Of a stretch of 54,994 nucleotides of DNA, positions 1 to 54,994 are shown piece after piece. Both the position numbers and the translations under genes were made by a program. The notes beneath the pieces are model-generated. The model had not been told where the DNA came from, ran no database searches, and worked only from the letters and a program-made list of their open reading frames with translations. Every line of letters starts with the position of its first letter. The stretch's first letter is position 1. This stretch comes from a virus (taxonomy: Duplodnaviria; Caudoviricetes), in the IMG/VR virus record IMGVR_UViG_3300047352_000276, positions 1 through 54,994 of that record; one strand, written 5' to 3'.

Positions 1-155
1 ATCGCCAACACTTCCGGACCAATCATCTCGACCATACCAATGCCAGTGTTGATGAAGATCGTCGGTTGGGACGAGATCCCAGACTTTCCCAAGCAAAAAA
101 TATACACCATCCGCGCAACCATTGACCAGCCGGACTGCGATATATACCAGACCAT
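1..155. repeat. Terminal direct repeat, copy 1 (circular overlap)
   Basis: 1-155 matches 54840-54994; first 126 nt identical, then 3 mismatches (cag/aaa, tac/tat). Confidence 0.95.
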
Positions 156-549
156 TTATTACCCAGACCCGACAGTCCCACACTACAGAGTTTCAGTCAT
201 CGGCAATGTCGTGATCTGTGAGGCTGCTGTGCCAATAGACTCAAAGCCAGCACCCCACATAATGAGCATACTGATGGATGACTTCGGGTTCAGACCTATG
301 AAGATAACCAACATCACCTCATCGACTCAAGAGTACGGCAAGATTCGTCCGATCGATGAGCGTCTGCGGAAAGAATTCATTTTCCAAATGACCACCCAAC
401 ACAACATCTATTCAGTTGGCAGGTTCGCAACATGGCGACAGATCTTACTGGACGATGTAGTCGACGATGTAAAAGTTGTCGAAGAATTCATTCGGGGGAA
501 GTCTGACTATGCCCGATGGATGCACTCTCAGAAAGGAGAAAATCAATGA
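1..549 (+). CDS. FAD-dependent oxidoreductase/mutase-like flavoprotein, 3' part
   Basis: In frame with the 54450 start via the overlap; IISTIPMP and C-terminal VGRFATWRQILLDDVV resemble UDP-galactopyranose mutase-type flavoproteins. Confidence 0.75.
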   Translation: MANTSGPIISTIPMPVLMKIVGWDEIPDFPKQKIYTIRATIDQPDCDIYQTIYYPDPTVPHYRVSVIGNVVICEAAVPIDSKPAPHIMSILMDDFGFRPMKITNITSSTQEYGKIRPIDERLRKEFIFQMTTQHNIYSVGRFATWRQILLDDVVDDVKVVEEFIRGKSDYARWMHSQKGENQ

Positions 550-1193
550 AAGTGGAACTCGTAAATTATACCTCTGACGCTGTTGACCTGCTGTTGTTCA
601 CCAAGAACACAAGGCTGATGGACGACGAGGATGCCTATGGCAAAATCGCTGGATGGTCTGAAACAAAGAAGCAGGAGGAGCTAGACTACATGCTCCAAAC
701 AATCCGCTCATCTTGGGAATTCATTGACTACACATTCAACATTCGAGATGTCAGTCGTGGGTTCACCCATCAGTTCGTCCGGACTCGCCAAGCCTCATAC
801 GCCCAACAATCTCAACGAACAGTTGACATGTTTGGCTTCAGCTATTACACTCCAGAGCGCATTGAGCAAAACCACGAAGCTCTGGAAGAATATGACAAGG
901 CAATGGCTGACATAGCTGACGCATACCAAAGGCTCCGGAAGTTTGTCCCCGCAGAAGATGCACGTGGTGTCTTGCCGACTAACATCCACACCAACATCGT
1001 CGCGAAGTTTAACTTGCGCACACTGAGCGAGATGGCCAAGTCACGCCTCAGCCCACGAGCTCAAGGTGAATATCAACAGGTGTTCAAGCTGATGGTCAAG
1101 GCTGTTGTCGCGGTGCACCCATGGGCTGATCCTTTCTTGACCCCAACACAGTGGGCCGCACCATCAATGGGAAAGGCTCTGAACAAGCCATGA
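546..1193 (+). CDS. thyX: Flavin-dependent thymidylate synthase ThyX-like protein (divergent)
   Basis: SRGFTHQFVRTRQASYAQQSQR (RxR-X7-S-x-R), AEDARGVLP, NLRTL, AQGEY; ATG 546 overlaps the upstream stop, RBS AGAAAGGAG. Confidence 0.85.
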   Translation: MKVELVNYTSDAVDLLLFTKNTRLMDDEDAYGKIAGWSETKKQEELDYMLQTIRSSWEFIDYTFNIRDVSRGFTHQFVRTRQASYAQQSQRTVDMFGFSYYTPERIEQNHEALEEYDKAMADIADAYQRLRKFVPAEDARGVLPTNIHTNIVAKFNLRTLSEMAKSRLSPRAQGEYQQVFKLMVKAVVAVHPWADPFLTPTQWAAPSMGKALNKP

Positions 1194-1465
1194 GCAAGAA
1201 ATATGAAGATGATCTGATAATCGCTGTGCGGGAAAACAAGAAGCACATGACCGTCAAAGAGATCATGGAGAAGCACAGCCTGAAGGAGCATGAAGTCAAG
1301 TACATCCTTTATAATCCTCATTGCACGTTGCTGGAGGACAAACCAATACCTGTGGACTACGTTGTTGATGATGCTGCGTTTGAGGAGCCTGAAGACTTCC
1401 AAAAAGACGAACGGTCAATAGTCAATGGCTTCAGGAAAGCATTTAAAGGATTATTCGAAAAGTAA
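1190..1465 (+). CDS. Hypothetical protein (possible N-terminal HTH)
   Basis: ATGA overlap with the thyX stop; MTVKEIMEKHSLKEHEVKYILY is HTH-like. Confidence 0.6.
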   Translation: MSKKYEDDLIIAVRENKKHMTVKEIMEKHSLKEHEVKYILYNPHCTLLEDKPIPVDYVVDDAAFEEPEDFQKDERSIVNGFRKAFKGLFEK

Positions 1466-1490
1466 GGATCGTGCTGAGAAAGGAAATGGC

Positions 1491-1979
1491 ATGAATATTT
1501 TCTACCTAGACCACAACCCTGTGGAAGCTGCAAAGATGCATTGCGACAAGCATTGCGTCAAAATGATCCTTGAGACTGCGCAGCTGCTGTGCACTGCTCA
1601 CAGAGAGCTCGATGGTGACTACTGGGCTGACATGGTTGGCTTGTATAAGTCTACCCACAAGAACCATCCGTCTGCTGTTTGGGTGCGCGAGAGCTCTGCG
1701 CAATATTGGTGGGCTTGCGGATTGTATGTCCAGCTTGGTTTGGAATACACAAGACGATACGGCAAGACCCACAAGAGCATGGGTCTGGCTCCATTCTTGA
1801 CAATTTCACCAATGTGGATTGATCGTCTGGCTTGGCGAGAACCGCCTCAGTGCATGCCTGATGAATACAAAACTGACTGCACTGTGGAAGCATACAGGAA
1901 TTATTACAATGGTGCCAAGGCAAGGTTCGCAGCTTGGAAAGACAAGGAGGCTCCAGAATGGTTCGAGACGGTGCAGTGA
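1491..1979 (+). CDS. Pyrimidine-dimer DNA glycosylase/endonuclease V (DenV)-like protein
   Basis: MNIFYLD...CDKHCVKMILETAQLL, THKNHPSAVW, PQCMPDEYK, VEAYRNYY; RBS GAGAAAGGA. Confidence 0.8.
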   Translation: MNIFYLDHNPVEAAKMHCDKHCVKMILETAQLLCTAHRELDGDYWADMVGLYKSTHKNHPSAVWVRESSAQYWWACGLYVQLGLEYTRRYGKTHKSMGLAPFLTISPMWIDRLAWREPPQCMPDEYKTDCTVEAYRNYYNGAKARFAAWKDKEAPEWFETVQ

Positions 1980-2392
1980 TTGTTGACATTGATGGGACGC
2001 TGGCTGATTGTCGTCACAGATTCCATTTGTATGAAGCGAAAGATTATGAAGCATTCAATGCAGCCAGCAAGGATGATGATCCGATTGATGCTGTTGTTGA
2101 TTTGGTGCGCAATCTGCCTAAGTGGACTTGGATTGTAATAATGACCGCTCGGGACGAATCATTCAGAGACGTGACCATGAGTTGGCTCAACATGAATGAC
2201 ATCCCATTCAACCATCTGTTGATGAGGCCAGCAGGTGACAAGCGCAGAGACGACATTGTCAAGCGAGAATTGTTCAATGCCAACTACAAAAAAGAACAAG
2301 TCTGGTTTGCTCTGGAAGACCGCAAAGTCTGCGTTGACATGTGGAGAGATGAGGGCATAACTTGCCTGCAGGTTCAGGAGGGGAATTTCTGA
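1958..2392 (+). CDS. HAD-family phosphatase (like the phosphatase domain of T4 PNKP)
   Basis: DIDGTLAD, TAR, LLMRPAGDKRRDDIVK, EDR..CVDMWR..G; RBS AGGAGG. Confidence 0.85.
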   Translation: MVRDGAVIVDIDGTLADCRHRFHLYEAKDYEAFNAASKDDDPIDAVVDLVRNLPKWTWIVIMTARDESFRDVTMSWLNMNDIPFNHLLMRPAGDKRRDDIVKRELFNANYKKEQVWFALEDRKVCVDMWRDEGITCLQVQEGNF

Positions 2393-2580
2393 TGGAACTT
2401 AGATTGGTCGGCAACGACATTGAATTTGACAGGCAAAAAATTGCAAGGCTTTTTGACCTCAGCCCTGCCCTGCGGATGTCTCTGGAGGAGGCTTTCAAGA
2501 AGTCCAACGAGCACGACGAATCCGTCGATGCAGCATACCAAGAAGGGAGGGCCGAAGGTGAATGGTGGCGTGTCGAATGA
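2392..2580 (+). CDS. Hypothetical protein
   Basis: TGATG-coupled to the upstream gene and ATGA-coupled to the downstream gene. Confidence 0.6.
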   Translation: MELRLVGNDIEFDRQKIARLFDLSPALRMSLEEAFKKSNEHDESVDAAYQEGRAEGEWWRVE

Positions 2581-2873
2581 GCAGTCCTAAAGATCCATCA
2601 GACATTCTGCAAGAGATGGCAGAAACATTCCGAGAGCGGAATAAAGTCTACGGCGACAACTACAAGACCGTCGGAGAAGTGATGATCAGTTTGTTCCCCA
2701 ATGGGGTGCAGCTCAACACAGTCAGCGATTACAACAGCTGGCATCTGTTTGAGTTGATGATCGTCAAGATCACTAGGTTCGCAAACAGCAACCTGAAACA
2801 CAAAGACTCAATTCATGATGCAGCCGTTTATGCGGCCATGGTTGAATATCTCATCAAGGAGGAGAAACAGTGA
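2577..2873 (+). CDS. Nmad1/DUF1599/DUF6378-like protein (nucleotide-modification-associated, MazG-like helical fold)
   Basis: ERNKVYGDNY...MIVKITR...KDSIHDAAVYAAM pattern. Confidence 0.65.
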   Translation: MSSPKDPSDILQEMAETFRERNKVYGDNYKTVGEVMISLFPNGVQLNTVSDYNSWHLFELMIVKITRFANSNLKHKDSIHDAAVYAAMVEYLIKEEKQ

Positions 2874-3547
2874 GCAACATTTTAATCACAGGCACAGGCA
2901 AAGGCTTGGGCAAGGCAATGAAAGAAAAGCTGATCAGCCAAGGCCACAAAGTGATCAGCTTCAATCTTGAGGATGGCAGGGATGTCCGCAGTCCAGACAT
3001 TTCTGACGTCTGGCGTCAGAAAATTGACGTGTTGATAAACAATGCTGGCGTCAACATAATCGATTGGCTGGAAAACTTCGAGGAATCAGACTGGGACAAA
3101 GTCATGGACACCAACGCCAAAGGCATCTACATGATGACCAAGGCTTGCTTGCCAGGACTGATCAAAAGCAAAGGCACAGTCATCAACATCGTAAGCAATG
3201 CAGCCCACATGCCTATGACTTGTTCTTTGGCCTACAATGCGTCCAAAGGTGCTGCCCACATCATGACGTTGCAGATGGCCAGAGAGCTGACCAAGAAGCA
3301 TGGCATAACAGTTTTTGGGATAGCCCCTAACAAACTCTCTGGCACTGGCATGAGTGATGACATCGACAACCAAGTGGTTGCCACTCGTGGCTGGACCAAA
3401 GAGCATGCCCAGCAGTATCAACTCAATGGTCTGTTGACAGGCGAAGAAACGCCACCAGAAAGGCTGGCAGAATTTGTCGCTTTTTTACTTCAATCAAAAG
3501 ATCACCACAAGTACCTGACTGGGTGCATCCTTCCATATGGAGCCTGA
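2870..3547 (+). CDS. Short-chain dehydrogenase/reductase (SDR)
   Basis: TGTGKGLG cofactor motif, NNAG, catalytic Ser and YNASK. Confidence 0.92.
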   Translation: MSNILITGTGKGLGKAMKEKLISQGHKVISFNLEDGRDVRSPDISDVWRQKIDVLINNAGVNIIDWLENFEESDWDKVMDTNAKGIYMMTKACLPGLIKSKGTVINIVSNAAHMPMTCSLAYNASKGAAHIMTLQMARELTKKHGITVFGIAPNKLSGTGMSDDIDNQVVATRGWTKEHAQQYQLNGLLTGEETPPERLAEFVAFLLQSKDHHKYLTGCILPYGA

Positions 3548-3548
3548 A

Positions 3549-4028
3549 ATGAAATTCCAAATTGAACAAATAGCAATCGTCCCGAAAGATCCAATCGCAG
3601 CCAAGAAGCTGTTGTCAGAGATTGGGGCAACTGATTGGGCTGAAGATCACGTTGTCGCAACTGGCAATGTTTTCGGCGTTCGCGACACCAACGAAGCTGA
3701 CTTGTCTTTCAACTATGACCTGTTCTCCGGCAAAGAGTTTGAAGTTTTGGATTATACTTCTGGCCCCAACTGGATTGATTCAAGAGGATCAAGGAACACA
3801 GTCAGCCACCTAGGGATGCATTGCAGTGCAGAAGATCTTGTGCATTGGCGAGCGTTCTTCGCAAACCGTGACATCGAAGTGGCGCAAGAAGTTTTCACCG
3901 ACTCCCACACCAATCCCGTGATTGCAGGAAAACGATCTTACAATTACGTCATATTCGACACGAAGAACATACTGGGCGTTGACCTCAAATTCATCGTTAG
4001 GATAAATAAAGATGCTGATAGTCTTTGA
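3549..4028 (+). CDS. VOC/glyoxalase-fold protein (epimerase-like)
   Basis: IEQIAIV...EFEVLDY..GPNW...SHLGMH pattern resembles methylmalonyl-CoA epimerase-type VOC proteins. Confidence 0.6.
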   Translation: MKFQIEQIAIVPKDPIAAKKLLSEIGATDWAEDHVVATGNVFGVRDTNEADLSFNYDLFSGKEFEVLDYTSGPNWIDSRGSRNTVSHLGMHCSAEDLVHWRAFFANRDIEVAQEVFTDSHTNPVIAGKRSYNYVIFDTKNILGVDLKFIVRINKDADSL

Positions 4029-4548
4029 TCTAGAAACCACAGGTCTGCCCAAAGCGGAAGGTTCTGATCTTGACATGCAGCCCAAGATTATTGAATTCGG
4101 TGCGATCAAGCTTACTGAAGAGCTCATTGAGGTTGATCGCCTTGAATTCTTTTGCAACCCCAAGCACATGCTCGATCCAAAGATCACCAAGATCACAGGC
4201 ATAACAGACGACATGCTCAAAGACCAAAAGCCATTCATCGCACACCTCGACAGATTGAATGAATTCTTTTTGGGAACCAAGCGGATGTTTGCCCACAATC
4301 TTGGCTTCGACAGAAAGATCTTGAAATTTGAGCTTGAGAGGCTAGACAAGGTCACAAGCTTCCCTTGGCCTTATGAGCACACCTGCACAGTTGAGGTTGG
4401 CCAGCGAGTCTGGGGTAAGATGCGCAAGCTGGGCGACATATATGAAGAGCTCTTCGAAGAGAAGATAGAAGGCTCTCACAGGTCAATGAATGATGTTGAA
4501 GCAACGCTCCGGATCATTGATTGGTACGCAAAGGAAGGACACATATAA
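4012..4548 (+). CDS. dnaQ: DEDDh 3'-5' exonuclease (DnaQ/Pol III epsilon-like)
   Basis: FDLETTG, AHNLGFD, HRSMNDV motifs; directly upstream of dnaE. Confidence 0.88.
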   Translation: MLIVFDLETTGLPKAEGSDLDMQPKIIEFGAIKLTEELIEVDRLEFFCNPKHMLDPKITKITGITDDMLKDQKPFIAHLDRLNEFFLGTKRMFAHNLGFDRKILKFELERLDKVTSFPWPYEHTCTVEVGQRVWGKMRKLGDIYEELFEEKIEGSHRSMNDVEATLRIIDWYAKEGHI

Positions 4549-7362
4549 ATGTTGAACCTCAAGACACGCACAGAGTATTCGTTCCGCAAGGCATACGGCC
4601 CCATACAAAAGGTTGTTGAGTGTTTTGAAGACAAGGCTGTTGGAATATGCGACACAGGAACATGGGGCCACGTCGCATTCTCCAAGCACTGCAAAAAGTC
4701 TGGCATCAAGCCTGTGTTTGGTGTTGAGATATCTGTGGTCTTAGATGCCAATGACCGTTCCAAACAAGCCGACAATCCGATGTCATTTCTGGCTTGCAAC
4801 AATGATGGGTTGGCTGAGATATATGAGCTTGTGTCCCGCAGCACATCCAAAGAGAATTTCTACTATTATCCCCGCATAAGCTATTCAGACCTGTTCGATG
4901 TCAGCGAAAACGTGATAATGTTGTCCGGATCGCACCCAGACTGGTCGATGCTTCCTTTGACCAAAAAACACAATCTTTACGTCGAGCTTGGACCAATGAG
5001 CTCTCCGAAGTCAGCTGAGTGGGCTGCTCAAAAAGGCTTCAAGACCATAGCCACCAGCGACAACTTTTATCCCAAGCCATCGGACAAAAAGGCTTACGAG
5101 GTTTTGTGTGGCCGTAACCGTACAGATCGCAGTGGGCCCATGCACATTCTTGATGAGTGGGAGTGGAAGGCTGCTGTGCCTTGGGGGACGCAAGAAGCCA
5201 TCGACAACACCTACAAAGTTGCAGAGCTTTGCAATGCTGATCTGCCAGTTGCGCAGATGATCGCATTTCATTCAAAAAAGACTTTGCGAGAGCTTTGCGA
5301 GGATGGTGCTCCGGCACTGGGCGTTGACCTGAAAGATCCAGTTTATGCGGCTAGGCTCAAGCGAGAGTTGGACATGATTGCCAGCAAGGAATTTGAGGAT
5401 TATTTCTTTGTGATTGCTGACATGATTCGTTACGCCAAAGAGCACATGCTGGTTGGCCCTGCTCGTGGATCTTCTGCTGGTTCTTTGGTTTGTTACCTCA
5501 CTGGCATAACTGACGTTGACCCGATTGTGCACGACCTGTTGTTCGAAAGATTCATCGACATCACCCGAGAAGATCTGCCGGACATCGACATCGACTTTCA
5601 AGATGACCGCAGAGAGATGGTTTTCCAATATCTCAGGGACAAGTACGGTGCAGAAAAAGTTGCACACCTCGGGACGGTCAGCCGCTACAAAGCCAAGAGC
5701 ACAATAGCAGAAGTGGCCAAAGAGCTTGGCATACCCGCATGGGAAGTCAATGACCTGAAAGGTGCGATCATCGAGCGCAGTGGTGGTGACTCTCGTGCTG
5801 CGTTCTGCATCCTCGACACATTCAACGACCTCGACATAGGCAAGGCTGTCTTGGAGAAATTCCCGCAGATGAAAGTTGCGGCAAAGATGGAGAACCACGC
5901 AAGACACGTTGGTGTGCATGCTGCTGGCATTCTGGTGACTGAAGACCCAGTCAGCAAATATTGCTCCGTCAGTGCGCAGACTGGTGCGGCCCAGATAGAC
6001 AAAAAAGACGCTGAAGACCTCAACCTGCTGAAGATTGATGCATTGGGCCTCAGAACACTCTCCGTCTTGCAGGACGTTTTGGATCAGGTTGGTTGGGTGC
6101 GAGACCAGCTGATCAAGTTTCCTCTGGAAGACAAAAAGGCATTCGCAATATTGAATGATGAGAAATATGCAGGCATATTCCAATTTGAAGGCTACGCGCT
6201 GCAAGGTGTGACCAGACAAATGAAAGTGCACAACTTTGAGGACGTTGCAGCCATCACTGCCCTAGCTCGTCCTGGACCACTCAACTCCGGTGGTACGAGC
6301 CAGTTTATCAAGCGGCACATAGGAGCAGCACCAGCGGAATATATGCACCCAATGACAGAGCCAATCACAAAGGTGACTCATGGTGTTGTGGTCTATCAAG
6401 AACAAGTCATGACCATTGGTCGGGAGATAGGCAAGCTGAGTTGGGAAGATGTTTCATTCCTGCGCAAAGCAATGAGCAAGTCTTATGGCAAAGAATATTT
6501 TGACACGTTCTGGGAGAAGTTCAAGGTTGGAGCTGCTGAGAACGGCATACCGGAAGACGTCGCGCAAACAATATGGGACAACATCAACACGATGGGATCT
6601 TGGGCGTTCAACCGCAGTCACGCAATATCTTACGGGATGGTGAGCTATTGGTGTTGTGTCTTGAAGAGCAGGTTCCCACTGGAGTATGCTGCTGCTTGCC
6701 TCCGTAATGTCAAGGATGACGACCAAGCTGTCAAGCTGTTGAGGGAAGTTGTGTCTGAGGGATTGACTTACAAGCCATTCGACAAATTCAAGTCCAAGGC
6801 CAACTGGTCAGTCCAAGACAATGAATTGATCGGTGGGTTGATAGGGATCAAAGGCATCGGCCCCAAAATGGCAGAAGACATAGAAAACAGGCGCAACCTG
6901 TCCCAACCATTGACCCCACGGCAAGAAACCCTGCTGAACACAGGCACGACACCCTATGACGATATTTTTGAGTGCGAAAGGAGATTTGGCCACATCAAGA
7001 AAGATCCCAAAGCCCACAACATCGGCTCAGCCATAACAGACATCCAAGACCTAGACGGGGACAATCCAGGAACATTCGTTTTCTTCGGCAAGCTCAAAGA
7101 GAAGAATTTGAGGGATATGAATGAAGCTGTCAACTTGGCCAAACGTGGTGGTCGCAGAGTTGATCGGAATAACCTTTGGTTGAACGTGACAGCTGAAGAT
7201 GACACTGGCGCAATCATATGCACAGTCGACAGGTTCAAGTACCAAAAGATGGGCAAGCCCATTGTGGAGGATGGAAAGCTGGGTGAATGGTACTTATTCA
7301 AAGGTGTGTTGAAGAATGGGTTCAGGAAGATCTATCTTGAAAAGGTTCGTAAGATGTTGTAA
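4549..7362 (+). CDS. dnaE: DNA polymerase III alpha subunit (family C)
   Basis: PHP-like N-terminus, GPARGSSAGSLV, LLFERF, PDIDIDF, HAAG, KIDALGL, FNRSHA, C-terminal OB fold (EDDTG). Confidence 0.95.
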   Translation: MLNLKTRTEYSFRKAYGPIQKVVECFEDKAVGICDTGTWGHVAFSKHCKKSGIKPVFGVEISVVLDANDRSKQADNPMSFLACNNDGLAEIYELVSRSTSKENFYYYPRISYSDLFDVSENVIMLSGSHPDWSMLPLTKKHNLYVELGPMSSPKSAEWAAQKGFKTIATSDNFYPKPSDKKAYEVLCGRNRTDRSGPMHILDEWEWKAAVPWGTQEAIDNTYKVAELCNADLPVAQMIAFHSKKTLRELCEDGAPALGVDLKDPVYAARLKRELDMIASKEFEDYFFVIADMIRYAKEHMLVGPARGSSAGSLVCYLTGITDVDPIVHDLLFERFIDITREDLPDIDIDFQDDRREMVFQYLRDKYGAEKVAHLGTVSRYKAKSTIAEVAKELGIPAWEVNDLKGAIIERSGGDSRAAFCILDTFNDLDIGKAVLEKFPQMKVAAKMENHARHVGVHAAGILVTEDPVSKYCSVSAQTGAAQIDKKDAEDLNLLKIDALGLRTLSVLQDVLDQVGWVRDQLIKFPLEDKKAFAILNDEKYAGIFQFEGYALQGVTRQMKVHNFEDVAAITALARPGPLNSGGTSQFIKRHIGAAPAEYMHPMTEPITKVTHGVVVYQEQVMTIGREIGKLSWEDVSFLRKAMSKSYGKEYFDTFWEKFKVGAAENGIPEDVAQTIWDNINTMGSWAFNRSHAISYGMVSYWCCVLKSRFPLEYAAACLRNVKDDDQAVKLLREVVSEGLTYKPFDKFKSKANWSVQDNELIGGLIGIKGIGPKMAEDIENRRNLSQPLTPRQETLLNTGTTPYDDIFECERRFGHIKKDPKAHNIGSAITDIQDLDGDNPGTFVFFGKLKEKNLRDMNEAVNLAKRGGRRVDRNNLWLNVTAEDDTGAIICTVDRFKYQKMGKPIVEDGKLGEWYLFKGVLKNGFRKIYLEKVRKML

Positions 7363-7434
7363 ATGTTGAGAGAAAAATTATTTCACTCAAAATTGAAAAT
7401 AATGATTGCCTTTTCTGGCAATAACGACGATACT
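7349..7434 (+). promoter_or_regulatory. Sigma70-like promoter P1 with upstream conserved boxes
   Basis: TTGCCT(7406)-17 nt-GATACT(7429); 7370-7397 is 25/28 identical to 53534-53561. Confidence 0.75.
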
Positions 7435-7483
7435 CTCTTTATCGGAAGGGAGAGGCCCTGACGGTTTGAGAAAGGAACTAACG

Positions 7484-7771
7484 ATGGAACTTACAAACAA
7501 CCAGACCCGAGCGATGACTGCTCTTATCAAAAGTTGCCTCGGCAACATGGGCGGCAAAACCCTTGCTGATTTGCAAGACGACCCATTCACATGGGTTGAT
7601 GCCTCTGATCTCGTTGAAGCTGGCTGGGGCCAAAAAGAAGCTGAAGGCACATTCGGCTCACTGGTCGCTGCTGATTTAGTTTATCTTTATGACCAGCGTT
7701 CGGCCGACGATGGGGGCAACTTATATTCGCTGGCTGATGACTGGGATTCTCTCCGTAAATTTCACTCATAA
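7484..7771 (+). CDS. Hypothetical early protein (winged-helix-like)
   Basis: RBS TGAGAAAGGA, ATG 7484, directly after P1. Confidence 0.7.
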   Translation: MELTNNQTRAMTALIKSCLGNMGGKTLADLQDDPFTWVDASDLVEAGWGQKEAEGTFGSLVAADLVYLYDQRSADDGGNLYSLADDWDSLRKFHS

Positions 7772-7777
7772 TCTAAC

Positions 7778-7797
7778 GGTGGGGCTTCGGCCCCACC
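7778..7797 (+). other. GC-rich hairpin with C(UUCG)G tetraloop
   Basis: GGTGGGGC-TTCG-GCCCCACC perfect 8-bp stem; no adjacent U-tract. Confidence 0.75.
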
Positions 7798-7801
7798 ACC
7801 T

Positions 7802-8079
7802 CCTCAAATTTTAGAAAGGAACCAGCAAGTGACAACGATCAATGAAGCAAAAGCCAAGGCAAGGCACATCAAATATCATGTGCGCCAGCGCTTCCTAGAG
7901 CAGGAGCGGGAGGCTTATTATAATTACAGGAGCGAAAGTCGCGCTTGTGGTTATGAGGTCGAGAGCTTTGAAGAGTACATTGGCGATAGGAACTTGAAAG
8001 ACGAATTTGCTGAGTTTTACGCCAGCCTGACCGAACAAGAATTGTCACAATATTAACCAACCCTCAAATTTTAGAAAGG
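7802..8079 (+). repeat. 18-nt direct repeat CCTCAAATTTTAGAAAGG (7802-7819, 8062-8079), includes RBS
   Basis: Exact duplicate upstream of two consecutive genes. Confidence 0.85.
7829..8056 (+). CDS. Hypothetical protein
   Basis: GTG start after AGAAAGGA RBS. Confidence 0.65.
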   Translation: MTTINEAKAKARHIKYHVRQRFLEQEREAYYNYRSESRACGYEVESFEEYIGDRNLKDEFAEFYASLTEQELSQY

Positions 8080-8086
8080 CACTATC

Positions 8087-8575
8087 ATGAACAAGCACAC
8101 TCCATCTCAACGCCCGATCACCGACTGGGTCGGCAAGCAGCGCATCACATGGTGTGGCCCATACGCCATCGCCGTTCTTTGTGGTGTGGCCTATGAGCCT
8201 GCATACCAAGCTGCCAAGCTAGTGCGCGGCAAACGCCACGCAAAAGGCATCACCAACTCCAACCTGAGAGCTGCGTGCCGGATGTTCGGTGTGAACGGCA
8301 AGTGGAAGTCTCTCGAGAAGCGCACCAAGCTCTCAAAATTCCTGCCGACACTTGAGGCTGGCAAAGTCTACGTGATCCAGATCACCAAGCATTTCCTCGT
8401 GGTCGACACTCGTGACTTCACCACCATCGATAATCAAAACCGTGAGTGGATCGCAATGGACGCGACCAAGCACAAAAACAAGTTGGTGCACAACGTGTTC
8501 GAAGTCACCAACCCCAAATTCGACGCTGAGGATGATCCTTGGTTGATCGAGCCTCTGGCTGCTTCTGGAGCCTGA
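8087..8575 (+). CDS. Putative papain-fold (C39-like) cysteine peptidase
   Basis: Q...WCGPYAIA, KHFLVVD, DN give a Cys-His-Asp arrangement. Confidence 0.5.
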   Translation: MNKHTPSQRPITDWVGKQRITWCGPYAIAVLCGVAYEPAYQAAKLVRGKRHAKGITNSNLRAACRMFGVNGKWKSLEKRTKLSKFLPTLEAGKVYVIQITKHFLVVDTRDFTTIDNQNREWIAMDATKHKNKLVHNVFEVTNPKFDAEDDPWLIEPLAASGA

Positions 8576-8636
8576 GCCCAATCCCTGAGCATGGATTCAA
8601 ACTGCTCATTAAACTTCAAACTGAGAAAGAAATATA

Positions 8637-9197
8637 ATGACAACACCAATCGAAGAAACTCAAGAGCTGCACGTCTTGATCGAGTCGGTCTCGCAGCAGC
8701 ATAATTGTTTTGGCGTCACCCAAGAAGGTGAGACAATTTTCATCGGCAACCGCATCGGCAAATTCCTCAACCTCGACATCGGGGATCAGGTTCTGGCGCA
8801 TGCTTTGCCTAACTACGAAAATCACGCGAGCCGCATTGATTGGCGTGCTGTGCGTTGCGTCAAAATCTCTGAAACGCCTTCTGCTTCTTTGCCCAAAGAA
8901 GACGATCGTCCTGTCAACGCAACTGTTGTTGCCAAGCACGGTGCCACCCAGATCCAAAGCAACATCATCGACATCCTGCGTGCGCAAGAAAATTACTTGA
9001 CGACAGGGGAATGTGATGAGGCTTATTATGAAGCGCACCCCAATCAAAAAGACAGGCTCCACCGCTCCGAGGTCAGCAATGCCTTGGCCAAGGCTCACCA
9101 ATATGGTCGTGTGGTCAGGGCAGGAGTGATGGCCAGCTCAGGCAACGAGAAGGCTTCATTGGTGCTTTGGGCCAGTGACGTGAATAAATTTAAATAG
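8637..9197 (+). CDS. Hypothetical protein
   Basis: 186-aa ORF with RBS TGAGAAAG. Confidence 0.7.
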   Translation: MTTPIEETQELHVLIESVSQQHNCFGVTQEGETIFIGNRIGKFLNLDIGDQVLAHALPNYENHASRIDWRAVRCVKISETPSASLPKEDDRPVNATVVAKHGATQIQSNIIDILRAQENYLTTGECDEAYYEAHPNQKDRLHRSEVSNALAKAHQYGRVVRAGVMASSGNEKASLVLWASDVNKFK

Positions 9198-9238
9198 TAA
9201 AAAAGTAGAGGTCCTTGTTTTTCAACAATTCTTTCTTC

Positions 9239-9267
9239 TTTACTTTTCGGTGGGAAAGAGCGATACT
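9239..9267 (+). promoter_or_regulatory. Sigma70-like promoter P2
   Basis: TTTACT-17 nt-GATACT followed by TGAGAAAGGA RBS. Confidence 0.65.
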
Positions 9268-9295
9268 AAGCTATCAAATGAGAAAGGAACAAAAA

Positions 9296-10063
9296 ATGCA
9301 AATCGGTTGGACTGATCATGACAAAGACCTCTACATGTCACTCAAAGGCTGCGTCAACAAAGGTGGATATTTCTCCTCTGTTGGCCAAATGAATTATATG
9401 GCTCGCGTTGTGGGCCACAACTCTTATGCCAAAGACGGTGAGAGCCACTGGGATGACAGCGTTCCATCCGCAGTTGGCCAGAGCATCGTGATCCTTGAAG
9501 CTCCGATCATCGTTGAGTATGCAGGATCAACCCCATGGGCCCAAGGCACAACTGGTTGGGGTCGTCGCAGTCGTGACTTCTGCAGAGCATTCGTTGTTGA
9601 CGCTGTTGGTGTGGTGGCTATGTACAAGATCCACCGCTCTTACGATGATTCAACTGGGCGGTCTTGGCCTAACCCCAAGCGCACTGAGGTGATCTTCGAG
9701 CGTGACAATTCTATGGCTGCTGAGAAGCTCGCTGAGTTGACAGTTGTGAACGACGCCAAAGCCAAAGCAATCGCGGAGGAAAAAGCTGCTTCCAATTTCA
9801 TCGGGGAAGTTGGTGATCGCCTAGACTTCCAAGGCACAGCACGTCTCGTCTGGAGAGGTGAGAATCAGTGGGGCACAACATACATCTACCTCATCAAGAC
9901 CCAAGACGGCAACACCATCAAATACATGGGCAAGTGGCTTGGTGAAGGTGAGAGCTTTCCAATCAGCTTCAAAGCAACCGTCAAGAAGCACGAAGAATAC
10001 AATGGCGAGAAGCAGACCGTTGTCAACCGTCCAATGAAAATTCAAGTGGGGGAGCTGGCATGA
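9296..10063 (+). CDS. Hypothetical protein with C-terminal OB-fold-like domain
   Basis: FIGEVGDR...ATVKKHEEYNGEKQTVVNRP; ATG after RBS. Confidence 0.65.
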   Translation: MQIGWTDHDKDLYMSLKGCVNKGGYFSSVGQMNYMARVVGHNSYAKDGESHWDDSVPSAVGQSIVILEAPIIVEYAGSTPWAQGTTGWGRRSRDFCRAFVVDAVGVVAMYKIHRSYDDSTGRSWPNPKRTEVIFERDNSMAAEKLAELTVVNDAKAKAIAEEKAASNFIGEVGDRLDFQGTARLVWRGENQWGTTYIYLIKTQDGNTIKYMGKWLGEGESFPISFKATVKKHEEYNGEKQTVVNRPMKIQVGELA

Positions 10064-10347
10064 TCCCCTGCCCAGAGTGTGAGCACACAGGCCACAAAGG
10101 CAAAGTTGAAAAGACTTTGTACCAGCGTTTCGGTGGGACGCTGGAGCCTGTTGGTGAGTGGGTTGATTGTGAGGATTGCAATGGCTCCGGAGAAGTCGAA
10201 TGCGACGAGGACAACTGCGTTGATGGTTGGATTGAGGACGAGCGTCCGGAGAGTTGTGGCGGTGGACCCAGAGAGCATTTCCACTGGGTGATGTATCGTG
10301 ACCCATGCCCAAAGTGCAAGCCAGATGAGGAAGAAGACGATGGGTGA
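10060..10347 (+). CDS. DnaJ-type zinc-finger protein
   Basis: CPEC, CEDCNGSG, C...CVDG, CPKC. Confidence 0.65.
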   Translation: MIPCPECEHTGHKGKVEKTLYQRFGGTLEPVGEWVDCEDCNGSGEVECDEDNCVDGWIEDERPESCGGGPREHFHWVMYRDPCPKCKPDEEEDDG

Positions 10348-10525
10348 ATATGATTGCTGCAATTGCGGGGAGGCTTTCCACCTGCACGAGCCACCATTTG
10401 ATGGCTCTGAGATTTGCGATCCTTGCCGTGAATCTTACAGATCTAGTCTGGCTGAAATGCTAGACAATCCTCTGGAGACTTTGGCCAAGTTGAACCTGCG
10501 AGGAGACAACCATGTGGGCAACTGA
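10340..10525 (+). CDS. Small zinc-finger protein
   Basis: CCNCGE...ICDPC; ATG 10340 after GAGGA. Confidence 0.55.
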   Translation: MGEYDCCNCGEAFHLHEPPFDGSEICDPCRESYRSSLAEMLDNPLETLAKLNLRGDNHVGN

Positions 10526-10670
10526 AATAATCAAAATTGGCGAGGGAATAAAGCGTGTGGTGGAATATAAAGACATGACATATTTCGCAGCTATGAACAG
10601 TCACAACTATTACATGATGAGATATGTTGGCGACTACAAAACTTATTTTGTTTGGAGGGAACCACAATGA
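10512..10670 (+). CDS. Hypothetical protein (52 aa)
   Basis: Read manually: MWATEIIKIGEG..., RBS AGGAG, stop overlaps the next start. Confidence 0.5.
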   Translation: MWATEIIKIGEGIKRVVEYKDMTYFAAMNSHNYYMMRYVGDYKTYFVWREPQ

Positions 10671-11095
10671 TTGCGGAACTTTGCTTGTCGTTAGCTCTTT
10701 ATCACGAGGCTCGTGGAGAGCCACTCAACGGTCAAAGAGCTGTTGCTGAGGTCATAATGAATAGGGTTGAGTCTGATCGCTTCCCTGACACCATTTGTGG
10801 CGTTGTCATGCAACCTAATCAATTCAGCTTCGTCAGCCCCAATGGTTGGGCTGGAATTCCGACAGACGGTGACTTGTGGGCTGATGCAGAAATGTTCGCT
10901 CAAGATGCCATATTCAATCACAAGACTGGTGAGAAATATTGGGGTGGATATTATTACCACTACCATGCCACTAGCGTTTCGCCTGTTTGGGCTGAAGAGA
11001 TGTATCCTGCCATGACGATAGGGAACCATGTGTTCTATTCTGACAACCTAACCAAGCCAAAGAAAGTGAGGCCAAAATTACGACCATGGAAATAG
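10667..11095 (+). CDS. SleB-like cell wall hydrolase (Hydrolase_2)
   Basis: CLSLALYHEARGE, VAEVIMNRV, FPDTICGVV.QP.QFS, YHATSVSPVW, IGNHVFY. Confidence 0.9.
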   Translation: MIAELCLSLALYHEARGEPLNGQRAVAEVIMNRVESDRFPDTICGVVMQPNQFSFVSPNGWAGIPTDGDLWADAEMFAQDAIFNHKTGEKYWGGYYYHYHATSVSPVWAEEMYPAMTIGNHVFYSDNLTKPKKVRPKLRPWK

Positions 11096-12774
11096 ACAAA
11101 GCTCATGGCAGGTTCTGCCTAGCCAAAGTCAAGCTAGATGGTGATGCTATCCAGAAATTGGCGGCATTGCCAGGATTCAAGAAGTGGGTTGGCAGGGACT
11201 TGTTGTTTGCGCCAACTGGAGCCAACATAAGCCACATCAACAAGCATTGGCCTAGGGCGGTGTGGTCGGAGGCTGCTTCGCCCATCCTAGACGATTATAT
11301 TGAGACAATGCATCAAGCTGAATTGACTCGCAAAGAAAAGGCTTCAGCTCCGAAAGATCTGGGTGACTTCCTTTTCAAAACCAAGCCATTCGATCACCAG
11401 CGCAAAGCATTTTACATGAGTCGGGACAAAGAGTCTTTCGCTTTGCTCATGGAGCAGGGCACAGGCAAAACCAAAGTCATAATCGACAATGCTGCGTATC
11501 TTTATGCTTCTGGTGAGATAACTGCGTTGGTCGTCATTGCGCCCAATGGGGTGCACCGCAACTGGCTCAACAAAGAGATCCCCGACCACATGCCAGAGTG
11601 GTGCAACCACTCGTCGGCATATTATTATTCGGGGATGAAGTCCAGAGACAAAACCAAGTTTGACGACATATTATCTGGGCAAGATGAACTGAAGATATTT
11701 TCATTCAATGTTGAGGCTTTTGTAAGCCAAACAGCTGTGGCATTGATGAACAAGATCCTCCTGAGCAACAAGGTTCTTTTGGTGGTGGACGAAAGCTCTC
11801 GGATCAAACGTCCAGGAGCCAAGCGCACCAAAACAATCCACAAGTTTGCCAAACAAGCCAAGTATCGCAGGATCATGACAGGCACACCAGTGACCAAAGG
11901 CCCAGAGGACGTGTACAGCCAATTCAGGTTTCTCGATCCTTATATCCTCGGGTACGACAGCTTTTATTCTTTCAGGGCAAGATATTGCGTCATGGGAGGC
12001 TACGAGAACAAACAGATCGTTTCTTATCAATATATGGACGAGCTGACCAAAAGCATTGAAGGCCACTCGTTCCGAGTTTTGAAAAAAGATTGCTTGGACT
12101 TGCCGGACAAAATATATCAACGTCACTTTGTTGATCTTTCGCCAAAGCAGCGCAAGTTGTATGATTCGCTGAAAAAAGACTTCGTGGTTGAGTTGGAAGG
12201 TGACGTAATAGACGCACAGGAGGCCATAACAAGGCTGCTACGACTGCAACAGATAGTTTGTGGGTGGTTTCCTGCCGAAGAGAAAGCAAGACCCATAGAC
12301 GACAAGAATCCTAGGCTTGAGGCTCTGAAGGATTTGCTGGGCAACATCGATGCCAAGGTGATAATCTGGGCACGCTTCCGAGCCGACATAGCGCAGATCG
12401 AACGGATGTTGGGCCATAAGGCTGTGAGCTACCATGGTGGCGTGTCGAATGACATGAGAGCCAAAGCTGTTGACAGCTTTCAGAATGATCCTAGTGTGCG
12501 TTACTTCATCGGCCAACCTCAATCGGGGGGGATTGGCTTGACGCTGACAGCTGCGTCTTATGCGATATATTATTCCAACAGCTTCGACTTGGAAACAAGG
12601 CTTCAGTCGGAAGACAGGTGCCACCGCATAGGCACAACCCAAAACGTAACATACATCGACATCGAGAGTCCCAAGACCATTGACTCAAAGATCATCAAAG
12701 CTCTGCGGGACAAAAAGAACCTAGCAGATGTTGTGACCAAAGATCCGATGTCTTTTTTCTTGTCGGAGGAGTGA
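11086..12774 (+). CDS. SNF2-family (SF2) helicase
   Basis: MEQGTGKT, DESS, TGTP, GGIGLTL, QSEDRCHRIG. Confidence 0.92.
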   Translation: MEIDKAHGRFCLAKVKLDGDAIQKLAALPGFKKWVGRDLLFAPTGANISHINKHWPRAVWSEAASPILDDYIETMHQAELTRKEKASAPKDLGDFLFKTKPFDHQRKAFYMSRDKESFALLMEQGTGKTKVIIDNAAYLYASGEITALVVIAPNGVHRNWLNKEIPDHMPEWCNHSSAYYYSGMKSRDKTKFDDILSGQDELKIFSFNVEAFVSQTAVALMNKILLSNKVLLVVDESSRIKRPGAKRTKTIHKFAKQAKYRRIMTGTPVTKGPEDVYSQFRFLDPYILGYDSFYSFRARYCVMGGYENKQIVSYQYMDELTKSIEGHSFRVLKKDCLDLPDKIYQRHFVDLSPKQRKLYDSLKKDFVVELEGDVIDAQEAITRLLRLQQIVCGWFPAEEKARPIDDKNPRLEALKDLLGNIDAKVIIWARFRADIAQIERMLGHKAVSYHGGVSNDMRAKAVDSFQNDPSVRYFIGQPQSGGIGLTLTAASYAIYYSNSFDLETRLQSEDRCHRIGTTQNVTYIDIESPKTIDSKIIKALRDKKNLADVVTKDPMSFFLSEE

Positions 12775-12968
12775 TGCATCATGAAATTATGACTGTAGAT
12801 AAAACAACGGCGAACGTCAAAGAAGCCTTAAATGCAATCTACAGGGCGCAGCTAGAATTGCTTGATACAGGAGAATTTACTAATAAAACTCTTGACGAAG
12901 CCTTTAAGAATTTGACAGGCGGGAGGATTAAGCTGGAAAAATGGATCAAGGAGAATAATGATGAGTGA
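12771..12968 (+). CDS. Hypothetical protein
   Basis: Overlap-coupled on both sides. Confidence 0.55.
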   Translation: MMHHEIMTVDKTTANVKEALNAIYRAQLELLDTGEFTNKTLDEAFKNLTGGRIKLEKWIKENNDE

Positions 12969-13371
12969 GAGCAGTTTCTGGGCATTGTTGCGGAACAACC
13001 TTCCATTGAAGATGTACCGTGTTGAGAACAGAGTCATGCGTGGCATGCCAGATGTTCATTATATTTTGGACGGCAAGTCTGGGTGGATAGAGCTGAAATA
13101 TATCGAAGACTGGGCCAAAAGAGGCAGGTTCACCAGCGGCCTGAGATCAAGTCAAACATTCTGGGCAGAACAACACATCATTGAAGGTGGCAAGAGTTGG
13201 TTCTTGTTCCGCATTGGCAGAGACTTCATGATATTGATTGATGGCCAGAAAGGCAAAAGGCTGCTAGAAAGACCCGCCAAGAAAGATGTTGTTGAAATGG
13301 CAACATGGCACAAGCAAGGCAACATGTCGTCTGAAGATTGGATTGAATTGGCCAATGTGATAGCTTGTTAG
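12958..13371 (+). CDS. PD-(D/E)xK nuclease (VRR-NUC/Holliday junction resolvase-like)
   Basis: E...GMPDV...WIELK...SQ..W motif. Confidence 0.75.
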   Translation: MMSESSFWALLRNNLPLKMYRVENRVMRGMPDVHYILDGKSGWIELKYIEDWAKRGRFTSGLRSSQTFWAEQHIIEGGKSWFLFRIGRDFMILIDGQKGKRLLERPAKKDVVEMATWHKQGNMSSEDWIELANVIAC

Positions 13372-13637
13372 AATCCACCTTTCAGCCCATCAAGAATCTC
13401 ATTTAGGGTTGGGCGTTTGTCTTTCTTTTCATAAACGCAACTGAAAACTTTAGGACACTCAGAGAAACTTTGGGTTGGGTAATGATACCCCAGCCCACCG
13501 AAACCTGCGGTGAATCGGTATACACAGATTTTCTGGTCTGTATTTGGATCTGTTATTCTTTTCCAAAGGTGACATTGAACGTGTGTCGGGTTGGCGACTC
13601 CTGCCAACGCCACAGAAACAATCAAACTCGCTAACAT
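13368..13637 (-). CDS. Hypothetical Cys-containing protein with signal-like N-terminus
   Basis: Hydrophobic N-terminus, 4 Cys; last gene of the - arm, converging with the + arm. Confidence 0.6.
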   Translation of the reverse strand: MLASLIVSVALAGVANPTHVQCHLWKRITDPNTDQKICVYRFTAGFGGLGYHYPTQSFSECPKVFSCVYEKKDKRPTLNEILDGLKGGF

Positions 13638-14116
13638 CAGCTGATCCCCAAGTAAATAAGATAAATCCCTCCCCCTAACACCGATATGATCCCTAGCGAA
13701 AGTGCAGCTATGGCCATATTGTTCTGAATCTGACGTTTTGCCTCCATGGCTCTGTAAACTGTCTCTTCCCGATCAGCGCGTATCTTCCGACGCATTCCAA
13801 GCATCTCGTCATAGGTTCCCAATCCGAACCTGTAATCTAACATAAATTTTATCTCTTTTTCTTTCTCAAGCAAAGTCTTTTTTCGAACGATGATGTCCAT
13901 GGCTTCTTGCTCGATGTTTTCGGAGCCATGAGTCTTTTTGTCTAGCCAAGTTGGATTTTTGCGTTGGGACTCCGCACGAGTGATGTCTGCGACTGCGCCA
14001 TACCATGCACCAAGCTGCTGAGAAACATCGTGTATTTCCCTGCCAGCACCGACAAGCATTTTGACGCCTTTGAAAGCGGCATTGGCAGCAGCGAAGGCTG
14101 TGACAGGATCAATCAT
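13637..14116 (-). CDS. Hypothetical membrane-anchored protein
   Basis: MIDPVTAFAAA start; C-terminal TM helix. Confidence 0.7.
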   Translation of the reverse strand: MIDPVTAFAAANAAFKGVKMLVGAGREIHDVSQQLGAWYGAVADITRAESQRKNPTWLDKKTHGSENIEQEAMDIIVRKKTLLEKEKEIKFMLDYRFGLGTYDEMLGMRRKIRADREETVYRAMEAKRQIQNNMAIAALSLGIISVLGGGIYLIYLGIS

Positions 14117-16396
14117 CTATTCTGACAGCAGAGCTGCCCTATCCTCTGCGGACAACCCTTCAATTATGCTCTGCAAAGCTGGGGAGCTTTGAGGATTGAT
14201 TGTCTCGATAGCTTCTGGCTTAGTTTCAGCTTGGATTGCTGTGCTGAAGAGAGGTGCTTTGGCTCTGTCGAGGTATTGTCGGACAATTGCTTGAACTTCT
14301 CTGGCCTCGAAACCACCTTCGATTGCTCTGACTGCACCACCACCTCCAGGAATCCCAGACAAAAAGTTAAGAAGGCCCTGTCTTCCCATCTCCCCTAAAA
14401 TTGCTGGAGTAGTTCCTGAAGGATTAAGTTTTATCTCTGCCCAGAGAGTTGGCATTACGTCATTACGGAACTTAGCTATCTGTGCGAGCTCTTCTTTCGA
14501 GAAAAGCTCATTGACGACAGCTTTGTTCTTGCCGAAAACATCTTTGTAATTGTTCACGATGTTCGTTCTTGTTACGCCAGACCTGCCAGTGCCAGCAAAA
14601 GCTCTTTCCAGAGTTGCATCTTTCATCAGCCCAATGATCTCTTGGTATTCTGCGGAGCCTTCCCCGAGAATTGACTTGAGCTTGCGGATGACAGTTGGAA
14701 CCGCATTGGCTGGAGCGAACTTGTTGTGACCGAACAATGCCCCGACCACCTGCTTGGGGTTGGCTTCTGTGTTCGTAATCATTTCCAAGATCTTGTTGGC
14801 TGCTCGGACTGATGCATTTTTGCTGCTTTGCTGCCCCGTCAGGCCCATATACTTCGTGTAAATCTGCCTAGATTGCTGCAGCTGATCTATTACGCTTTGA
14901 TCCCCAAACATCAATCCGCGCTCTATTGCGGTGTTGTAGGCTTCGTTAAGCTGATTCTTGAGCATTGTCAGCGCACGACCTTCCGAAGCATTGCCGCCAA
15001 CTGCCATAGCCTGTTCTATTTGGAGGTTCAAAGCTCTTTGGTAGTCATCAATGGCCCTAAGCGGTGCACCTTTGAAGTTTGGATTTTTAGCTATTTTGAC
15101 TAACTTTTCTAGCTTTTTCAGCTGCTTGGAAAGATTAGGCATTTCAGCACGCATCGCTGGGCCGACCTCTTTGCGCAACATCGCCACCGCATCGCTGGCA
15201 GTTTCCATCAACCCACGCTGAGAAAGAACTGGTTGGTTAGCAGCATTTTCAACAATTTTATAAGATGCATCAGCCTCTGCTTTGAGACGTTCAGCTGTTT
15301 CTCGAGCTGTTGATTGAATGCCTTCAGCTGCTGCTGTGGGAGTTTCAAGCGCACCAGTGACCATTGGATCACCTGAGCCCATCCTAGACCGAAGATCTTC
15401 AGCATCTCCTCGGATCTGATCCAACTGACGCCTGTCGAATCCTCTGAGTTGGTCGCTGGCTCCAGCATCTACTCCCGCTGATCTGCGCAAAATGTCTTCA
15501 CGTGCAAGATCCGAAGAAGCCAAAGTATCCAGCTGACCAACTTCCGTATCAGGCAACTCACCAGACCTTTGGCCCTGAGTCATTATGTAGGGGGAGCTTT
15601 GATTCGGCGTTGGACGCATGAATCGGGGGAGTTGAACTCCAGCGACGTTAGCTGCTCCCCTGACAGGAGCCATAGCTGCCCTGCCTGCGAGCTTGAGTGC
15701 TGGTGGCAACACAACGTCTGCGGCAACCCCAACACCTGTCGCAGTGGCCACGTCTGTGGCTAGATCACCTGCTGTCTGCTTCTTAGCCTTGGTTGTCTCC
15801 GGAGTCATCTGAGCCTCTAAAAGCTGGGAACCAACTTCAGTGGATGAATATATTGGAATGCCTCTGGCTATAGTCTGGAGGACATTTGCTCCCCCTGATG
15901 TGAGAGCTGCTGGGAGCATCTTGATTGTTTCACCAACGAATGTTCCGAAGTCTTGCGAAGAAAATCCTGGCTTGTTGACATAGTAAGGCTTCTTGTTCCA
16001 GACAATCATAGGGTTGCCGAACTTGTCTTGGAATCTGCCACCCCAACGCTCGTCACCTTGAAAAGACTTTTCCATTATTTCGCTCTTGCCGACATCGTCT
16101 CTGGCAAGGAATACTTTGATGTTGGGGATCAATCCTTCAATCAATCCAGGAGCATCACCACCCATGTCCGAGGCTTCTGGGATGTCTGGGAATTCAACCT
16201 CTTGGCCTTCACCAGTTGCGGCATCCACCAGAGCAGATGGGATTGCTTTTATGGACTCGAACAAAGACCTTTCAGCCTCTACATCAATAGTCTCTGGGTC
16301 AACATCATTCCCTTGGGATGGAGCACCATCGGGCAACACTCCTTCAGCTGCATCAGCTGCTGCTACCTGCTCTTCAAAGGTCAATTCTTCATCCAT
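14117..16396 (-). CDS. Putative internal virion/DNA ejection protein (759 aa)
   Basis: Large Ala-rich helical protein at the distal end of the structural arm. Confidence 0.55.
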   Translation of the reverse strand: MDEELTFEEQVAAADAAEGVLPDGAPSQGNDVDPETIDVEAERSLFESIKAIPSALVDAATGEGQEVEFPDIPEASDMGGDAPGLIEGLIPNIKVFLARDDVGKSEIMEKSFQGDERWGGRFQDKFGNPMIVWNKKPYYVNKPGFSSQDFGTFVGETIKMLPAALTSGGANVLQTIARGIPIYSSTEVGSQLLEAQMTPETTKAKKQTAGDLATDVATATGVGVAADVVLPPALKLAGRAAMAPVRGAANVAGVQLPRFMRPTPNQSSPYIMTQGQRSGELPDTEVGQLDTLASSDLAREDILRRSAGVDAGASDQLRGFDRRQLDQIRGDAEDLRSRMGSGDPMVTGALETPTAAAEGIQSTARETAERLKAEADASYKIVENAANQPVLSQRGLMETASDAVAMLRKEVGPAMRAEMPNLSKQLKKLEKLVKIAKNPNFKGAPLRAIDDYQRALNLQIEQAMAVGGNASEGRALTMLKNQLNEAYNTAIERGLMFGDQSVIDQLQQSRQIYTKYMGLTGQQSSKNASVRAANKILEMITNTEANPKQVVGALFGHNKFAPANAVPTVIRKLKSILGEGSAEYQEIIGLMKDATLERAFAGTGRSGVTRTNIVNNYKDVFGKNKAVVNELFSKEELAQIAKFRNDVMPTLWAEIKLNPSGTTPAILGEMGRQGLLNFLSGIPGGGGAVRAIEGGFEAREVQAIVRQYLDRAKAPLFSTAIQAETKPEAIETINPQSSPALQSIIEGLSAEDRAALLSE

Positions 16397-16404
16397 GTTA
16401 GCCC

Positions 16405-17838
16405 CTAACTTCCACCATTCCAGCCTTTGATCATAATAGTAGGTTGTTGTGGATATAATTTCTGACCAGTGGCTGGGTTTTTATTTATGAACACTTCACC
16501 GTTCTCCAAAGAGTTGTAAAAAGTATCTCTTGCCTGTCGGAACTCCGCAACATTGGTTGTCTGAAGTGGTGGCATTTTCTTGTATATGCCTTTATCAAGC
16601 TCTCTGATTCTCTCATTTATGTATTTGTTGCTTTTTCCTTGAATTAAAAGCTCTTTTCTTAATCTGATGTCAGCTTCAGAATTTTCAGTTGTTTTCTTCA
16701 ACATGTGCAGTGTGAGGTAATTAGCTTTTGCATTGTTGCCAAGAGAAAGAACAGCCTCTTTGTATGCCTTGAATTCCATGTCTGAGGTAGAACCAGATCC
16801 TGGAGGTCGCATCAAAGGTGCGAGTTTGTTTGATATCGCTTTCAGAAGTTGTTGGTCTGAAATTTCAGGATCTGACCAGCCGAAAGCACCCTGCAATGCT
16901 GCGCGAATATCCAGAGTTGCACTTTGAACAACTCCTGTTAATCCTGGATTTTGATATATTGTATCAAGCGCAACTTGAATTGTCGGTAGCAAGCTGTTGG
17001 TTTTGTCTATGTAGTCAATCTCCAATTTTCCGAGCTTTTTAATTTCTTCGTTTCGAGAAGTAACCTCTGGGGGAACTGCTGACCCAGTTGGTGCTCTTGT
17101 TATAACAGAGAATTCAGAATCTTCCCCAGCTCTAGGGATGTAAAAACTTACATACTGGTCTGCTTGAATTACTGGTCTGCCAAGAAGCTCTTCATCATCA
17201 GTGGTCATCAATTTAAATATTGTGGTGAATTCAGGATCATCCTCTGTAACACCGAATGTCTCCAGCTTCGCCCTTGCATCATCTTCGTTCATGTAAAGGA
17301 CACGATCCTGCTGAAGATATTTTTCAGCCAAAGGTTTTGTTGATGCCTTAACAATTGCAGCTGGATCTTGGCTAGCAATTTGAGCTGCTGCTGCATTCGT
17401 AAGAGTTACTCTGTCCCCTATGTTACCAATTCCAGGAATGTTTTTGTTAAGAGTCCATGTGCTGACTGTTCCTGTTCCTGTAGCCTTGGGTGGTTTGATC
17501 GCTTTGGCTATGTTGATGGCAGTTGCAGGGAGCTTGGCTTCAGCTTCGCGCTTGGCCATTGCATCTTTCATCAGGTATTGTGCTGGGACTAATGAGGCTG
17601 TTGAAGCTGCACCCAGAGCTGTTTGTCCTGGCTTGGAGGCTTCAGCTGCCATGTTCGTGAAGAATTGAAAAGCCAAAAGAGCAGGATCAATAGGTTTGTA
17701 TTCAGGAGATATCTCCCGAGCAATTTCAATGGCATCTTCCATCAAATCTTTTCCACCCAAACGACCCAAAGCACCCTGCGACATTCCGAGAAGGTCACCG
17801 TAGCTGGTTCCAGCTGCTCCGATTGTGTCGTCTTCCAT
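16405..17838 (-). CDS. Putative internal virion/DNA ejection protein (477 aa)
   Basis: Position; RPPGSGSTSDMEF motif. Confidence 0.55.
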   Translation of the reverse strand: MEDDTIGAAGTSYGDLLGMSQGALGRLGGKDLMEDAIEIAREISPEYKPIDPALLAFQFFTNMAAEASKPGQTALGAASTASLVPAQYLMKDAMAKREAEAKLPATAINIAKAIKPPKATGTGTVSTWTLNKNIPGIGNIGDRVTLTNAAAAQIASQDPAAIVKASTKPLAEKYLQQDRVLYMNEDDARAKLETFGVTEDDPEFTTIFKLMTTDDEELLGRPVIQADQYVSFYIPRAGEDSEFSVITRAPTGSAVPPEVTSRNEEIKKLGKLEIDYIDKTNSLLPTIQVALDTIYQNPGLTGVVQSATLDIRAALQGAFGWSDPEISDQQLLKAISNKLAPLMRPPGSGSTSDMEFKAYKEAVLSLGNNAKANYLTLHMLKKTTENSEADIRLRKELLIQGKSNKYINERIRELDKGIYKKMPPLQTTNVAEFRQARDTFYNSLENGEVFINKNPATGQKLYPQQPTIMIKGWNGGS

Positions 17839-17847
17839 GTCGGCTCC

Positions 17848-18858
17848 TTATCTGTTGCCCATGTAATAAGCACTGGCCAGAGAACCTAGTCCACCGATTG
17901 TTTGGCCATATATTGATGGTGCTTGAGCTGTCTGTTCACCTTGCTGCAAAGAGAATTGTCTCTGCTCATACGGAACGCCTTTGAGTGCACCGAGAGCAAA
18001 GTTGAGTTGCTGGTAGGGATATTGAGCTTGTTCTGTGTAGTCTGCGAATGCCAAGTCAAGAGCTGTCTGGTCTAGCCTCCGACGAGCCTCGCCAGCCCCT
18101 AAGAGGCCAGCTGCAGCTTGTTCTTGTAATCCTTGTACCATCGGAGCATAAGACTGCAAAGCCTCTGCCTCCCGAACTCTTGAAGCCTCTTCAGTCTCGA
18201 AAGCCTGACGTTGCCTGTCTTCTGCGGCCATCCTGCCAGCTCTATCAGCGTCAAACCTGCTGGCTGCGAATCCTAATCCTTCGGCTGCAGCCTTGGCTCG
18301 CAAGTCACCCGCCACCATAGCACCTTCTGAGCCTAAAAGAGCTTCTTGTATGCCGAGCCTTGAGCCACCGAATGCTCCTGCTCTGGCAGCTGCAGCTCTG
18401 GCATCATTCTGTCCGAGTCTTGTTTGCCGTTCTGCCTCTCGGACTCCTGCGTCTGCTGCGCCTTGATATATGTCTAAGAAAGGTTGAGCTGATTCTAAGC
18501 TGAAGTCAGAGCCCATGAGAGTGTCGTAGTCTTGTTTGGTGTAACCTTGGCCAAGACCTTTCGCAGCATCATAAGCAGTGTCCAAATAAGTTTGGTATTT
18601 CGTGGCATTGTCTCCGGAAAGCATGCCCATCGCTTGTTGCTCTTCTGGGGTGAGCTTGCTAACTGCGCCAGTTTCCGGATCAGTGTAAGACGCTATCCTT
18701 GCTCCAGTGTATTCTGGATATTCGCTCTTGGCCAACTCCATCGCTTGGTCGAAAAGTATGCGGCCACCAGCTGATACCCACTCTGGGATCTCTGTGCCCG
18801 AAAGAGTTGAGCTAGAAGAAGGAAGTGTTGTTGTTGTGCTTTGACATGCGCCGCCCAT
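17848..18858 (-). CDS. Putative DNA ejection/pilot protein
   Basis: Ala/Gln-rich; AGAFGGSR; C-terminal GGLGSLA. Confidence 0.6.
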   Translation of the reverse strand: MGGACQSTTTTLPSSSSTLSGTEIPEWVSAGGRILFDQAMELAKSEYPEYTGARIASYTDPETGAVSKLTPEEQQAMGMLSGDNATKYQTYLDTAYDAAKGLGQGYTKQDYDTLMGSDFSLESAQPFLDIYQGAADAGVREAERQTRLGQNDARAAAARAGAFGGSRLGIQEALLGSEGAMVAGDLRAKAAAEGLGFAASRFDADRAGRMAAEDRQRQAFETEEASRVREAEALQSYAPMVQGLQEQAAAGLLGAGEARRRLDQTALDLAFADYTEQAQYPYQQLNFALGALKGVPYEQRQFSLQQGEQTAQAPSIYGQTIGGLGSLASAYYMGNR

Positions 18859-18859
18859 T

Positions 18860-19303
18860 TTACGTCCCCACGAATAAAGACCCAGCTTTTACTAGGCCAA
18901 GTCTTTCAAAAAAGTTGTCTTTGCGATCCATATCGCCGGAATAAACATGCCCCAGCCGGACAGGAACTTTTGCTTCTTTTGCCATACCAATAAAATTTTT
19001 GACTAACTCATAAGCGACTCTGGTTTTTCGGCTGGCCTCAGAAACATAAAACCACATATCAGAAAGATGCCTTTCATCAGACCACCAGTCAGTGCTGATT
19101 GTTCCTCCGATTGATCCTGATATTTTGTTCTTTTCGTCGATCGCCACGAACACTATGCCTCTGTGTATTGCTTCGCTGATCTTGGCGACCAGCTTTTCAC
19201 TGCTTATCGGTGAGACGGGAATCTCGGTGTTTTTATGCATCTCCATAAGAAGCGCAATAATCGCCGAAATATCGAGTGGCCCAGCTCTCCGAACATCCAT
19301 CAC
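18860..19303 (-). CDS. GNAT-family acetyltransferase-like protein
   Basis: VRRA..D, WFYVSEASRK, FFERLG. Confidence 0.75.
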   Translation of the reverse strand: MMDVRRAGPLDISAIIALLMEMHKNTEIPVSPISSEKLVAKISEAIHRGIVFVAIDEKNKISGSIGGTISTDWWSDERHLSDMWFYVSEASRKTRVAYELVKNFIGMAKEAKVPVRLGHVYSGDMDRKDNFFERLGLVKAGSLFVGT

Positions 19304-19593
19304 ATACCGCCCAAAGCACCCATCTGCGGAGCTGCTTGTTGCGGAGCTGCTTGTTGCCCTTCAACCGCTTCTATAAGCTGCGCCAGCTCTGGGATCAACT
19401 TTATTAGGATCCGAGCAACTTCAGGGGTGATCGCTTCGTCCAGACGACCAAGCTCCTCAGGAGACATGTTCGACAATCGAGCCAAAAGAACTGCTGCGAT
19501 CTCTTCGTCCGGCTGCATCATCGCTTCGCGTGCTCTCGGATCCATTCCAGCATCCATATTCGCTCCACGCATATCAGGCATTTGTTCGGCCAT
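19300..19593 (-). CDS. Hypothetical virion-associated protein
   Basis: Coupled ORF; Met/Gln/Pro-rich. Confidence 0.65.
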   Translation of the reverse strand: MAEQMPDMRGANMDAGMDPRAREAMMQPDEEIAAVLLARLSNMSPEELGRLDEAITPEVARILIKLIPELAQLIEAVEGQQAAPQQAAPQMGALGGM

Positions 19594-20877
19594 CTAAGCC
19601 TCCTTGGTTTTGTAAAGAACAGACCAGTCTGTCTTTTTTGTGAACGCGCCAACAACCCAGCATGTTGGTTCTAATATCTTCCGGTAAATCTTGCCTAGAT
19701 AGTCTGGCTTGGTTCTCTGGCCATATATGTAAGCAATCTCATTCGACCTGTGTTGGGCTAGGTGTTTCCACAAACCGACAAAGCGACCTTTGCGCATCTG
19801 CTTGACCATCCACACTGCCCAAACGTGATATCCATTGACGTGCTGCGGGGAAAGATAGTCTCTCGTGAATCGATAGTCAAGGATCACACTCTGCCTGTCC
19901 ATCAAGCCTTGGCGCATCAGCTCATTGCATATTACCCTGCCACCCAAAGCACCACCCAGCATGCTGCCAACAACTCCACCGAGTCCTGGAAGTATAGCAT
20001 TTCCGAGAGCCATCCCGATAGCAGAAGCTCCTGCAGACTTAGCTGCCTCTTTGGGCTTCTTGCCCATGAGCAGGTTGACTCCGAAAGCTGCCAAACCAGC
20101 CCCACCAGCCGCACTCCAGTTGGCCTTGGCACCTTCGCCCCAAAGCCTGTTGCCCACACCTTCGAAGAATGTTGGGGCTGTTGAAGATGATGTTATTGCT
20201 TCTGCGGCTATGTTGCTTTCAACACCTTCCGGCAATTTGTCAAGCGCACCAGCCTCATAAACTCTCCTGCCATTGACAACTTCTGAGCTGTCTTTGAGTG
20301 CATTATAAGCAGCCTCATTGCCAGTTGCTGCGGCTGTTGCTTTGTTCGAAAGCTCTGGGTAATAAACTGCATTGTCAGACAATCCAGTCTCTAAAATTTT
20401 GTAACCTGCCTTGGTGCTGTCCGCAACTAACTCGGAGGGAAGATCTTTGAATGCACCTTTGGCTCCTGCTAACAGCTTGGCCCCAGAATCCCCAGACATA
20501 TATGGATCAACCAAAGCTGCTCCTGCGGAAGCTCCAACTGTCTGCCCCAGCTGGCTCAAAGTGTCTCCGGTGACTTGCTTGCTGATCTGTCCTGGACCCA
20601 TCATGCCTGTTGGTTGGCCTTGAGAGTCGACTAGCTTTTGATAATCCTCAAGCATCGAGTTGTCGAACTGGCTACTAGGATCAAAGCTCCGCTCACCTGT
20701 TTGGATCTGGGTCACCCAAGTCAGAGTTGGGACAGCCGCAGTTCCATACATTGTTTGGAGGTCAATGTTGGGATCTTGAGTGACTGCAGTGTTTTGGAAA
20801 ACGCCATATTCAACAGGCACAGACTCCTCTTCAGTTGTCTCGCCTGTCAGTCCTGTCAATGCACCTGCTGTAGCCAT
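19594..20877 (-). CDS. Putative internal virion protein with glycine zipper and C-terminal VIC...GYH.WA...DWSVLY domain
   Basis: GMALGNAILPGLGGVVGSMLGG zipper; C-domain paralogous to that of 40409-41737. Confidence 0.65.
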   Translation of the reverse strand: MATAGALTGLTGETTEEESVPVEYGVFQNTAVTQDPNIDLQTMYGTAAVPTLTWVTQIQTGERSFDPSSQFDNSMLEDYQKLVDSQGQPTGMMGPGQISKQVTGDTLSQLGQTVGASAGAALVDPYMSGDSGAKLLAGAKGAFKDLPSELVADSTKAGYKILETGLSDNAVYYPELSNKATAAATGNEAAYNALKDSSEVVNGRRVYEAGALDKLPEGVESNIAAEAITSSSTAPTFFEGVGNRLWGEGAKANWSAAGGAGLAAFGVNLLMGKKPKEAAKSAGASAIGMALGNAILPGLGGVVGSMLGGALGGRVICNELMRQGLMDRQSVILDYRFTRDYLSPQHVNGYHVWAVWMVKQMRKGRFVGLWKHLAQHRSNEIAYIYGQRTKPDYLGKIYRKILEPTCWVVGAFTKKTDWSVLYKTKEA

Positions 20878-20927
20878 GAAAGATTCCTTTGACTAATTTT
20901 AGTTTATATTGCGTGAGTAGTAAATCA

Positions 20928-21257
20928 TTAACTTATCTCCAGCAATGATGCCACAACGTGCAACCTGTTTCCTGTGGCTGCGGTGACTTTTATTATCTCA
21001 TCTTCTTGAACGACCAAAGGCTGCGTCAAAAGCTCAACAGTCGCATTCGCACCCACAGCCTTGACTTTAAATAAAGAGAAAGTCGCAGGAGATGAGGCTG
21101 CATCTGTGATTGTGACGGTGATTGTGTCAGCATTGCCGCTGTCTTCAGAAACAAGCAATGACTTGATTAATGTGGTGGTCGCATTGGGAGCTGTATAAAG
21201 GACAGTTGCTCCTGTTCCCGTCAAATCAACTTTCGCGTTTTTATAGTTGTTAGCCAT
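20928..21257 (-). CDS. Structural protein (beta-rich)
   Basis: MANNYKN start; position in the tail module. Confidence 0.65.
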   Translation of the reverse strand: MANNYKNAKVDLTGTGATVLYTAPNATTTLIKSLLVSEDSGNADTITVTITDAASSPATFSLFKVKAVGANATVELLTQPLVVQEDEIIKVTAATGNRLHVVASLLEIS

Positions 21258-21445
21258 TACCCAATGAACCACGCTGTAGCTTCAGCTTGCTCTGTGGCTG
21301 AATTAAGACCTGCTGAGTTGGCAAAATAAGTTGCCTGTTTTTCTAACTCGATTGTATTGGTCAAGCGTGCCATATAACTCCGGTGATACTCCTCTGGAGG
21401 AGTTGGCAACCTTAAGACTGCTAGTGGGGCTGCTGGCTGGTTCAT
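21257..21445 (-). CDS. Hypothetical structural protein
   Basis: LPTPPEEY motif; coupled ORF. Confidence 0.6.
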   Translation of the reverse strand: MNQPAAPLAVLRLPTPPEEYHRSYMARLTNTIELEKQATYFANSAGLNSATEQAEATAWFIG

Positions 21446-23352
21446 CTCGGGCCATCCTGTCTTAAGTCAATTCTAAAGTCTCCAAGCTGCCATTCGTCTT
21501 GGGTTCCTGTGCTTTGGAACTTTAAAGCTATTTGTCGACCTTTGACTCTGGTGCTGATCTTTTCGGTTGTGGAGGTGATGTTGAATGGACCTTTAGAAGT
21601 CTCGGAAGCATTCGGAAACTTGCGAGTATTCATGAAAACTGAAACTGTGCTGTTGGCTCCCATTGTGATGTCTGGGATTATCCTGTCAACCATATAAAGA
21701 TCGTTGCCTTCTGTCGTCATTTCTCTTGGCGCACCTTCAATAAAGCAATTCATAGCTGCGCCATCTGCGCTTGTTCCTGTCTCTTGATTATACAAATGAC
21801 CACCTGCATCAAATGCGAATGGTTTTTCTCGAGAGCCAAACGCATCATTCCAGACCGTCCTGTCCATAGCTCCAATAGACCAAGCATTTTCAGCATAGTT
21901 GTAAGAAACATAGCTGTCTGGCTCAGGATTATCAGCAGCTGTGTTCTGGTCAGAAACATAGAACCAAGTGACCTCGTTGAATTCAACATTATGACCGACT
22001 GCAGTCTTGTCGAAATAACGGCCTTGCATTCTGTCGAAAACAAAATGTTTTACGGAACAAGGAATCTCTTTGACAACACCATCATAAACGTAAAAAGATC
22101 TGTTGCTCATCCAATATACATTGCCATCAATAGCGATCATCGAGTTTATGCCATTGGCACCAACTCCAGTGGCCAGCAATCGGAAAGAGAATATAAATGG
22201 TGCACCAACGAACGTCATGCCATAAATAGCCTCGTCGGTGCTTATTATAGTTTCTTCTCGGGTATTGACCATTGTGATTATTTTTGTGCCAACTTCCAAC
22301 CGTTGATCGCCAGCTGTGTTGGTTGCTGTTGGTGCAAACTTCGTAAAGTCTTCTTGAGTTGACCATCGGACCAACATCGGATCCAAGTCACCAGAGCTTC
22401 CATCAGCTGCGACGTAAACGCTGGCCCCACCAGCTATAAAGTGTCTGTCTGGGAAACTAACGACAGAGGTTCTTATTTGAACTGGGACAGAAGCTGCCTC
22501 GGCTATTGATGACACCAAAACTGCTCTGCTCGTAACATTAGAAGATGTGTCCCAATAATAAACATCATGGCCTCTAACTGTTGCAAGAAGATCTTCTCCC
22601 CAAAGATTCAAGCTCCAAACAGAACTTTCAAGACTGACTTGAGACAAAGACAAAGATCTTGGCGTGTTCCAAGTTGATTCATTCCATCCACCAACACCCC
22701 AACCCAAAGCTGGAGCAGCACTCTGGGTTCCCAGCCCATCATTGGATCCGATCAGGTATTTTATGTCTATTGTCGTGCCGCCACCTGTGGCTCCGCTCGT
22801 TGCAGCTGATGGGGATTGTATCGAATAAGAATTAGTGTCAATGAAAGTTATTTGGTAGCCAGACATTCTGTTGATCGTGTCTGCGGGGATCCCTCCTGTA
22901 GCAGTGGCAGAGTTTATTACAACCCAATCACCATCTGAAGCTCCATGCGCATTGTCGGTCACAGTGATAGTCGTGCTGCCATTGGTCACCACTAAAGGAT
23001 TAGAGAGGTTGCTCGTGGTTTTCCGCAGTGGTGTTATGTCATAGATTGCATTGTTTTGAATTATATAAAGATGGTTGTGCGTCCCGACGGCTATCCTGTC
23101 AACACCATCGACTGCTCTCCAGAAAACCATCTTCCGACCAACACCAGTCAATGTAGCTTCAGTAGACGTTGCTTCTCCAGCAGGATCTAATGCATAAAAC
23201 GCATCTTTTTGCCAGCCACCAATTTTCTCTGGGTAACCATTGACAAAGCGGACAAGATCACTGTCAACGTAAAATGGCCCATTCTTACCAGCAGAATATT
23301 CTGTGGTGTCTTTAACAATCCCTGAGTTATATTTTATCAGAGAAAAAGTCAT
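21442..23352 (-). CDS. Tail nozzle/packaged-DNA stabilization protein (beta-propeller-like)
   Basis: 636 aa, VRFVNGYPEKIGGW, VRWS.QED, beta-rich; podovirus-type position. Confidence 0.65.
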   Translation of the reverse strand: MTFSLIKYNSGIVKDTTEYSAGKNGPFYVDSDLVRFVNGYPEKIGGWQKDAFYALDPAGEATSTEATLTGVGRKMVFWRAVDGVDRIAVGTHNHLYIIQNNAIYDITPLRKTTSNLSNPLVVTNGSTTITVTDNAHGASDGDWVVINSATATGGIPADTINRMSGYQITFIDTNSYSIQSPSAATSGATGGGTTIDIKYLIGSNDGLGTQSAAPALGWGVGGWNESTWNTPRSLSLSQVSLESSVWSLNLWGEDLLATVRGHDVYYWDTSSNVTSRAVLVSSIAEAASVPVQIRTSVVSFPDRHFIAGGASVYVAADGSSGDLDPMLVRWSTQEDFTKFAPTATNTAGDQRLEVGTKIITMVNTREETIISTDEAIYGMTFVGAPFIFSFRLLATGVGANGINSMIAIDGNVYWMSNRSFYVYDGVVKEIPCSVKHFVFDRMQGRYFDKTAVGHNVEFNEVTWFYVSDQNTAADNPEPDSYVSYNYAENAWSIGAMDRTVWNDAFGSREKPFAFDAGGHLYNQETGTSADGAAMNCFIEGAPREMTTEGNDLYMVDRIIPDITMGANSTVSVFMNTRKFPNASETSKGPFNITSTTEKISTRVKGRQIALKFQSTGTQDEWQLGDFRIDLRQDGPR

Positions 23353-23353
23353 A

Positions 23354-23806
23354 TTAAAAAGCTAGCTCAAAATGAGGTGCATCTATGAATGGCCTACGAC
23401 CTTGTGACCTGCGAATGTCAATGTAGCTGTTCATCGCATTCTCCGCAGTTCCCTCCCAATCCCCGAGAGAGTCGACTGTCCAAGCTGCACCCCACTTGAT
23501 CTTAACTCCAGAGGCTGCAGCAGCTTCTTTCATCGCATCAGCAATCTCGTCGTAAAGGTTAAGCTCCCAACGACCACCATCAACGTAAGCCATCAAGTCG
23601 ACAGCATTGCCGTGAATGTGCTTGCTTTTCATTGTTTGGCTGGCACCTTTTGCGACAAGAGCTTTTTGCTCTTCTATCGTCCTCAATCCGCAAATCACTG
23701 AAAAGTCTTGTTTCGTAACGCCGATGGCGTACTTCACGACAGTTACCAGATTTTCGTTGACACCTTCTAGCCTTGATAGGCTTCGTTTTCCTAACTTGTA
23801 TCCCAT
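23354..23806 (-). CDS. Endolysin, M15-family peptidase
   Basis: GLRT..EQ, SKHIHGNAVD, IKWG..W, DAPHFEL. Confidence 0.88.
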   Translation of the reverse strand: MGYKLGKRSLSRLEGVNENLVTVVKYAIGVTKQDFSVICGLRTIEEQKALVAKGASQTMKSKHIHGNAVDLMAYVDGGRWELNLYDEIADAMKEAAAASGVKIKWGAAWTVDSLGDWEGTAENAMNSYIDIRRSQGRRPFIDAPHFELAF

Positions 23807-23808
23807 GG

Positions 23809-24264
23809 CTACTTCCCCGCATACTTCGTGATCGCACGATTCCCAAACCAAAACGCCAAGACCGCACTGAACAGTCCAGACGTTTCTCCATCCCACATCA
23901 AGTCAACTGCTTGCATCCAATCACCACCAGCTTGCGTGACTTTGACCATAATTACAACTTTCGTGGCTACGAACAATCCGAAAAAGGCATAAGTAATGAT
24001 AGGGCGAACGCTGCCCCTGAGAGCGTTGACAAAGCCTCCAGCGTCAATAGATCGGTCATGTGCATACAAACCTTTTGTTTCTTCGATGTCTGCCTTTTTA
24101 TCTAGCTCAACCAATTTCATTTCGCTGCGTCTTTGAGCAAGATCTGTTTCTATTTGCATCATTTCAATGCGGTGTTTTTGTTGCTGGTTTGCCTTGAAGT
24201 AATCAAGAACAGACGGGAGAAACGATGATCCGAAGCCAAGCAGACTTCCCAGAAGAGCCATCAT
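23809..24264 (-). CDS. Holin-like membrane protein (3TM type)
   Basis: SVRPIITY...AFWFGNR; TM segments; next to the endolysin. Confidence 0.65.
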   Translation of the reverse strand: MMALLGSLLGFGSSFLPSVLDYFKANQQQKHRIEMMQIETDLAQRRSEMKLVELDKKADIEETKGLYAHDRSIDAGGFVNALRGSVRPIITYAFFGLFVATKVVIMVKVTQAGGDWMQAVDLMWDGETSGLFSAVLAFWFGNRAITKYAGK

Positions 24265-24461
24265 TTCTCTGATCCTAACCACACAGCGAATGCACCTGTC
24301 ATAGCACCTGTCACGGTGGCAGTCAATGCAGTGGCCTGAGTGCTAACAACATCCTGTGGGAGAGACATGAACCACTCAATCACACGAATGTACATAACCG
24401 TCATCACCAACATCATGAATCGAGGCATAATTTTCCATGCCAAAAACTTTTCCATAGTCAT
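24261..24461 (-). CDS. Small 2-TM membrane protein (lysis cassette)
   Basis: Two hydrophobic helices. Confidence 0.6.
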   Translation of the reverse strand: MTMEKFLAWKIMPRFMMLVMTVMYIRVIEWFMSLPQDVVSTQATALTATVTGAMTGAFAVWLGSEK

Positions 24462-24465
24462 GCTC

Positions 24466-24636
24466 TCACCCCATCTTTGTTAGCACAGTTATCAACATCA
24501 TGATTATCGCAGCACTAGCACCAATCATGATAGCCTCGACTCTCTTTACTCTGGTGAACAACTCTTTAAATTGTATTCTCACTTCGGTTTGAAGAGATGC
24601 CATTTCTTTTTCCAGCGCAGATACGCGCTCCTCCAT
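24466..24636 (-). CDS. Coiled-coil plus C-terminal TM protein (XhlA-like, 56 aa)
   Basis: Read manually: MEERVSALEKEMASLQTEV...IMIGASAAIIMMLITVLTKMG. Confidence 0.6.
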   Translation of the reverse strand: MEERVSALEKEMASLQTEVRIQFKELFTRVKRVEAIMIGASAAIIMMLITVLTKMG

Positions 24637-24637
24637 A

Positions 24638-25102
24638 TCAGCCATAGTTGAATTGAGCTGTTACGCCAATCATTTCTTGGTTTGAATGCTCCCCATCTCT
24701 TAACGCTTGATTGTCGTTGTCAACCAGCCTCGCAGGGAAAGTCGTTTTAACTATTTGTTTTAAATTTCTCAAACTCACATACCTTTCATATTGCTCTTTA
24801 TGTATTCTTTTTACTGCGACTGCTCTTATCCCCGTATAAGTATCTCCATCTTCAACAGAAGAAAGGTTGAAATATCTTGGATCATCATCAGCAAGGTCTT
24901 TAGGGTGAGTTGTTAATTTGTTTGCTGGATTGATGATTAATGCATTGTATTTTTTAACATCAGGCTCGACAATGTGTATCTCACAATAAGACAAAAAGTT
25001 TGTGTTAAACTCAGAAACAAATTTTGCTGCTGCTGTCTGAGCATCTTGTTCACTTGTGTACATTGTCATGTTCCAAAGATACCTAGTGGTGTATTCAGTC
25101 AT
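24638..25102 (-). CDS. Hypothetical protein (possible tail-fibre partner)
   Basis: AT-rich ORF coupled to the glycine-rich gene. Confidence 0.6.
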   Translation of the reverse strand: MTEYTTRYLWNMTMYTSEQDAQTAAAKFVSEFNTNFLSYCEIHIVEPDVKKYNALIINPANKLTTHPKDLADDDPRYFNLSSVEDGDTYTGIRAVAVKRIHKEQYERYVSLRNLKQIVKTTFPARLVDNDNQALRDGEHSNQEMIGVTAQFNYG

Positions 25103-25899
25103 GATGTCGCTCCGTAAGTCGTTCCACTATTGCTGAGTGTGTAGCTTTGACCATTAGGTTGTATGGCTTTGCCGCCAGAACCATTGCCTGTTTGAGAAAC
25201 ACCTCCAGATGCACCCCAGCCACCGCCACCGCCAGCACCGTAAGTATAATTGCTTGCACCACCACCGCCACCACCGCCACTGCCACCAGAGCCAGAGTAC
25301 GATCCACCACCGCCACCAGAGCCAGGAAGAATGTATCCCCCACCAGCAGTGCTAGTCCCGCAATATCCACCAGCAGCCCAGTTAATGACATAAGCAGAGC
25401 CACCACCTCCTGCGCCGCCGCCACCGCCACCGCCACCATATCCTGCGTTGCCAGCTCGACCTGTCGAATTAAGTTGCGCTTGGCCATTGCCATTGCCACC
25501 GCCAGCACCGCCACCTTGACCACCGCAGTTGCCGCCACCGCCACTGCCGCCACCGCCAGCAATGTAACTTCCAGAAGCATTTATTATAGTTACACCAGTG
25601 GTGCTAGACATTATTTCTATTGCATTGCCGCCATCGTTCCCACCACCTCTTCCGACAATTTTCCCGTAATTTTCAATTGTGCAGTCGGGAGTGTCTATCC
25701 GCAATCCAGCAGTGCCTGTGGAGGTGCCCCAAACCCAAAAGTCAGTGGGGATGATTAGTGTGCCACCAGTGCTGATAAAATCAGAGGTAAGAACATTTTG
25801 CCTGTTTTGCTGGGAGTTTATCAATGCTTCTGTCTCAAGCGTAACAGGCCCACCACCACCTGACCCAAATCCTAAAACATTAAATCCAAAGCCAGTCAT
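25099..25899 (-). CDS. Glycine-rich tail/receptor-binding-like protein
   Basis: IENYGKIVGRGG, IAGGGGSGGGG polyglycine tracts. Confidence 0.7.
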   Translation of the reverse strand: MTGFGFNVLGFGSGGGGPVTLETEALINSQQNRQNVLTSDFISTGGTLIIPTDFWVWGTSTGTAGLRIDTPDCTIENYGKIVGRGGGNDGGNAIEIMSSTTGVTIINASGSYIAGGGGSGGGGNCGGQGGGAGGGNGNGQAQLNSTGRAGNAGYGGGGGGGGAGGGGSAYVINWAAGGYCGTSTAGGGYILPGSGGGGGSYSGSGGSGGGGGGGASNYTYGAGGGGGWGASGGVSQTGNGSGGKAIQPNGQSYTLSNSGTTYGATS

Positions 25900-25907
25900 T
25901 TTTCCTC

Positions 25908-27335
25908 CTATGCATCGTTAGCTGCATCAGTTGTAAATAATATTTTTACACCCAACAATCTTGCTGCACCTGTTTGATCATCTGCGCTCGTGTCACGATT
26001 GATTTGGAAAAAGCACATATCATTTGCGGCTGGGCTTCCTGCGATTGTCACTGCGCCACTTTCTGCGCTAACCATCAAGTCATTTGACGTGCCAGAGAAT
26101 GCAAGTGCTGTTGTCGCTACCTGAGTGCCAAAAGCTGTGTCTATGCTTTCGTCGTTTGTAATTGCCACCCCAGCAAGTTGCCAAGCAACCGTGCCAGTGT
26201 TTGTGCCTGTTACTGTCCAAAAAGGCTGAAAGGTGATCGTGCCTTCGTTCCAAGACTTAGGCATGGCTACAGCAAATTGAGCAAAGTCATCCGCATCAGC
26301 CGCAAAGTCCAAAACTTTTAAATCAGGTCGCAAAGCTGTTGTTTCAACTTGCTCTGGCCCACCACATGGATTGGTTGTGCTTGGGTACATAGCAATCGCT
26401 GGCACGAAGATCGTCTCTTTGCCAGCAACTTTGACCGCTGCACCGCCTACTGTTGCTGCGCCAGTGACTTCTACGCCAGTGGCTGTTGTGGCGATTTTGA
26501 CTGCATTGTCGTGATAAAGGCTAACCGCACCATCAACTTCAAAAAAGCCCATAGTTTCGCCAGTGTATTTGCCTATAGTAACATTGCTATTTCCGCGTAG
26601 GATTAGCCCACCTGTTCCAGCATCATCTACATAGGAATTTGACCCATCGTGATAAATCTGCAAATCTTCGTTATTTCCGAACTTTGCAGAAGTTGAATCA
26701 GAAAATATAAGTGCATTAGCACTACTATCCCAAACAACATTCCTAGCAGCCGTATCGCCGTGCAAGGTAACGTCATAGCCTTGGTCGTTAGCACCTACAG
26801 TAAAAGTGGCGTCTAGCTGAACTGCGCCATCAATATCAACAGCATCAAGATTGGTTGTGCCATCTACATCAATGTTTCCACTAACTGTCAAATTATCAGT
26901 TACAGTTGTCCCAGCCAGATTTACATCTGTCAAAAGATCATAAATTACTGCACCTGATCCTGCGCCATCTGTGGCAATCATTTTGACCTGACCAGCAAGC
27001 ACTGCAACATTGGCTCCAGAGCCTTGAGTGAATGTCAGAGTATAGCTAGTTGCATTCTCAATCATCCAAACTTTTGAAACGGTGTTTGGTGCAAGTGTGA
27101 CTGTGCAAGCCTGACCACCGCCTGTGCATTTTAGATAGAACCTTCGTTCATCACCCTTGGCACCATCTGGGACAGTGACCGTATGTGTAGAGGCATTCGC
27201 AATAGCTTCAGTGCCGTAAGCAAATGCCTCTGCAATCATTTCCAAGTTTAGGTTTGTGACTGTTCCCCATGATCCCGACTGGTCGCCAGTCGCCATTTCA
27301 TTGAGGCGTAAGTCGTTTACATAGGTTGAAGCCAT
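25908..27335 (-). CDS. Tail fibre protein
   Basis: MASTY...GDQSGSWGTVTN N-terminus; DLQIYHDGSNSY repeats. Confidence 0.7.
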   Translation of the reverse strand: MASTYVNDLRLNEMATGDQSGSWGTVTNLNLEMIAEAFAYGTEAIANASTHTVTVPDGAKGDERRFYLKCTGGGQACTVTLAPNTVSKVWMIENATSYTLTFTQGSGANVAVLAGQVKMIATDGAGSGAVIYDLLTDVNLAGTTVTDNLTVSGNIDVDGTTNLDAVDIDGAVQLDATFTVGANDQGYDVTLHGDTAARNVVWDSSANALIFSDSTSAKFGNNEDLQIYHDGSNSYVDDAGTGGLILRGNSNVTIGKYTGETMGFFEVDGAVSLYHDNAVKIATTATGVEVTGAATVGGAAVKVAGKETIFVPAIAMYPSTTNPCGGPEQVETTALRPDLKVLDFAADADDFAQFAVAMPKSWNEGTITFQPFWTVTGTNTGTVAWQLAGVAITNDESIDTAFGTQVATTALAFSGTSNDLMVSAESGAVTIAGSPAANDMCFFQINRDTSADDQTGAARLLGVKILFTTDAANDA

Positions 27336-27336
27336 T

Positions 27337-27777
27337 TTAGTCGATCCTTACAATTGCATTGTTTGCAGTCGCTGCTGGGAATACAATTTTAAACGTACCA
27401 CCAGAAACAGAGAAGTCACCGCCAAAATCAAGGATGGCAATCGCACCTCTTGAGTTTGAAGATGCATCGCCCAGTGTTTTGTTGTAGATCAAAGCACCAC
27501 GAGCAGTGAATGTTGCGCTTGTCCATTCTGGATCAGCCGCATCAAAAACACCACTGGTGCTGTTTTCTGTTACTGCCTTGCTTGCCAATGCAACACCGCC
27601 AGTGGTGTAACCATTGCCGTTGGCAACTTCATTGCTGGTTATGTAACCATCTGTCGCCGCACTCAATGTCGCGCTGCTCGTATACAGCGCAATATAAACA
27701 TTGTCGCTGTCTAGATGGTGGTCGCCCAACATGACGTCTTTTTTAAAGAGTGTACTCATTGCTTGTGTGATAGCCAT
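27337..27777 (-). CDS. Structural protein
   Basis: IALYTSSA, GYTTGG, TARGALIYN, LDFG pattern. Confidence 0.7.
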   Translation of the reverse strand: MAITQAMSTLFKKDVMLGDHHLDSDNVYIALYTSSATLSAATDGYITSNEVANGNGYTTGGVALASKAVTENSTSGVFDAADPEWTSATFTARGALIYNKTLGDASSNSRGAIAILDFGGDFSVSGGTFKIVFPAATANNAIVRID

Positions 27778-28403
27778 TATATGCCTCCATTATATTCTGC
27801 TGTATAGTTCCTTTGCATCTCTTGTACTGTGAACTGGACTGCTTCGTCAAGTTGACTTTTATAGAGAGAAAGAGTCTCTGGCGCTTTCAAAAACGCCGAT
27901 GCCTCAAACAGAGCCGCAGAAAGTAGAACTGTTGATGCATTTGTTGCAATCCAAGTATTTGGATTCGCATTGCTTAACCCCGTCTCAGGGGCAATAAAAT
28001 CTACGCTATAGGCCAACGCTGTTGATGGGGTTGGTGCCAATGTAATGATCGTTCCAGCTGTTCCTGCGCTATTTGTGCTGTACATTCGTGGGGTGCCTTG
28101 CGTCGTGGCATTGGGCCAATAGTCTCTGATGTAAGAATCAACTCTGTGGTCGAGATACGTCAAGACATTAGTGTCTGTTATGGACACCTGCCGGATCATT
28201 CTTGCTGTGGGAATTGTGTATTGGCTCTGGCCAATAACCAAATTTGCAGCAGACGATGTCTGTCGGAAACAAGGCATATTTGGCAGTCGCTGAAATACCA
28301 TCTCTTCAGCTTGCGATATTATTGTGTCGATTGAGGCGACGAACTCAGTTGAATCGTCTTCTAGAAAATTTTGGATGTTGGCTTTTAGCTCTGTATAATT
28401 CAT
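27777..28403 (-). CDS. Head-tail adaptor-like protein
   Basis: MNYTELKANIQ, GTPRMY, LAPTP. Confidence 0.6.
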   Translation of the reverse strand: MNYTELKANIQNFLEDDSTEFVASIDTIISQAEEMVFQRLPNMPCFRQTSSAANLVIGQSQYTIPTARMIRQVSITDTNVLTYLDHRVDSYIRDYWPNATTQGTPRMYSTNSAGTAGTIITLAPTPSTALAYSVDFIAPETGLSNANPNTWIATNASTVLLSAALFEASAFLKAPETLSLYKSQLDEAVQFTVQEMQRNYTAEYNGGI

Positions 28404-28413
28404 TTATTCATCC

Positions 28414-30300
28414 TCAATTCCACGTTCCTTCGCCATAGCCGCCTTGACCCCAAGTTGTTATCAGCAAGACAGTGGCTGTCCCAACACCACCTGTGCCGTT
28501 TACACCGGATGGATGTGGTCTGCCAGCAATGTCACCCCAAGTCCCATCACCCCAAGCTTCAATTCCCCAGCCAAACTGCTCTTCTGGCACAGCACTTCCA
28601 ACACCGCCTGTTCCACTGACCCCAGTTTCAACGGGTGATATCTCTGGTGTTTCTGATCCAACTGCTCCTGTTCCACTGACCCCAGTTTCTGTTATAGTTG
28701 TGTCGTGGTTAACAACCTCGTTGCCAACTTCCCCCGAACCACTTGCGCCGGAGGGTGTTGCTTGAATCTCTAGTTGCTCTGATCCAACAGAGCCAGATGC
28801 GGAAGAGCCAATTTGATTTTGGACAAGCTCAACAACCTCGTTGCCAACGCCGCCTGTGCCAGAAACGCCTGTGCCAGTTTCATTGGTTTCCAGAGAAACA
28901 GAGCCAGTTGCTGCTGTTCCTCTTTGACCAGCAACACCAGCCTGCAAATCAGCAACCACAACTCCGGTTCCAACCTCCCCATCGCCGCTTACACCTGACT
29001 CTGGAATGGAAATTTCTACAGATTCAATGCCAACAGACCCAGTTGCCCCTCCTCCACCAACCCCAGTTGGGTGTGCAGATGGGATTTCGACCCCAACATC
29101 ACCGCTTCCACCAACCCCAGATTGAGGCTTGGCCAATTCAAAGCCAGAGGATCCAATTCCATCATTGCCAGCCAACCCAGAAACAGCAGCATGAGATTCG
29201 GGGACTTCAGATCCAACAGCTCCAGATCCTGCGGAGCCAGACTGCAGGGCTAAAATTTGGACAACTTCAGTTCCTGTTGATCCAGATCCTTCGACCCCAG
29301 ATGGCAGAGCTGAAACTTGGACAACTTCAGTTCCTGTTGATCCAACACCGGAAACTCCAGAAGGATGAGGAATCACTGATGGAATCTCTACGCCGACAGA
29401 CCCTGCCCCTCCAGTTGCGGACACACCAGTGACATGAGCTGCTGGAACTTCAACACCTACATTGCCAACGCCAGCCGCGCCATCTGGATTGCTTGCTAAT
29501 TCAACAGAAACAGATGCGAAGGCTGGTGTATTTGCCTGACCTCCCATTCCGCTGTGGTTTGTGCAATAATAATAAAGTGTTGGTGCGCCATCTGCGATGA
29601 CTATTTGAGTATAAGCTCCAGCATTTCCTGGGATGCCTGATGTTGTCACTCCTGTTGTGTACTCGCTGCCTCCACCATGGGTTCCATTGGGTGTTGTGCT
29701 GAATCTCAATGGGTGTCCAGAGTTGGTGTTGTCGGACTGATCGAAATAATAAGTCCTGCTTTCCATAAGCTCCAGCGTGTCTTGCTGAACACCAGCGACA
29801 AAGTATTTGTTTGCCCCGCCAACATTTTGCACTGTCACTGCCAGCGTGACAACTTGAGAAACATCTACGGCGACGCTGCCCACCCCAGAAGATCCTGTTG
29901 CGAAAGATGATGCCTCACCAACTTCCCCTGTTGCCTCACCATCACCAGCCACACCAGAGACTGGATGATTGATGTCGATGAACAAAGAGATATATCCAGA
30001 AGATGCTTTTCCGGCTGTCCCAACTCCTGGTCTTTGACGAGGATCTACGAATGGATCATAATTGAATCCGATGAATATTTCAGCATTCTCTGGATCGTTA
30101 TCTGGCCTTGGGCTGAAAAGAGCTGTGGCATCAACGACATTTTTCGCAGGAGTCAACTGCGGCTGCTTCGGCTCCCAATCTTCTGGAGAAACTCTGAGGC
30201 CATCCCAAGTTGTCTTGAGTTGAGTATAAGGCACACGTAGTCCAGAGCGATCACTGATCGCTAAAGATCGTTTGCCTTTTGCATACTTAACTCTTGCCAT
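28414..30300 (-). CDS. Gly/Ser/Val-repeat virion protein with cupredoxin-like domain
   Basis: ~20-aa GVSG.G.VG.E repeats; HPLRFS...YYYCTNHSGMGG. Confidence 0.7.
   Translation of the reverse strand: MARVKYAKGKRSLAISDRSGLRVPYTQLKTTWDGLRVSPEDWEPKQPQLTPAKNVVDATALFSPRPDNDPENAEIFIGFNYDPFVDPRQRPGVGTAGKASSGYISLFIDINHPVSGVAGDGEATGEVGEASSFATGSSGVGSVAVDVSQVVTLAVTVQNVGGANKYFVAGVQQDTLELMESRTYYFDQSDNTNSGHPLRFSTTPNGTHGGGSEYTTGVTTSGIPGNAGAYTQIVIADGAPTLYYYCTNHSGMGGQANTPAFASVSVELASNPDGAAGVGNVGVEVPAAHVTGVSATGGAGSVGVEIPSVIPHPSGVSGVGSTGTEVVQVSALPSGVEGSGSTGTEVVQILALQSGSAGSGAVGSEVPESHAAVSGLAGNDGIGSSGFELAKPQSGVGGSGDVGVEIPSAHPTGVGGGGATGSVGIESVEISIPESGVSGDGEVGTGVVVADLQAGVAGQRGTAATGSVSLETNETGTGVSGTGGVGNEVVELVQNQIGSSASGSVGSEQLEIQATPSGASGSGEVGNEVVNHDTTITETGVSGTGAVGSETPEISPVETGVSGTGGVGSAVPEEQFGWGIEAWGDGTWGDIAGRPHPSGVNGTGGVGTATVLLITTWGQGGYGEGTWN
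29221..29344. repeat. 60-bp-period near-tandem repeat within the repeat-protein gene
   Basis: TCCAGATCCT...TTGGACAACTTCAGTTCCTGTTGA recurs at 60-nt spacing; a similar 60-nt recurrence at ~28607-28689. Confidence 0.85.
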
Positions 30301-30980
30301 CAGATAAGATTCAATCCTTTCGGCCGAACTCTCATTGAAACACCATCATTGTCTGTCGCAGCTGCAAACTCGAATGCTCTTTCATAAACCTGATTCAACA
30401 AGTTAAATTTATCAGGAGCATATTTCATTGCCAACTTGCTCGCCAGCCCAGCACAAAGGCAATCTGTCCATCTGTAAGGAATGTCTGCATCTTGGTTGCT
30501 GGCTGTTATATCTTCGAGTTGGTTTATTGACCAATAAACCAGACTGTAATCTGTTCTGTCTGGGACTTGCCAAACATTGATTGTTGGGGTGTATTGCTTG
30601 TCCAACATATATTGGCTTGGTTTGCCAGAAGAAGATTTGTTTGGAAGTTGGTTGTATTCTGATATACTGACTCTTTGGATTGTTGTGTCAGTTGTTGTGC
30701 CCCCAGTTGTTTGGCGTATCACAACATCAATAAAGTCTATCGTCCCGACAGGCAATGTATAAGCTGTTTGGCCTTTTACCAAAGCTAACGTATTATTCTG
30801 GACAGCCCAATAATTTATGCCACGGTTAGCAAACTCGCTGAAAAGCAAATTAAGGCTCCTGCGAGCTGCTTTGGCTTGGTAGCCTGTCCGAGTTTCGTCG
30901 TCTATTCCGCACCGCTCAAATGATTCAGCGATTATCTCTTCAACATCGGGCCGGAAAGCGTATGTGTTAGATGTCGCCAT
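30300..30980 (-). CDS. Head-tail connector/adaptor-like protein
   Basis: ARRSLNLLFSEFANRG, GKPSQY, GLASKLA. Confidence 0.65.
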   Translation of the reverse strand: MATSNTYAFRPDVEEIIAESFERCGIDDETRTGYQAKAARRSLNLLFSEFANRGINYWAVQNNTLALVKGQTAYTLPVGTIDFIDVVIRQTTGGTTTDTTIQRVSISEYNQLPNKSSSGKPSQYMLDKQYTPTINVWQVPDRTDYSLVYWSINQLEDITASNQDADIPYRWTDCLCAGLASKLAMKYAPDKFNLLNQVYERAFEFAAATDNDGVSMRVRPKGLNLI

Positions 30981-30989
30981 TCACTTTTC

Positions 30990-31403
30990 CTATGCGTAGT
31001 GTTTTTTCATCCGCAAGATAATGTTGTATGTGTCGCCAACAGCTCCAAGGCCAGTTGTCGTGAACATGACATCGCCAGTTGTGCTGCCATATTCTACAGT
31101 TGATGGCAGTCCGCCAAACTTGCTGAAGTCTTGGTATCCGATGTCATCAGCTGCCATATGCATCATTATGATGTCTGTGCTTGCGTCTGCCTCAACCATA
31201 ACGGTGATGCCTTGAATAACCCACCAACACTCCAAAAGACTGACAGAATTGCAAGACTGTCCATTGGCATTCTTTGCCAAAGTTGAAACATCAACTTTTT
31301 TTACAGCATCTTCATCCGCAGTGTCAACATATTGCAATTGGAATGCCATGACTACTTCGTTGGTGTTTTCAGTAATCGTCTTCACACTTGTAATGTTAGC
31401 CAT
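30990..31403 (-). CDS. Structural protein
   Basis: Clean ORF with RBS GGAGG, in the head-tail block. Confidence 0.65.
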   Translation of the reverse strand: MANITSVKTITENTNEVVMAFQLQYVDTADEDAVKKVDVSTLAKNANGQSCNSVSLLECWWVIQGITVMVEADASTDIIMMHMAADDIGYQDFSKFGGLPSTVEYGSTTGDVMFTTTGLGAVGDTYNIILRMKKHYA

Positions 31404-31424
31404 CTATGACCCTCCTGTAAATTA

Positions 31425-31447
31425 TTGGTGGGCTTTACACCCACCAA
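31425..31447. other. Intergenic hairpin (terminator or processing site)
   Basis: TTGGTGGG-7 nt-CCCACCAA. Confidence 0.55.
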
Positions 31448-31453
31448 ACAATT

Positions 31454-31912
31454 TTATGTGACGTTGTTGCTTTGAGCATAAACAACCGTCACAGCACCAA
31501 CACCATTGCCTGTGTTAGCTGTGGTCACGATCAACCTATGATCGCCTGTGCCTGTGTTGAGCCACTTGGATGTGCGAGTTGCATCTGTTCCAGGACTAGC
31601 AGCGACAATCCCGACGGCATTGCCTTGAATCGCTCCAGCAGCAGTCAGAGAGGTTGCCGCGCCAACACCACCAAGGCCAAGAGTCGTTGCCCCACCACTC
31701 CAAGCTGTGGTCACAGTGACATCAATGGATATCAGCTGGCTGTTTGCTGGGATTATGATATTTGTTGTTGTGGTCGTGGCAGTTTGGTCAATGGCTGCTG
31801 TTTGCGAAAGAACAGCAAAACCTGTGTTCTTCATGTCGGAGCCGACTGTCGTGCCGCTGGTTTCTTTTATCGTGCCTGATTTTATCGGGCCTGAGAATGT
31901 TGTTGTACCCAT
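31454..31912 (-). CDS. Structural protein (possible capsid decoration)
   Basis: MGTTTFSGPI start, Thr/Gly-rich, directly after the MCP. Confidence 0.65.
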   Translation of the reverse strand: MGTTTFSGPIKSGTIKETSGTTVGSDMKNTGFAVLSQTAAIDQTATTTTTNIIIPANSQLISIDVTVTTAWSGGATTLGLGGVGAATSLTAAGAIQGNAVGIVAASPGTDATRTSKWLNTGTGDHRLIVTTANTGNGVGAVTVVYAQSNNVT

Positions 31913-31958
31913 TGTAATTCTCCTGTCTGGGTTAAGTCAGCTGTTGCTGTCAGGATGG

Positions 31959-31983
31959 AAAAGGGAGGACATTTTGCCCTCCC
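31959..31983 (-). terminator. Rho-independent terminator after the major capsid gene
   Basis: On - strand GGGAGGGC-AAAAT-GTCCTCCC then TTTT. Confidence 0.65.
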
Positions 31984-31989
31984 CAAATT

Positions 31990-32898
31990 TTATGCTGCGC
32001 CTTCAGATCCGAAGACACCACGCCAGTCAGTGAAGCCGAAAGAATAACGCTCACGAACTTTGTAGCGGACATTACCAGTCTCAAAATCACCTTCCATGCC
32101 TTTTTTCATAGGCGACCTTTGGAACATCTTCAGTCCATCAGGGACATCAGTCTGCACAAAGAATCCATCGGCATCAGTCAAACGACGCATGACGTGATAG
32201 CCTTTGGGCAGATAGCCGCCGGACTTAATCGCGTTAAGGTCATTGTCAGCTGTGCCTGTCCGGAGTGTTGACTCCAGCAGACGCTCCGCAACAAACTGAT
32301 AAGCTGTCGGGATTATCAACTGAGTGCCTTGAGCGGCAATCCGAAGACCACGGTCGTCTTTCATATCAGAGATTTGAATCAAGATTGACTCTAAAGAAGT
32401 CTCTGAAAGATCCGCTGCCGTCGCAAGGACATTAGACTGATTGCCATTCTGGGTTGGGTGAGAAGCACTCAACAAAGTTTGACCATCGCCACCAGTAAAC
32501 CCAGCAGCTTGCGCATTGTTCAAGACGTTAGCAGCCTTGATTTCTTTGGTCGAAGCCATCGACCGCGCAAGAGCTTTTGTGTAGCGAGAAGCGATTGAGC
32601 CATATTGGCCATCTTCTTCAGCTTCCTCGGTGATCGAGAATGCCAAGGCAATCGTTTCGTGCTGGTAACGTGCAGTCCACTGTTGCGAAGCAGCATCATA
32701 AGACACAGCCGCACCTTCACTTTTAGTGGGAGCGTTGCCAAAACCTTGCAACAAGACATCTTCTTCGAATGCCTTCTGCGAGGTGTTGCTTTCAAACACC
32801 GCAGCATATTCTTCTGGGTATCTGTCGTACTCAAGACCGAAGAGAGTGTTCAGTCCTGGCTCAAGCATTTTTGCAAATGATGCTCTATTCATTGCCAT
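31990..32898 (-). CDS. Major capsid protein
   Basis: MAMNRASFAKMLEPGLNTLFGLEY; GDFETGNVRYKVRERYSFG.TDWRG; downstream of the scaffold. Confidence 0.85.
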   Translation of the reverse strand: MAMNRASFAKMLEPGLNTLFGLEYDRYPEEYAAVFESNTSQKAFEEDVLLQGFGNAPTKSEGAAVSYDAASQQWTARYQHETIALAFSITEEAEEDGQYGSIASRYTKALARSMASTKEIKAANVLNNAQAAGFTGGDGQTLLSASHPTQNGNQSNVLATAADLSETSLESILIQISDMKDDRGLRIAAQGTQLIIPTAYQFVAERLLESTLRTGTADNDLNAIKSGGYLPKGYHVMRRLTDADGFFVQTDVPDGLKMFQRSPMKKGMEGDFETGNVRYKVRERYSFGFTDWRGVFGSEGAA

Positions 32899-32911
32899 CG
32901 TTCAGACCCTC

Positions 32912-33463
32912 CTATATGCCAGCAGTGGCTTTGAGTATGTGCTCATTGATGAGCACCTCAACCACAGCATTTGTGCCAAAAGCATTGTCAGGAGAATCAT
33001 ACAGAGCAATGATCTTGCAAGAAGCAGTCCCTGTGCCCATTGTAGAATTCAACTCAAATGCAGAGTTACCAGTCAGCGTGGACCCTGCCCCAGCGACAAC
33101 ATCAGCACAGTTGCCGATATTGGTCACGGCAGGAGCACCGTCTGATTGGACTTTGAATACGGTGTATGGATCATCGTACACATATGCTATAATGTCTGTA
33201 GCAACTGTGCCTGATGGCCAATATTCACTGTAAACATACGAGCCATCTGCAGCGGTATAAGACACCCCAGCAAATACACCAATGTTGTTGGTTTCTGTTG
33301 CAGTGTGAGGTGTGATGACCCCATCTGCAGTCAGAATGCAAAGATCACCAGTGAAGATGTTCTCAGCCAAACCAGACGTAATGGTATACTTATTTGCACG
33401 AGGTGCATTACCGCTCATGTGGCGAACTGGGACGAACCCAAATGCGGCATCTACGTTTGCCAT
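32912..33463 (-). CDS. Head-associated structural protein
   Basis: MANVDAAFGF.P, IFTGD, VYDDP; directly upstream of the MCP. Confidence 0.65.
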   Translation of the reverse strand: MANVDAAFGFVPVRHMSGNAPRANKYTITSGLAENIFTGDLCILTADGVITPHTATETNNIGVFAGVSYTAADGSYVYSEYWPSGTVATDIIAYVYDDPYTVFKVQSDGAPAVTNIGNCADVVAGAGSTLTGNSAFELNSTMGTGTASCKIIALYDSPDNAFGTNAVVEVLINEHILKATAGI

Positions 33464-33487
33464 ATTATCGCTCCTTAGCGTTAAAGG

Positions 33488-33970
33488 TTAATCATTCATG
33501 ACAGAAACCGATCTGCCACGACTAACTTCAGACTTCCGATCTTGATAAATCGGTTGCCCATTGTTGCGTCCTAACGCATCAAGCTCTCCTGCAATTGATT
33601 CGTTCTGCTCTAAATTCCTTTTGTTGTACCATTCCTTTTGAGAGGCTCGGTCTTCAATAGGCATTTCACAGAGCAGCATTCCTTCAATTCCAATAGAACC
33701 TGCCCACTGGCCGTGGTTGATGGTCGGGAACAACTCATCTTTAACGGAGTCAGCAGAGCGTGGTGACCAGCCTTCGCGCATACGTTTGTATACATTGTCT
33801 GGCGAGTCTTTACCCTGAATCGAGGTTGTTACCCATCGTTGGACCATGCCAGGACGAGGCTTCGGTGCATCTAACAACGATGGTGGTTTCCATGCAGTCT
33901 TAGGACGAGCCTCTTCTGCACGGACTTCTTCGCGAGTCTCAGCTGCGCGTACATTGCGGGACTTTGTCAT
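33488..33970 (-). CDS. Head-module protein
   Basis: WKPPSLLDAP, REGWSP. Confidence 0.7.
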   Translation of the reverse strand: MTKSRNVRAAETREEVRAEEARPKTAWKPPSLLDAPKPRPGMVQRWVTTSIQGKDSPDNVYKRMREGWSPRSADSVKDELFPTINHGQWAGSIGIEGMLLCEMPIEDRASQKEWYNKRNLEQNESIAGELDALGRNNGQPIYQDRKSEVSRGRSVSVMND

Positions 33971-33973
33971 GAC

Positions 33974-34870
33974 TTAGCTCCTTGCCTGTTTTTGAATTTC
34001 AGCTGCATATTGCTTCAGCCCTTTTTCGTCAGTGATGCCCAGCTCTCTGGCCATTCGGAGTTGATCTTGAGTCATTCTTGTCCTGCCATTTGTGCGAGGT
34101 GCTCCTGAACCGCCTGCAGTTGGCGCTACTGGTGCTCTGCTTTTTGCTCGTGGTTTGCCTTGCACTTTCCCCGAGTTTAGCTCGGGAAACACGTTTCGTA
34201 AACGAAAATCTAACTGATCGTAATATTCGTCAGATTCTTTGTCAAATCCTTCGAGGTCCAACTGCACATCAATCGCTCTGGCTGCGGCTGTTTCCCGCGA
34301 AAAACCATTGCTGTCGAACCATCTGTTTTTCTCCCACCAACTCATTGCTTTTTGCGGAGGGGGATTCTGAGCGGCCTGTTTTGCGCGACCCACAGTTGGG
34401 GAGGCTGCTTGTTGCTGGGCCATCTGCCTTTGCATCTCAGCGACTCGCATGGCTGCTCTCATGTCGGCCAACTGCTCGCTGAAAGACACTTGAGCTTCTG
34501 TGTCGCCTTCTTCAACAGCTTTGGAAAGAGCAGCACGAGTCTGCTTGTATCGCGTGTTGAATTGATCTTGGGCTTGGTGCTCATTGCCTTTTTCAAGACG
34601 CTCAAGACGAGACTTCAGCTGCGCTGTTTCTTCTTGGTACTGGCGAGCCTGAACCTCAGCTTCTCTGCGTTGGTCCACTAGCTTTTTGATTCGCTTTTGG
34701 ACTTTGCCGCTGTATTCTTCTTCGGTGTCTTCTTTCACAGCTTCTTGCTTTTCCTCTGGGGAATCAGACTCATCTGTGACTTCAATTTCAAAGTTGTCGT
34801 CTTGGCCAGAAGTTTTCTTGGCCTCAGCGATCTCTTTCTCGAGCTCTTCGAGAACTACACTTTCATTCAT
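33974..34870 (-). CDS. Putative capsid scaffolding protein
   Basis: Acidic coiled coil, YSGKVQKRIKKL, C-terminal MARELGIT...YA. Confidence 0.7.
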   Translation of the reverse strand: MNESVVLEELEKEIAEAKKTSGQDDNFEIEVTDESDSPEEKQEAVKEDTEEEYSGKVQKRIKKLVDQRREAEVQARQYQEETAQLKSRLERLEKGNEHQAQDQFNTRYKQTRAALSKAVEEGDTEAQVSFSEQLADMRAAMRVAEMQRQMAQQQAASPTVGRAKQAAQNPPPQKAMSWWEKNRWFDSNGFSRETAAARAIDVQLDLEGFDKESDEYYDQLDFRLRNVFPELNSGKVQGKPRAKSRAPVAPTAGGSGAPRTNGRTRMTQDQLRMARELGITDEKGLKQYAAEIQKQARS

Positions 34871-34878
34871 GGCTTACC

Positions 34879-35283
34879 TCACTCCACATACGCTGCAATG
34901 CTGACGCCTTCTGGCAAGACCGATGTGATCTCGTCATCATTAAGCAGCAGCATCTTGACGCCGTTGATTGTTAATTTTTGACCTGCGTATTTGCCGTATG
35001 TTACAGAGTTTCCCTCTGTTGGCCACTGGCCTTTCCATGCTTGGCCTGTGTCACGGTCTCGATACGCCAATTCACCCATCGCAAGAATTGTGCCGTGGGC
35101 TGTGAGGTATTCTTCATTGTCTTTGGAGCTTTCCGGAAGGAAAATGCCACCTTTTGTTTTAGCCTTGGCTTGATTAGGCTGAACCAATACTTTCCAGCCC
35201 AGTGGCTTGGGGAACTGGTGCGACCCTAACGTCGCATTGGTCTGCTCATCTGTGATGAGGTCTTTTGCATGCGGATGAGACAT
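34879..35283 (-). CDS. groES: Co-chaperonin GroES
   Basis: PLGWKVLV, KTKGGIFLP, YGKYAG, LLNDDEI. Confidence 0.85.
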   Translation of the reverse strand: MSHPHAKDLITDEQTNATLGSHQFPKPLGWKVLVQPNQAKAKTKGGIFLPESSKDNEEYLTAHGTILAMGELAYRDRDTGQAWKGQWPTEGNSVTYGKYAGQKLTINGVKMLLLNDDEITSVLPEGVSIAAYVE

Positions 35284-35285
35284 GA

Positions 35286-35477
35286 TTATTCATCCTCCTG
35301 ATTCATTTTTTTCATCGTTTCATCGATCAATGCGCAAGCCTGTTCTAAGCCTTCCGCAATCCCGACGTTTTTGCTGTACGATTGAAAGTCGCTCATGCGG
35401 CCTTCAACCATCTCGCTAGCTATCGCTGTTTTCTGGAGCCGGATCTGCTTCTTGATCTCTCTGATCAGATCGATCAT
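35286..35477 (-). CDS. Hypothetical protein
   Basis: Helical 63-aa ORF upstream of groES. Confidence 0.65.
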   Translation of the reverse strand: MIDLIREIKKQIRLQKTAIASEMVEGRMSDFQSYSKNVGIAEGLEQACALIDETMKKMNQEDE

Positions 35478-35564
35478 CGCTTTCCAATCCTATTCCACCG
35501 CCACCACTCATAGAAACACCAGTGACAAAAACTTCAACAACTTCTTCGGTCTTTTCCTTGGGCA

Positions 35565-35666
35565 CTAGTACCCTTTCTTCTTTTTCTTCATAGTTTTCTT
35601 CTTCATCCCATGTTTCATTTTGGATCCTCCTTTGGATATAAGTGACGGGAAAGACGACCTGTTCAT
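35565..35666 (-). CDS. Lys-rich microprotein (33 aa)
   Basis: Read manually: MNRSSFPSLISKGGSKMKHGMKKKTMKKKKKGY; RBS GAGGAGG. Confidence 0.55.
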   Translation of the reverse strand: MNRSSFPSLISKGGSKMKHGMKKKTMKKKKKGY

Positions 35667-35719
35667 TGTTTATCCTCCTCTTCTCCAGAAGTCAACAATC
35701 GCTCTGGAGAGTGAGGGCA

Positions 35720-36445
35720 TCATTCAGAATCTCCAGCTTTAACTAAATCTTTGTAATATTGTGTTTCTCGTATTCCTTTTGATTCTATCCACTCTGCAAC
35801 GTCTGCAGGGTTATAATCATTGGGAGGAGAAGGAACTTGATATGTTGGTTTATGCATCGGGAACAATTTTTCTGGATTCTCTGCCATAAAAAGTCTAGGT
35901 GTTATTTCATCACCATATTGAGATCCATATTCATAAACATCAGCCTGTCCCATGTATTTCTGAAGTGTCCCTAAAAACTCAGGACTCTCTTCAGCAATCT
36001 CGGCAACATCCTCCAAAGCTGAATGAACTGGGACTTCTCCCATTTTTTCTGTTGCAAATTCGACCATGCCAGGATTCATATCATTTTCTTGAAAATACAG
36101 ATATTCAGCCATGTCTCTCTCAAGAAGCTCTTGTGGGGTGACGTTTTTCCCTGTGACAGCTCTATATGCTTCTGCTCCAAATTCTAATTCTTGGTCCATA
36201 TTTTTAAAAAAAGATGAAGTGACTTCAGAAAGTGATTCAGCAACCTCTTCAGCAGACTCTCTCGCCAATGAAGAAACATCTGGCAAAGCACCTGAGGCAA
36301 TTTTGCCAGCAGGAATTTGACTTATGGCTCCTACAATTGGAGCTGCAACAGCTCCTGTCAGGAATCCTCTGCGGCCGACATCTGTATCGCCTTTGTCAAT
36401 TACGGACTTTAAAAAATTAGTAACTATTCTTGATGTCGTTCCCAT
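35720..36445 (-). CDS. Hypothetical acidic protein with twin-arginine-like motif
   Basis: VGRRGFLTGAVAAPIVG near the N-terminus. Confidence 0.65.
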   Translation of the reverse strand: MGTTSRIVTNFLKSVIDKGDTDVGRRGFLTGAVAAPIVGAISQIPAGKIASGALPDVSSLARESAEEVAESLSEVTSSFFKNMDQELEFGAEAYRAVTGKNVTPQELLERDMAEYLYFQENDMNPGMVEFATEKMGEVPVHSALEDVAEIAEESPEFLGTLQKYMGQADVYEYGSQYGDEITPRLFMAENPEKLFPMHKPTYQVPSPPNDYNPADVAEWIESKGIRETQYYKDLVKAGDSE

Positions 36446-37683
36446 CAGTCAATGATTCCTTCTTTTTTAAACCACTCGCCAACTTCAGCTTTAGTCATGA
36501 AATAAGGCTCACCCATCAACTCTTCAATTACGTAATATGCATCATCCTCATAACCTGTTGGTGCTTGGGTTCCGAACTTCTCGAAATAATTGTCCAGACC
36601 TGCCTCGTCACTATCAAGCCAATTCTTAATGTTGTCACCCTCGTCAACTAAGCTATCAAAAACTTCATCAATCCCTTGAATGCTTTCAAGAGCCATATCA
36701 GCAGCCTCCCTCGGGCTGACATCATACTCTTCAACAACGTCATTTACTAGGTCATTAAAGCTGCGAGTTTTCCTAACACCTTCTGATAAAGCTGCAAGCT
36801 CTGAAGGTGGTGGGACTCTCTCAACAGCTGCCTTGACTGGAAGTGGAATATCATCAACAATCTTCATCACCGATGGGGCTGCGGCTGTTACACCCAAAGC
36901 AGACAAACCACCCATCACTTCTCTGCGATTCACTGTTGTTGGATCAGGCAGGTTGCCCAAAACACCATCATCGTCGTATTGTTGAGTTGGGACTTCGCCT
37001 GTGATCATCTCGTCCAAGTTGTCTTGAACTTTGTCAGCTGCGACGATTGCGTCAACCTTTTCGCTGCGTGGGACTGCAGCCTTTGAAGTGATAGACTTCA
37101 ACCAAGCTAGAGCTGGACGAGTCATCGCTTTGGTCAAAGGGAATGCTTCAGCTACAGAGAATGCACCACCAACAACCCCAGCTAAAGCATCTAATTTGCT
37201 TTCAGCTGTTCCCAAGTCTCTGTAGGCTTCATTAGCTGCGAAAACCAATCCAGCGGGAGTGATGTCTGCAACGCCAAAGCCTTCCGCAATGCTTTGATTC
37301 GCGTCGCCTGTCAAATTTCCAGCGAACTTGCGAGCCTCATATGGGTTCATGCCAAGATATTCTGCGGCACTCGCAATAGAATTTTGAGATTTCTGTCTCC
37401 AGCTTTCCTCAGGAACATCAGACGGCCTCAAATAACCTTCTCTGAAAGCATCGTAAATTTCTGATGGGCTCCCCCCTTTGGAATAAACTTCTGAAAATGA
37501 CTCTCCAGGAATTTCCGACATCTCATTTGAACGACCAATTTTAGTCGGGGCTATGGTGCCTTGGCGCATGATGTAATTCACCATGTTCTCATAGTTGTCG
37601 TCGCCAAACTTCTGTGGTGGGAGCTTTTCACGATCTGCGAATATGCTGGATGGTTCAACGTATTCTCTAAGTGGATCTGCCAT
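36445..37683 (-). CDS. Hypothetical acidic protein with internal twin-arginine-like motif
   Basis: VNRREVMGGLSALGVTAAAP. Confidence 0.65.
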   Translation of the reverse strand: MADPLREYVEPSSIFADREKLPPQKFGDDNYENMVNYIMRQGTIAPTKIGRSNEMSEIPGESFSEVYSKGGSPSEIYDAFREGYLRPSDVPEESWRQKSQNSIASAAEYLGMNPYEARKFAGNLTGDANQSIAEGFGVADITPAGLVFAANEAYRDLGTAESKLDALAGVVGGAFSVAEAFPLTKAMTRPALAWLKSITSKAAVPRSEKVDAIVAADKVQDNLDEMITGEVPTQQYDDDGVLGNLPDPTTVNRREVMGGLSALGVTAAAPSVMKIVDDIPLPVKAAVERVPPPSELAALSEGVRKTRSFNDLVNDVVEEYDVSPREAADMALESIQGIDEVFDSLVDEGDNIKNWLDSDEAGLDNYFEKFGTQAPTGYEDDAYYVIEELMGEPYFMTKAEVGEWFKKEGIID

Positions 37684-37868
37684 CAGACTTGCCCTCCGGA
37701 AAGTTGTTGCGTGAGTATTTGTAGCGTCTCTTGGAAACCTTTGTCAAGCTCCTTGGCTGCCATGGCGAACTTGCGTGGACTGATCTTTTTGATCTTGCGC
37801 TTTTCTAGAAAGCTCTTCGCCGCACGAATCTCTGCATTGGCTACTTTTTTAATGGAGGATCTACTCAT
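37683..37868 (-). CDS. Small basic protein
   Basis: Lys-rich 61-aa coupled ORF. Confidence 0.6.
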   Translation of the reverse strand: MSRSSIKKVANAEIRAAKSFLEKRKIKKISPRKFAMAAKELDKGFQETLQILTQQLSGGQV

Positions 37869-38652
37869 CTTGTTCTCCTGTGGATAATGAGCTCAATGCA
37901 CCAGCAGCCAACGGCACAGAAGCGAGTATTTTGCCTGACTTGGCTTGTGCTGGGTCAAAATTTGCAAATTGCGAACGAATTTGGTTTGGCTCTAAAACTA
38001 TTGTGCTCATAGATCCTGGATCTTCGCCTTTGTTCACATATTGAATGCTGTCGAACCCTTTTGAATTTAAAAAATCAATTATCCAGCGGTCTTTGCCTCC
38101 TGGATAAATTTCATCTGCTTCGCCGAATGGAACTCCATTAAATTGGAAATTTTCTGCAAAATATCTGTTATCAGTGAAAGTTTTTCCGTCTGGCTTTTCA
38201 TATTTTTTGGTGACTTTTGCTGTGTTAAGCTCATCGCTTGAAATTCCATATTTCGATACAGCAAGTTGCTTGTTATTTTTATTTGGTGGGGTTGCACCGC
38301 TGATCCCAATTTCTGAAGAAATTCTATCCCAAATATTGTTTGCATCCCAAGAAGAAAGGGAGCCAGCATAAGTATTTTCTTTTAAAGTTAGTGGTCTTTC
38401 TGCTTTTAACCTAACAGGATAAATGGATCCAACCATATCACTGGATCTGCCTTGGTCCTGAACCGATCTCAAATCTCTCAGGCGTTCGTAAGCTGCTTCT
38501 GGTGTTCCAAAGTGAAAGAATTCTCCTGATTGTTTGAATTCTTCAATATCTGGACTTAATGATCCATGATAAAACACTTTGTCTGAAAAACTAGACAAAA
38601 AGTCAGCAACACCCTCGACTGTTTTTACTCCAAGCCTACTTAAAGCTGACAT
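37861..38652 (-). CDS. ADP-ribosyltransferase-like protein (ART-PolyVal type)
   Basis: VFYHGS, FHFG..EAA, IYPVRL, GFDSIQY.N..E, IVLEPNQIRSQFANFDP. Confidence 0.6.
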   Translation of the reverse strand: MSALSRLGVKTVEGVADFLSSFSDKVFYHGSLSPDIEEFKQSGEFFHFGTPEAAYERLRDLRSVQDQGRSSDMVGSIYPVRLKAERPLTLKENTYAGSLSSWDANNIWDRISSEIGISGATPPNKNNKQLAVSKYGISSDELNTAKVTKKYEKPDGKTFTDNRYFAENFQFNGVPFGEADEIYPGGKDRWIIDFLNSKGFDSIQYVNKGEDPGSMSTIVLEPNQIRSQFANFDPAQAKSGKILASVPLAAGALSSLSTGEQDE

Positions 38653-38653
38653 A

Positions 38654-38914
38654 TCACCATGCCCTGCAAGACCAGTATCTTGCTTTTGTTTTTGGTCCAG
38701 GATTATCGCAGTTGTGACGAGACCGGAAGTTGCTCCTGCGGCCTTTTTGGTTTTTCTTGATTCGCATGTTTGGGTCGCCGAATGTTACACGCTTGACTCT
38801 GTCGCCATCCTTGACGTAAACCACAGACTTCTTTTTGCCGTAGCTCGTCTCACCCTTGCCGATCCTGCGAGGCTTGTTCAGCGTCACCTTTTTGCCTTTG
38901 TAGGTTGCCATCAA
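38654..38914 (-). CDS. Small basic protein
   Basis: FGDPNM...NFRSRHNCD...ARYWSCRAW. Confidence 0.7.
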   Translation of the reverse strand: MMATYKGKKVTLNKPRRIGKGETSYGKKKSVVYVKDGDRVKRVTFGDPNMRIKKNQKGRRSNFRSRHNCDNPGPKTKARYWSCRAW

Positions 38915-39114
38915 TAAACCCTCTGTTGTTCTGGATCAATTAGCTTTGGGACGCAATATGCTGTGGCAATGTCCTTTGGGTAATATTCGCCATACCTCCG
39001 GACCAACTCCCGAGCATAATAGTTGCAATCTTCAACTCTCCAAAAGTGCATGTCTTCACTCACCAACTTTCTTTCTTGGCCAAGGTAAAGCATCAATGCG
39101 AAAACATGAACCAC
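38911..39114 (-). CDS. Hypothetical protein
   Basis: Coupled 67-aa ORF; C.YYA...AYCVP. Confidence 0.6.
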   Translation of the reverse strand: MVHVFALMLYLGQERKLVSEDMHFWRVEDCNYYARELVRRYGEYYPKDIATAYCVPKLIDPEQQRVY

Positions 39115-39258
39115 TCACTTGTGGACTTTCTGCACGTCGAATGATGCCTTTCTGACCGCACCCTTGTGGGGTTTGTATTCGCCTTTCATCAGCTTGAAAC
39201 CTTTGCCAGACTTCATCCAATGGAATCCTTTTGGGGCATCAACTGCTTTTTTTGCCAC
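39115..39258 (-). CDS. Small basic protein (47 aa)
   Basis: Read manually: MAKKAVDAPKGFHWMKSGKGFKLMKGEYKPH... Confidence 0.6.
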   Translation of the reverse strand: MAKKAVDAPKGFHWMKSGKGFKLMKGEYKPHKGAVRKASFDVQKVHK

Positions 39259-39493
39259 TTTTCTTCCCTTTCCAGCTCACACGCTTCTTGGATGTTTTGC
39301 GCTTGGCTGCTGCTTTGGCTGACTTGCTTTTGCATTGCGCCATTGTTGGCCGACAGGCGGGATATCCTCGTTTGCTTTTGGTTCTGGACTTCCTGCCGCA
39401 TGGCTTGCCAGTCTTGCAATCTACCCAGCCTTTGCCTTTGTTCTGGCTGAACCACTCCCTGAGGCCACCGCTGGTGCTACTTTTTTTTGGCAC
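39239..39493 (-). CDS. Small basic Cys-containing protein
   Basis: GTG start; GLREWF...WVDCKTGKPCGR...YPACRP. Confidence 0.65.
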   Translation of the reverse strand: MPKKSSTSGGLREWFSQNKGKGWVDCKTGKPCGRKSRTKSKRGYPACRPTMAQCKSKSAKAAAKRKTSKKRVSWKGKKSGKKSS

Positions 39494-39632
39494 TTTTCTT
39501 ACCCCAGTTTTTGGCACCAACCTTCCGACACTTGACAAGAGCACCAGACCCATACGCCGAAGGCCACGTGCCGCCTTTGCGAGTGTAGCGTGCTTTTACT
39601 TTTTTGTAGCAAGCGTCCTTCTTTTTTGCCAT
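39477..39632 (-). CDS. Small basic protein (51 aa)
   Basis: Read manually: MAKKKDACYKKVKARY...WPSAYGSGALVKCRK. Confidence 0.65.
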   Translation of the reverse strand: MAKKKDACYKKVKARYTRKGGTWPSAYGSGALVKCRKVGAKNWGKKSAKKK

Positions 39633-39757
39633 CAGTTTTTGCCTCTGTAGCCAGCAGCTCTTATTGCGCGACCTTGCCTTTCGGCTTCAGCCCTAGTCTT
39701 GTAGACTTTGCCAGACTTGCCCCAGCGATAGCCTCCTTTGACTTTGCGGACAGGCAC
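39632..39757 (-). CDS. Small basic protein (41 aa)
   Basis: Read manually: MPVRKVKGGYRWGKSGKVYKTRAEAERQGRAI... Confidence 0.6.
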   Translation of the reverse strand: MPVRKVKGGYRWGKSGKVYKTRAEAERQGRAIRAAGYRGKN

Positions 39758-40014
39758 TAATGCCCTCCGAGAATCTGGTTCATCATCTCATGAACGTCGC
39801 CATCACCTATCTTCATGACTTTGACTTTCATGTCGCCTTCCTCATATTCCTCTTCCTCTTCCATCATGCCATATTGCATCTGGTGGCAAAGCAAAAGAAA
39901 GTTAACAAGCTGATCGTCCGAAAGCTCAAGACCTTCAGCATCATGCGGAAAGCCCATCTTTTCTGCAAAAAGCTCCGCATTTTCTTCCATGTTTTCTACG
40001 TTGACTTCAGCCAT
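39757..40014 (-). CDS. Small acidic hypothetical protein
   Basis: RBS GGAGG; Glu/Met-rich. Confidence 0.65.
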   Translation of the reverse strand: MAEVNVENMEENAELFAEKMGFPHDAEGLELSDDQLVNFLLLCHQMQYGMMEEEEEYEEGDMKVKVMKIGDGDVHEMMNQILGGH

Positions 40015-40023
40015 GGTGGCCTC

Positions 40024-40416
40024 CTATTTCATCATGTCTCTATATTGTTGAGCTTCAATGTCGCTAGTGGAGCCGGAGCCGCTGGGCCGGAGCTTTGGGC
40101 GCATCCGAGCAACTTCAGCATCGCTCATTGAACCACTTGGCCCCATGCGTGTCCGCTCCGCAAAGTCAGCTTCTTGTTGGGCGCGAATGTTGTCGTACAT
40201 CTTTTGATCTGCGGCCATGCTGGTGGCAGCTTCAGTAGGCATCGCAGAAACCATTGCCTCAAGATTCATACGTTCCATGTCACTGAGTGCACCGCCAGCG
40301 ATTATTTCTTGCACTCTTGCCGTCAACTCTGGGGGAGCCTCTGCTGTCATGTCAGTGTTGGCTCGCAGGAAAGCCTGCATAAGCTCAAGGTCAGACATCG
40401 TACCTAAATTATCCAT
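40024..40416 (-). CDS. Hypothetical protein with G.MSD.E repeats
   Basis: GTMSDLE, GALSDME, GSMSDAE, GSTSDIE. Confidence 0.6.
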   Translation of the reverse strand: MDNLGTMSDLELMQAFLRANTDMTAEAPPELTARVQEIIAGGALSDMERMNLEAMVSAMPTEAATSMAADQKMYDNIRAQQEADFAERTRMGPSGSMSDAEVARMRPKLRPSGSGSTSDIEAQQYRDMMK

Positions 40417-41737
40417 TATTTGCTTCTCCATTATAAAGGACAGACCAGTCTTTTTGCCCGACGAACAGGCCAATGGAGAAACAAATCGCCTCGCCAATGT
40501 TCTTGATTAGGAATCCTGAAAGTGTGCGCTTGTGCGACTCAGGCTTGACAATGCGAGCTATCTCTTTGGCTCTTGCCACTGTGAGGTATTCGAAAAGGTT
40601 GCTCAGAGACGTTGAAGACCGCATCCGCACGACCATCGGCACTGCCCAATGATGGTAACCACGAACTGTGATCGGGGAAAGTCTCTTGGCTGTGTACACG
40701 ATGTCCATCCGATAAAGATCCATGTCCAGCTTGCCTTGCTTATAAAGCTCTGTGCAAATGACTCTGGAAAATCCACCATCTCCACCGCCACGCTCTATTT
40801 CTTGTGCGCGACTCTCTCCAGGACCACCACCATCAAACCTGTCCATAAAGCTAATGAACCCGCCATCATTGCCTTTTGGGTCTGCTGGAGCGGAATATGC
40901 ACTGTCATCGCTTTTGGTGTTATACCTCACACCTCCTATTTCGACCTGATCGTTGATTGGGGCTGCTGGACCTTGATAATCATCTTCGTCGAAAGACCGT
41001 CCGAAAAGATTAGATGTGGCAGACCCAACGGACTGGCCAAGCTGATAAGCTGCATTGGACATCCCTGTCAAGAAGTTTTGATCGAGTGGATTCTTTTCGT
41101 TTTCTGCGAAAGTGATGTAACCGTCCCTGTCCTCATCTGCTCTGCGGCCACCACCAATGCCATAAACATCTCCAGCATATCCAGGACCCCCACCATCCCT
41201 ACGATCTTTCAAGCTGAGATACTTTCCAGGATCTGGCTCAAAAGACTCCTCAGCTGGTGGTGCGCCATAACCTCCTGCGTCAATGGCTGCTACGTTGTAC
41301 CTGCGGGAATCTTGGCGACGACCTAGGTTTATCGGTTGGCCAACCCCAACCGCATCAATGGCTGTTCTGATGTTGCTGAAAGTTGGAAGGTTGTTTTTGC
41401 CCAATGCACCCTCAACAAAATCACCATCTCTCTCTTGGAGCGTATCGAAAGACTCAAGCTGGGCAGTTCCAGCCTCCAGATCGCCAACAAGATTTGAGAC
41501 GCTTGCTTCGACTCTTGGGATGGCAGCGTTATTCACAGCGGATTGTGTTGGCACGGATGCAGGAGGGTTTGGATCAACCATAGATGGTGGTTCCATAGTT
41601 GATTGATCCGGAACAACAGAGGGTTTTGCTGCAGGAACATTGCCAGCAACCAAATACTGGCCAGCATCTAAAAAGTTGTTTTGCCGAGAGAATGGTTCTC
41701 TGACACCTCTTAAAAATTGCTCTGGATCATACGCCAC
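40409..41737 (-). CDS. Putative virion protein with C-terminal VIC...GYH.WA...DWSVLY domain
   Basis: GTG 41737 after AAAGGAGA; D..DGGGPG repeats; C-domain paralogous to that of 19594-20877. Confidence 0.65.
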   Translation of the reverse strand: MAYDPEQFLRGVREPFSRQNNFLDAGQYLVAGNVPAAKPSVVPDQSTMEPPSMVDPNPPASVPTQSAVNNAAIPRVEASVSNLVGDLEAGTAQLESFDTLQERDGDFVEGALGKNNLPTFSNIRTAIDAVGVGQPINLGRRQDSRRYNVAAIDAGGYGAPPAEESFEPDPGKYLSLKDRRDGGGPGYAGDVYGIGGGRRADEDRDGYITFAENEKNPLDQNFLTGMSNAAYQLGQSVGSATSNLFGRSFDEDDYQGPAAPINDQVEIGGVRYNTKSDDSAYSAPADPKGNDGGFISFMDRFDGGGPGESRAQEIERGGGDGGFSRVICTELYKQGKLDMDLYRMDIVYTAKRLSPITVRGYHHWAVPMVVRMRSSTSLSNLFEYLTVARAKEIARIVKPESHKRTLSGFLIKNIGEAICFSIGLFVGQKDWSVLYNGEANNG

Positions 41738-41978
41738 GCTGATCTCCTTTCGGCATTCCGGACATGAAAGACTCCAGCGCACCCATGTTTGGTCCTTGGG
41801 CTCTTGCTCGGATCTCTTCGACCTTGTTTTTCAAATATTCCATCATCGGGTCTGCCGCAGGTGCTGCGGGACTGGGAGGAGAAACCGCATTGGGTGGTGC
41901 TCCTGCGACAGCTGTTTGGCCAGAAAACTTGGTTGGGTCAATTGGACCCATGGGCAAAATGTTGCCGTTAAAGTCCAC
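41727..41978 (-). CDS. Hypothetical protein
   Basis: Coupled to the portal stop. Confidence 0.6.
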   Translation of the reverse strand: MDFNGNILPMGPIDPTKFSGQTAVAGAPPNAVSPPSPAAPAADPMMEYLKNKVEEIRARAQGPNMGALESFMSGMPKGDQRGV

Positions 41979-44406
41979 TTTTCATAGCCTCCATCTGGAT
42001 TTTTGCTGCATTCTTTTCTCGCTCAAGCTGCAACTCTGCTTGGAGCTTTTGAACTTTGGCCTCCAACTCTGCTTGAACCTTGGCAGCTTGGATGTCCATG
42101 TTCTGGCGAGCCTTGGCTTGATCGATCTCGATGTCTGATCTTGCTTTGGCTTGGTCTGCGGCAATCTCGGATTGAGTGCGCTGTTGAAGAGCCTGAGCCT
42201 CCAGCTGTGCGAGCTGCTTGGCGTATTCCAAAGGATTCTGTTGACCGCCTTGTTGCCCTGCAGCTTGCAGAGCTTTGATCGGTTGCATCTGGGGAGCTGC
42301 AGCGACCACTTGGGCTGCGCGTTGCGATATGAGCATGTCCATCTCTGGATCGATGTCTTTCAAAGCGAACTTCGGATCTCTGAGGTTGGGCAATGGTGGG
42401 AGTGGCATGTTGATGCTGGCTTCCATCCGCTGGCGATACAACAACGCGACGTGCTCAGCAATGTGGGCGATCAATATTGGCTGCATCGTCTGGGCTGCTG
42501 GGTTGCCAGCCAAAGACGGATCTTGCATGAATTGAATGTGCACCGCAATGTGGGCTTCGTGATCTTGCTCTGGGAAAGCCTTGATTGGCTTGCCATACAT
42601 GATCGACATGTTCTCGTCGATTGGGTCTGTCCTCGGAGCTTCTTCTGGCTTGATCAAAATCTCATCAATGTTCGGGATTCTGATGGCCTCATACATTCGT
42701 TTGTATGCTTCGTAAAGATCGTGCAGCTGCGGAGCTGACTGAGCCATTTGCAAGATTGCTTGAGCCTGAGCGATTCTCTGGGCAGTGCTGAATATGTTGG
42801 GGTCAGAAACCGGAATGATGTCGACACGATCGTCGAAGTCAGTCGCAAAGACTGTCTCGCTGGAACCAGCAACCGAAAACTGGAAAGACTCCTCGAGGTG
42901 CTCTGCATTCAGTTTGGCCAGCAACTTGAACTCTTGGCCTTGGGAATAATGCAGACGTTTGTGGATTGCGCTGAATGCTTTGGAGCCTTGCTCAATCAGA
43001 GCGACAGTTGACCCGACGGGTGCATTCGGGTTGACGTCTCCAACATTGAGGTCAGAAGTCGAAGCGAACCTCTGGCCAGCTTGGACGATGAACCCCAAAA
43101 GGTTGAACAACGATTGGCTTGGCTCTTTGAACGGCAATGGCATGATTGCTTTGTTGACGTCATCCACCGTCGCGTCCAGATCAACGAACTCTCCAGGATT
43201 GACATCAATCTCACCACCGCTGACTCTGCCCTTCAGCTTGAAGCCACCTTGCATGTTCGCAAAAGCTGCGGAGTCCAAAAGTGCACGCAACGAGCCTGTG
43301 GCTGCTCTGCCCAGACCGCCGATCATGTGATACAAACCGAAACCGTAGAATCCCAATCCAGGCAAGAACTTGTAGCTTACGAACCAGTCTCTGCGCTTTT
43401 TGTCCTCGTCGTTCTCGTCCCAGTTCCTGCGGATGGCGACGATCTTCTCAGAGTCATAGTCAATGGTAATGACGTAAGGCAACATGACAAGGTTCTCAGA
43501 CTCTTCGTCCTCAATCCCGTCTATGCCCTCAAAAGCCTCGTAACAATGCATCTCCAAAAGAGTCATGACATCGTCGTCAGAGTCGTCGTCTTTGTCTATG
43601 CCTTCGATCCGCTGCGTGGTGTAGCCATCATCATCATCATAACTGTCCCCAGTGTATTCCGAAGGCAAATACCAACCAGCCGCGACATACCTGTTGTAGT
43701 CGTTTTTGGGCATTTTGATGATGTGGGTGTATCGTGGGGAAGTGTGAAGATCTTTGCTCTCTGGTGCAACAACAAAATCTTCAGCTTTGACAAACTGGCT
43801 GCATTGGCGATTGAGGTTGGCATCCCACCAAACCTTTTTGAACGTCTGGCCAACCAGTGGCAGGTGAAACAACATTTGGTCAAGGTCTGGGAAATATTCC
43901 GGCATCTGCTCCATGATTTGGTAATTCATGAATTCCTTGACACGACGAGCTTGATCTTCAGTTTCTTCGTTTGGCTCGCCAATGATGGTGGTCTTGACTG
44001 GACCGCCAGCTGGGTAAAGCTCTGCGATGGCTTTGGCGTTGAACTGCGTGGCAGCTTCTGCGATCAGCGGATGGACGACTGTGCTGAGGCCACGAATGGC
44101 TCGCTCTTCTTCGTTCTCGTCCATGCCACCTTCTGGGTCGAGCGTCAACAAGCCTTGTTTGTAGCGTTCTTTCCACTCGGAACGAGCTGACTCGTCATTC
44201 TCAAAATAACCTGTGAGGGTGCCAGCTTTGCGGGACGACTGCTTTTCGTCAATGTCCTCTGCTAAGTTTGCATCGAAGTTGCTGTCAGACTCTTCAATGG
44301 CGTCCAAGACCGGATCACCAATCAAAACATCCCCATCCGGCAAAGTCTCAACCCGAAGGTCATCAGGCGGGGAGCCTTCTGCAAATGGAATAACAGGTTC
44401 AGCCAT
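41968..44406 (-). CDS. Portal protein
   Basis: 812 aa after TerL; HPLIAEAATQF, FLPGLGFYGFG, PLPFKEPS; Gln-rich coiled-coil C-terminus. Confidence 0.85.
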   Translation of the reverse strand: MAEPVIPFAEGSPPDDLRVETLPDGDVLIGDPVLDAIEESDSNFDANLAEDIDEKQSSRKAGTLTGYFENDESARSEWKERYKQGLLTLDPEGGMDENEEERAIRGLSTVVHPLIAEAATQFNAKAIAELYPAGGPVKTTIIGEPNEETEDQARRVKEFMNYQIMEQMPEYFPDLDQMLFHLPLVGQTFKKVWWDANLNRQCSQFVKAEDFVVAPESKDLHTSPRYTHIIKMPKNDYNRYVAAGWYLPSEYTGDSYDDDDGYTTQRIEGIDKDDDSDDDVMTLLEMHCYEAFEGIDGIEDEESENLVMLPYVITIDYDSEKIVAIRRNWDENDEDKKRRDWFVSYKFLPGLGFYGFGLYHMIGGLGRAATGSLRALLDSAAFANMQGGFKLKGRVSGGEIDVNPGEFVDLDATVDDVNKAIMPLPFKEPSQSLFNLLGFIVQAGQRFASTSDLNVGDVNPNAPVGSTVALIEQGSKAFSAIHKRLHYSQGQEFKLLAKLNAEHLEESFQFSVAGSSETVFATDFDDRVDIIPVSDPNIFSTAQRIAQAQAILQMAQSAPQLHDLYEAYKRMYEAIRIPNIDEILIKPEEAPRTDPIDENMSIMYGKPIKAFPEQDHEAHIAVHIQFMQDPSLAGNPAAQTMQPILIAHIAEHVALLYRQRMEASINMPLPPLPNLRDPKFALKDIDPEMDMLISQRAAQVVAAAPQMQPIKALQAAGQQGGQQNPLEYAKQLAQLEAQALQQRTQSEIAADQAKARSDIEIDQAKARQNMDIQAAKVQAELEAKVQKLQAELQLEREKNAAKIQMEAMKSGL

Positions 44407-45898
44407 ACATCGTCAACCTTTTCCTCATGGGCTCGTCATCATCTTCGTAATCACCTGAATGGGTGACAAACCAGCCTTTGCGCAATCTCAACCACGCTTG
44501 CGTGCACGTGTCAACTATGTCGTCATTCTCAACTGCTGGGAATGCAGCACAGATATCAATTAAATTTTTAGCCCACTTCTTGCCTTTTGGAAAGTAAATT
44601 CTTCCATCCTCCAATAATGCGGAGCTTGCATGGGCACGAGCTTGCTTGTCTCTGTCCGGAGAATACTCAATTACGGGGACACCAGCCATGCGCAAATCTT
44701 GCAGCAAACTCTGGCCAGAAGCCTTCTTCTCGATCAACACAGCGTCTGGGTCGTACTCTTCATATGACTCTTGTGCGATCTTCCGCAGCTCTGGGTAAGT
44801 AACACGATCCCACCAAGCCTCAAGCACCATAGCACACATCGCTCCCCTGTGCCGGAAGACTCCCCACGTCGTGCGAGCGGAATAAGATGATTTCTCTTTG
44901 ATGCTGAATGCTGTGTCCCAAGACTGCAAAACATATTCAATCTCTGGAAGCTCATCGCCTTCCCATGGAACCCACCACTCTGATTTCAAGATCCCACCAC
45001 CTTTTGGGGCTGGCCTTTGTTGCAGCTGTCCGGCTGAAGCATATGACCCGAGGCTTCTCTCAAGATTGGAAAGAGTTTTGTCGTCGATCCGGTTTGGCCA
45101 GAGAAGCTCTCCTTCCTTAGTGCGTGGGTCTGTGAATCCTAAGCTGGATCTGGTCTTGGTCGGGTGGCCGATCTCATATCGGGCTGGCAAGCACAAATGA
45201 TCCCATTCATCACCAATCTCATTGGCCAATATGTGCCCTGTCAAGTCTCCCTCGTGCACTCTTTGCATTATCACGACAAAAGCACCAGTCTTGGGATCAT
45301 TGAAACGTGACTGCATGGCTTGGTCCCACCACTCCAAAACTCCCTCTCGGACGGCCATCGAATCTGCCTCCCGAACATTGTGTGGGTCATCAATCACGAT
45401 TATGTCGCCACCCTCCCCAGTCAAGGCACCATCCACAGAGGTTGCGATCCTTTGGCCAGTGTGGTCGTTCTCAAACCGTTGTTTCTGGTTCTGGTCACCA
45501 GTCAGCCGGAAAGCCTCACCAAAATGATTCTTGTACCATGGGCTGTCAATCAACCGTCGACACTTAACACTGTCTCGGATCGAGAGTCCAGACGCATAAG
45601 ACGCATAAAGGAATTTCTTGGCAGGAGCGAACGTCCAAGTCCAAGCTGGCATCGTGACCGCAACTGAGATTGACTTCATGTGTCTCGGAGGGATGTTGAT
45701 GATCAAACGCTTGATGTCACCCTCAACAACAGCCTGCAAATGCTCAGATATTGCATCAATGTGCCAGTTGTCATTGAAGTCAGATCCTGGCTCAATCGTC
45801 GGCCATGAGCTCTTGGTAAACTCCTTCAGTGAGCGTCTCATCTTCTCCGCTCTGATCTCCGTCAATGACAGCGTGCTCAAGAACTCGTTCAATTGCAT
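44399..45898 (-). CDS. terL: Terminase large subunit
   Basis: NIPPRHMKS (Walker A), IIVIDDPH (Walker B), QSWDTA, IEKKASG, DDIVD nuclease motifs. Confidence 0.93.
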   Translation of the reverse strand: MQLNEFLSTLSLTEIRAEKMRRSLKEFTKSSWPTIEPGSDFNDNWHIDAISEHLQAVVEGDIKRLIINIPPRHMKSISVAVTMPAWTWTFAPAKKFLYASYASGLSIRDSVKCRRLIDSPWYKNHFGEAFRLTGDQNQKQRFENDHTGQRIATSVDGALTGEGGDIIVIDDPHNVREADSMAVREGVLEWWDQAMQSRFNDPKTGAFVVIMQRVHEGDLTGHILANEIGDEWDHLCLPARYEIGHPTKTRSSLGFTDPRTKEGELLWPNRIDDKTLSNLERSLGSYASAGQLQQRPAPKGGGILKSEWWVPWEGDELPEIEYVLQSWDTAFSIKEKSSYSARTTWGVFRHRGAMCAMVLEAWWDRVTYPELRKIAQESYEEYDPDAVLIEKKASGQSLLQDLRMAGVPVIEYSPDRDKQARAHASSALLEDGRIYFPKGKKWAKNLIDICAAFPAVENDDIVDTCTQAWLRLRKGWFVTHSGDYEDDDEPMRKRLTMYG

Positions 45899-46361
45899 TA
45901 AGATCGTCTCCAGAAAGTCTGCTGATGTCTAATATTTTTCGCTCTTCTATTTGGGCTTTGACCTCCACAGCTTTGAGGTCTGGGACGCATTTACCGAGAA
46001 GAGTTTTCGCCGCCATGACCCGCAACTCTGGGTCAGCGGCTATGGCTCCAGCTTTTGTTGCCAGACCCTCTGCGTCTTTCACGTAAACCGGAAACATCTC
46101 TTTTCCGGCCATGACAGCTGACAAGAACCCGACAGGGTCAGCTTGGCCCATGATCCAGTTGATCGTTGCGTTGTGGTTCCATTTGTATTTATTTTTTCTG
46201 CCACGGGAAACCTTTTGTTTGGCCATTGGCTCAACTGACTTGAATTTGCCGTCCCATGCCTCTGGCTTAACTGGTGGGCCATTGTTTATTGGCCTCTGAA
46301 CTATGGTTTTCGGCTCCTTGGGCTTGGGAGGACGACCAAGTTTCTTTTTCTCTTTGTTCAT
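45792..46361 (-). CDS. terS: Putative terminase small subunit
   Basis: Directly upstream of and overlapping terL; GRPPK, AAKTLLGKCVPDLKAVE. Confidence 0.6.
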   Translation of the reverse strand: MNKEKKKLGRPPKPKEPKTIVQRPINNGPPVKPEAWDGKFKSVEPMAKQKVSRGRKNKYKWNHNATINWIMGQADPVGFLSAVMAGKEMFPVYVKDAEGLATKAGAIAADPELRVMAAKTLLGKCVPDLKAVEVKAQIEERKILDISRLSGDDLNAIERVLEHAVIDGDQSGEDETLTEGVYQELMADD

Positions 46362-46435
46362 TTTCTTTAGCCTTTCAACCTTGCTTGCAGTGGTCAACTG
46401 AAAAATAACTGAGCCAACTATCGCTGATCTTTGGG

Positions 46436-46485
46436 CAAAAAGAAACCCTCCATCTTTGCAGTGCGAAACCTAGCCGGATGGAGGG
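46436..46485 (-). terminator. Terminator-like stem-loop upstream of terS
   Basis: CCCTCCATC (46446) / GATGGAGGG (46477) 9-bp inverted repeat, followed by TTTCTTTTTG on the - strand. Confidence 0.5.
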
Positions 46486-46518
46486 CAGTGAGGAGAAAGT
46501 AGTATGAATGAAAACACA

Positions 46519-46656
46519 TTACTCTTTTTTGTTAACAAAAGCAACAGCTCTGGCCAGAAACAACTTAGCATCATGGACAGCATGCATTATCCGCAGCTGC
46601 CTCCTGACTTCTTGTTGTTGGCGCAACAGCTCTTGGCGTTGTTGCTCAGGACTCAT
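46519..46656 (-). CDS. Hypothetical protein (45 aa)
   Basis: Read manually: MSPEQQRQELLRQQQEVRRQLRIMH... Confidence 0.4.
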   Translation of the reverse strand: MSPEQQRQELLRQQQEVRRQLRIMHAVHDAKLFLARAVAFVNKKE

Positions 46657-47429
46657 TTAGGTGCCCCTTTTAATGGTGCATCATTTATTTTATCAGCCCT
46701 ATCCCAAAATTTCTTTCTGTTTTTATAAAACATCGGCATAGGATCATCTCGGAAAACCATCCCAGCACCGTAATTCAATATTGATTCTGAGAAGTCTTCT
46801 TTGCTTATGAGGTGGTGTCTGATTTCTATTTTTCTCTCAGTCATTGGATGCATAATAGCCATTGGGGTCAGAGATGGGACTCTGAATGTCACTTCTTCTT
46901 TTTTTGGGCAAACAAGGTAATTCATTTCGAGAGATGATTGGTTTTTAAACTCTAATATTCCTGGCAAAAGAGTGAAATGTTCAAAAAAGTCTCTTTGGCT
47001 CCATGTTGGTTGGGTGTAGCTAAAATATATCATTTCCCGCATTTTTATCGCCCAGACAGAAACCAGTTTGATGTTGTGCCTTTTGTTTTGCGAGAAGCCT
47101 TCAAACTGTTCGCCAGCGTGCTGTTCAGTTTTAAAATCTTTGTTTGAAAATCTCCACTCATATTTGTTTTCTTCAATCGAGGCGACTTTTACCTCAAGCT
47201 CTCCCCAAAGAGGGACGACAATTCCTTTGCCGTAATATTCTGAGAATGCCCTGCAATTTTTTATTGTTGCGCCTTTGGGGCACGTTTTTGGCGTGTCTTT
47301 CCACCAGTCAGGGATGTGGTTTTTGCCTTCAGATATTTTGGCATGGTTATAAGCATATGTTGAATATGTATAACAATCCATGATTAGAGGCTTATCCTCT
47401 TTCTTGAACAGACCCAACGAAAACTCCAT
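46653..47429 (-). CDS. Hypothetical protein (AT-rich; start uncertain)
   Basis: IPDWWK...TIKNC...GIVVPLW...LLPGIL...TPMA; long clean ORF. Confidence 0.65.
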   Translation of the reverse strand: MEFSLGLFKKEDKPLIMDCYTYSTYAYNHAKISEGKNHIPDWWKDTPKTCPKGATIKNCRAFSEYYGKGIVVPLWGELEVKVASIEENKYEWRFSNKDFKTEQHAGEQFEGFSQNKRHNIKLVSVWAIKMREMIYFSYTQPTWSQRDFFEHFTLLPGILEFKNQSSLEMNYLVCPKKEEVTFRVPSLTPMAIMHPMTERKIEIRHHLISKEDFSESILNYGAGMVFRDDPMPMFYKNRKKFWDRADKINDAPLKGAPK

Positions 47430-47658
47430 CTTTGAAGAACTTGGCGAAAGCGAAAGGATCACGCTTTTGACGACGACGCATCTCATCCGAGTAAGTCATC
47501 CGCTGATCGGCGTAATAGTTTTCCTTCTCAGGATTCCAACCGCGCATTGCTTCCCCAGCTTCACGACAATCTTGAATGACAAAAGCCAACTCATCGTCGG
47601 TGCACTTCCTCGCCATGGATGTCCACTTGGCGAACTCTGCAGCTGTTGCCCCACTCAT
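47392..47658 (-). CDS. Hypothetical early protein
   Basis: Coupled to the upstream ORF; ENYYADQ.MTYSDE. Confidence 0.6.
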   Translation of the reverse strand: MSGATAAEFAKWTSMARKCTDDELAFVIQDCREAGEAMRGWNPEKENYYADQRMTYSDEMRRRQKRDPFAFAKFFKDGVFVGSVQERG

Positions 47659-47843
47659 TGGGACAACTCCATGTGCTTTTGGTTCATCGCCATGAACACC
47701 CCAGAAACCACATCAGCACTCTCGTCACCCAGACGAACCTGCCAGACGCCAGCCCAATCGGTGGCACAAACAACTGTGGCCTTGCGACCGAAGTAAAAAC
47801 AATCCTCATCACGGATGATGATCTTGTCGTTGCGATTAAACAT
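47655..47843 (-). CDS. Hypothetical early protein
   Basis: ATG 47843 after TGAGAAAGGA RBS, downstream of P3. Confidence 0.6.
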   Translation of the reverse strand: MFNRNDKIIIRDEDCFYFGRKATVVCATDWAGVWQVRLGDESADVVSGVFMAMNQKHMELSQ

Positions 47844-47892
47844 AAGCAGTTCCTTTCTCAAACCAACAGGGCCAATCCCAGCCAGCAAAGAT

Positions 47893-47921
47893 AGTATCGC
47901 TTTATTCTGCTAAAAAGGCAA
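47893..47921 (-). promoter_or_regulatory. Sigma70-like promoter P3
   Basis: On - strand TTGCCT-17 nt-GATACT. Confidence 0.75.
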
Positions 47922-47929
47922 CAAAAAAG

Positions 47930-48290
47930 ATTCCCAATGTTTACAATCACTTGCAGAAGGTTCCCAGTCTCTGGGTTCTCGTCCCCAATCAAAACACGAC
48001 TCTGGAAACGACTATTGTTGTTTGTTTGCAATCACTTGCAAGATTCGTAACCCACGTTCCCAGTCTTTTGCTGATTTTGAACAACAAAAAAATAACCTGA
48101 AATATTCCCTTATAGTAAAGCAAAAAAGGACGGGTCAGAAAACAACTGCACACAAAAGGTTGGTTTCGCTGGGAACGCTGTTGTTATAAAACAATAATTT
48201 TTATTTTTGCTTCCATAACAGCTTTCTTTGAAATTTTCTTGTTTTCTTTTTATTTTTTTGCAGGCATACTCAAAGCTCACTGAGAAAGGA
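47930..48290. other. Non-coding divergence region with short repeats (candidate origin or genome terminus)
   Basis: Strand switch point; TGTTTRCAATCACTTGCA x2, GTTCCCAGTCT x2, inverted CTGGGAAC, T-rich tract. Confidence 0.55.
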
Positions 48291-48296
48291 CACTCT

Positions 48297-48659
48297 ATGC
48301 CTAAAGTTTACGTCGTCAATCGTCCGAGAGAAAACAAGTTTGGGTGGACCCCTGACTTGAGTGATGCATCGCGTTATGGTGCATTGGAGATTGTGTTTGA
48401 GCCCGAGGACAAGCCACAATTTGTCCCAGGACCATCCATCCAAAAAGCTCGGAGGATAATGAAAGATTTCGGGTCAGAGGATTACATCCTGTGGCCAGGA
48501 GGTGGTGACCCTATTGCTGTGATGGTGTGCTGCATGATCGCATCAGAAATGTCACCAGTCGTGCGCATCCTACGTTGGGAGCGTAATTTTGAAGAGGGAG
48601 ACAGGGATCGCCGGAAAGGTTGGTACATGCCTGTTGCCCTCGAAATGAGAAAGGCTTAA
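48297..48659 (+). CDS. Hypothetical protein
   Basis: ATG after TGAGAAAGGA; DLSDASRYG, GDPIA. Confidence 0.7.
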   Translation: MPKVYVVNRPRENKFGWTPDLSDASRYGALEIVFEPEDKPQFVPGPSIQKARRIMKDFGSEDYILWPGGGDPIAVMVCCMIASEMSPVVRILRWERNFEEGDRDRRKGWYMPVALEMRKA

Positions 48660-48660
48660 C

Positions 48661-49251
48661 ATGAAAGAGCAAGTAGATCTGCTTGAGGACGTGGCACCTG
48701 CGTCCAATGAATTAGGTGCAATTTCTGACATGGCTCAAAAGATGTTCAACATTCAAGCTGAGTGTGAAAATCTGGAGATGCTGTTGAAGAATAGAAAGCT
48801 GGATCTAAAAGCAATCGCCGAACAAGACTTGCCTGATTTAATGCAAGAACTGAACATCAAGGAATTCACCCTGACCAATGGTGCCAAGGTGGAGATCAAA
48901 GATGTTATCACAGGCTCAGTCCCCAGTGCAGGTGCAATCGCACGTGCCAAAGGTGACACCCAAGACGAGCTGGCGATACGGCAACAACAATGCTTTGAAT
49001 GGTTGCGCGGCAATGGTGCTGGCGACTTAATCAAGAGCAATGTTGAGGTCCAGTTTGGGCGCAATGAAGATGACGAATGCAATGCCTTCACAGAAGAGCT
49101 GCGCGAACGTCAACTTTATTATAAGCGTGCAATTGGTGTCCATCCGTCCTCACTCAACAGCTTCATCAAAGAGCGTTTGAGCGAAGGCAAAGACATCCCC
49201 CTAGATCTGTTCAGAGTTTACACAGGTCGCACAGCCAACATCAGGAGATAA
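48661..49251 (+). CDS. Replication-module protein
   Basis: LPDLMQE, FEWLR.NG.GDLIK, VHPSSL..FIKE; precedes the SSB-like gene. Confidence 0.7.
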   Translation: MKEQVDLLEDVAPASNELGAISDMAQKMFNIQAECENLEMLLKNRKLDLKAIAEQDLPDLMQELNIKEFTLTNGAKVEIKDVITGSVPSAGAIARAKGDTQDELAIRQQQCFEWLRGNGAGDLIKSNVEVQFGRNEDDECNAFTEELRERQLYYKRAIGVHPSSLNSFIKERLSEGKDIPLDLFRVYTGRTANIRR

Positions 49252-49255
49252 TCTT

Positions 49256-50059
49256 ATGGCGAAGAAAGAATTAGCGAAGAAAGAAGAAAGCAATGGTGTG
49301 TCCATGTCTGTAATGGATATGTGGCTTGAGGATGCAGGGTCAGCCAGCGAGGGAATGTCCAAAGACGACATGATGATCCCACGCCTGTCCATCCTGCAAC
49401 AAATGTCCCCGCAGATCAATAAGCGTGATGGCGCATATGTTGATGGGGCTGAAGCTGGCCATATCTATGACAATGTTGCCAACGAAGTCTATGATGGAGA
49501 AAGCGGGATCACAGTGGTTCCGATCAGTTATCGTCGCGCCCACATTGAGTGGAAAGCCGATCGTGGTGGGTTGGTTGCCGACCATGGCTCAGACAGCGCA
49601 TGCTTGGACAATTGCACTCGTGGCAGTCGCGGTGAATATCTCACCGACGAAGGCAATGAGATTGTTCCCACAGGCGAATATTTTGTGTATGTTGTTGAGG
49701 ACGAAGGGAACTATTCCCCAGCAATGCTCTCAATGAGCAAGTCTCAGCTGAAGCGTGCACGCCAATGGAACTCAATGATCAACCGTCTGCAGGTTCCCCA
49801 TCCACAAGGTGGAGGAGCAATCAATCCTGCGATGTTCTGGAACGCCTACACGCTGTCCACAGTCCCAGAAGAAAATGATCAAGGCTCTTGGTTTGGGTGG
49901 AGTGTGAAGATGAAGTTTGACGCTAAGTCTGGCGGCATCTTGGAGAACAACCCCAATGGTACTGAAATTTATTTGGCTGCACGTGACTTCAAGCAACAGG
50001 TCGCATCTGGTGCCCTGAAGCCAACAGGCCCAGTCAATGACAATGAGGTGCCATTCTAA
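49256..50059 (+). CDS. Putative single-stranded DNA-binding protein
   Basis: PRLSILQ.MSPQ, MSKSQLK.ARQWNS, acidic C-terminal tail NDNEVPF. Confidence 0.6.
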   Translation: MAKKELAKKEESNGVSMSVMDMWLEDAGSASEGMSKDDMMIPRLSILQQMSPQINKRDGAYVDGAEAGHIYDNVANEVYDGESGITVVPISYRRAHIEWKADRGGLVADHGSDSACLDNCTRGSRGEYLTDEGNEIVPTGEYFVYVVEDEGNYSPAMLSMSKSQLKRARQWNSMINRLQVPHPQGGGAINPAMFWNAYTLSTVPEENDQGSWFGWSVKMKFDAKSGGILENNPNGTEIYLAARDFKQQVASGALKPTGPVNDNEVPF

Positions 50060-50155
50060 AACAACCCAGTGGGTTGTTAGGCAATCTGTGCTTCAACGTG
50101 CTTTCCATCTTTTCATGTTGGGGTGCAGATTGCCGACGATTCAGAAAGGAACATC

Positions 50156-51688
50156 ATGCAACAAACAAAAAGATTCATGAAGTTGTTTCGTGGTTACGAA
50201 CACGCACATGGACAATATCGAGTTCAGAAGACAGAAGCAGACGGCAAAATGTCTGGCCGTGCACTGACCATCAGCGAGCCAGCCACCCAAGAGAATTTTG
50301 AGTCTCACCTGAATGGTGGCGACTACATCCTAGGCATCATCATGCTGCGAGAAAACAACTCTTGCAATTTTGGTGTGATCGACATTGACATCCGAGGTGA
50401 CGTAAAGCTCAACGAGAGTTTGGAGTCTCTGGAAGAAAAGATACGCTCCACCCCATTGGTGTTGTGCAGGTCAAAGTCTGGTGGCGCACATTTGTACTTG
50501 TTCTGCGAACCTGCCATAGCAGCCATTGACATGGTCGCCAAGCTCAACGAGTTTGCAGCTGGGCTAGGGTACGGTGGCGCTGAAGTTTTTCCCAAGCAAA
50601 TCAGCCGCGCAAACGAACGTGATCGTGGCAACTGGATCAACCTATGTTATTGGGATGGCGACAAGTCTGAGCGGCATGCAATCCATGAAGGCAAAAAGCT
50701 CAACCTGAAAAAGTTTTTAGATCTTGCGGAGAAGAAGCGCACCACCTATGAGGCTCTGGAAAACTTCAAGCCTGACCTGACGAACAAGTTTGAGGATGGG
50801 CCGCCATGCCTTCAACACATAATGACCATGGGCTTCCCAGAAGGTGGACGAAACATTTCTTTGTTCAATGTGGGCGTTTATTATCGCAAGAAGAACCCAG
50901 ACGATTGGCAAGAAGATCTGATGAGGTTCAATTACGAAAGCATGAGCGAACCCCTGCCCTCTGGTGAGGTCAATGGCCTGATCAAGTCTGTCAGCAAAAA
51001 AGACTATGCCTACACTTGCAAGCAATCTCCAATTTGCAACTATTGCGAGAAGTCCAAGTGCATGAAGCGAGAGTTTGGCATTGGTGGGATCGGTGGTGGT
51101 CAAGCCATAGAGATAGATGCCATCACGAAGTACGAAACTGAGAACAGACAATCCGTGCGATGGTACATCGAGATAGGTGGTGAGCGAATAGAAGTCACGA
51201 CCCAACAACTTTTGGACCAACGCCAACTGCAAAAGCTGTGTGTTGAAAAGCTCAACAAGTGTCCGAGCACAATGCCAGGACAGCGTTGGGAACAGCGCAT
51301 CAACGAGCTGTTGACCAGTGTTGAGGTGATCTTGGACCCAGACGATGCATCACCCCAAGGCCAATTTGAAAAGATGCTTGACAGCTTCCTGACTGGCAAA
51401 GTCCAAGCTCGCCAAAGAGACGAGATCATGAATGGCAAGCCATGGCACGACATTGACGATGGAAAGGTTTACTTCCGATCAGAAGACCTATTTATTTATC
51501 TTGAGGCTAGGAGGTTCAGATATCCATCCCAGCACCAAGTCTGGTCTTGGCTCAGGACTGTGGGTGGTGACCGCAAGGCATTCCGAATCAAATCTAAGCC
51601 AGTCAAGGTCTGGTCTGTTCCGGCTCCAGACTTCTATCAAGACGACGATGACTTGAATATTCCGAGTGGCGTGACAGAGGAGTTTTGA
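50156..51688 (+). CDS. AEP-superfamily primase with Cys-rich C-terminal domain
   Basis: IDID, RSKSGGAHLY, EVFPKQ, PPCL, GGRN, CKQSPICNYCEKSKC. Confidence 0.75.
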   Translation: MQQTKRFMKLFRGYEHAHGQYRVQKTEADGKMSGRALTISEPATQENFESHLNGGDYILGIIMLRENNSCNFGVIDIDIRGDVKLNESLESLEEKIRSTPLVLCRSKSGGAHLYLFCEPAIAAIDMVAKLNEFAAGLGYGGAEVFPKQISRANERDRGNWINLCYWDGDKSERHAIHEGKKLNLKKFLDLAEKKRTTYEALENFKPDLTNKFEDGPPCLQHIMTMGFPEGGRNISLFNVGVYYRKKNPDDWQEDLMRFNYESMSEPLPSGEVNGLIKSVSKKDYAYTCKQSPICNYCEKSKCMKREFGIGGIGGGQAIEIDAITKYETENRQSVRWYIEIGGERIEVTTQQLLDQRQLQKLCVEKLNKCPSTMPGQRWEQRINELLTSVEVILDPDDASPQGQFEKMLDSFLTGKVQARQRDEIMNGKPWHDIDDGKVYFRSEDLFIYLEARRFRYPSQHQVWSWLRTVGGDRKAFRIKSKPVKVWSVPAPDFYQDDDDLNIPSGVTEEF

Positions 51689-51689
51689 A

Positions 51690-51836
51690 ATGATAAACCG
51701 TGATGAATATGAAAGAGTCTGCGAAGAAAATCGTGAGCTTAAAGAAAGGCTCGAAAAGATAACAAGAGAGCTGTTCGTGGTTTATTGCACAGCCAAGAAA
51801 GTTTTAGGGGGAGAAGATGCTGCTGGAAAAGAATAA
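51690..51836 (+). CDS. Hypothetical protein (48 aa)
   Basis: Read manually; RBS GAGGAG; coiled coil. Confidence 0.5.
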   Translation: MINRDEYERVCEENRELKERLEKITRELFVVYCTAKKVLGGEDAAGKE

Positions 51837-52122
51837 GTTAGCCAAGGCCAAGTTTGCGGAGATCCTTGAAAGAAACCTGCAACCCAGACCAGAAGCATAC
51901 CATTATGCAGAGGCTGTTGTTTGTGATTTTTGCGGCCAATACACACGTGGCAAGATTTACAAGAAATGGAGCCTCCATGAACTCGCATTGCGCACAACAG
52001 TCGACTGCGATTCATGCTTCACAGAACTCTTTCAGAAAGGAATAGAATATCATGAGGAAAGTCCAGATCATCCTCGGACCTCCAGGAACGGGCAAAACAA
52101 CCAAGCTGCTGGGGATAGTTGA
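51817..52122 (+). CDS. Zinc-finger hypothetical protein
   Basis: CDFCG...CDSC. Confidence 0.5.
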   Translation: MLLEKNKLAKAKFAEILERNLQPRPEAYHYAEAVVCDFCGQYTRGKIYKKWSLHELALRTTVDCDSCFTELFQKGIEYHEESPDHPRTSRNGQNNQAAGDS

Positions 52123-53512
52123 GGACGCACTCAAGCGCGGCATTCCCCCAGAGCGCATTGCTTACTTAGCCTTCACTCGCAAAGCAGCCCACGAAGCTGC
52201 AGAGCGTGCAATGGATCAGTTTGGTTTCGATGAGAGCAGGTTCCCATATTTCCGGACACTTCATTCTTTGGCCTTCAAAGAACTAGGACTGCAACGAGAT
52301 GAAGTAATGACCAATAACCACTATCGCAAATTTGGCAAGGCAATGGGTGTTGAATTCAAAGGCATATATGATGAAGATCTTGGCATTCACACTGGTGATG
52401 GCTTGGGGGACAAATGTTCACGAGTTGAGTCTCTGGCTAGAGTTGGCCTACGCACAGTTGAACAACAACACCACATTTCCAAGATCAATGACCTGACCCT
52501 GCATGCGGTGCGACAATATGATTCTGCGTTGCGTGTTTATAAGCATGACAATGGATTGCTGGACTTCACTGACATGTTGGAGCAATATGAGTCCGCACTG
52601 CCAGTCGACATTTGCATCTTTGACGAGGCGCAAGACTTGAGCTCATTGCAATATCGAATGGCAATCTTAGCCAGCAGCCAAGCCTCAGAAGTTTACATAG
52701 CAGGGGACGACGACCAAGCCATCTTTGGCTGGGCAGGAGCAGACGTTGCCAAATTCCTGTCATTGAAAGGTGAGCGAGTCGTGCTGCCCCAAAGCTATCG
52801 CATCCCCAAAGCTGTGCACAACCTTGCGTTGGAAGTTGTCAGCCGCATCAAGAACAGATATGAAAAGCCATGGTCACCACGCCAACAGCAAGGTTCTGTC
52901 GAGTGGGTGGCTGACGAACAACAAGCTGACTTCTCTGGGCAGGGGACTTGGATGTGTCTCAGTCGCAGCAAGTATCTGCTCAACAGGTTCAAGCAATCCG
53001 CAAGGCAACAAGGCTATGCATACCTGTTGAACGGCAAGCACTCCTTGGACAATGAAGAAACCAAAGCAATCTTGAGTTGGCAAAGGCTGAAGTCAGGCAA
53101 GCACCTGACCGTGCATGAAGCCAAGAACATAATCAAGTTTTTCTCTTTCACAGTTGACCTGCCTAAGAAAGAGTCATATGATCTCAATGATCTGGGTCTG
53201 CCAGACGAGGCAAAGAATCTTGATTGGATGACAATGTTAAAAGGCATCGCCCCAGACGAGCGGGAATATCTCCGATCTTGCTTGCGCAATGGGGAGAAGT
53301 TTTCGAACAAGCCAAGAATATCAATCTCAACAATCCACCAGTCCAAAGGTGGTGAGGCTGACAATGTGGTCTTGACAACTGACATGGGTCGATTGAGTTG
53401 GGAGAATTCACACACCGACGAAGAGAATCGAGTGTGGTATGTGGCATTGACCAGAGCCAAAGAGAACTTGTTTGTCGTGCGTCCTCGCAATTTGATGCAC
53501 TATCAGCTATGA
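52052..53512 (+). CDS. UvrD/Rep-like SF1 helicase
   Basis: GPPGTGKT, FTRKAA, TLHS, DEAQD, GDDDQAI, QSYR, STIHQSKGGE, YVALTRA. Confidence 0.92.
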   Translation: MRKVQIILGPPGTGKTTKLLGIVEDALKRGIPPERIAYLAFTRKAAHEAAERAMDQFGFDESRFPYFRTLHSLAFKELGLQRDEVMTNNHYRKFGKAMGVEFKGIYDEDLGIHTGDGLGDKCSRVESLARVGLRTVEQQHHISKINDLTLHAVRQYDSALRVYKHDNGLLDFTDMLEQYESALPVDICIFDEAQDLSSLQYRMAILASSQASEVYIAGDDDQAIFGWAGADVAKFLSLKGERVVLPQSYRIPKAVHNLALEVVSRIKNRYEKPWSPRQQQGSVEWVADEQQADFSGQGTWMCLSRSKYLLNRFKQSARQQGYAYLLNGKHSLDNEETKAILSWQRLKSGKHLTVHEAKNIIKFFSFTVDLPKKESYDLNDLGLPDEAKNLDWMTMLKGIAPDEREYLRSCLRNGEKFSNKPRISISTIHQSKGGEADNVVLTTDMGRLSWENSHTDEENRVWYVALTRAKENLFVVRPRNLMHYQL

Positions 53513-53598
53513 GTAAGCTCTTGGAAACATTGGGAGAAAAATTATTTTCATCAAAATTGAATTTTTTTGTTGCCTTCTCCTGCGACATCAGCGATACT
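53513..53598 (+). promoter_or_regulatory. Sigma70-like promoter P4 with upstream conserved boxes (drives the operon across the junction)
   Basis: TTGCCT(53570)-17 nt-GATACT(53593); upstream box shared with P1. Confidence 0.75.
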
Positions 53599-53626
53599 AC
53601 GATTGTCAACTGAGAAAGGAAATGAC

Positions 53627-54280
53627 ATGAACAACCCAACCTTCGCCCTCGACATCAAATCTCTCGTCGTCAAAGCCTACGTCAGCAGCAAAGTTGCACG
53701 GTCACAAGGCAACGGCGCGATCATCTTCACCTCTGCTGAAGAGCTGCTGGCTGACCGCAACATCACAGGCAAGATCCTTGTGGACGCTTTCAATGAAGTC
53801 TCCCTCAAGACTGTCAAAAAGTTTTCCGACAACAAGACTGCTGCTCGTCGTTACATGGCTGCGATTGGTGGCCTGCACGTCGACCCCACAGGTTGCTGGG
53901 ACACTGGCTGGGACGTGCCCACCTCCAAGCCAACCCCACAGGTCGCTGCACTCCCAGGAATGACACCACTCGGTCTCCCTGCAGACAAGTCAGCGCCAGC
54001 CATCAAAGGTGCTCTCTCCGAGATTGTCGTCACAACCACTGACATCACCCCACCAATGCCAACCAAGGCTCGCGGTGCATTCGCTGGCAAGACAATCCGC
54101 GTGATTGAGCTTGACAATCCTCGCAAGGAAGGCACTCGTGCCCACAAGACATATAGCCTTTACGTCTCTGGTGGCAGCTACGAAGATCTGGTTGCGAACG
54201 CTGCTGGCTGGAGCACCAAAGGTGGCGTCAGAGAAGATGTTGCCCATGACATTAAAAAAGGACGCATCGAGCTGATATGA
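53627..54280 (+). CDS. Hypothetical protein
   Basis: ATG after TGAGAAAGGA; C-terminal NPRKEGT.A...Y...D..KGRI domain. Confidence 0.7.
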   Translation: MNNPTFALDIKSLVVKAYVSSKVARSQGNGAIIFTSAEELLADRNITGKILVDAFNEVSLKTVKKFSDNKTAARRYMAAIGGLHVDPTGCWDTGWDVPTSKPTPQVAALPGMTPLGLPADKSAPAIKGALSEIVVTTTDITPPMPTKARGAFAGKTIRVIELDNPRKEGTRAHKTYSLYVSGGSYEDLVANAAGWSTKGGVREDVAHDIKKGRIELI

Positions 54281-54450
54281 CCTGCAAAGATTGCTATAAG
54301 CCAAAACTCAACGAGCAGGAGATTCGCCTCTTGCTCGTTGCGCTTGATGCTTGTATATTCCCGATTGAGCAATCCGTGCCACAAGCAATAACAACCCATG
54401 CAGCGGCCAAGAGAGCCGAACGCAAACTCAGGAAGATGTTGGAGGAATAA
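54277..54450 (+). CDS. Hypothetical protein (57 aa)
   Basis: Read manually; ATGA overlap upstream and TAATG overlap with the flavoprotein. Confidence 0.55.
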   Translation: MTCKDCYKPKLNEQEIRLLLVALDACIFPIEQSVPQAITTHAAAKRAERKLRKMLEE

Positions 54451-54994
54451 TGGTAGCGATTTATGGAGCAGGTCTGGCAGGATTGCTGGCAGCTAATATG
54501 TTGAGGGGGATGAGCCCAACTGTGTTTGAGGCTCAAGGCTCCCTGCCCAACAACCATGGTGCGCTGTTGCGCTTCCGTAGCGACAAGGCTGGCACAGCTT
54601 GCGGCATCCCTTTCAAGAAGGTGCACGTGACCAAAGCAATCAAGTACGACGGCAAGATCACCACTGAGCCAAACCTGTTCCTGAGCAACATGTATTCCCA
54701 AAAGGTCACAGGCTCAATCATGAGCCGATCCATCAACAACCTCTCCGCAGCATCACGCTACATTGCCCCATGGCACCTGATCAGGGACATGTCCATGGGC
54801 GCAGAAATATCTTACAACATGAGCTTGTCCGAATACTCAATCGCCAACACTTCCGGACCAATCATCTCGACCATACCAATGCCAGTGTTGATGAAGATCG
54901 TCGGTTGGGACGAGATCCCAGACTTTCCCAAGCAAAAAATATACACCATCCGCGCAACCATTGACAAACCGGACTGCGATATATATCAGACCAT
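54450..54994 (+). CDS. FAD-dependent oxidoreductase/mutase-like flavoprotein, 5' part (continues at 1-549; ~312 aa in total)
   Basis: Not in the ORF track. ATG at 54450 after GGAGG; MVAIYGAGLAGLLAA...VFEA is a GxGxxG Rossmann motif; frame stays open into the terminal repeat. Confidence 0.85.
   Translation, partial: MVAIYGAGLAGLLAANMLRGMSPTVFEAQGSLPNNHGALLRFRSDKAGTACGIPFKKVHVTKAIKYDGKITTEPNLFLSNMYSQKVTGSIMSRSINNLSAASRYIAPWHLIRDMSMGAEISYNMSLSEYSIANTSGPIISTIPMPVLMKIVGWDEIPDFPKQKIYTIRATIDKPDCDIYQT
54840..54994. repeat. Terminal direct repeat, copy 2 (circular overlap)
   Basis: Matches 1-155; lies inside a reading frame that continues across the junction. Confidence 0.95.

Follow-up and report, generated by a model that had tools for sequence, protein, structure and literature searches.

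An enzyme module beside the DnaQ-DnaE replicase of an uncultured marine phage and its possible link to thymidine hypermodification

The analysis was performed on the complete virus record of an uncultured marine phage (54,994 bp; the whole of this stretch is referred to as the window). The last 155 bases (54840-54994) were found to be a copy of the first 155, with three mismatches, and thus form a terminal repeat. Fourteen translationally coupled plus-strand genes lie 3′ of a promoter-like box at 53570, the last two encoding a DnaQ-like exonuclease and a DnaE that ends at 7362. The initial annotation had described a nearly gapless coupled string running from this box (P4) over the junction to DnaE, and direct reading of the junctions confirmed that such a string next to the phage's own DNA polymerase is real. 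It comprises the following features:

53570-53598, plus strand: putative promoter-like box P4 heading the operon (TTGCCT, 17 nt, GATACT), from a four-copy alignment
53627-54280, plus strand: g237, opening the string and without a family assignment; tblastn finds relatives in 54 of 80 marine loci
54277-54450, plus strand: g57, small ORF containing Cys, without a family assignment; tblastn finds relatives in 22 of the 80 loci
54450-54994, plus strand: UGM-like FAD protein, N-terminal part (phrog_4828, 2.4e-35); reading continues at window base 156
1-549, plus strand: UGM-like FAD protein, C-terminal part (phrog_4828, 6e-36), with the motif GRFATWRQ..LLDDV
546-1193, plus strand: ThyX with variant motifs (RTR-x7-S-x-R-T); Pfam Thy1 137.1 bits, TIGR02170 101.2 bits
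1190-1465, plus strand: g91, small and variable ORF without a family assignment; tblastn finds relatives in only 8 of the 80 loci
1425-1979, plus strand: phrog_624 'DNA binding protein' (PHROG, 2.3e-54), resembling pyrimidine-dimer glycosylases (endonuclease V family)
1958-2392, plus strand: HAD phosphatase of PNKP type, DIDGT motif (HAD_PNKP 109.9 bits; phrog_415)
2392-2580, plus strand: g72, small ORF between HAD and DUF6378; tblastn relatives in 73 of the 80 loci
2577-2873, plus strand: helical protein of the DUF6378 family, subtype A with the motif WHLFEL, first cassette gene (phrog_4889, 1.1e-30)
2870-3547, plus strand: classical SDR (TGTGKGLG, NNAG, S..YNASK), second cassette gene (adh_short, 1.7e-35)
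3537-4028, plus strand: g163, VOC-fold protein, third cassette gene (nearest structure 3gm5)
4012-4548, plus strand: DEDDh 3′-5′ exonuclease, DnaQ-like (RNase_T, 3e-27)
4549-7362, plus strand: DnaE-type DNA polymerase III alpha (PF07733, 9.4e-70; finger domain, 2.1e-38; PHP, 2.1e-14)

Three further boxes, at 7406, 9239 and 47921 (the last on the minus strand), can be aligned with P4, and CGATACT is invariant in all four copies. A generic sigma-70 scan of positions 1-8200 gave nine sites, which is not above chance (8.0 +/- 2.6 expected). The first gene, g237, which has no match in Pfam, PHROG or NCBIfam, is likely to start with the ATG at 53627, since the TTG at 53567 falls within the promoter box. 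ATGA overlaps were read at the g237/g57, flavoprotein/ThyX, ThyX/g91 and g72/DUF6378 junctions, TAATG at g57/flavoprotein, TGATG at HAD/g72, GTGA at DUF6378/SDR, TGAAATG at SDR/VOC and TAAATG at exonuclease/DnaE.

Because 54840-54994 repeats 1-155, the flavoprotein gene resumes at base 156. With the repeat removed, the ORF placed at 54450-549 by the initial annotation is in frame throughout and encodes a 312-aa protein that carries GAGLAG near its N-terminus; an undivided 312-aa orthologue is present in a related locus (L007:9096-10034). Neither half is matched by Pfam. A structure search (VIA) placed UDP-galactopyranose mutases (UGM; e.g. 4dsh, 1i8t) nearest (Z 21.5, rmsd 3.6, 301 aa), followed by protoporphyrinogen oxidase (Z 19.4) and MAO (Z 17.8), in agreement with the UGM-like label, although the lead over protoporphyrinogen oxidases is only 2 Z units. 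GxGxxG is common to the mutases and the window protein and is kept in all six lineages aligned, and the C-terminal GR..[WY] motif presumably corresponds to that of the mutases. The mutases are, however, longer (367-510 aa) and only 12-16% identical. The flavoprotein accompanies ThyX in 79 of the 80 marine loci, the sole exception being a locus that starts 246 nt before ThyX. It is found in the same module of Pbunavirus, Wifcevirus, Carpasinavirus, Aeromonas and Vibrio phages. In Rhizobium phages it lies near ThyX, and homologues are present in 362 sequenced phage records.

ThyX had been called divergent, and this holds for its motifs but not for its family score, which exceeds the cut-off of the NCBI equivalog TIGR02170 (87.9 bits). 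It aligns with Thermotoga maritima ThyX (structures such as 1o26) over 53-204 and retains the motif arginines and serine, whereas the canonical RHR reads RTR. In what we take to be the T. maritima numbering of the aligned positions, Ile replaces His53, Thr replaces His79 and Thr replaces Tyr91. Thr at the RHR histidine position was also observed in Wifcevirus and Carpasina ThyX, and Aeromonas Gekk3-15 retains RHR. HMM searches of the genome gave no match to ThyA, trimeric dUTPase, dCMP deaminase or class I/II RNR. With no second thymidylate synthase or dUTPase matched, and with a ThyX that scores above cut-off and keeps the dUMP-binding arginines, ordinary dTMP supply fits.

The identities given earlier to the HAD phosphatase, SDR, exonuclease and DnaE (four Pfam domains matched) were reproduced by HMM matches, and that of the VOC protein by a structure model and Foldseek. 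For the 'DenV-like glycosylase' at 1425-1979 the only basis is its look-alikes in the Atlas (feature score 0.95, structure TM 0.85; matched clusters 53-98% Pyr_excise members), and the Pyr_excise HMM (PF03013) does not match. Similarly, of the label 'Nmad1/DUF6378-like' the second half stands through phrog_4889, with a DUF6378 HMM score of 23.5 bits that is below the 27.1 cut-off, while the Nmad1 HMM (PF07659) has no match in the window.

The catalytic residues of the SDR are all in place, but the protein is otherwise generic: its best PDB matches are FabG-like (about 70 bits), and pteridine reductase is just one of 205 NCBIfam matches. The g163 model (pLDDT 93.5) is closest to 3gm5 (Foldseek E 1.8e-7; VIA Z 15.5, rmsd 2.3 over 135 aa), a VOC-fold structural-genomics protein whose label, putative methylmalonyl-CoA epimerase, is annotation only and whose identity to g163 is about 16%. 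At the position of the first metal-binding His of the epimerase, Gln is found in 3gm5 and g163 alike, and g163 appears to carry Lys at the expected fourth-ligand position. 3gm5 also matches fused relatives of g163 at the sequence level (E 8.9e-12). In these fusions an N-terminal domain is joined to a g163-type VOC domain; Glyoxalase_4 was matched in 10 of 10 scanned and Nmad1 (PF07659) in four, above cut-off in one. The Nmad1-like domain weakly matches AF_0060 (E 0.14), which we take to have an all-alpha NTP pyrophosphatase fold. Two fusions occupy the same synteny, UvrD-flavoprotein-ThyX-HAD-SDR-[fusion]-exonuclease (L090 and L096); DnaE follows in L096, and L090 stops within the exonuclease gene.

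Sixty-three of the 80 marine loci cover the SDR/VOC interval. SDR and VOC are present jointly in 20 of these and both missing in 43, and neither gene was ever found alone (0/63); the co-occurrence with ThyX and DnaE that the initial annotation implied was thus seen in these 20 loci and in cultured phages. Presence of the pair always coincides with a distinct DUF6378 subtype. When compared without L005-L012, DUF6378 is on average 81.1% identical to that of the window in cassette-bearing loci (13) vs 44.6% in cassette-free ones (42); the means differ by less than 4 points for the flavoprotein, HAD, exonuclease, DnaE and UvrD, and by about 5 for ThyX. Four further lineages carrying SDR and VOC share the subtype A motif WH..E, which is missing from Pbunavirus. 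Joint presence or absence, subtype linkage and the Nmad1-VOC fusion in the same synteny demonstrate that DUF6378, SDR and VOC are one exchangeable unit, gained, lost or swapped together.

These genes could be explained by ordinary nucleotide housekeeping of a self-replicating phage, with no effect on DNA composition; this is possible, and nearly as likely as the hypermodification discussed below. ThyX would make dTMP, DUF6378 would be an all-alpha NTP pyrophosphatase (acting on dUTP or dCTP, for example) that feeds it, the PNKP-type HAD would be a 3′-phosphatase or nucleotidase, the DenV-like protein would repair UV damage, and the flavoprotein and the SDR-VOC pair would be accessory metabolic enzymes carried with the replicase. 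Beyond the ThyX data and the AF_0060 match, the fact that 43 of 63 close relatives, and Pbunavirus as well, lack SDR and VOC argues for this explanation. So does an Asgard wyrdvirus dUTPase-ThyX-Nmad1 operon, which the accessible part of the source presents as plain dTMP synthesis (bioRxiv 10.1101/2021.07.29.453957). It links ThyX to an Nmad1-type helical protein, as here, but lacks flavoprotein, HAD, SDR and VOC, and the window protein matches DUF6378 rather than PF07659. Housekeeping, however, gives four of the conserved enzymes nothing to do and does not explain the strict SDR/VOC/DUF6378-subtype linkage, the Nmad1-VOC fusion or the UGM-like flavoprotein beside ThyX across Pbunavirus, Wifcevirus, Carpasinavirus and Vibrio phages.

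Pbunavirus provides a further argument. According to the accessible part of a recent preprint (Yee et al., bioRxiv 10.1101/2025.03.31.646159), DNA of F8 and 14-1 contains novel sugar-type thymidine-derived nucleosides, 362 and 390 U, which replace about a quarter of T and only in TG; enzymes with TG in their recognition sites fail to cut this DNA. Some phage genes must be responsible, and that part of the preprint assigns no biosynthetic gene. Both phages encode homologues of the window proteins in the same order: flavoprotein (33-36% identity), variant ThyX (40-41%), HAD-DUF6378 (37-38% for DUF6378), exonuclease (34-35%) and DnaE (about 40%). The link of the module to DNA modification is now more plausible, because its core sits in phages whose DNA holds sugar-type hypermodified thymidine, and sugar-like adducts would suit a UGM-like enzyme. 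A homologue search found neither SDR nor VOC in F8 and 14-1, so the cassette is not needed for their adducts. The shared proteins are only 33-41% identical, and modification was measured on Pbunavirus DNA, whereas the window phage is known from sequence alone.

The initial annotation went further and proposed that a non-canonical pyrimidine dNTP is made before replication, that the canonical dNTP is destroyed and that DnaE incorporates the substitute genome-wide. Known thymidine hypermodifications do begin with a pool-level thymidylate-synthase homologue, as far as the accessible text of PMC8989533 describes them, a pyrophosphatase-like domain and a phosphatase are present, and the polymerase is phage-encoded. 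Nevertheless, this mechanism is not supported, because the F8/14-1 mark, as reported, is partial and confined to TG, phages that are nearly identical, exonuclease included, can do without SDR and VOC (L008), and DnaE identity to the window is the same in cassette-bearing and cassette-free relatives (75.0% vs 76.1%). No dNMP kinase, dTTP/dCTP-specific hydrolase or other depleting enzyme was identified, and relatives assemble readily from ordinary metagenomes (161 ThyX relatives in IMG/VR), which is weak evidence. We consider genome-wide substitution the least probable of the readings. The broader proposal of a base-modification operon has gained plausibility; its specific dNTP-replacement mechanism has not.

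An unlikely alternative is that the substrate of the cassette and its partners is not DNA but a small molecule required in infection, either a pterin/flavin-type cofactor for the variant ThyX or a host immune-signalling or sugar nucleotide. For the cofactor, a route through pyrophosphatase, phosphatase, epimerase and SDR would resemble the FolX/FolM branch of pterin metabolism. The enzyme classes suit such chemistry, the histidine replaced in ThyX is presumably the residue stacking on folate, and the cassette resembles many counter-defence genes in being accessory and swapped. A pterin role is opposed by the lack of any specific family match, the SDR being generic, and by the lack of GTP cyclohydrolase or another pterin gene in the plus-strand early region.

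The best single reading, to which we give tentative preference, is that the module helps to make a sugar-type hypermodified thymidine like that of F8 and 14-1, by a pathway that is itself uncharacterised. Several of its enzymes are of sugar- or small-molecule-tailoring type (UGM-like flavoprotein, epimerase-like VOC, SDR), and HMM searches of the genome for rival routes gave no ThyA, Tet/JBP, GT2 or N6/N4 methylase match. If, as we infer, the window phage carries modified DNA at all, the ThyX-type enzyme would act at C5 of deoxyuridylate; a small sugar or polyol donor would come from the flavoprotein, phosphatase and DUF6378; and SDR and VOC would oxidise or reduce and epimerise it, giving cassette-bearing phages a different adduct. 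A partial, TG-only mark, as described for F8/14-1, requires a sequence-specific step on DNA, for which a pool enzyme such as ThyX is insufficient alone. At least one such step would be carried out by an enzyme outside those recognised: Pfam, PHROG, NCBIfam and GT2 searches recognised no DNA-level transferase, kinase or glycosyltransferase in the string, and the initial annotation had likewise seen no kinase or glycosyltransferase.

The pathways of ViI, M6, SP10 and PhiW-14 employ a ThyA-family dUMP hydroxymethylase, a 5-hmdU DNA kinase and transferases. The accessible parts of PMC5889632 and PMC8989533 describe partial modification, with steps both before and after replication and a thymidylate-synthase-type enzyme beside phage replication genes, as here; in the window, by contrast, the synthase is ThyX-type, ThyA is absent and no kinase or transferase was recognised. 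Our literature search found no experiment tying module genes to modification and no virion-DNA analysis of this phage or of cassette-bearing relatives.

The module was found in Wifcevirus, Carpasinavirus, Serratia, Aeromonas and Microbacterium phages and, without SDR and VOC, in Pbunavirus. SDR and VOC accompany ThyX/DnaE in the loci read of Wifcevirus, Carpasinavirus and an Aeromonas phage, and VOC homologues are present in 55 cultured phage records. The module is thus not unique to this phage, and of the claimed novelty it is the uncharacterised pathway that stands rather than the genes. Since SDR-VOC-DUF6378 adjoin DnaE in Microbacterium Krampusvirus too, the module is old and retained, although mere descent alongside the replicase could account for its conservation. 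Its core is the UGM-like FAD protein, the ThyX with altered motifs, the PNKP-type HAD phosphatase and the DUF6378/Nmad1-like helical protein. The string is best explained as an enzyme module that is confined to phages and moves together with a DnaQ-DnaE replicase, and what is new here is the linkage of SDR, VOC and DUF6378 subtype in 63 marine relatives.

The virus record is complete at 54,994 bp, and its last 155 bases (54840-54994) repeat bases 1-155 with three mismatches, at offsets 127, 129 and 147. One of these alters a residue of the flavoprotein encoded across the record junction, giving K or Q in the motif IDxPDC. The end repeat looks less like true terminal repeats than like the product of assembling a circular or permuted genome from mixed-population reads. 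Across the junction a string of 14 plus-strand genes runs from a promoter-like box to position 7362, with stop and start codons that overlap or abut. The string had been described in the initial annotation and is confirmed here with small corrections to gene identities. Two of its features are as follows:

53570-53598, plus strand: promoter-like box heading the gene string (TTGCCT, 17 nt, GATACT)
54450 through the record junction to 549, plus strand: flavoprotein ORF of 312 aa with an N-terminal GAGLAG motif

The flavoprotein gene is intact in close relatives, for example at 9096-10034 of the comparison contig L007. Alignment revealed four promoter-like boxes, at 53570, 7406 and 9239 on the plus strand and at 47921 on the minus strand, each with TTGCC(T) or TTTAC(T), about 17 nt and CGATACT, which does not vary; further upstream, the 53570 and 7406 copies have a long AT-rich box in common. 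Scans of positions 1-8200 for generic sigma-70 promoters and terminators stayed at chance level, and the promoter-like box therefore rests on the four-copy alignment. Elsewhere in the window, a Hydrolase_2 cell-wall hydrolase and an SNF2-type helicase were found at 10652-12774 in the early plus-strand block, downstream of four ORFs without a family. Three consecutive plus-strand genes at 48228-50059 match the Pam3 gp32-like, gp33-like (DUF7307) and gp34-like Pfam families, and an AEP-type primase (50123-51688) lies directly downstream of them.

The fold of the flavoprotein, modelled with an alignment of its relatives, is nearest to UDP-galactopyranose mutases (VIA Z 21.5), followed by protoporphyrinogen oxidases (19.4), and Foldseek gave E values of about 1e-10 to the matched mutases. 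These are 367-510 aa long, whereas the phage protein has 312 aa. The FAD-binding GxGxxG motif is kept as GAGLAG in six of six lineages. Scanned as two halves, the protein matched no Pfam family. A tblastn search found the flavoprotein in 362 phage records, 292 of them from Pseudomonas; a large protein collection yielded 2,226 relatives at E<=1e-3, none with an informative name.

The adjacent ThyX departs from the canonical RHR-x7-S motif and reads RTR-x7-S-x-R-T. RTR is common to the window, Wifcevirus and Carpasina, and the Aeromonas phage Gekk3-15 has RHR. The suggestion that so divergent a protein is not a ThyX was rejected: it scores 137.1 bits against PF02511 (Thy1; cut-off 24.8) and passes the equivalog cut-off of TIGR02170 (101.2 against 87.9 bits). 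Judged by its sequence, the enzyme looks competent for ordinary dTMP synthesis. This counts against a role of the string in hypermodification of thymidine, and ordinary nucleotide housekeeping is an alternative that we regard as possible, if doubtful.

The remaining members of the string were assigned with varying precision. The HAD phosphatase is of the PNKP type (PF25109, 109.9 bits against a cut-off of 27.6), with the DxDGT motif present as DIDGT. Another protein had been annotated as Nmad1/DUF6378-like. On the DUF6378 side, it matches phrog_4889 (1.1e-30) and scores 23.5 bits against PF19905, below the 27.1 cut-off, and many of its close homologues have PF19905 in precomputed annotation; a six-frame search of the window gave no match to Nmad1 (PF07659) at E up to 10. 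The large collection held 317 DUF6378 relatives at E<=1e-3 without informative names, its profile (A3) produced chance-level matches only among PDB sequences, and an Atlas search returned only its own family. The SDR matches adh_short at 1.7e-35 and retains the classical set of motifs (TGTGKGLG, NNAG, S..YNASK); comparison with PDB and NCBIfam gave generic FabG-like matches with no pointer to substrate. The VOC protein g163 (163 aa) was modelled with a pLDDT of 93.5 as a paired beta-alpha-beta-beta-beta fold. It is nearest to 3gm5 (Z 15.5, rmsd 2.3 over 135 aa), followed by methylmalonyl-CoA epimerases (Z about 11) and glyoxalase I (10.5). The window protein has no Pfam match, and a narrow VOC profile (A2) found nothing at E 0.1 among PDB sequences. 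By tblastn the VOC protein is present in 55 phage records, none from Pseudomonas, and the large collection contained 922 relatives at E<=1e-3, again without informative names. The gene at 1425-1979, first read as a DenV-like glycosylase, belongs to phrog_624. The resemblance survives only at the level of Atlas look-alike clusters that carry PF03013 (0.95; TM 0.85); the PF03013 profile itself (Pyr_excise, endonuclease V family) does not match the protein, and PDB sequences gave no matches. The string ends in a DnaQ-DnaE replicase, in which an RNase_T (DEDDh) exonuclease adjoins a Pol III alpha subunit with PHP, core and finger domains.

To see which of these genes travel together, we took the best 80 loci among 161 IMG/VR relatives of the window ThyX and searched them with the window proteins. 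The flavoprotein was found in 79 of these 80; the sequence of the single exception begins 246 nt upstream of ThyX. Sixty-three of the best 80 contain both DUF6378 and the exonuclease and are thus informative for the interval between them. In 20 of the 63 both SDR and VOC occupy this interval, in 43 neither does, and in no case was one found alone. Within this same sample the DUF6378 protein is 74-100% identical to that of the window in the 20 SDR+VOC loci and 38-49% identical in the 43 loci without them. Exclusion of eight near-identical loci (L005-L012) left 13 loci with the DUF6378-SDR-VOC cassette and 42 without it, with mean DUF6378 identities to the window of 81.1% and 44.6%, respectively. 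For the flavoprotein, HAD, exonuclease, DnaE and UvrD the corresponding means differ by less than 4 points, and for ThyX by about 5. L008 closely resembles the window, with 95-96% identity in ThyX and 96% in the exonuclease, yet carries the other DUF6378 subtype at 3363-3661 (46% identity) and lacks SDR and VOC. Near-identity on both sides of such a difference indicates that the three genes were exchanged as a block, and recently. The cassette type of DUF6378 has a WH..E motif, seen again in four phages with both SDR and VOC, namely Bas101, Carpasina (WHLFQL), Sparcetus and Gekk3-15 (YHLFDI); the motif is absent from the cassette-free marine relatives and from Pbunavirus DUF6378. In one cassette-bearing marine relative (L065), a gene for a 193-aa 2OG-Fe(II) oxygenase (PF13640, 33.4 bits) was found at 13485-14066, between exonuclease and DnaE.

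A further tie within the cassette came from a VOC-alignment profile, which found 462 matches at E<=1e-3 among 1.84 billion representatives. Many are proteins of 255-451 aa with the VOC domain at the C-terminus. Ten of these fused relatives were scanned: Glyoxalase_4 matched all ten, five of them above cut-off, and PF07659, named by Pfam 'Nucleotide modification associated domain 1', matched the N-terminal part of four, one above cut-off. Nmad domains were reportedly defined by Iyer et al. in 2013. A helical domain at the N-terminus is common to all 21 fused proteins in the alignment, and its motifs YGE.RY, YRKFIR and LRD..LD.ANY parallel those of DUF6378. Two viral contigs, L090 and L096, carry the fusion in synteny: UvrD, flavoprotein, ThyX, HAD, SDR, fusion, exonuclease. 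DnaE follows the exonuclease in L096, and the L090 contig stops inside the exonuclease gene. L096 also has a gene with a SLOG-family YAcAr domain between flavoprotein and ThyX (5276-5641). A broader profile of the fused proteins (A6) reached 3gm5 at E 8.9e-12 and has Gln at metal-ligand position 1 and His at position 3. Their N-terminal part matched AF_0060 weakly (E 0.14), which we take to be an all-alpha NTP pyrophosphatase fold; an NTP-pyrophosphatase-like domain is accordingly a lead only. The fusion thus links the helical protein with the VOC enzyme.

The module also occurs well beyond the window phage. A distant DNA search found pieces of it in 209 phage records, and it is carried by hundreds of sequenced phages, so that as a sighting it is not new. 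In E. coli Wifcevirus Bas101, Xanthomonas Carpasina and Aeromonas Gekk3-15 the annotated order is the same: helicase, an unknown protein of about 300 aa, flavoprotein, ThyX, a fused HAD-DUF6378, SDR, VOC, exonuclease, DnaE. Other cultured phages that bear the cassette are Bas98-100, XcP1 and MyoSmar. In Pbunavirus JG024, F8 and 14-1 the module comprises flavoprotein, ThyX, HAD-DUF6378, exonuclease and DnaE but lacks SDR and VOC. The order flavoprotein-ThyX-HAD-exonuclease-DnaE is retained in Vibrio phage PVA7, and in a Rhizobium jumbo phage the flavoprotein lies near ThyX. In Microbacterium phage Sparcetus, DnaE is immediately preceded by SDR, VOC and a DUF6378-containing protein, and a ThyX-like gene is found within a few kb. 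At 9335-14129 of the same phage DnaE is annotated as two CDS split by a small ORF, and a glycosyltransferase gene lies directly downstream. Two HNH homing-endonuclease genes (8504-8941 and 9452-9988) interrupt the module in another comparison locus, L092. The present analysis widens the range of the module, which now takes in actinophages and an abundant group of marine phages, and adds the strict DUF6378-SDR-VOC linkage, the Nmad1-VOC fusion in synteny and the two folds.

Phages of the genus Pbunavirus are widely used against Pseudomonas aeruginosa, more so than most others. Hypermodification of their DNA came to light only recently, in F8 and 14-1, both of which carry the core module. F8 DNA is resistant to five enzymes whose recognition sequences contain TG, namely BsgI, FspI, ApaLI, NdeI and BmrI, and in F8 and 14-1 new nucleosides derived from thymidine, with masses of 362 and 390 U, take the place of about a quarter of T (bioRxiv 10.1101/2025.03.31.646159). 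The adduct masses fit a derivative of a tetrose sugar alcohol and one of a cyclised aldopentose, and the accessible part of the preprint names no biosynthetic genes for these nucleosides (bioRxiv 10.1101/2025.03.31.646159). An earlier view that Pbunavirus DNA is unmodified, drawn from restriction patterns in the Banzai paper, is overturned by these nucleosides. The adducts differ between F8 and 14-1, and the most diverged module enzyme of the two phages is the HAD-DUF6378 fusion, with 80.8% identity and an indel in the linker, against 94-98% identity for flavoprotein, ThyX, exonuclease and DnaE. By our arithmetic, 362 and 390 would correspond to 5-hydroxymethyl-dU plus tetritol or pentose minus water. 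Our literature search found no paper assigning module genes to a modification and no nucleoside measurements for Wifcevirus, Carpasinavirus, Myosmarvirus or Krampusvirus.

These data make a role of the module in thymidine hypermodification quite possible, and we favour it tentatively. Relatives have a real modification without assigned genes, all lineages possess a flavoprotein resembling a sugar mutase and a ThyX with variant motifs, and a cassette of sugar-tailoring type acts as a diversifying unit. It also agrees with such a role that the genome has no match to ThyA-family dUMP hydroxymethylase (PF00303), Tet_JBP (PF12851), GT2 (PF00535) or N6/N4 methylase profiles; known thymidine hypermodification systems, in contrast, use a ThyA-type hydroxymethylase together with a 5-hmdU DNA kinase and transferases for amino acids or glycosyl groups. 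Several observations argue the other way. The genome lacks matches to dUTPase, dCMP deaminase and RNR, the adducts of F8 and 14-1 arise in phages that have neither SDR nor VOC, and conservation of the module may reflect mere descent together with the replicase. Moreover, the TG specificity of the adduct requires a DNA-level enzyme, for which the string offers no candidate. RNR-independent deoxynucleotide synthesis, prompted by the missing RNR match, was set aside as too speculative. A different small-molecule role is improbable. The initial annotation had proposed that the operon makes a non-canonical dNTP, depletes the canonical one and incorporates the product with the phage DnaE; hypermodification as such retains some support, but this strict substituted-dNTP version appears highly improbable.

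If hypermodification is its role, the module might produce thymidine decorated with a sugar or polyol by a ThyX-type, flavin-based route whose enzymes differ from those of every known hypermodification pathway, although in this specific form the proposal is unlikely. The histidine-poor ThyX would activate C5 of deoxyuridylate or thymine, the minimal UGM-like flavoprotein would provide a C4/C5 sugar unit together with the phosphatase and the Nmad1-like protein, and the swappable DUF6378-SDR-VOC cassette would re-tailor that unit. Phages that are otherwise nearly identical would thereby carry different DNA adducts and hence escape different host nucleases.

The polymerase-adjacent module occurs in hundreds of sequenced phages, from marine viromes and from phages of E. 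coli, Xanthomonas, Serratia and Microbacterium, including restriction-resistant BASEL phages compatible with E. coli K-12. Should the proposal prove wrong, the linked DUF6378-SDR-VOC unit and the ThyX-linked flavoprotein would still be conserved phage enzymes without an assigned role. Should it hold, the known routes of DNA hypermodification would gain a ThyX- and flavin-based chemistry, the limits that modification-dependent nucleases place on host range would be explained, and phages would possess a natural 'cassette' for changing the adduct.

Follow-up and report, generated by a model that had tools for sequence, protein, structure and literature searches.

The ThyX-family gene near the start of the phage DNA analysed here (the window, 54,994 nucleotides) most likely codes for a functional enzyme belonging to a large phage-restricted subfamily of ThyX. 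Judged from sequence, members of this subfamily lack the network formed by His53, Asn85 and Tyr91 in canonical ThyX, together with three further active-site histidines. We use ThyX* for this phage-only subfamily, in which we include the product of ORF 546..1193. What the enzyme makes is a closer question, and we hold it to be an evenly balanced proposition that ThyX* is a divergent dTMP synthase associated with a partner protein, a flavoprotein encoded immediately upstream.

Results

The thyX* gene (546..1193, + strand) encodes a protein of 215 aa, in which residues 4-193 match the Pfam profile Thy1 (PF02511) from position 1 to 191 of its 191 positions (E 7e-40; 137.3 bits against a cut-off of 24.8). 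The NCBIfam model TIGR02170 (thyX) also recognizes the protein, at 101.4 bits with a cut-off of 87.9. A Shine-Dalgarno sequence, AGGAG (534..538, + strand), is located 7 nt 5' of the ATG at 546, which shares the four bases ATGA with the stop codon of the upstream partner gene. An alternative start at ATG 516 was rejected because homologues align from the Met at 546 and the AGGAG precedes 546. The dN/dS of thyX* in seven pairings with relatives was 0.05-0.09 (median 0.063), values that indicate strong purifying selection on the gene. Against a phage database, the initial 4 kb of the window gave zero matches by megablast.

Residues were mapped by HMMER alignment to the T. maritima ThyX chains 1kq4, 3n0b and 8rep. 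This alignment essentially agrees with the one in the preliminary description, and both motifs noted there are present in ORF 546..1193: RTR...S-Q-R-T, where T. maritima has RHR...S-G-R-Y, and IRSSWEF, where it has HETPFEH. The IRSSWEF codons (residues 53-59; 702..722, + strand) replace His53 by Ile and His59 by Phe, together with a conservative change of Thr55 to Ser. The codons for RTRQASYAQQSQRT (residues 79-92; 780..821, + strand) cover the RHR-x7-S-x-R-Y region, in which His79 is changed to Thr with both flanking Arg of the RHR triplet retained, Asn85 to Ala, Glu86 to Gln, Gly89 to Gln and Tyr91 to Thr, the last next to a retained Ser88 and Arg90. His178 is also changed, to Arg. Compared with canonical ThyX/FDTS of T. 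maritima (TM0449; 1kq4, 8rep), to which ThyX* is ~25-30% alike (E 1e-8), the domain is shared over its full length, as are Gln75, Arg78, Arg80, Ser88, Arg90, Arg147 and Arg174 on the dUMP side, among them all of the dUMP-binding residues checked (Gln75, Arg90, Arg147, Arg174), and Glu58, Asn163 and Arg165 on the flavin side. Unlike TM0449, ThyX* is without His53, His59, His79, Asn85, Tyr91 and His178, was found in viruses only, and always has a second flavoprotein alongside.

The lost residues are ones to which much importance has been assigned. Two studies of T. maritima ThyX (PMC11940539, PMC8316439) term Tyr91 and Ser88 'strictly conserved' and critical, report flavin oxidation to be ~1000-fold slower in Y91 mutants and carbinolamine consumption to be slowed in S88A, R90A and Y91A, and describe His53 as stacking on folate and the reduced flavin with Asn85 and Tyr91 as its hydrogen-bond partners. 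These sources connect the three residues with the stacking of folate and with the methylene-transfer or flavin-oxidation step. The earlier suggestion that flavin and nucleotide binding might be kept while the folate chemistry is altered thus fits the residue pattern in its first half, the binding residues being kept; in its second half it fits as far as the loss of His53, Asn85 and Tyr91, which extends over the whole clade.

The substitutions are not peculiar to ORF 546..1193 but characterise a large clade. The equivalents of His53 and Tyr91 are both missing in 111 of the 120 nearest cluster representatives, most of which also lack Asn85, His59 and His178; absence of Tyr91 was itself one criterion by which this 111-member clade was defined. 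At an identity of roughly 40-55% within the clade, the substrate-binding Arg residues are near-invariant: Arg78 is retained in 110 of the 111 representatives, Arg80 in 108, Arg90 in 105, Arg147 in 109 and Arg174 in 107, and similar conservation applies to Gln75 (107), Glu58 (109) and Arg165 (108). Position 53 is Ile, Val or Leu in 108/111, and position 91 is aliphatic, Thr or Ala in 107/111 and, by the definition of the clade, never Tyr. The remaining positions are more variable, with Thr (74), His (21), Ser (7), Asn (6) or another residue (3) at position 79, and Ser (61), Thr (28) or Ala (21) at position 88. Common as the changes are among homologues, we found no proven thymidylate synthase that carries them, and a literature search found no assay or characterisation of any member of the branch.

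ThyX* was seen solely in phages and phage-like MAG contigs. A search of 185,579 species genomes gave 11 matches, each of them a phage-like MAG contig, and among these genomes no case was found of the branch serving as the thymidylate synthase of a cellular genome. The control with canonical ThyX was a genus-level comparison, and IMG/VR scans seeded with P0062 and with a canonical ThyX (P0138) yielded no matches. An uncultured phage of ~55 kb is the source of the window; its relatives occur in marine metagenome sources, Tara among them.

The partner gene is divided by the ends of the window. Its N-terminal part (54450..54994, + strand), with a GxGxxG Rossmann start, matches positions 7-194 of the phrog_4828 profile and continues at the window start, where the C-terminal part (1..549, + strand) matches positions 147-326; bases 1-155 repeat 54840-54994 with one mismatch, as a terminal repeat. 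The gene is complete and unbroken, with 312 aa, in one relative (L006). Of 80 close loci, 77 have the partner gene 5' of thyX*, as do 75 of 80 diverse and 10 of 11 MAG loci; the 8 close or diverse loci where it was not seen each have <1.3 kb of upstream DNA, and wherever the upstream sequence of a ThyX* locus was long enough the partner was present. Its family is 95-99% viral. Farther upstream in the window, a 237-aa ORF (53567-54280) has no Pfam or PHROG match, and its structure prediction (pLDDT 60) was too poor for a fold search.

An AF2 model of the partner (pLDDT 86.5) has UDP-galactopyranose mutases (UGMs) as its best PDB fold matches (Foldseek E ~1e-11; query-normalised TM-score 0.57-0.67), and the partner is predicted from this model to have the UGM/amine-oxidase Rossmann flavoprotein fold. 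The nearest fold group comprises UDP-galactopyranose mutase, protoporphyrinogen oxidase and renalase, Rossmann flavoproteins of 360-510 aa compared with the 312 aa of the partner. Besides the GxGxxG start, stretches reading 'ISTxP', 'YxPxxxxxYR' and, near the C-terminus, 'GRFxxWR' align with T. cruzi UGM. At the profile level, Pfam gave no family above cut-off for the partner (NAD_binding_8 only, at E 0.087, with GLF not significant), the Ss1 and ECML-117 homologues gave zero Pfam family matches, and the best hit of the partner profile among PDB sequences, 4dsg, was not significant (E 0.24). A complex prediction for ThyX* with the partner scored 0.00 in a run made without controls, and it carries no weight either way.

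Downstream of thyX*, all on the + strand, lie genes for a phrog_624 protein (1425..1979; 'DNA binding protein' in PHROGs), which most relatives have, and a HAD phosphatase of PNKP type (1934..2392; Pfam HAD_PNKP 1.5e-31), which follows thyX* in most relatives. The next gene encodes a DUF6378-like protein (2562..2873; Pfam DUF6378 at 23.5 bits, below the 27.1 cut-off; phrog_4889 1.1e-30), whose product matches the C-terminal part of phrog_4889 and in PB1 ORF57 is fused to the HAD domain. A FabG-like short-chain dehydrogenase (SDR; 2870..3547; adh_short 1.7e-35) and a 163-aa protein of no known family (3537..4028; no Pfam or PHROG match), which always accompanies the SDR, come next. The SDR is a variable accessory gene: 27 of 80 close relatives have it, 43 lack it and 10 could not be judged, and it was rejected as an essential pathway member on account of its absence in 43 of the 70 judgeable loci. 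A split family-A DNA polymerase (4012..7362; exonuclease 4012-4548, phrog_192 3e-38; polymerase 4549-7362, phrog_405 4e-246) forms the last gene set of the conserved module.

Cultured phages with ThyX* include Pseudomonas PB1 (ORF59; Pbunavirus), Escherichia ECML-117 (Wifcevirus), Xanthomonas Carpasina, Cronobacter Ss1 and Rhizobium RHph_TM61. Their proteins are 40-53% identical to that of the window, lie on the same side of a branch with SH-aLRT 99 and carry the same substitutions. The partner is likewise upstream, and mostly the same HAD/DUF6378-exonuclease-PolA module follows. The arrangement differs in detail: partner gene and thyX* overlap directly in the window, whereas five small ORFs separate them in PB1, where the partner is ORF65, and the SDR and 163-aa pair is found in the window and ECML-117 but not in PB1. 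In RHph_TM61, a phage of 203 kb with an unrelated backbone, the thyX*-partner pair adjoins genes for dUTPase and ribonucleotide reductase, a setting normal for dTMP supply, and the 20 kb of this genome examined contain no match to the exonuclease or polymerase of the window.

Other thymidylate or modification enzymes were looked for in five genomes, namely the window and four complete related phage genomes, PB1 among them. Each contains exactly one Thy1 match. ThyA (Thymidylat_synt, PF00303) was found neither in the window nor in any of the four phage genomes, and no match in the five was obtained with the ParB-like activator profile ParB_N (PF02195), AlkB-type oxygenase (PF13532) or Tet_JBP (PF12851), a profile by which divergent T-dioxygenases could be missed. 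A search for thymidylate kinase was likewise negative in all five, and no homologues of 5-HMUDK or aGPT-Pplase were recognised.

Discussion

If ThyX* is a dTMP synthase, it would most likely bind dUMP against reduced flavin and move a one-carbon unit to the uracil C5, and the product released would most likely be dTMP. It would then be the only thymidylate synthase of the phage, feeding the adjacent replication module, in which a HAD phosphatase and a DUF6378 protein accompany the split PolA. The partner might take over part of the role of the lost residues, perhaps by using NAD(P)H to reduce the flavin, or perhaps by supplying or handling the carbon donor. Membership in the Thy1 family, the kept Arg, Gln and Glu residues, the low dN/dS, the position of ThyX* as sole candidate synthase and the RHph_TM61 context all speak for dTMP synthesis, as do the linkage to the partner and, in Pbunavirus, the TG-specific modification with about three quarters of T left ordinary. 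Against it stand the absence of Tyr91 in 111 of 111 representatives (in part a matter of how the clade was defined), Ala in place of Ser88 in 21 of the 111, the restriction of the branch to viruses, and the occurrence of the pair in Pbunavirus, where hypermodified T is found with no match to a ThyA-type hydroxymethylase or a T-dioxygenase. To our knowledge, no thymidylate synthase requires a second protein.

The Pbunavirus connection raises the possibility of a different product. According to a 2025 preprint (PMC12191111), part of the thymidine in DNA of the Pbunavirus phages F8 and 14-1 is present at TG sites as derivatives with masses of 362 and 390 Da, a single new nucleoside having been reported for each phage. 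The modification is sugar-linked and replaces about a quarter of T, leaving about three quarters ordinary; the authors state that the two phages are without known modification genes. Pbunavirus DNA sequenced natively by nanopore gives poor reads, which PCR rescues (10.64898/2026.07.08.737226), and PMC9151335 and PMC13750652 contain nothing on DNA modification of these phages. By mass arithmetic, 362 and 390 correspond to 5-hmdU joined to a tetritol or a pentose with loss of water, and 362 also equals dU + pentose + 2H - H2O and 390 equals dU + hexose - H2O. PB1 carries both ThyX* and the partner. Let us suppose, then, tentatively and with somewhat less confidence than we place in dTMP synthesis, that the two proteins provide the missing first step of this modification. 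ThyX* and the mutase-like flavoprotein would perform the nucleotide-level entry step, attaching one carbon or a larger unit at C5 of dUMP, with no final hydride transfer, to give a non-methyl product such as 5-hmdUMP. After phosphorylation this product would be built into DNA by the phage polymerase and elaborated there. Ordinary T would come either from the host pool or by the route of phiW-14 or SP10. ThyX* would be a flavin-dependent dUMP C5-hydroxymethylase or, in a bolder version, a reductive C-alkylase with an aldose on the flavin in place of formaldehyde.

Several observations are consistent with such an entry step. The Tyr91/His53/Asn85 network, which serves the flavin-oxidising half-reaction in canonical ThyX, is lost in the clade; the partner is an obligate flavoprotein, and its nearest folds, the UGMs, use reduced flavin with no net redox change; the masses from F8 and 14-1 fit 5-hmdU plus sugar, and the poor native reads of Pbunavirus fit as well; and PB1 shows no ThyA, Tet_JBP, ParB_N or AlkB-type match, so that no other route is visible. 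The support for a product other than dTMP is nevertheless circumstantial, consisting of the obligate partner, the virus restriction and the presence of the same pair in phages with hypermodified T, and the Pbunavirus link is one of guilt by association. We know of no ThyX-family hydroxymethylase. Furthermore, the TG specificity and the predominance of ordinary T given in PMC12191111 point to a DNA-level step, and with most T unmodified and one nucleoside per phage a pool-level route would need extra steps at the DNA level. Phage T-dioxygenases acting on ordinary T offer a precedent for TG or TC specificity (PMC13229309), and a divergent one could escape Pfam. Modification initiated by ThyX* would also have to extend to thousands of environmental phages, an unsupported implication that speaks against it.

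The preliminary description had also raised the possibility of another nucleotide as substrate. The ThyX homologue PolB acts on UMP, and the changes at Tyr91 and at Glu86 and Gly89 of the active-site loop might suit methylation of a pyrimidine nucleotide other than dUMP, for instance dCMP or UMP. We find this improbable: the Arg residues by which T. maritima ThyX recognizes the uracil and the 5'-phosphate are retained, the equivalents of Arg90, Arg147 and Arg174 being present in 105-109 of the 111 clade members, the neighbourhood gives no hint of cytosine or ribonucleotide chemistry, and the Pbunavirus modification reported in PMC12191111 sits on T. It is slightly more improbable still that ThyX* is a catalytically dead or purely regulatory relic and the flavoprotein unconnected to it, carried along in a replication module that is inherited vertically. 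Residues termed essential are indeed missing, and much of the co-occurrence lies within one conserved exonuclease-polymerase-DUF6378 module. A relic is, however, hard to reconcile with a dN/dS of ~0.06, with near-invariant substrate-binding Arg in so divergent a clade, or with the pair being together in the 203-kb Rhizobium phage, in whose examined 20 kb no match to the exonuclease or polymerase of the window was found.

ThyX is an antibiotic target and the textbook case of flavin-mediated methylene transfer, in which Tyr91, Ser88 and His53 are treated as essential. A large virus-only branch that is maintained by selection without those residues and is tied to a second flavoprotein suggests either that their roles are dispensable given a helper, or that the chemistry ends differently. 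If ThyX* does initiate hypermodification, either version considered above would make it the first ThyX-family enzyme not making a methyl group, and T modification of this type would be common among marine phages, the present one included, the pair being found in thousands of environmental phage contigs. Pbunavirus phages are widely used in Pseudomonas phage therapy, and the presence of the same pair there turns the origin of their modification into a two-gene question.

ThyA homologues described in PMC13326640, which does not cover ThyX, yield 5-hydroxy-dCMP, and the sugar mutases there are true ones; thymidine-hypermodifying phages such as M6 and ViI employ ThyA-family dUMP 5-hydroxymethyltransferases (PMC8989533). 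ThyX* may be a functional analogue of the latter in supplying the C5 carbon for hypermodified thymidine; the folds are unrelated, and the M6 and ViI enzymes, like ThyX*, are encoded beside nucleotide-handling genes.

Active-site residues and extent of the ThyX* clade

Judging from its sequence, the thyX* gene of the window (546-1193, + strand, 215 aa) encodes a genuine, functional ThyX variant whose group is large, previously undescribed, restricted to phages and constantly accompanied by a flavoprotein. An AGGAG read on the same strand lies 7 nt 5' of its ATG, which shares an ATGA with the stop codon of the upstream partner gene. The Pfam Thy1 match covers the whole domain (E 7e-40), and the protein scores 101.4 bits against the NCBI curated thyX equivalog model (cut-off 87.9), so that an annotation pipeline would label it a thymidylate synthase. 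The preliminary description had claimed that its active-site motifs are non-canonical, and aligning it with HMMER to T. maritima ThyX chains of solved structure bears this out: H53-E-T-P-F-E-H59 of the T. maritima enzyme is replaced by I-R-S-S-W-E-F, R78-H-R ... N85-E-L-S88-G-R90-Y91 by R-T-R ... A-Q-Q-S-Q-R-T, and His178 by Arg, with Gln75, Arg78, Arg80, Ser88, Arg90, Arg147, Asn163, Arg165 and Arg174 unchanged.

Among 1.84 billion cluster representatives searched, 3244 are relatives at E <= 1e-3, 98 of these at E <= 1e-30. Of the 150 best relatives, 120 were aligned, 30 under 190 aa being left out, and the motif changes are a trait of the clade, not a mutation peculiar to the window gene. 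The equivalents of His53 and Tyr91 are both absent in 111 of the 120 representatives; eight have both and one has Tyr alone. Within the 111, position 53 is Ile, Val or Leu in 108, position 85 Ala in 101, position 59 Phe in 107 and position 178 Arg or Lys in 106, while position 91 is Val, Thr, Ile, Ala, Leu or Met in 107 and never Tyr, the absence of which is part of the clade-defining criterion. Position 79 is more variable (Thr 74, His 21, Ser 7, Asn 6), as is position 88 (Ser 61, Thr 28, Ala 21), and the substrate-side arginines are retained in 105-110 representatives. In a quick, unrooted maximum-likelihood tree of 130 rows, for which a careful search was incomplete, a branch with SH-aLRT 99 places the window together with Cronobacter Ss1, E. 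coli ECML-117, Pseudomonas PB1, Rhizobium RHph_TM61 and 108 representatives, 113 rows in all, and apart from the other 17, namely 13 with canonical-type motifs and the relatives P0080, P0119, P0134 and P0139. The gene is under strong purifying selection, with dN/dS of 0.05-0.09 in the seven usable pairs left from 16 ungapped close homologues after removal of two identical pairs and seven with saturated dS.

PMC11940539 and PMC8316439 ascribe strict conservation and a critical role to Tyr91 and Ser88 of ThyX, report flavin oxidation slowed ~1000-fold by Y91 mutation and consumption of the flavin carbinolamine slowed by S88A, R90A and Y91A, and note that free formaldehyde can also be used. They describe His53 as stacked on the flavin in the reduced enzyme, held there by Tyr91 and Asn85, and as stacked on folate in the ternary complex. 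Since these three residues interact and all are replaced in the clade, the entire interacting triad is lost. Outside the clade, the ThyX proteins of Bacillus LY1, Mycobacterium PBI1, Clostridium phiCP13O, Acidianus ATSV and Gordonia GordTnk2, viruses of Gram-positive and archaeal hosts, likewise differ at 'conserved' positions: PBI1 reads RQR...STRF, and in LY1 and GordTnk2 the residue equivalent to His53 is Ile. Among viral ThyX proteins, neither His53 nor the central His of RHR is thus as universal as the wording of the literature suggests.

The flavoprotein partner

The genome is a complete IMG/VR virus record (54,994 bp, 100% complete by CheckV) with terminase, portal, split family-A DNA polymerase, primase and helicase genes. 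Apart from one mismatch, which gives Q/K in the partner protein, bases 1-155 recur at 54840-54994. The record therefore represents a phage genome that is either circularly permuted or terminally redundant, with the partner gene divided between its ends. IMG/VR classes the record as 'linear'.

In the relative L006 the partner gene is intact (312 aa). The protein begins with a GxGxxG Rossmann motif and matches no Pfam family over the cut-off; homologues number 2226 at E <= 1e-3, of which the 120 listed carry no Pfam domain, and its closest Atlas clusters are 95-99% viral. An AlphaFold model (pLDDT 86.5) finds UDP-galactopyranose mutases best in the PDB, then protoporphyrinogen oxidase and renalase (E ~1e-11; query-normalised TM-score 0.57-0.67 for the best folds). 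Compared directly by sequence, the partner does not match a UDP-galactopyranose mutase significantly (E 0.24).

The association of the two genes is nearly invariant. The partner lies upstream of thyX* in 77 of 80 close IMG/VR loci, the three exceptions beginning at thyX* itself; in 75 of 80 diverse loci (40-58% identity to the relative P0047), the other five having 1-1231 nt upstream; and in 10 of 11 MAG loci, the last with thyX* at the contig edge. By tblastn against a cultured-phage database, ThyX matched 579 records and the partner 362, with equal numbers, as genus counts rather than record by record, for Pseudomonas (292/292), Escherichia (27/27) and Serratia (9/9), and similar ones for Rhizobium (10 vs 8). 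Most other ThyX matches were phages of Gordonia, Mycobacterium, Microbacterium, Bacillus, Clostridium and Streptomyces, none of which features in the list of ten organism names for partner matches. In Rhizobium phage RHph_TM61 (203 kb) the two genes lie 1.9 kb apart and adjoin a HAD protein, dUTPase and ribonucleotide reductase, with no match to the exonuclease or polymerase of the window in the 20 kb around them, which speaks against their being mere passengers of a single replication module.

Distribution and neighbouring genes

A scan of 185,579 prokaryote species, one genome each, with a single hallmark-peptide pattern that may miss members lacking it, gave 38 matching stretches, 11 of which encode relatives; all 11 sit on MAG contigs, some of 42-59 kb, and no isolate genome is among them. 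Their taxon labels range widely, from Bacilli and Alphaproteobacteria to Elusimicrobiota, Dehalococcoidia and others, and the same phage replication module is present wherever the DNA extends far enough. They probably represent phage DNA that was mis-binned into MAGs.

In nearly all relatives the next genes 3' of thyX* encode an HAD phosphatase of the PNKP type and a DUF6378-like protein, then exonuclease and polymerase. The first two are separate genes in the window (1934-2873), and are fused in ECML-117 and in PB1 ORF57 (8114-9154 of the PB1 locus), where the annotation reads 'polynucleotide kinase/phosphorylase'. The C-terminal half of the Ss1 counterpart is DUF3310, a domain that, according to PMC12846349, occurs in the T7 gp1.7 nucleotide kinase. 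The genomes of the window, Ss1, ECML-117, PB1 and RHph_TM61 each contain exactly one Thy1 match, and none of the five has a ThyA, thymidylate kinase, Tet_JBP, ParB_N or AlkB-type oxygenase domain.

What ThyX* may make

A 2025 bioRxiv preprint (PMC12191111) reports that in the Pbunavirus phages F8 and 14-1, formerly considered unmodified, about a quarter of T is replaced by derivatives of thymidine with masses of 362 and 390 Da, in TG context, and, per its authors, that these phages lack known modification genes. The F8 homologues of thyX* and partner are both named in the PB1 annotation, and ThyX* is present in 14-1. By arithmetic, 362.3 corresponds to 5-hmdU + tetritol - H2O or dU + pentose + H2 - H2O, and 390.3 to 5-hmdU + pentose - H2O or dU + hexose - H2O. 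Native nanopore reads of Pbunavirus are poor and are rescued by PCR (2026 preprint, 10.64898/2026.07.08.737226), and Wifcevirus withstands restriction-modification systems although no mechanism that would protect it is known (BASEL paper). The words 'ThyX' and 'thymidylate' do not occur in the PMC12191111 text, and our literature search found neither a link between the ThyX* branch and the Pbunavirus modification nor a biochemical study of the branch.

We give about an even chance to ThyX* being a plain thymidylate synthase: it belongs to the ThyX family with an intact dUMP site, is the sole candidate for this activity in the five genomes checked, has ordinary nucleotide-metabolism neighbours, and would serve a generic need that suits a generic, widely conserved module; most Pbunavirus T is, moreover, ordinary. 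Loss of the catalytic triad, the obligate flavoprotein partner, whose fold relatives use reduced flavin in non-redox chemistry, and the confinement to viruses instead point to a different product that feeds hypermodification, as does the fact that Pbunavirus T is modified, yet no recognisable hydroxymethylase or dioxygenase is present. This whole case for a different product is one of association, from one related lineage. Phage T-dioxygenases that prefer NTC or NTG and oxidise 17-35% of T have now been described (PMC13229309), which speaks against a pool-level origin of the modification. We consider a different product less likely than plain dTMP synthesis, though a serious alternative. The conserved arginines and low dN/dS fit poorly with action on a changed nucleotide substrate, which seems improbable, and as poorly with loss of function, which we regard as very improbable.

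Other genes of the locus

Between the DUF6378 and exonuclease genes, the window carries a cassette (2870-4028) of a FabG-like short-chain dehydrogenase (SDR) and an uncharacterised 163-aa protein, which occurs in Wifcevirus ECML-117 and is absent from PB1. Its variable presence in the 80 close loci (27 present, 43 absent, 10 undetermined) marks it as accessory; its role might be to tailor a sugar or polyol, provided that the DNA is modified. A conserved ORF of ~217 aa (53567-54280) between the helicase and partner genes has no Pfam or PHROG match, 136 homologues only, and an AF2 model too poor for use (pLDDT 60). Immediately upstream of the primase, three adjacent genes (48228-50059) match the Pam3 gp32-, gp33- (DUF7307) and gp34-like Pfam families.
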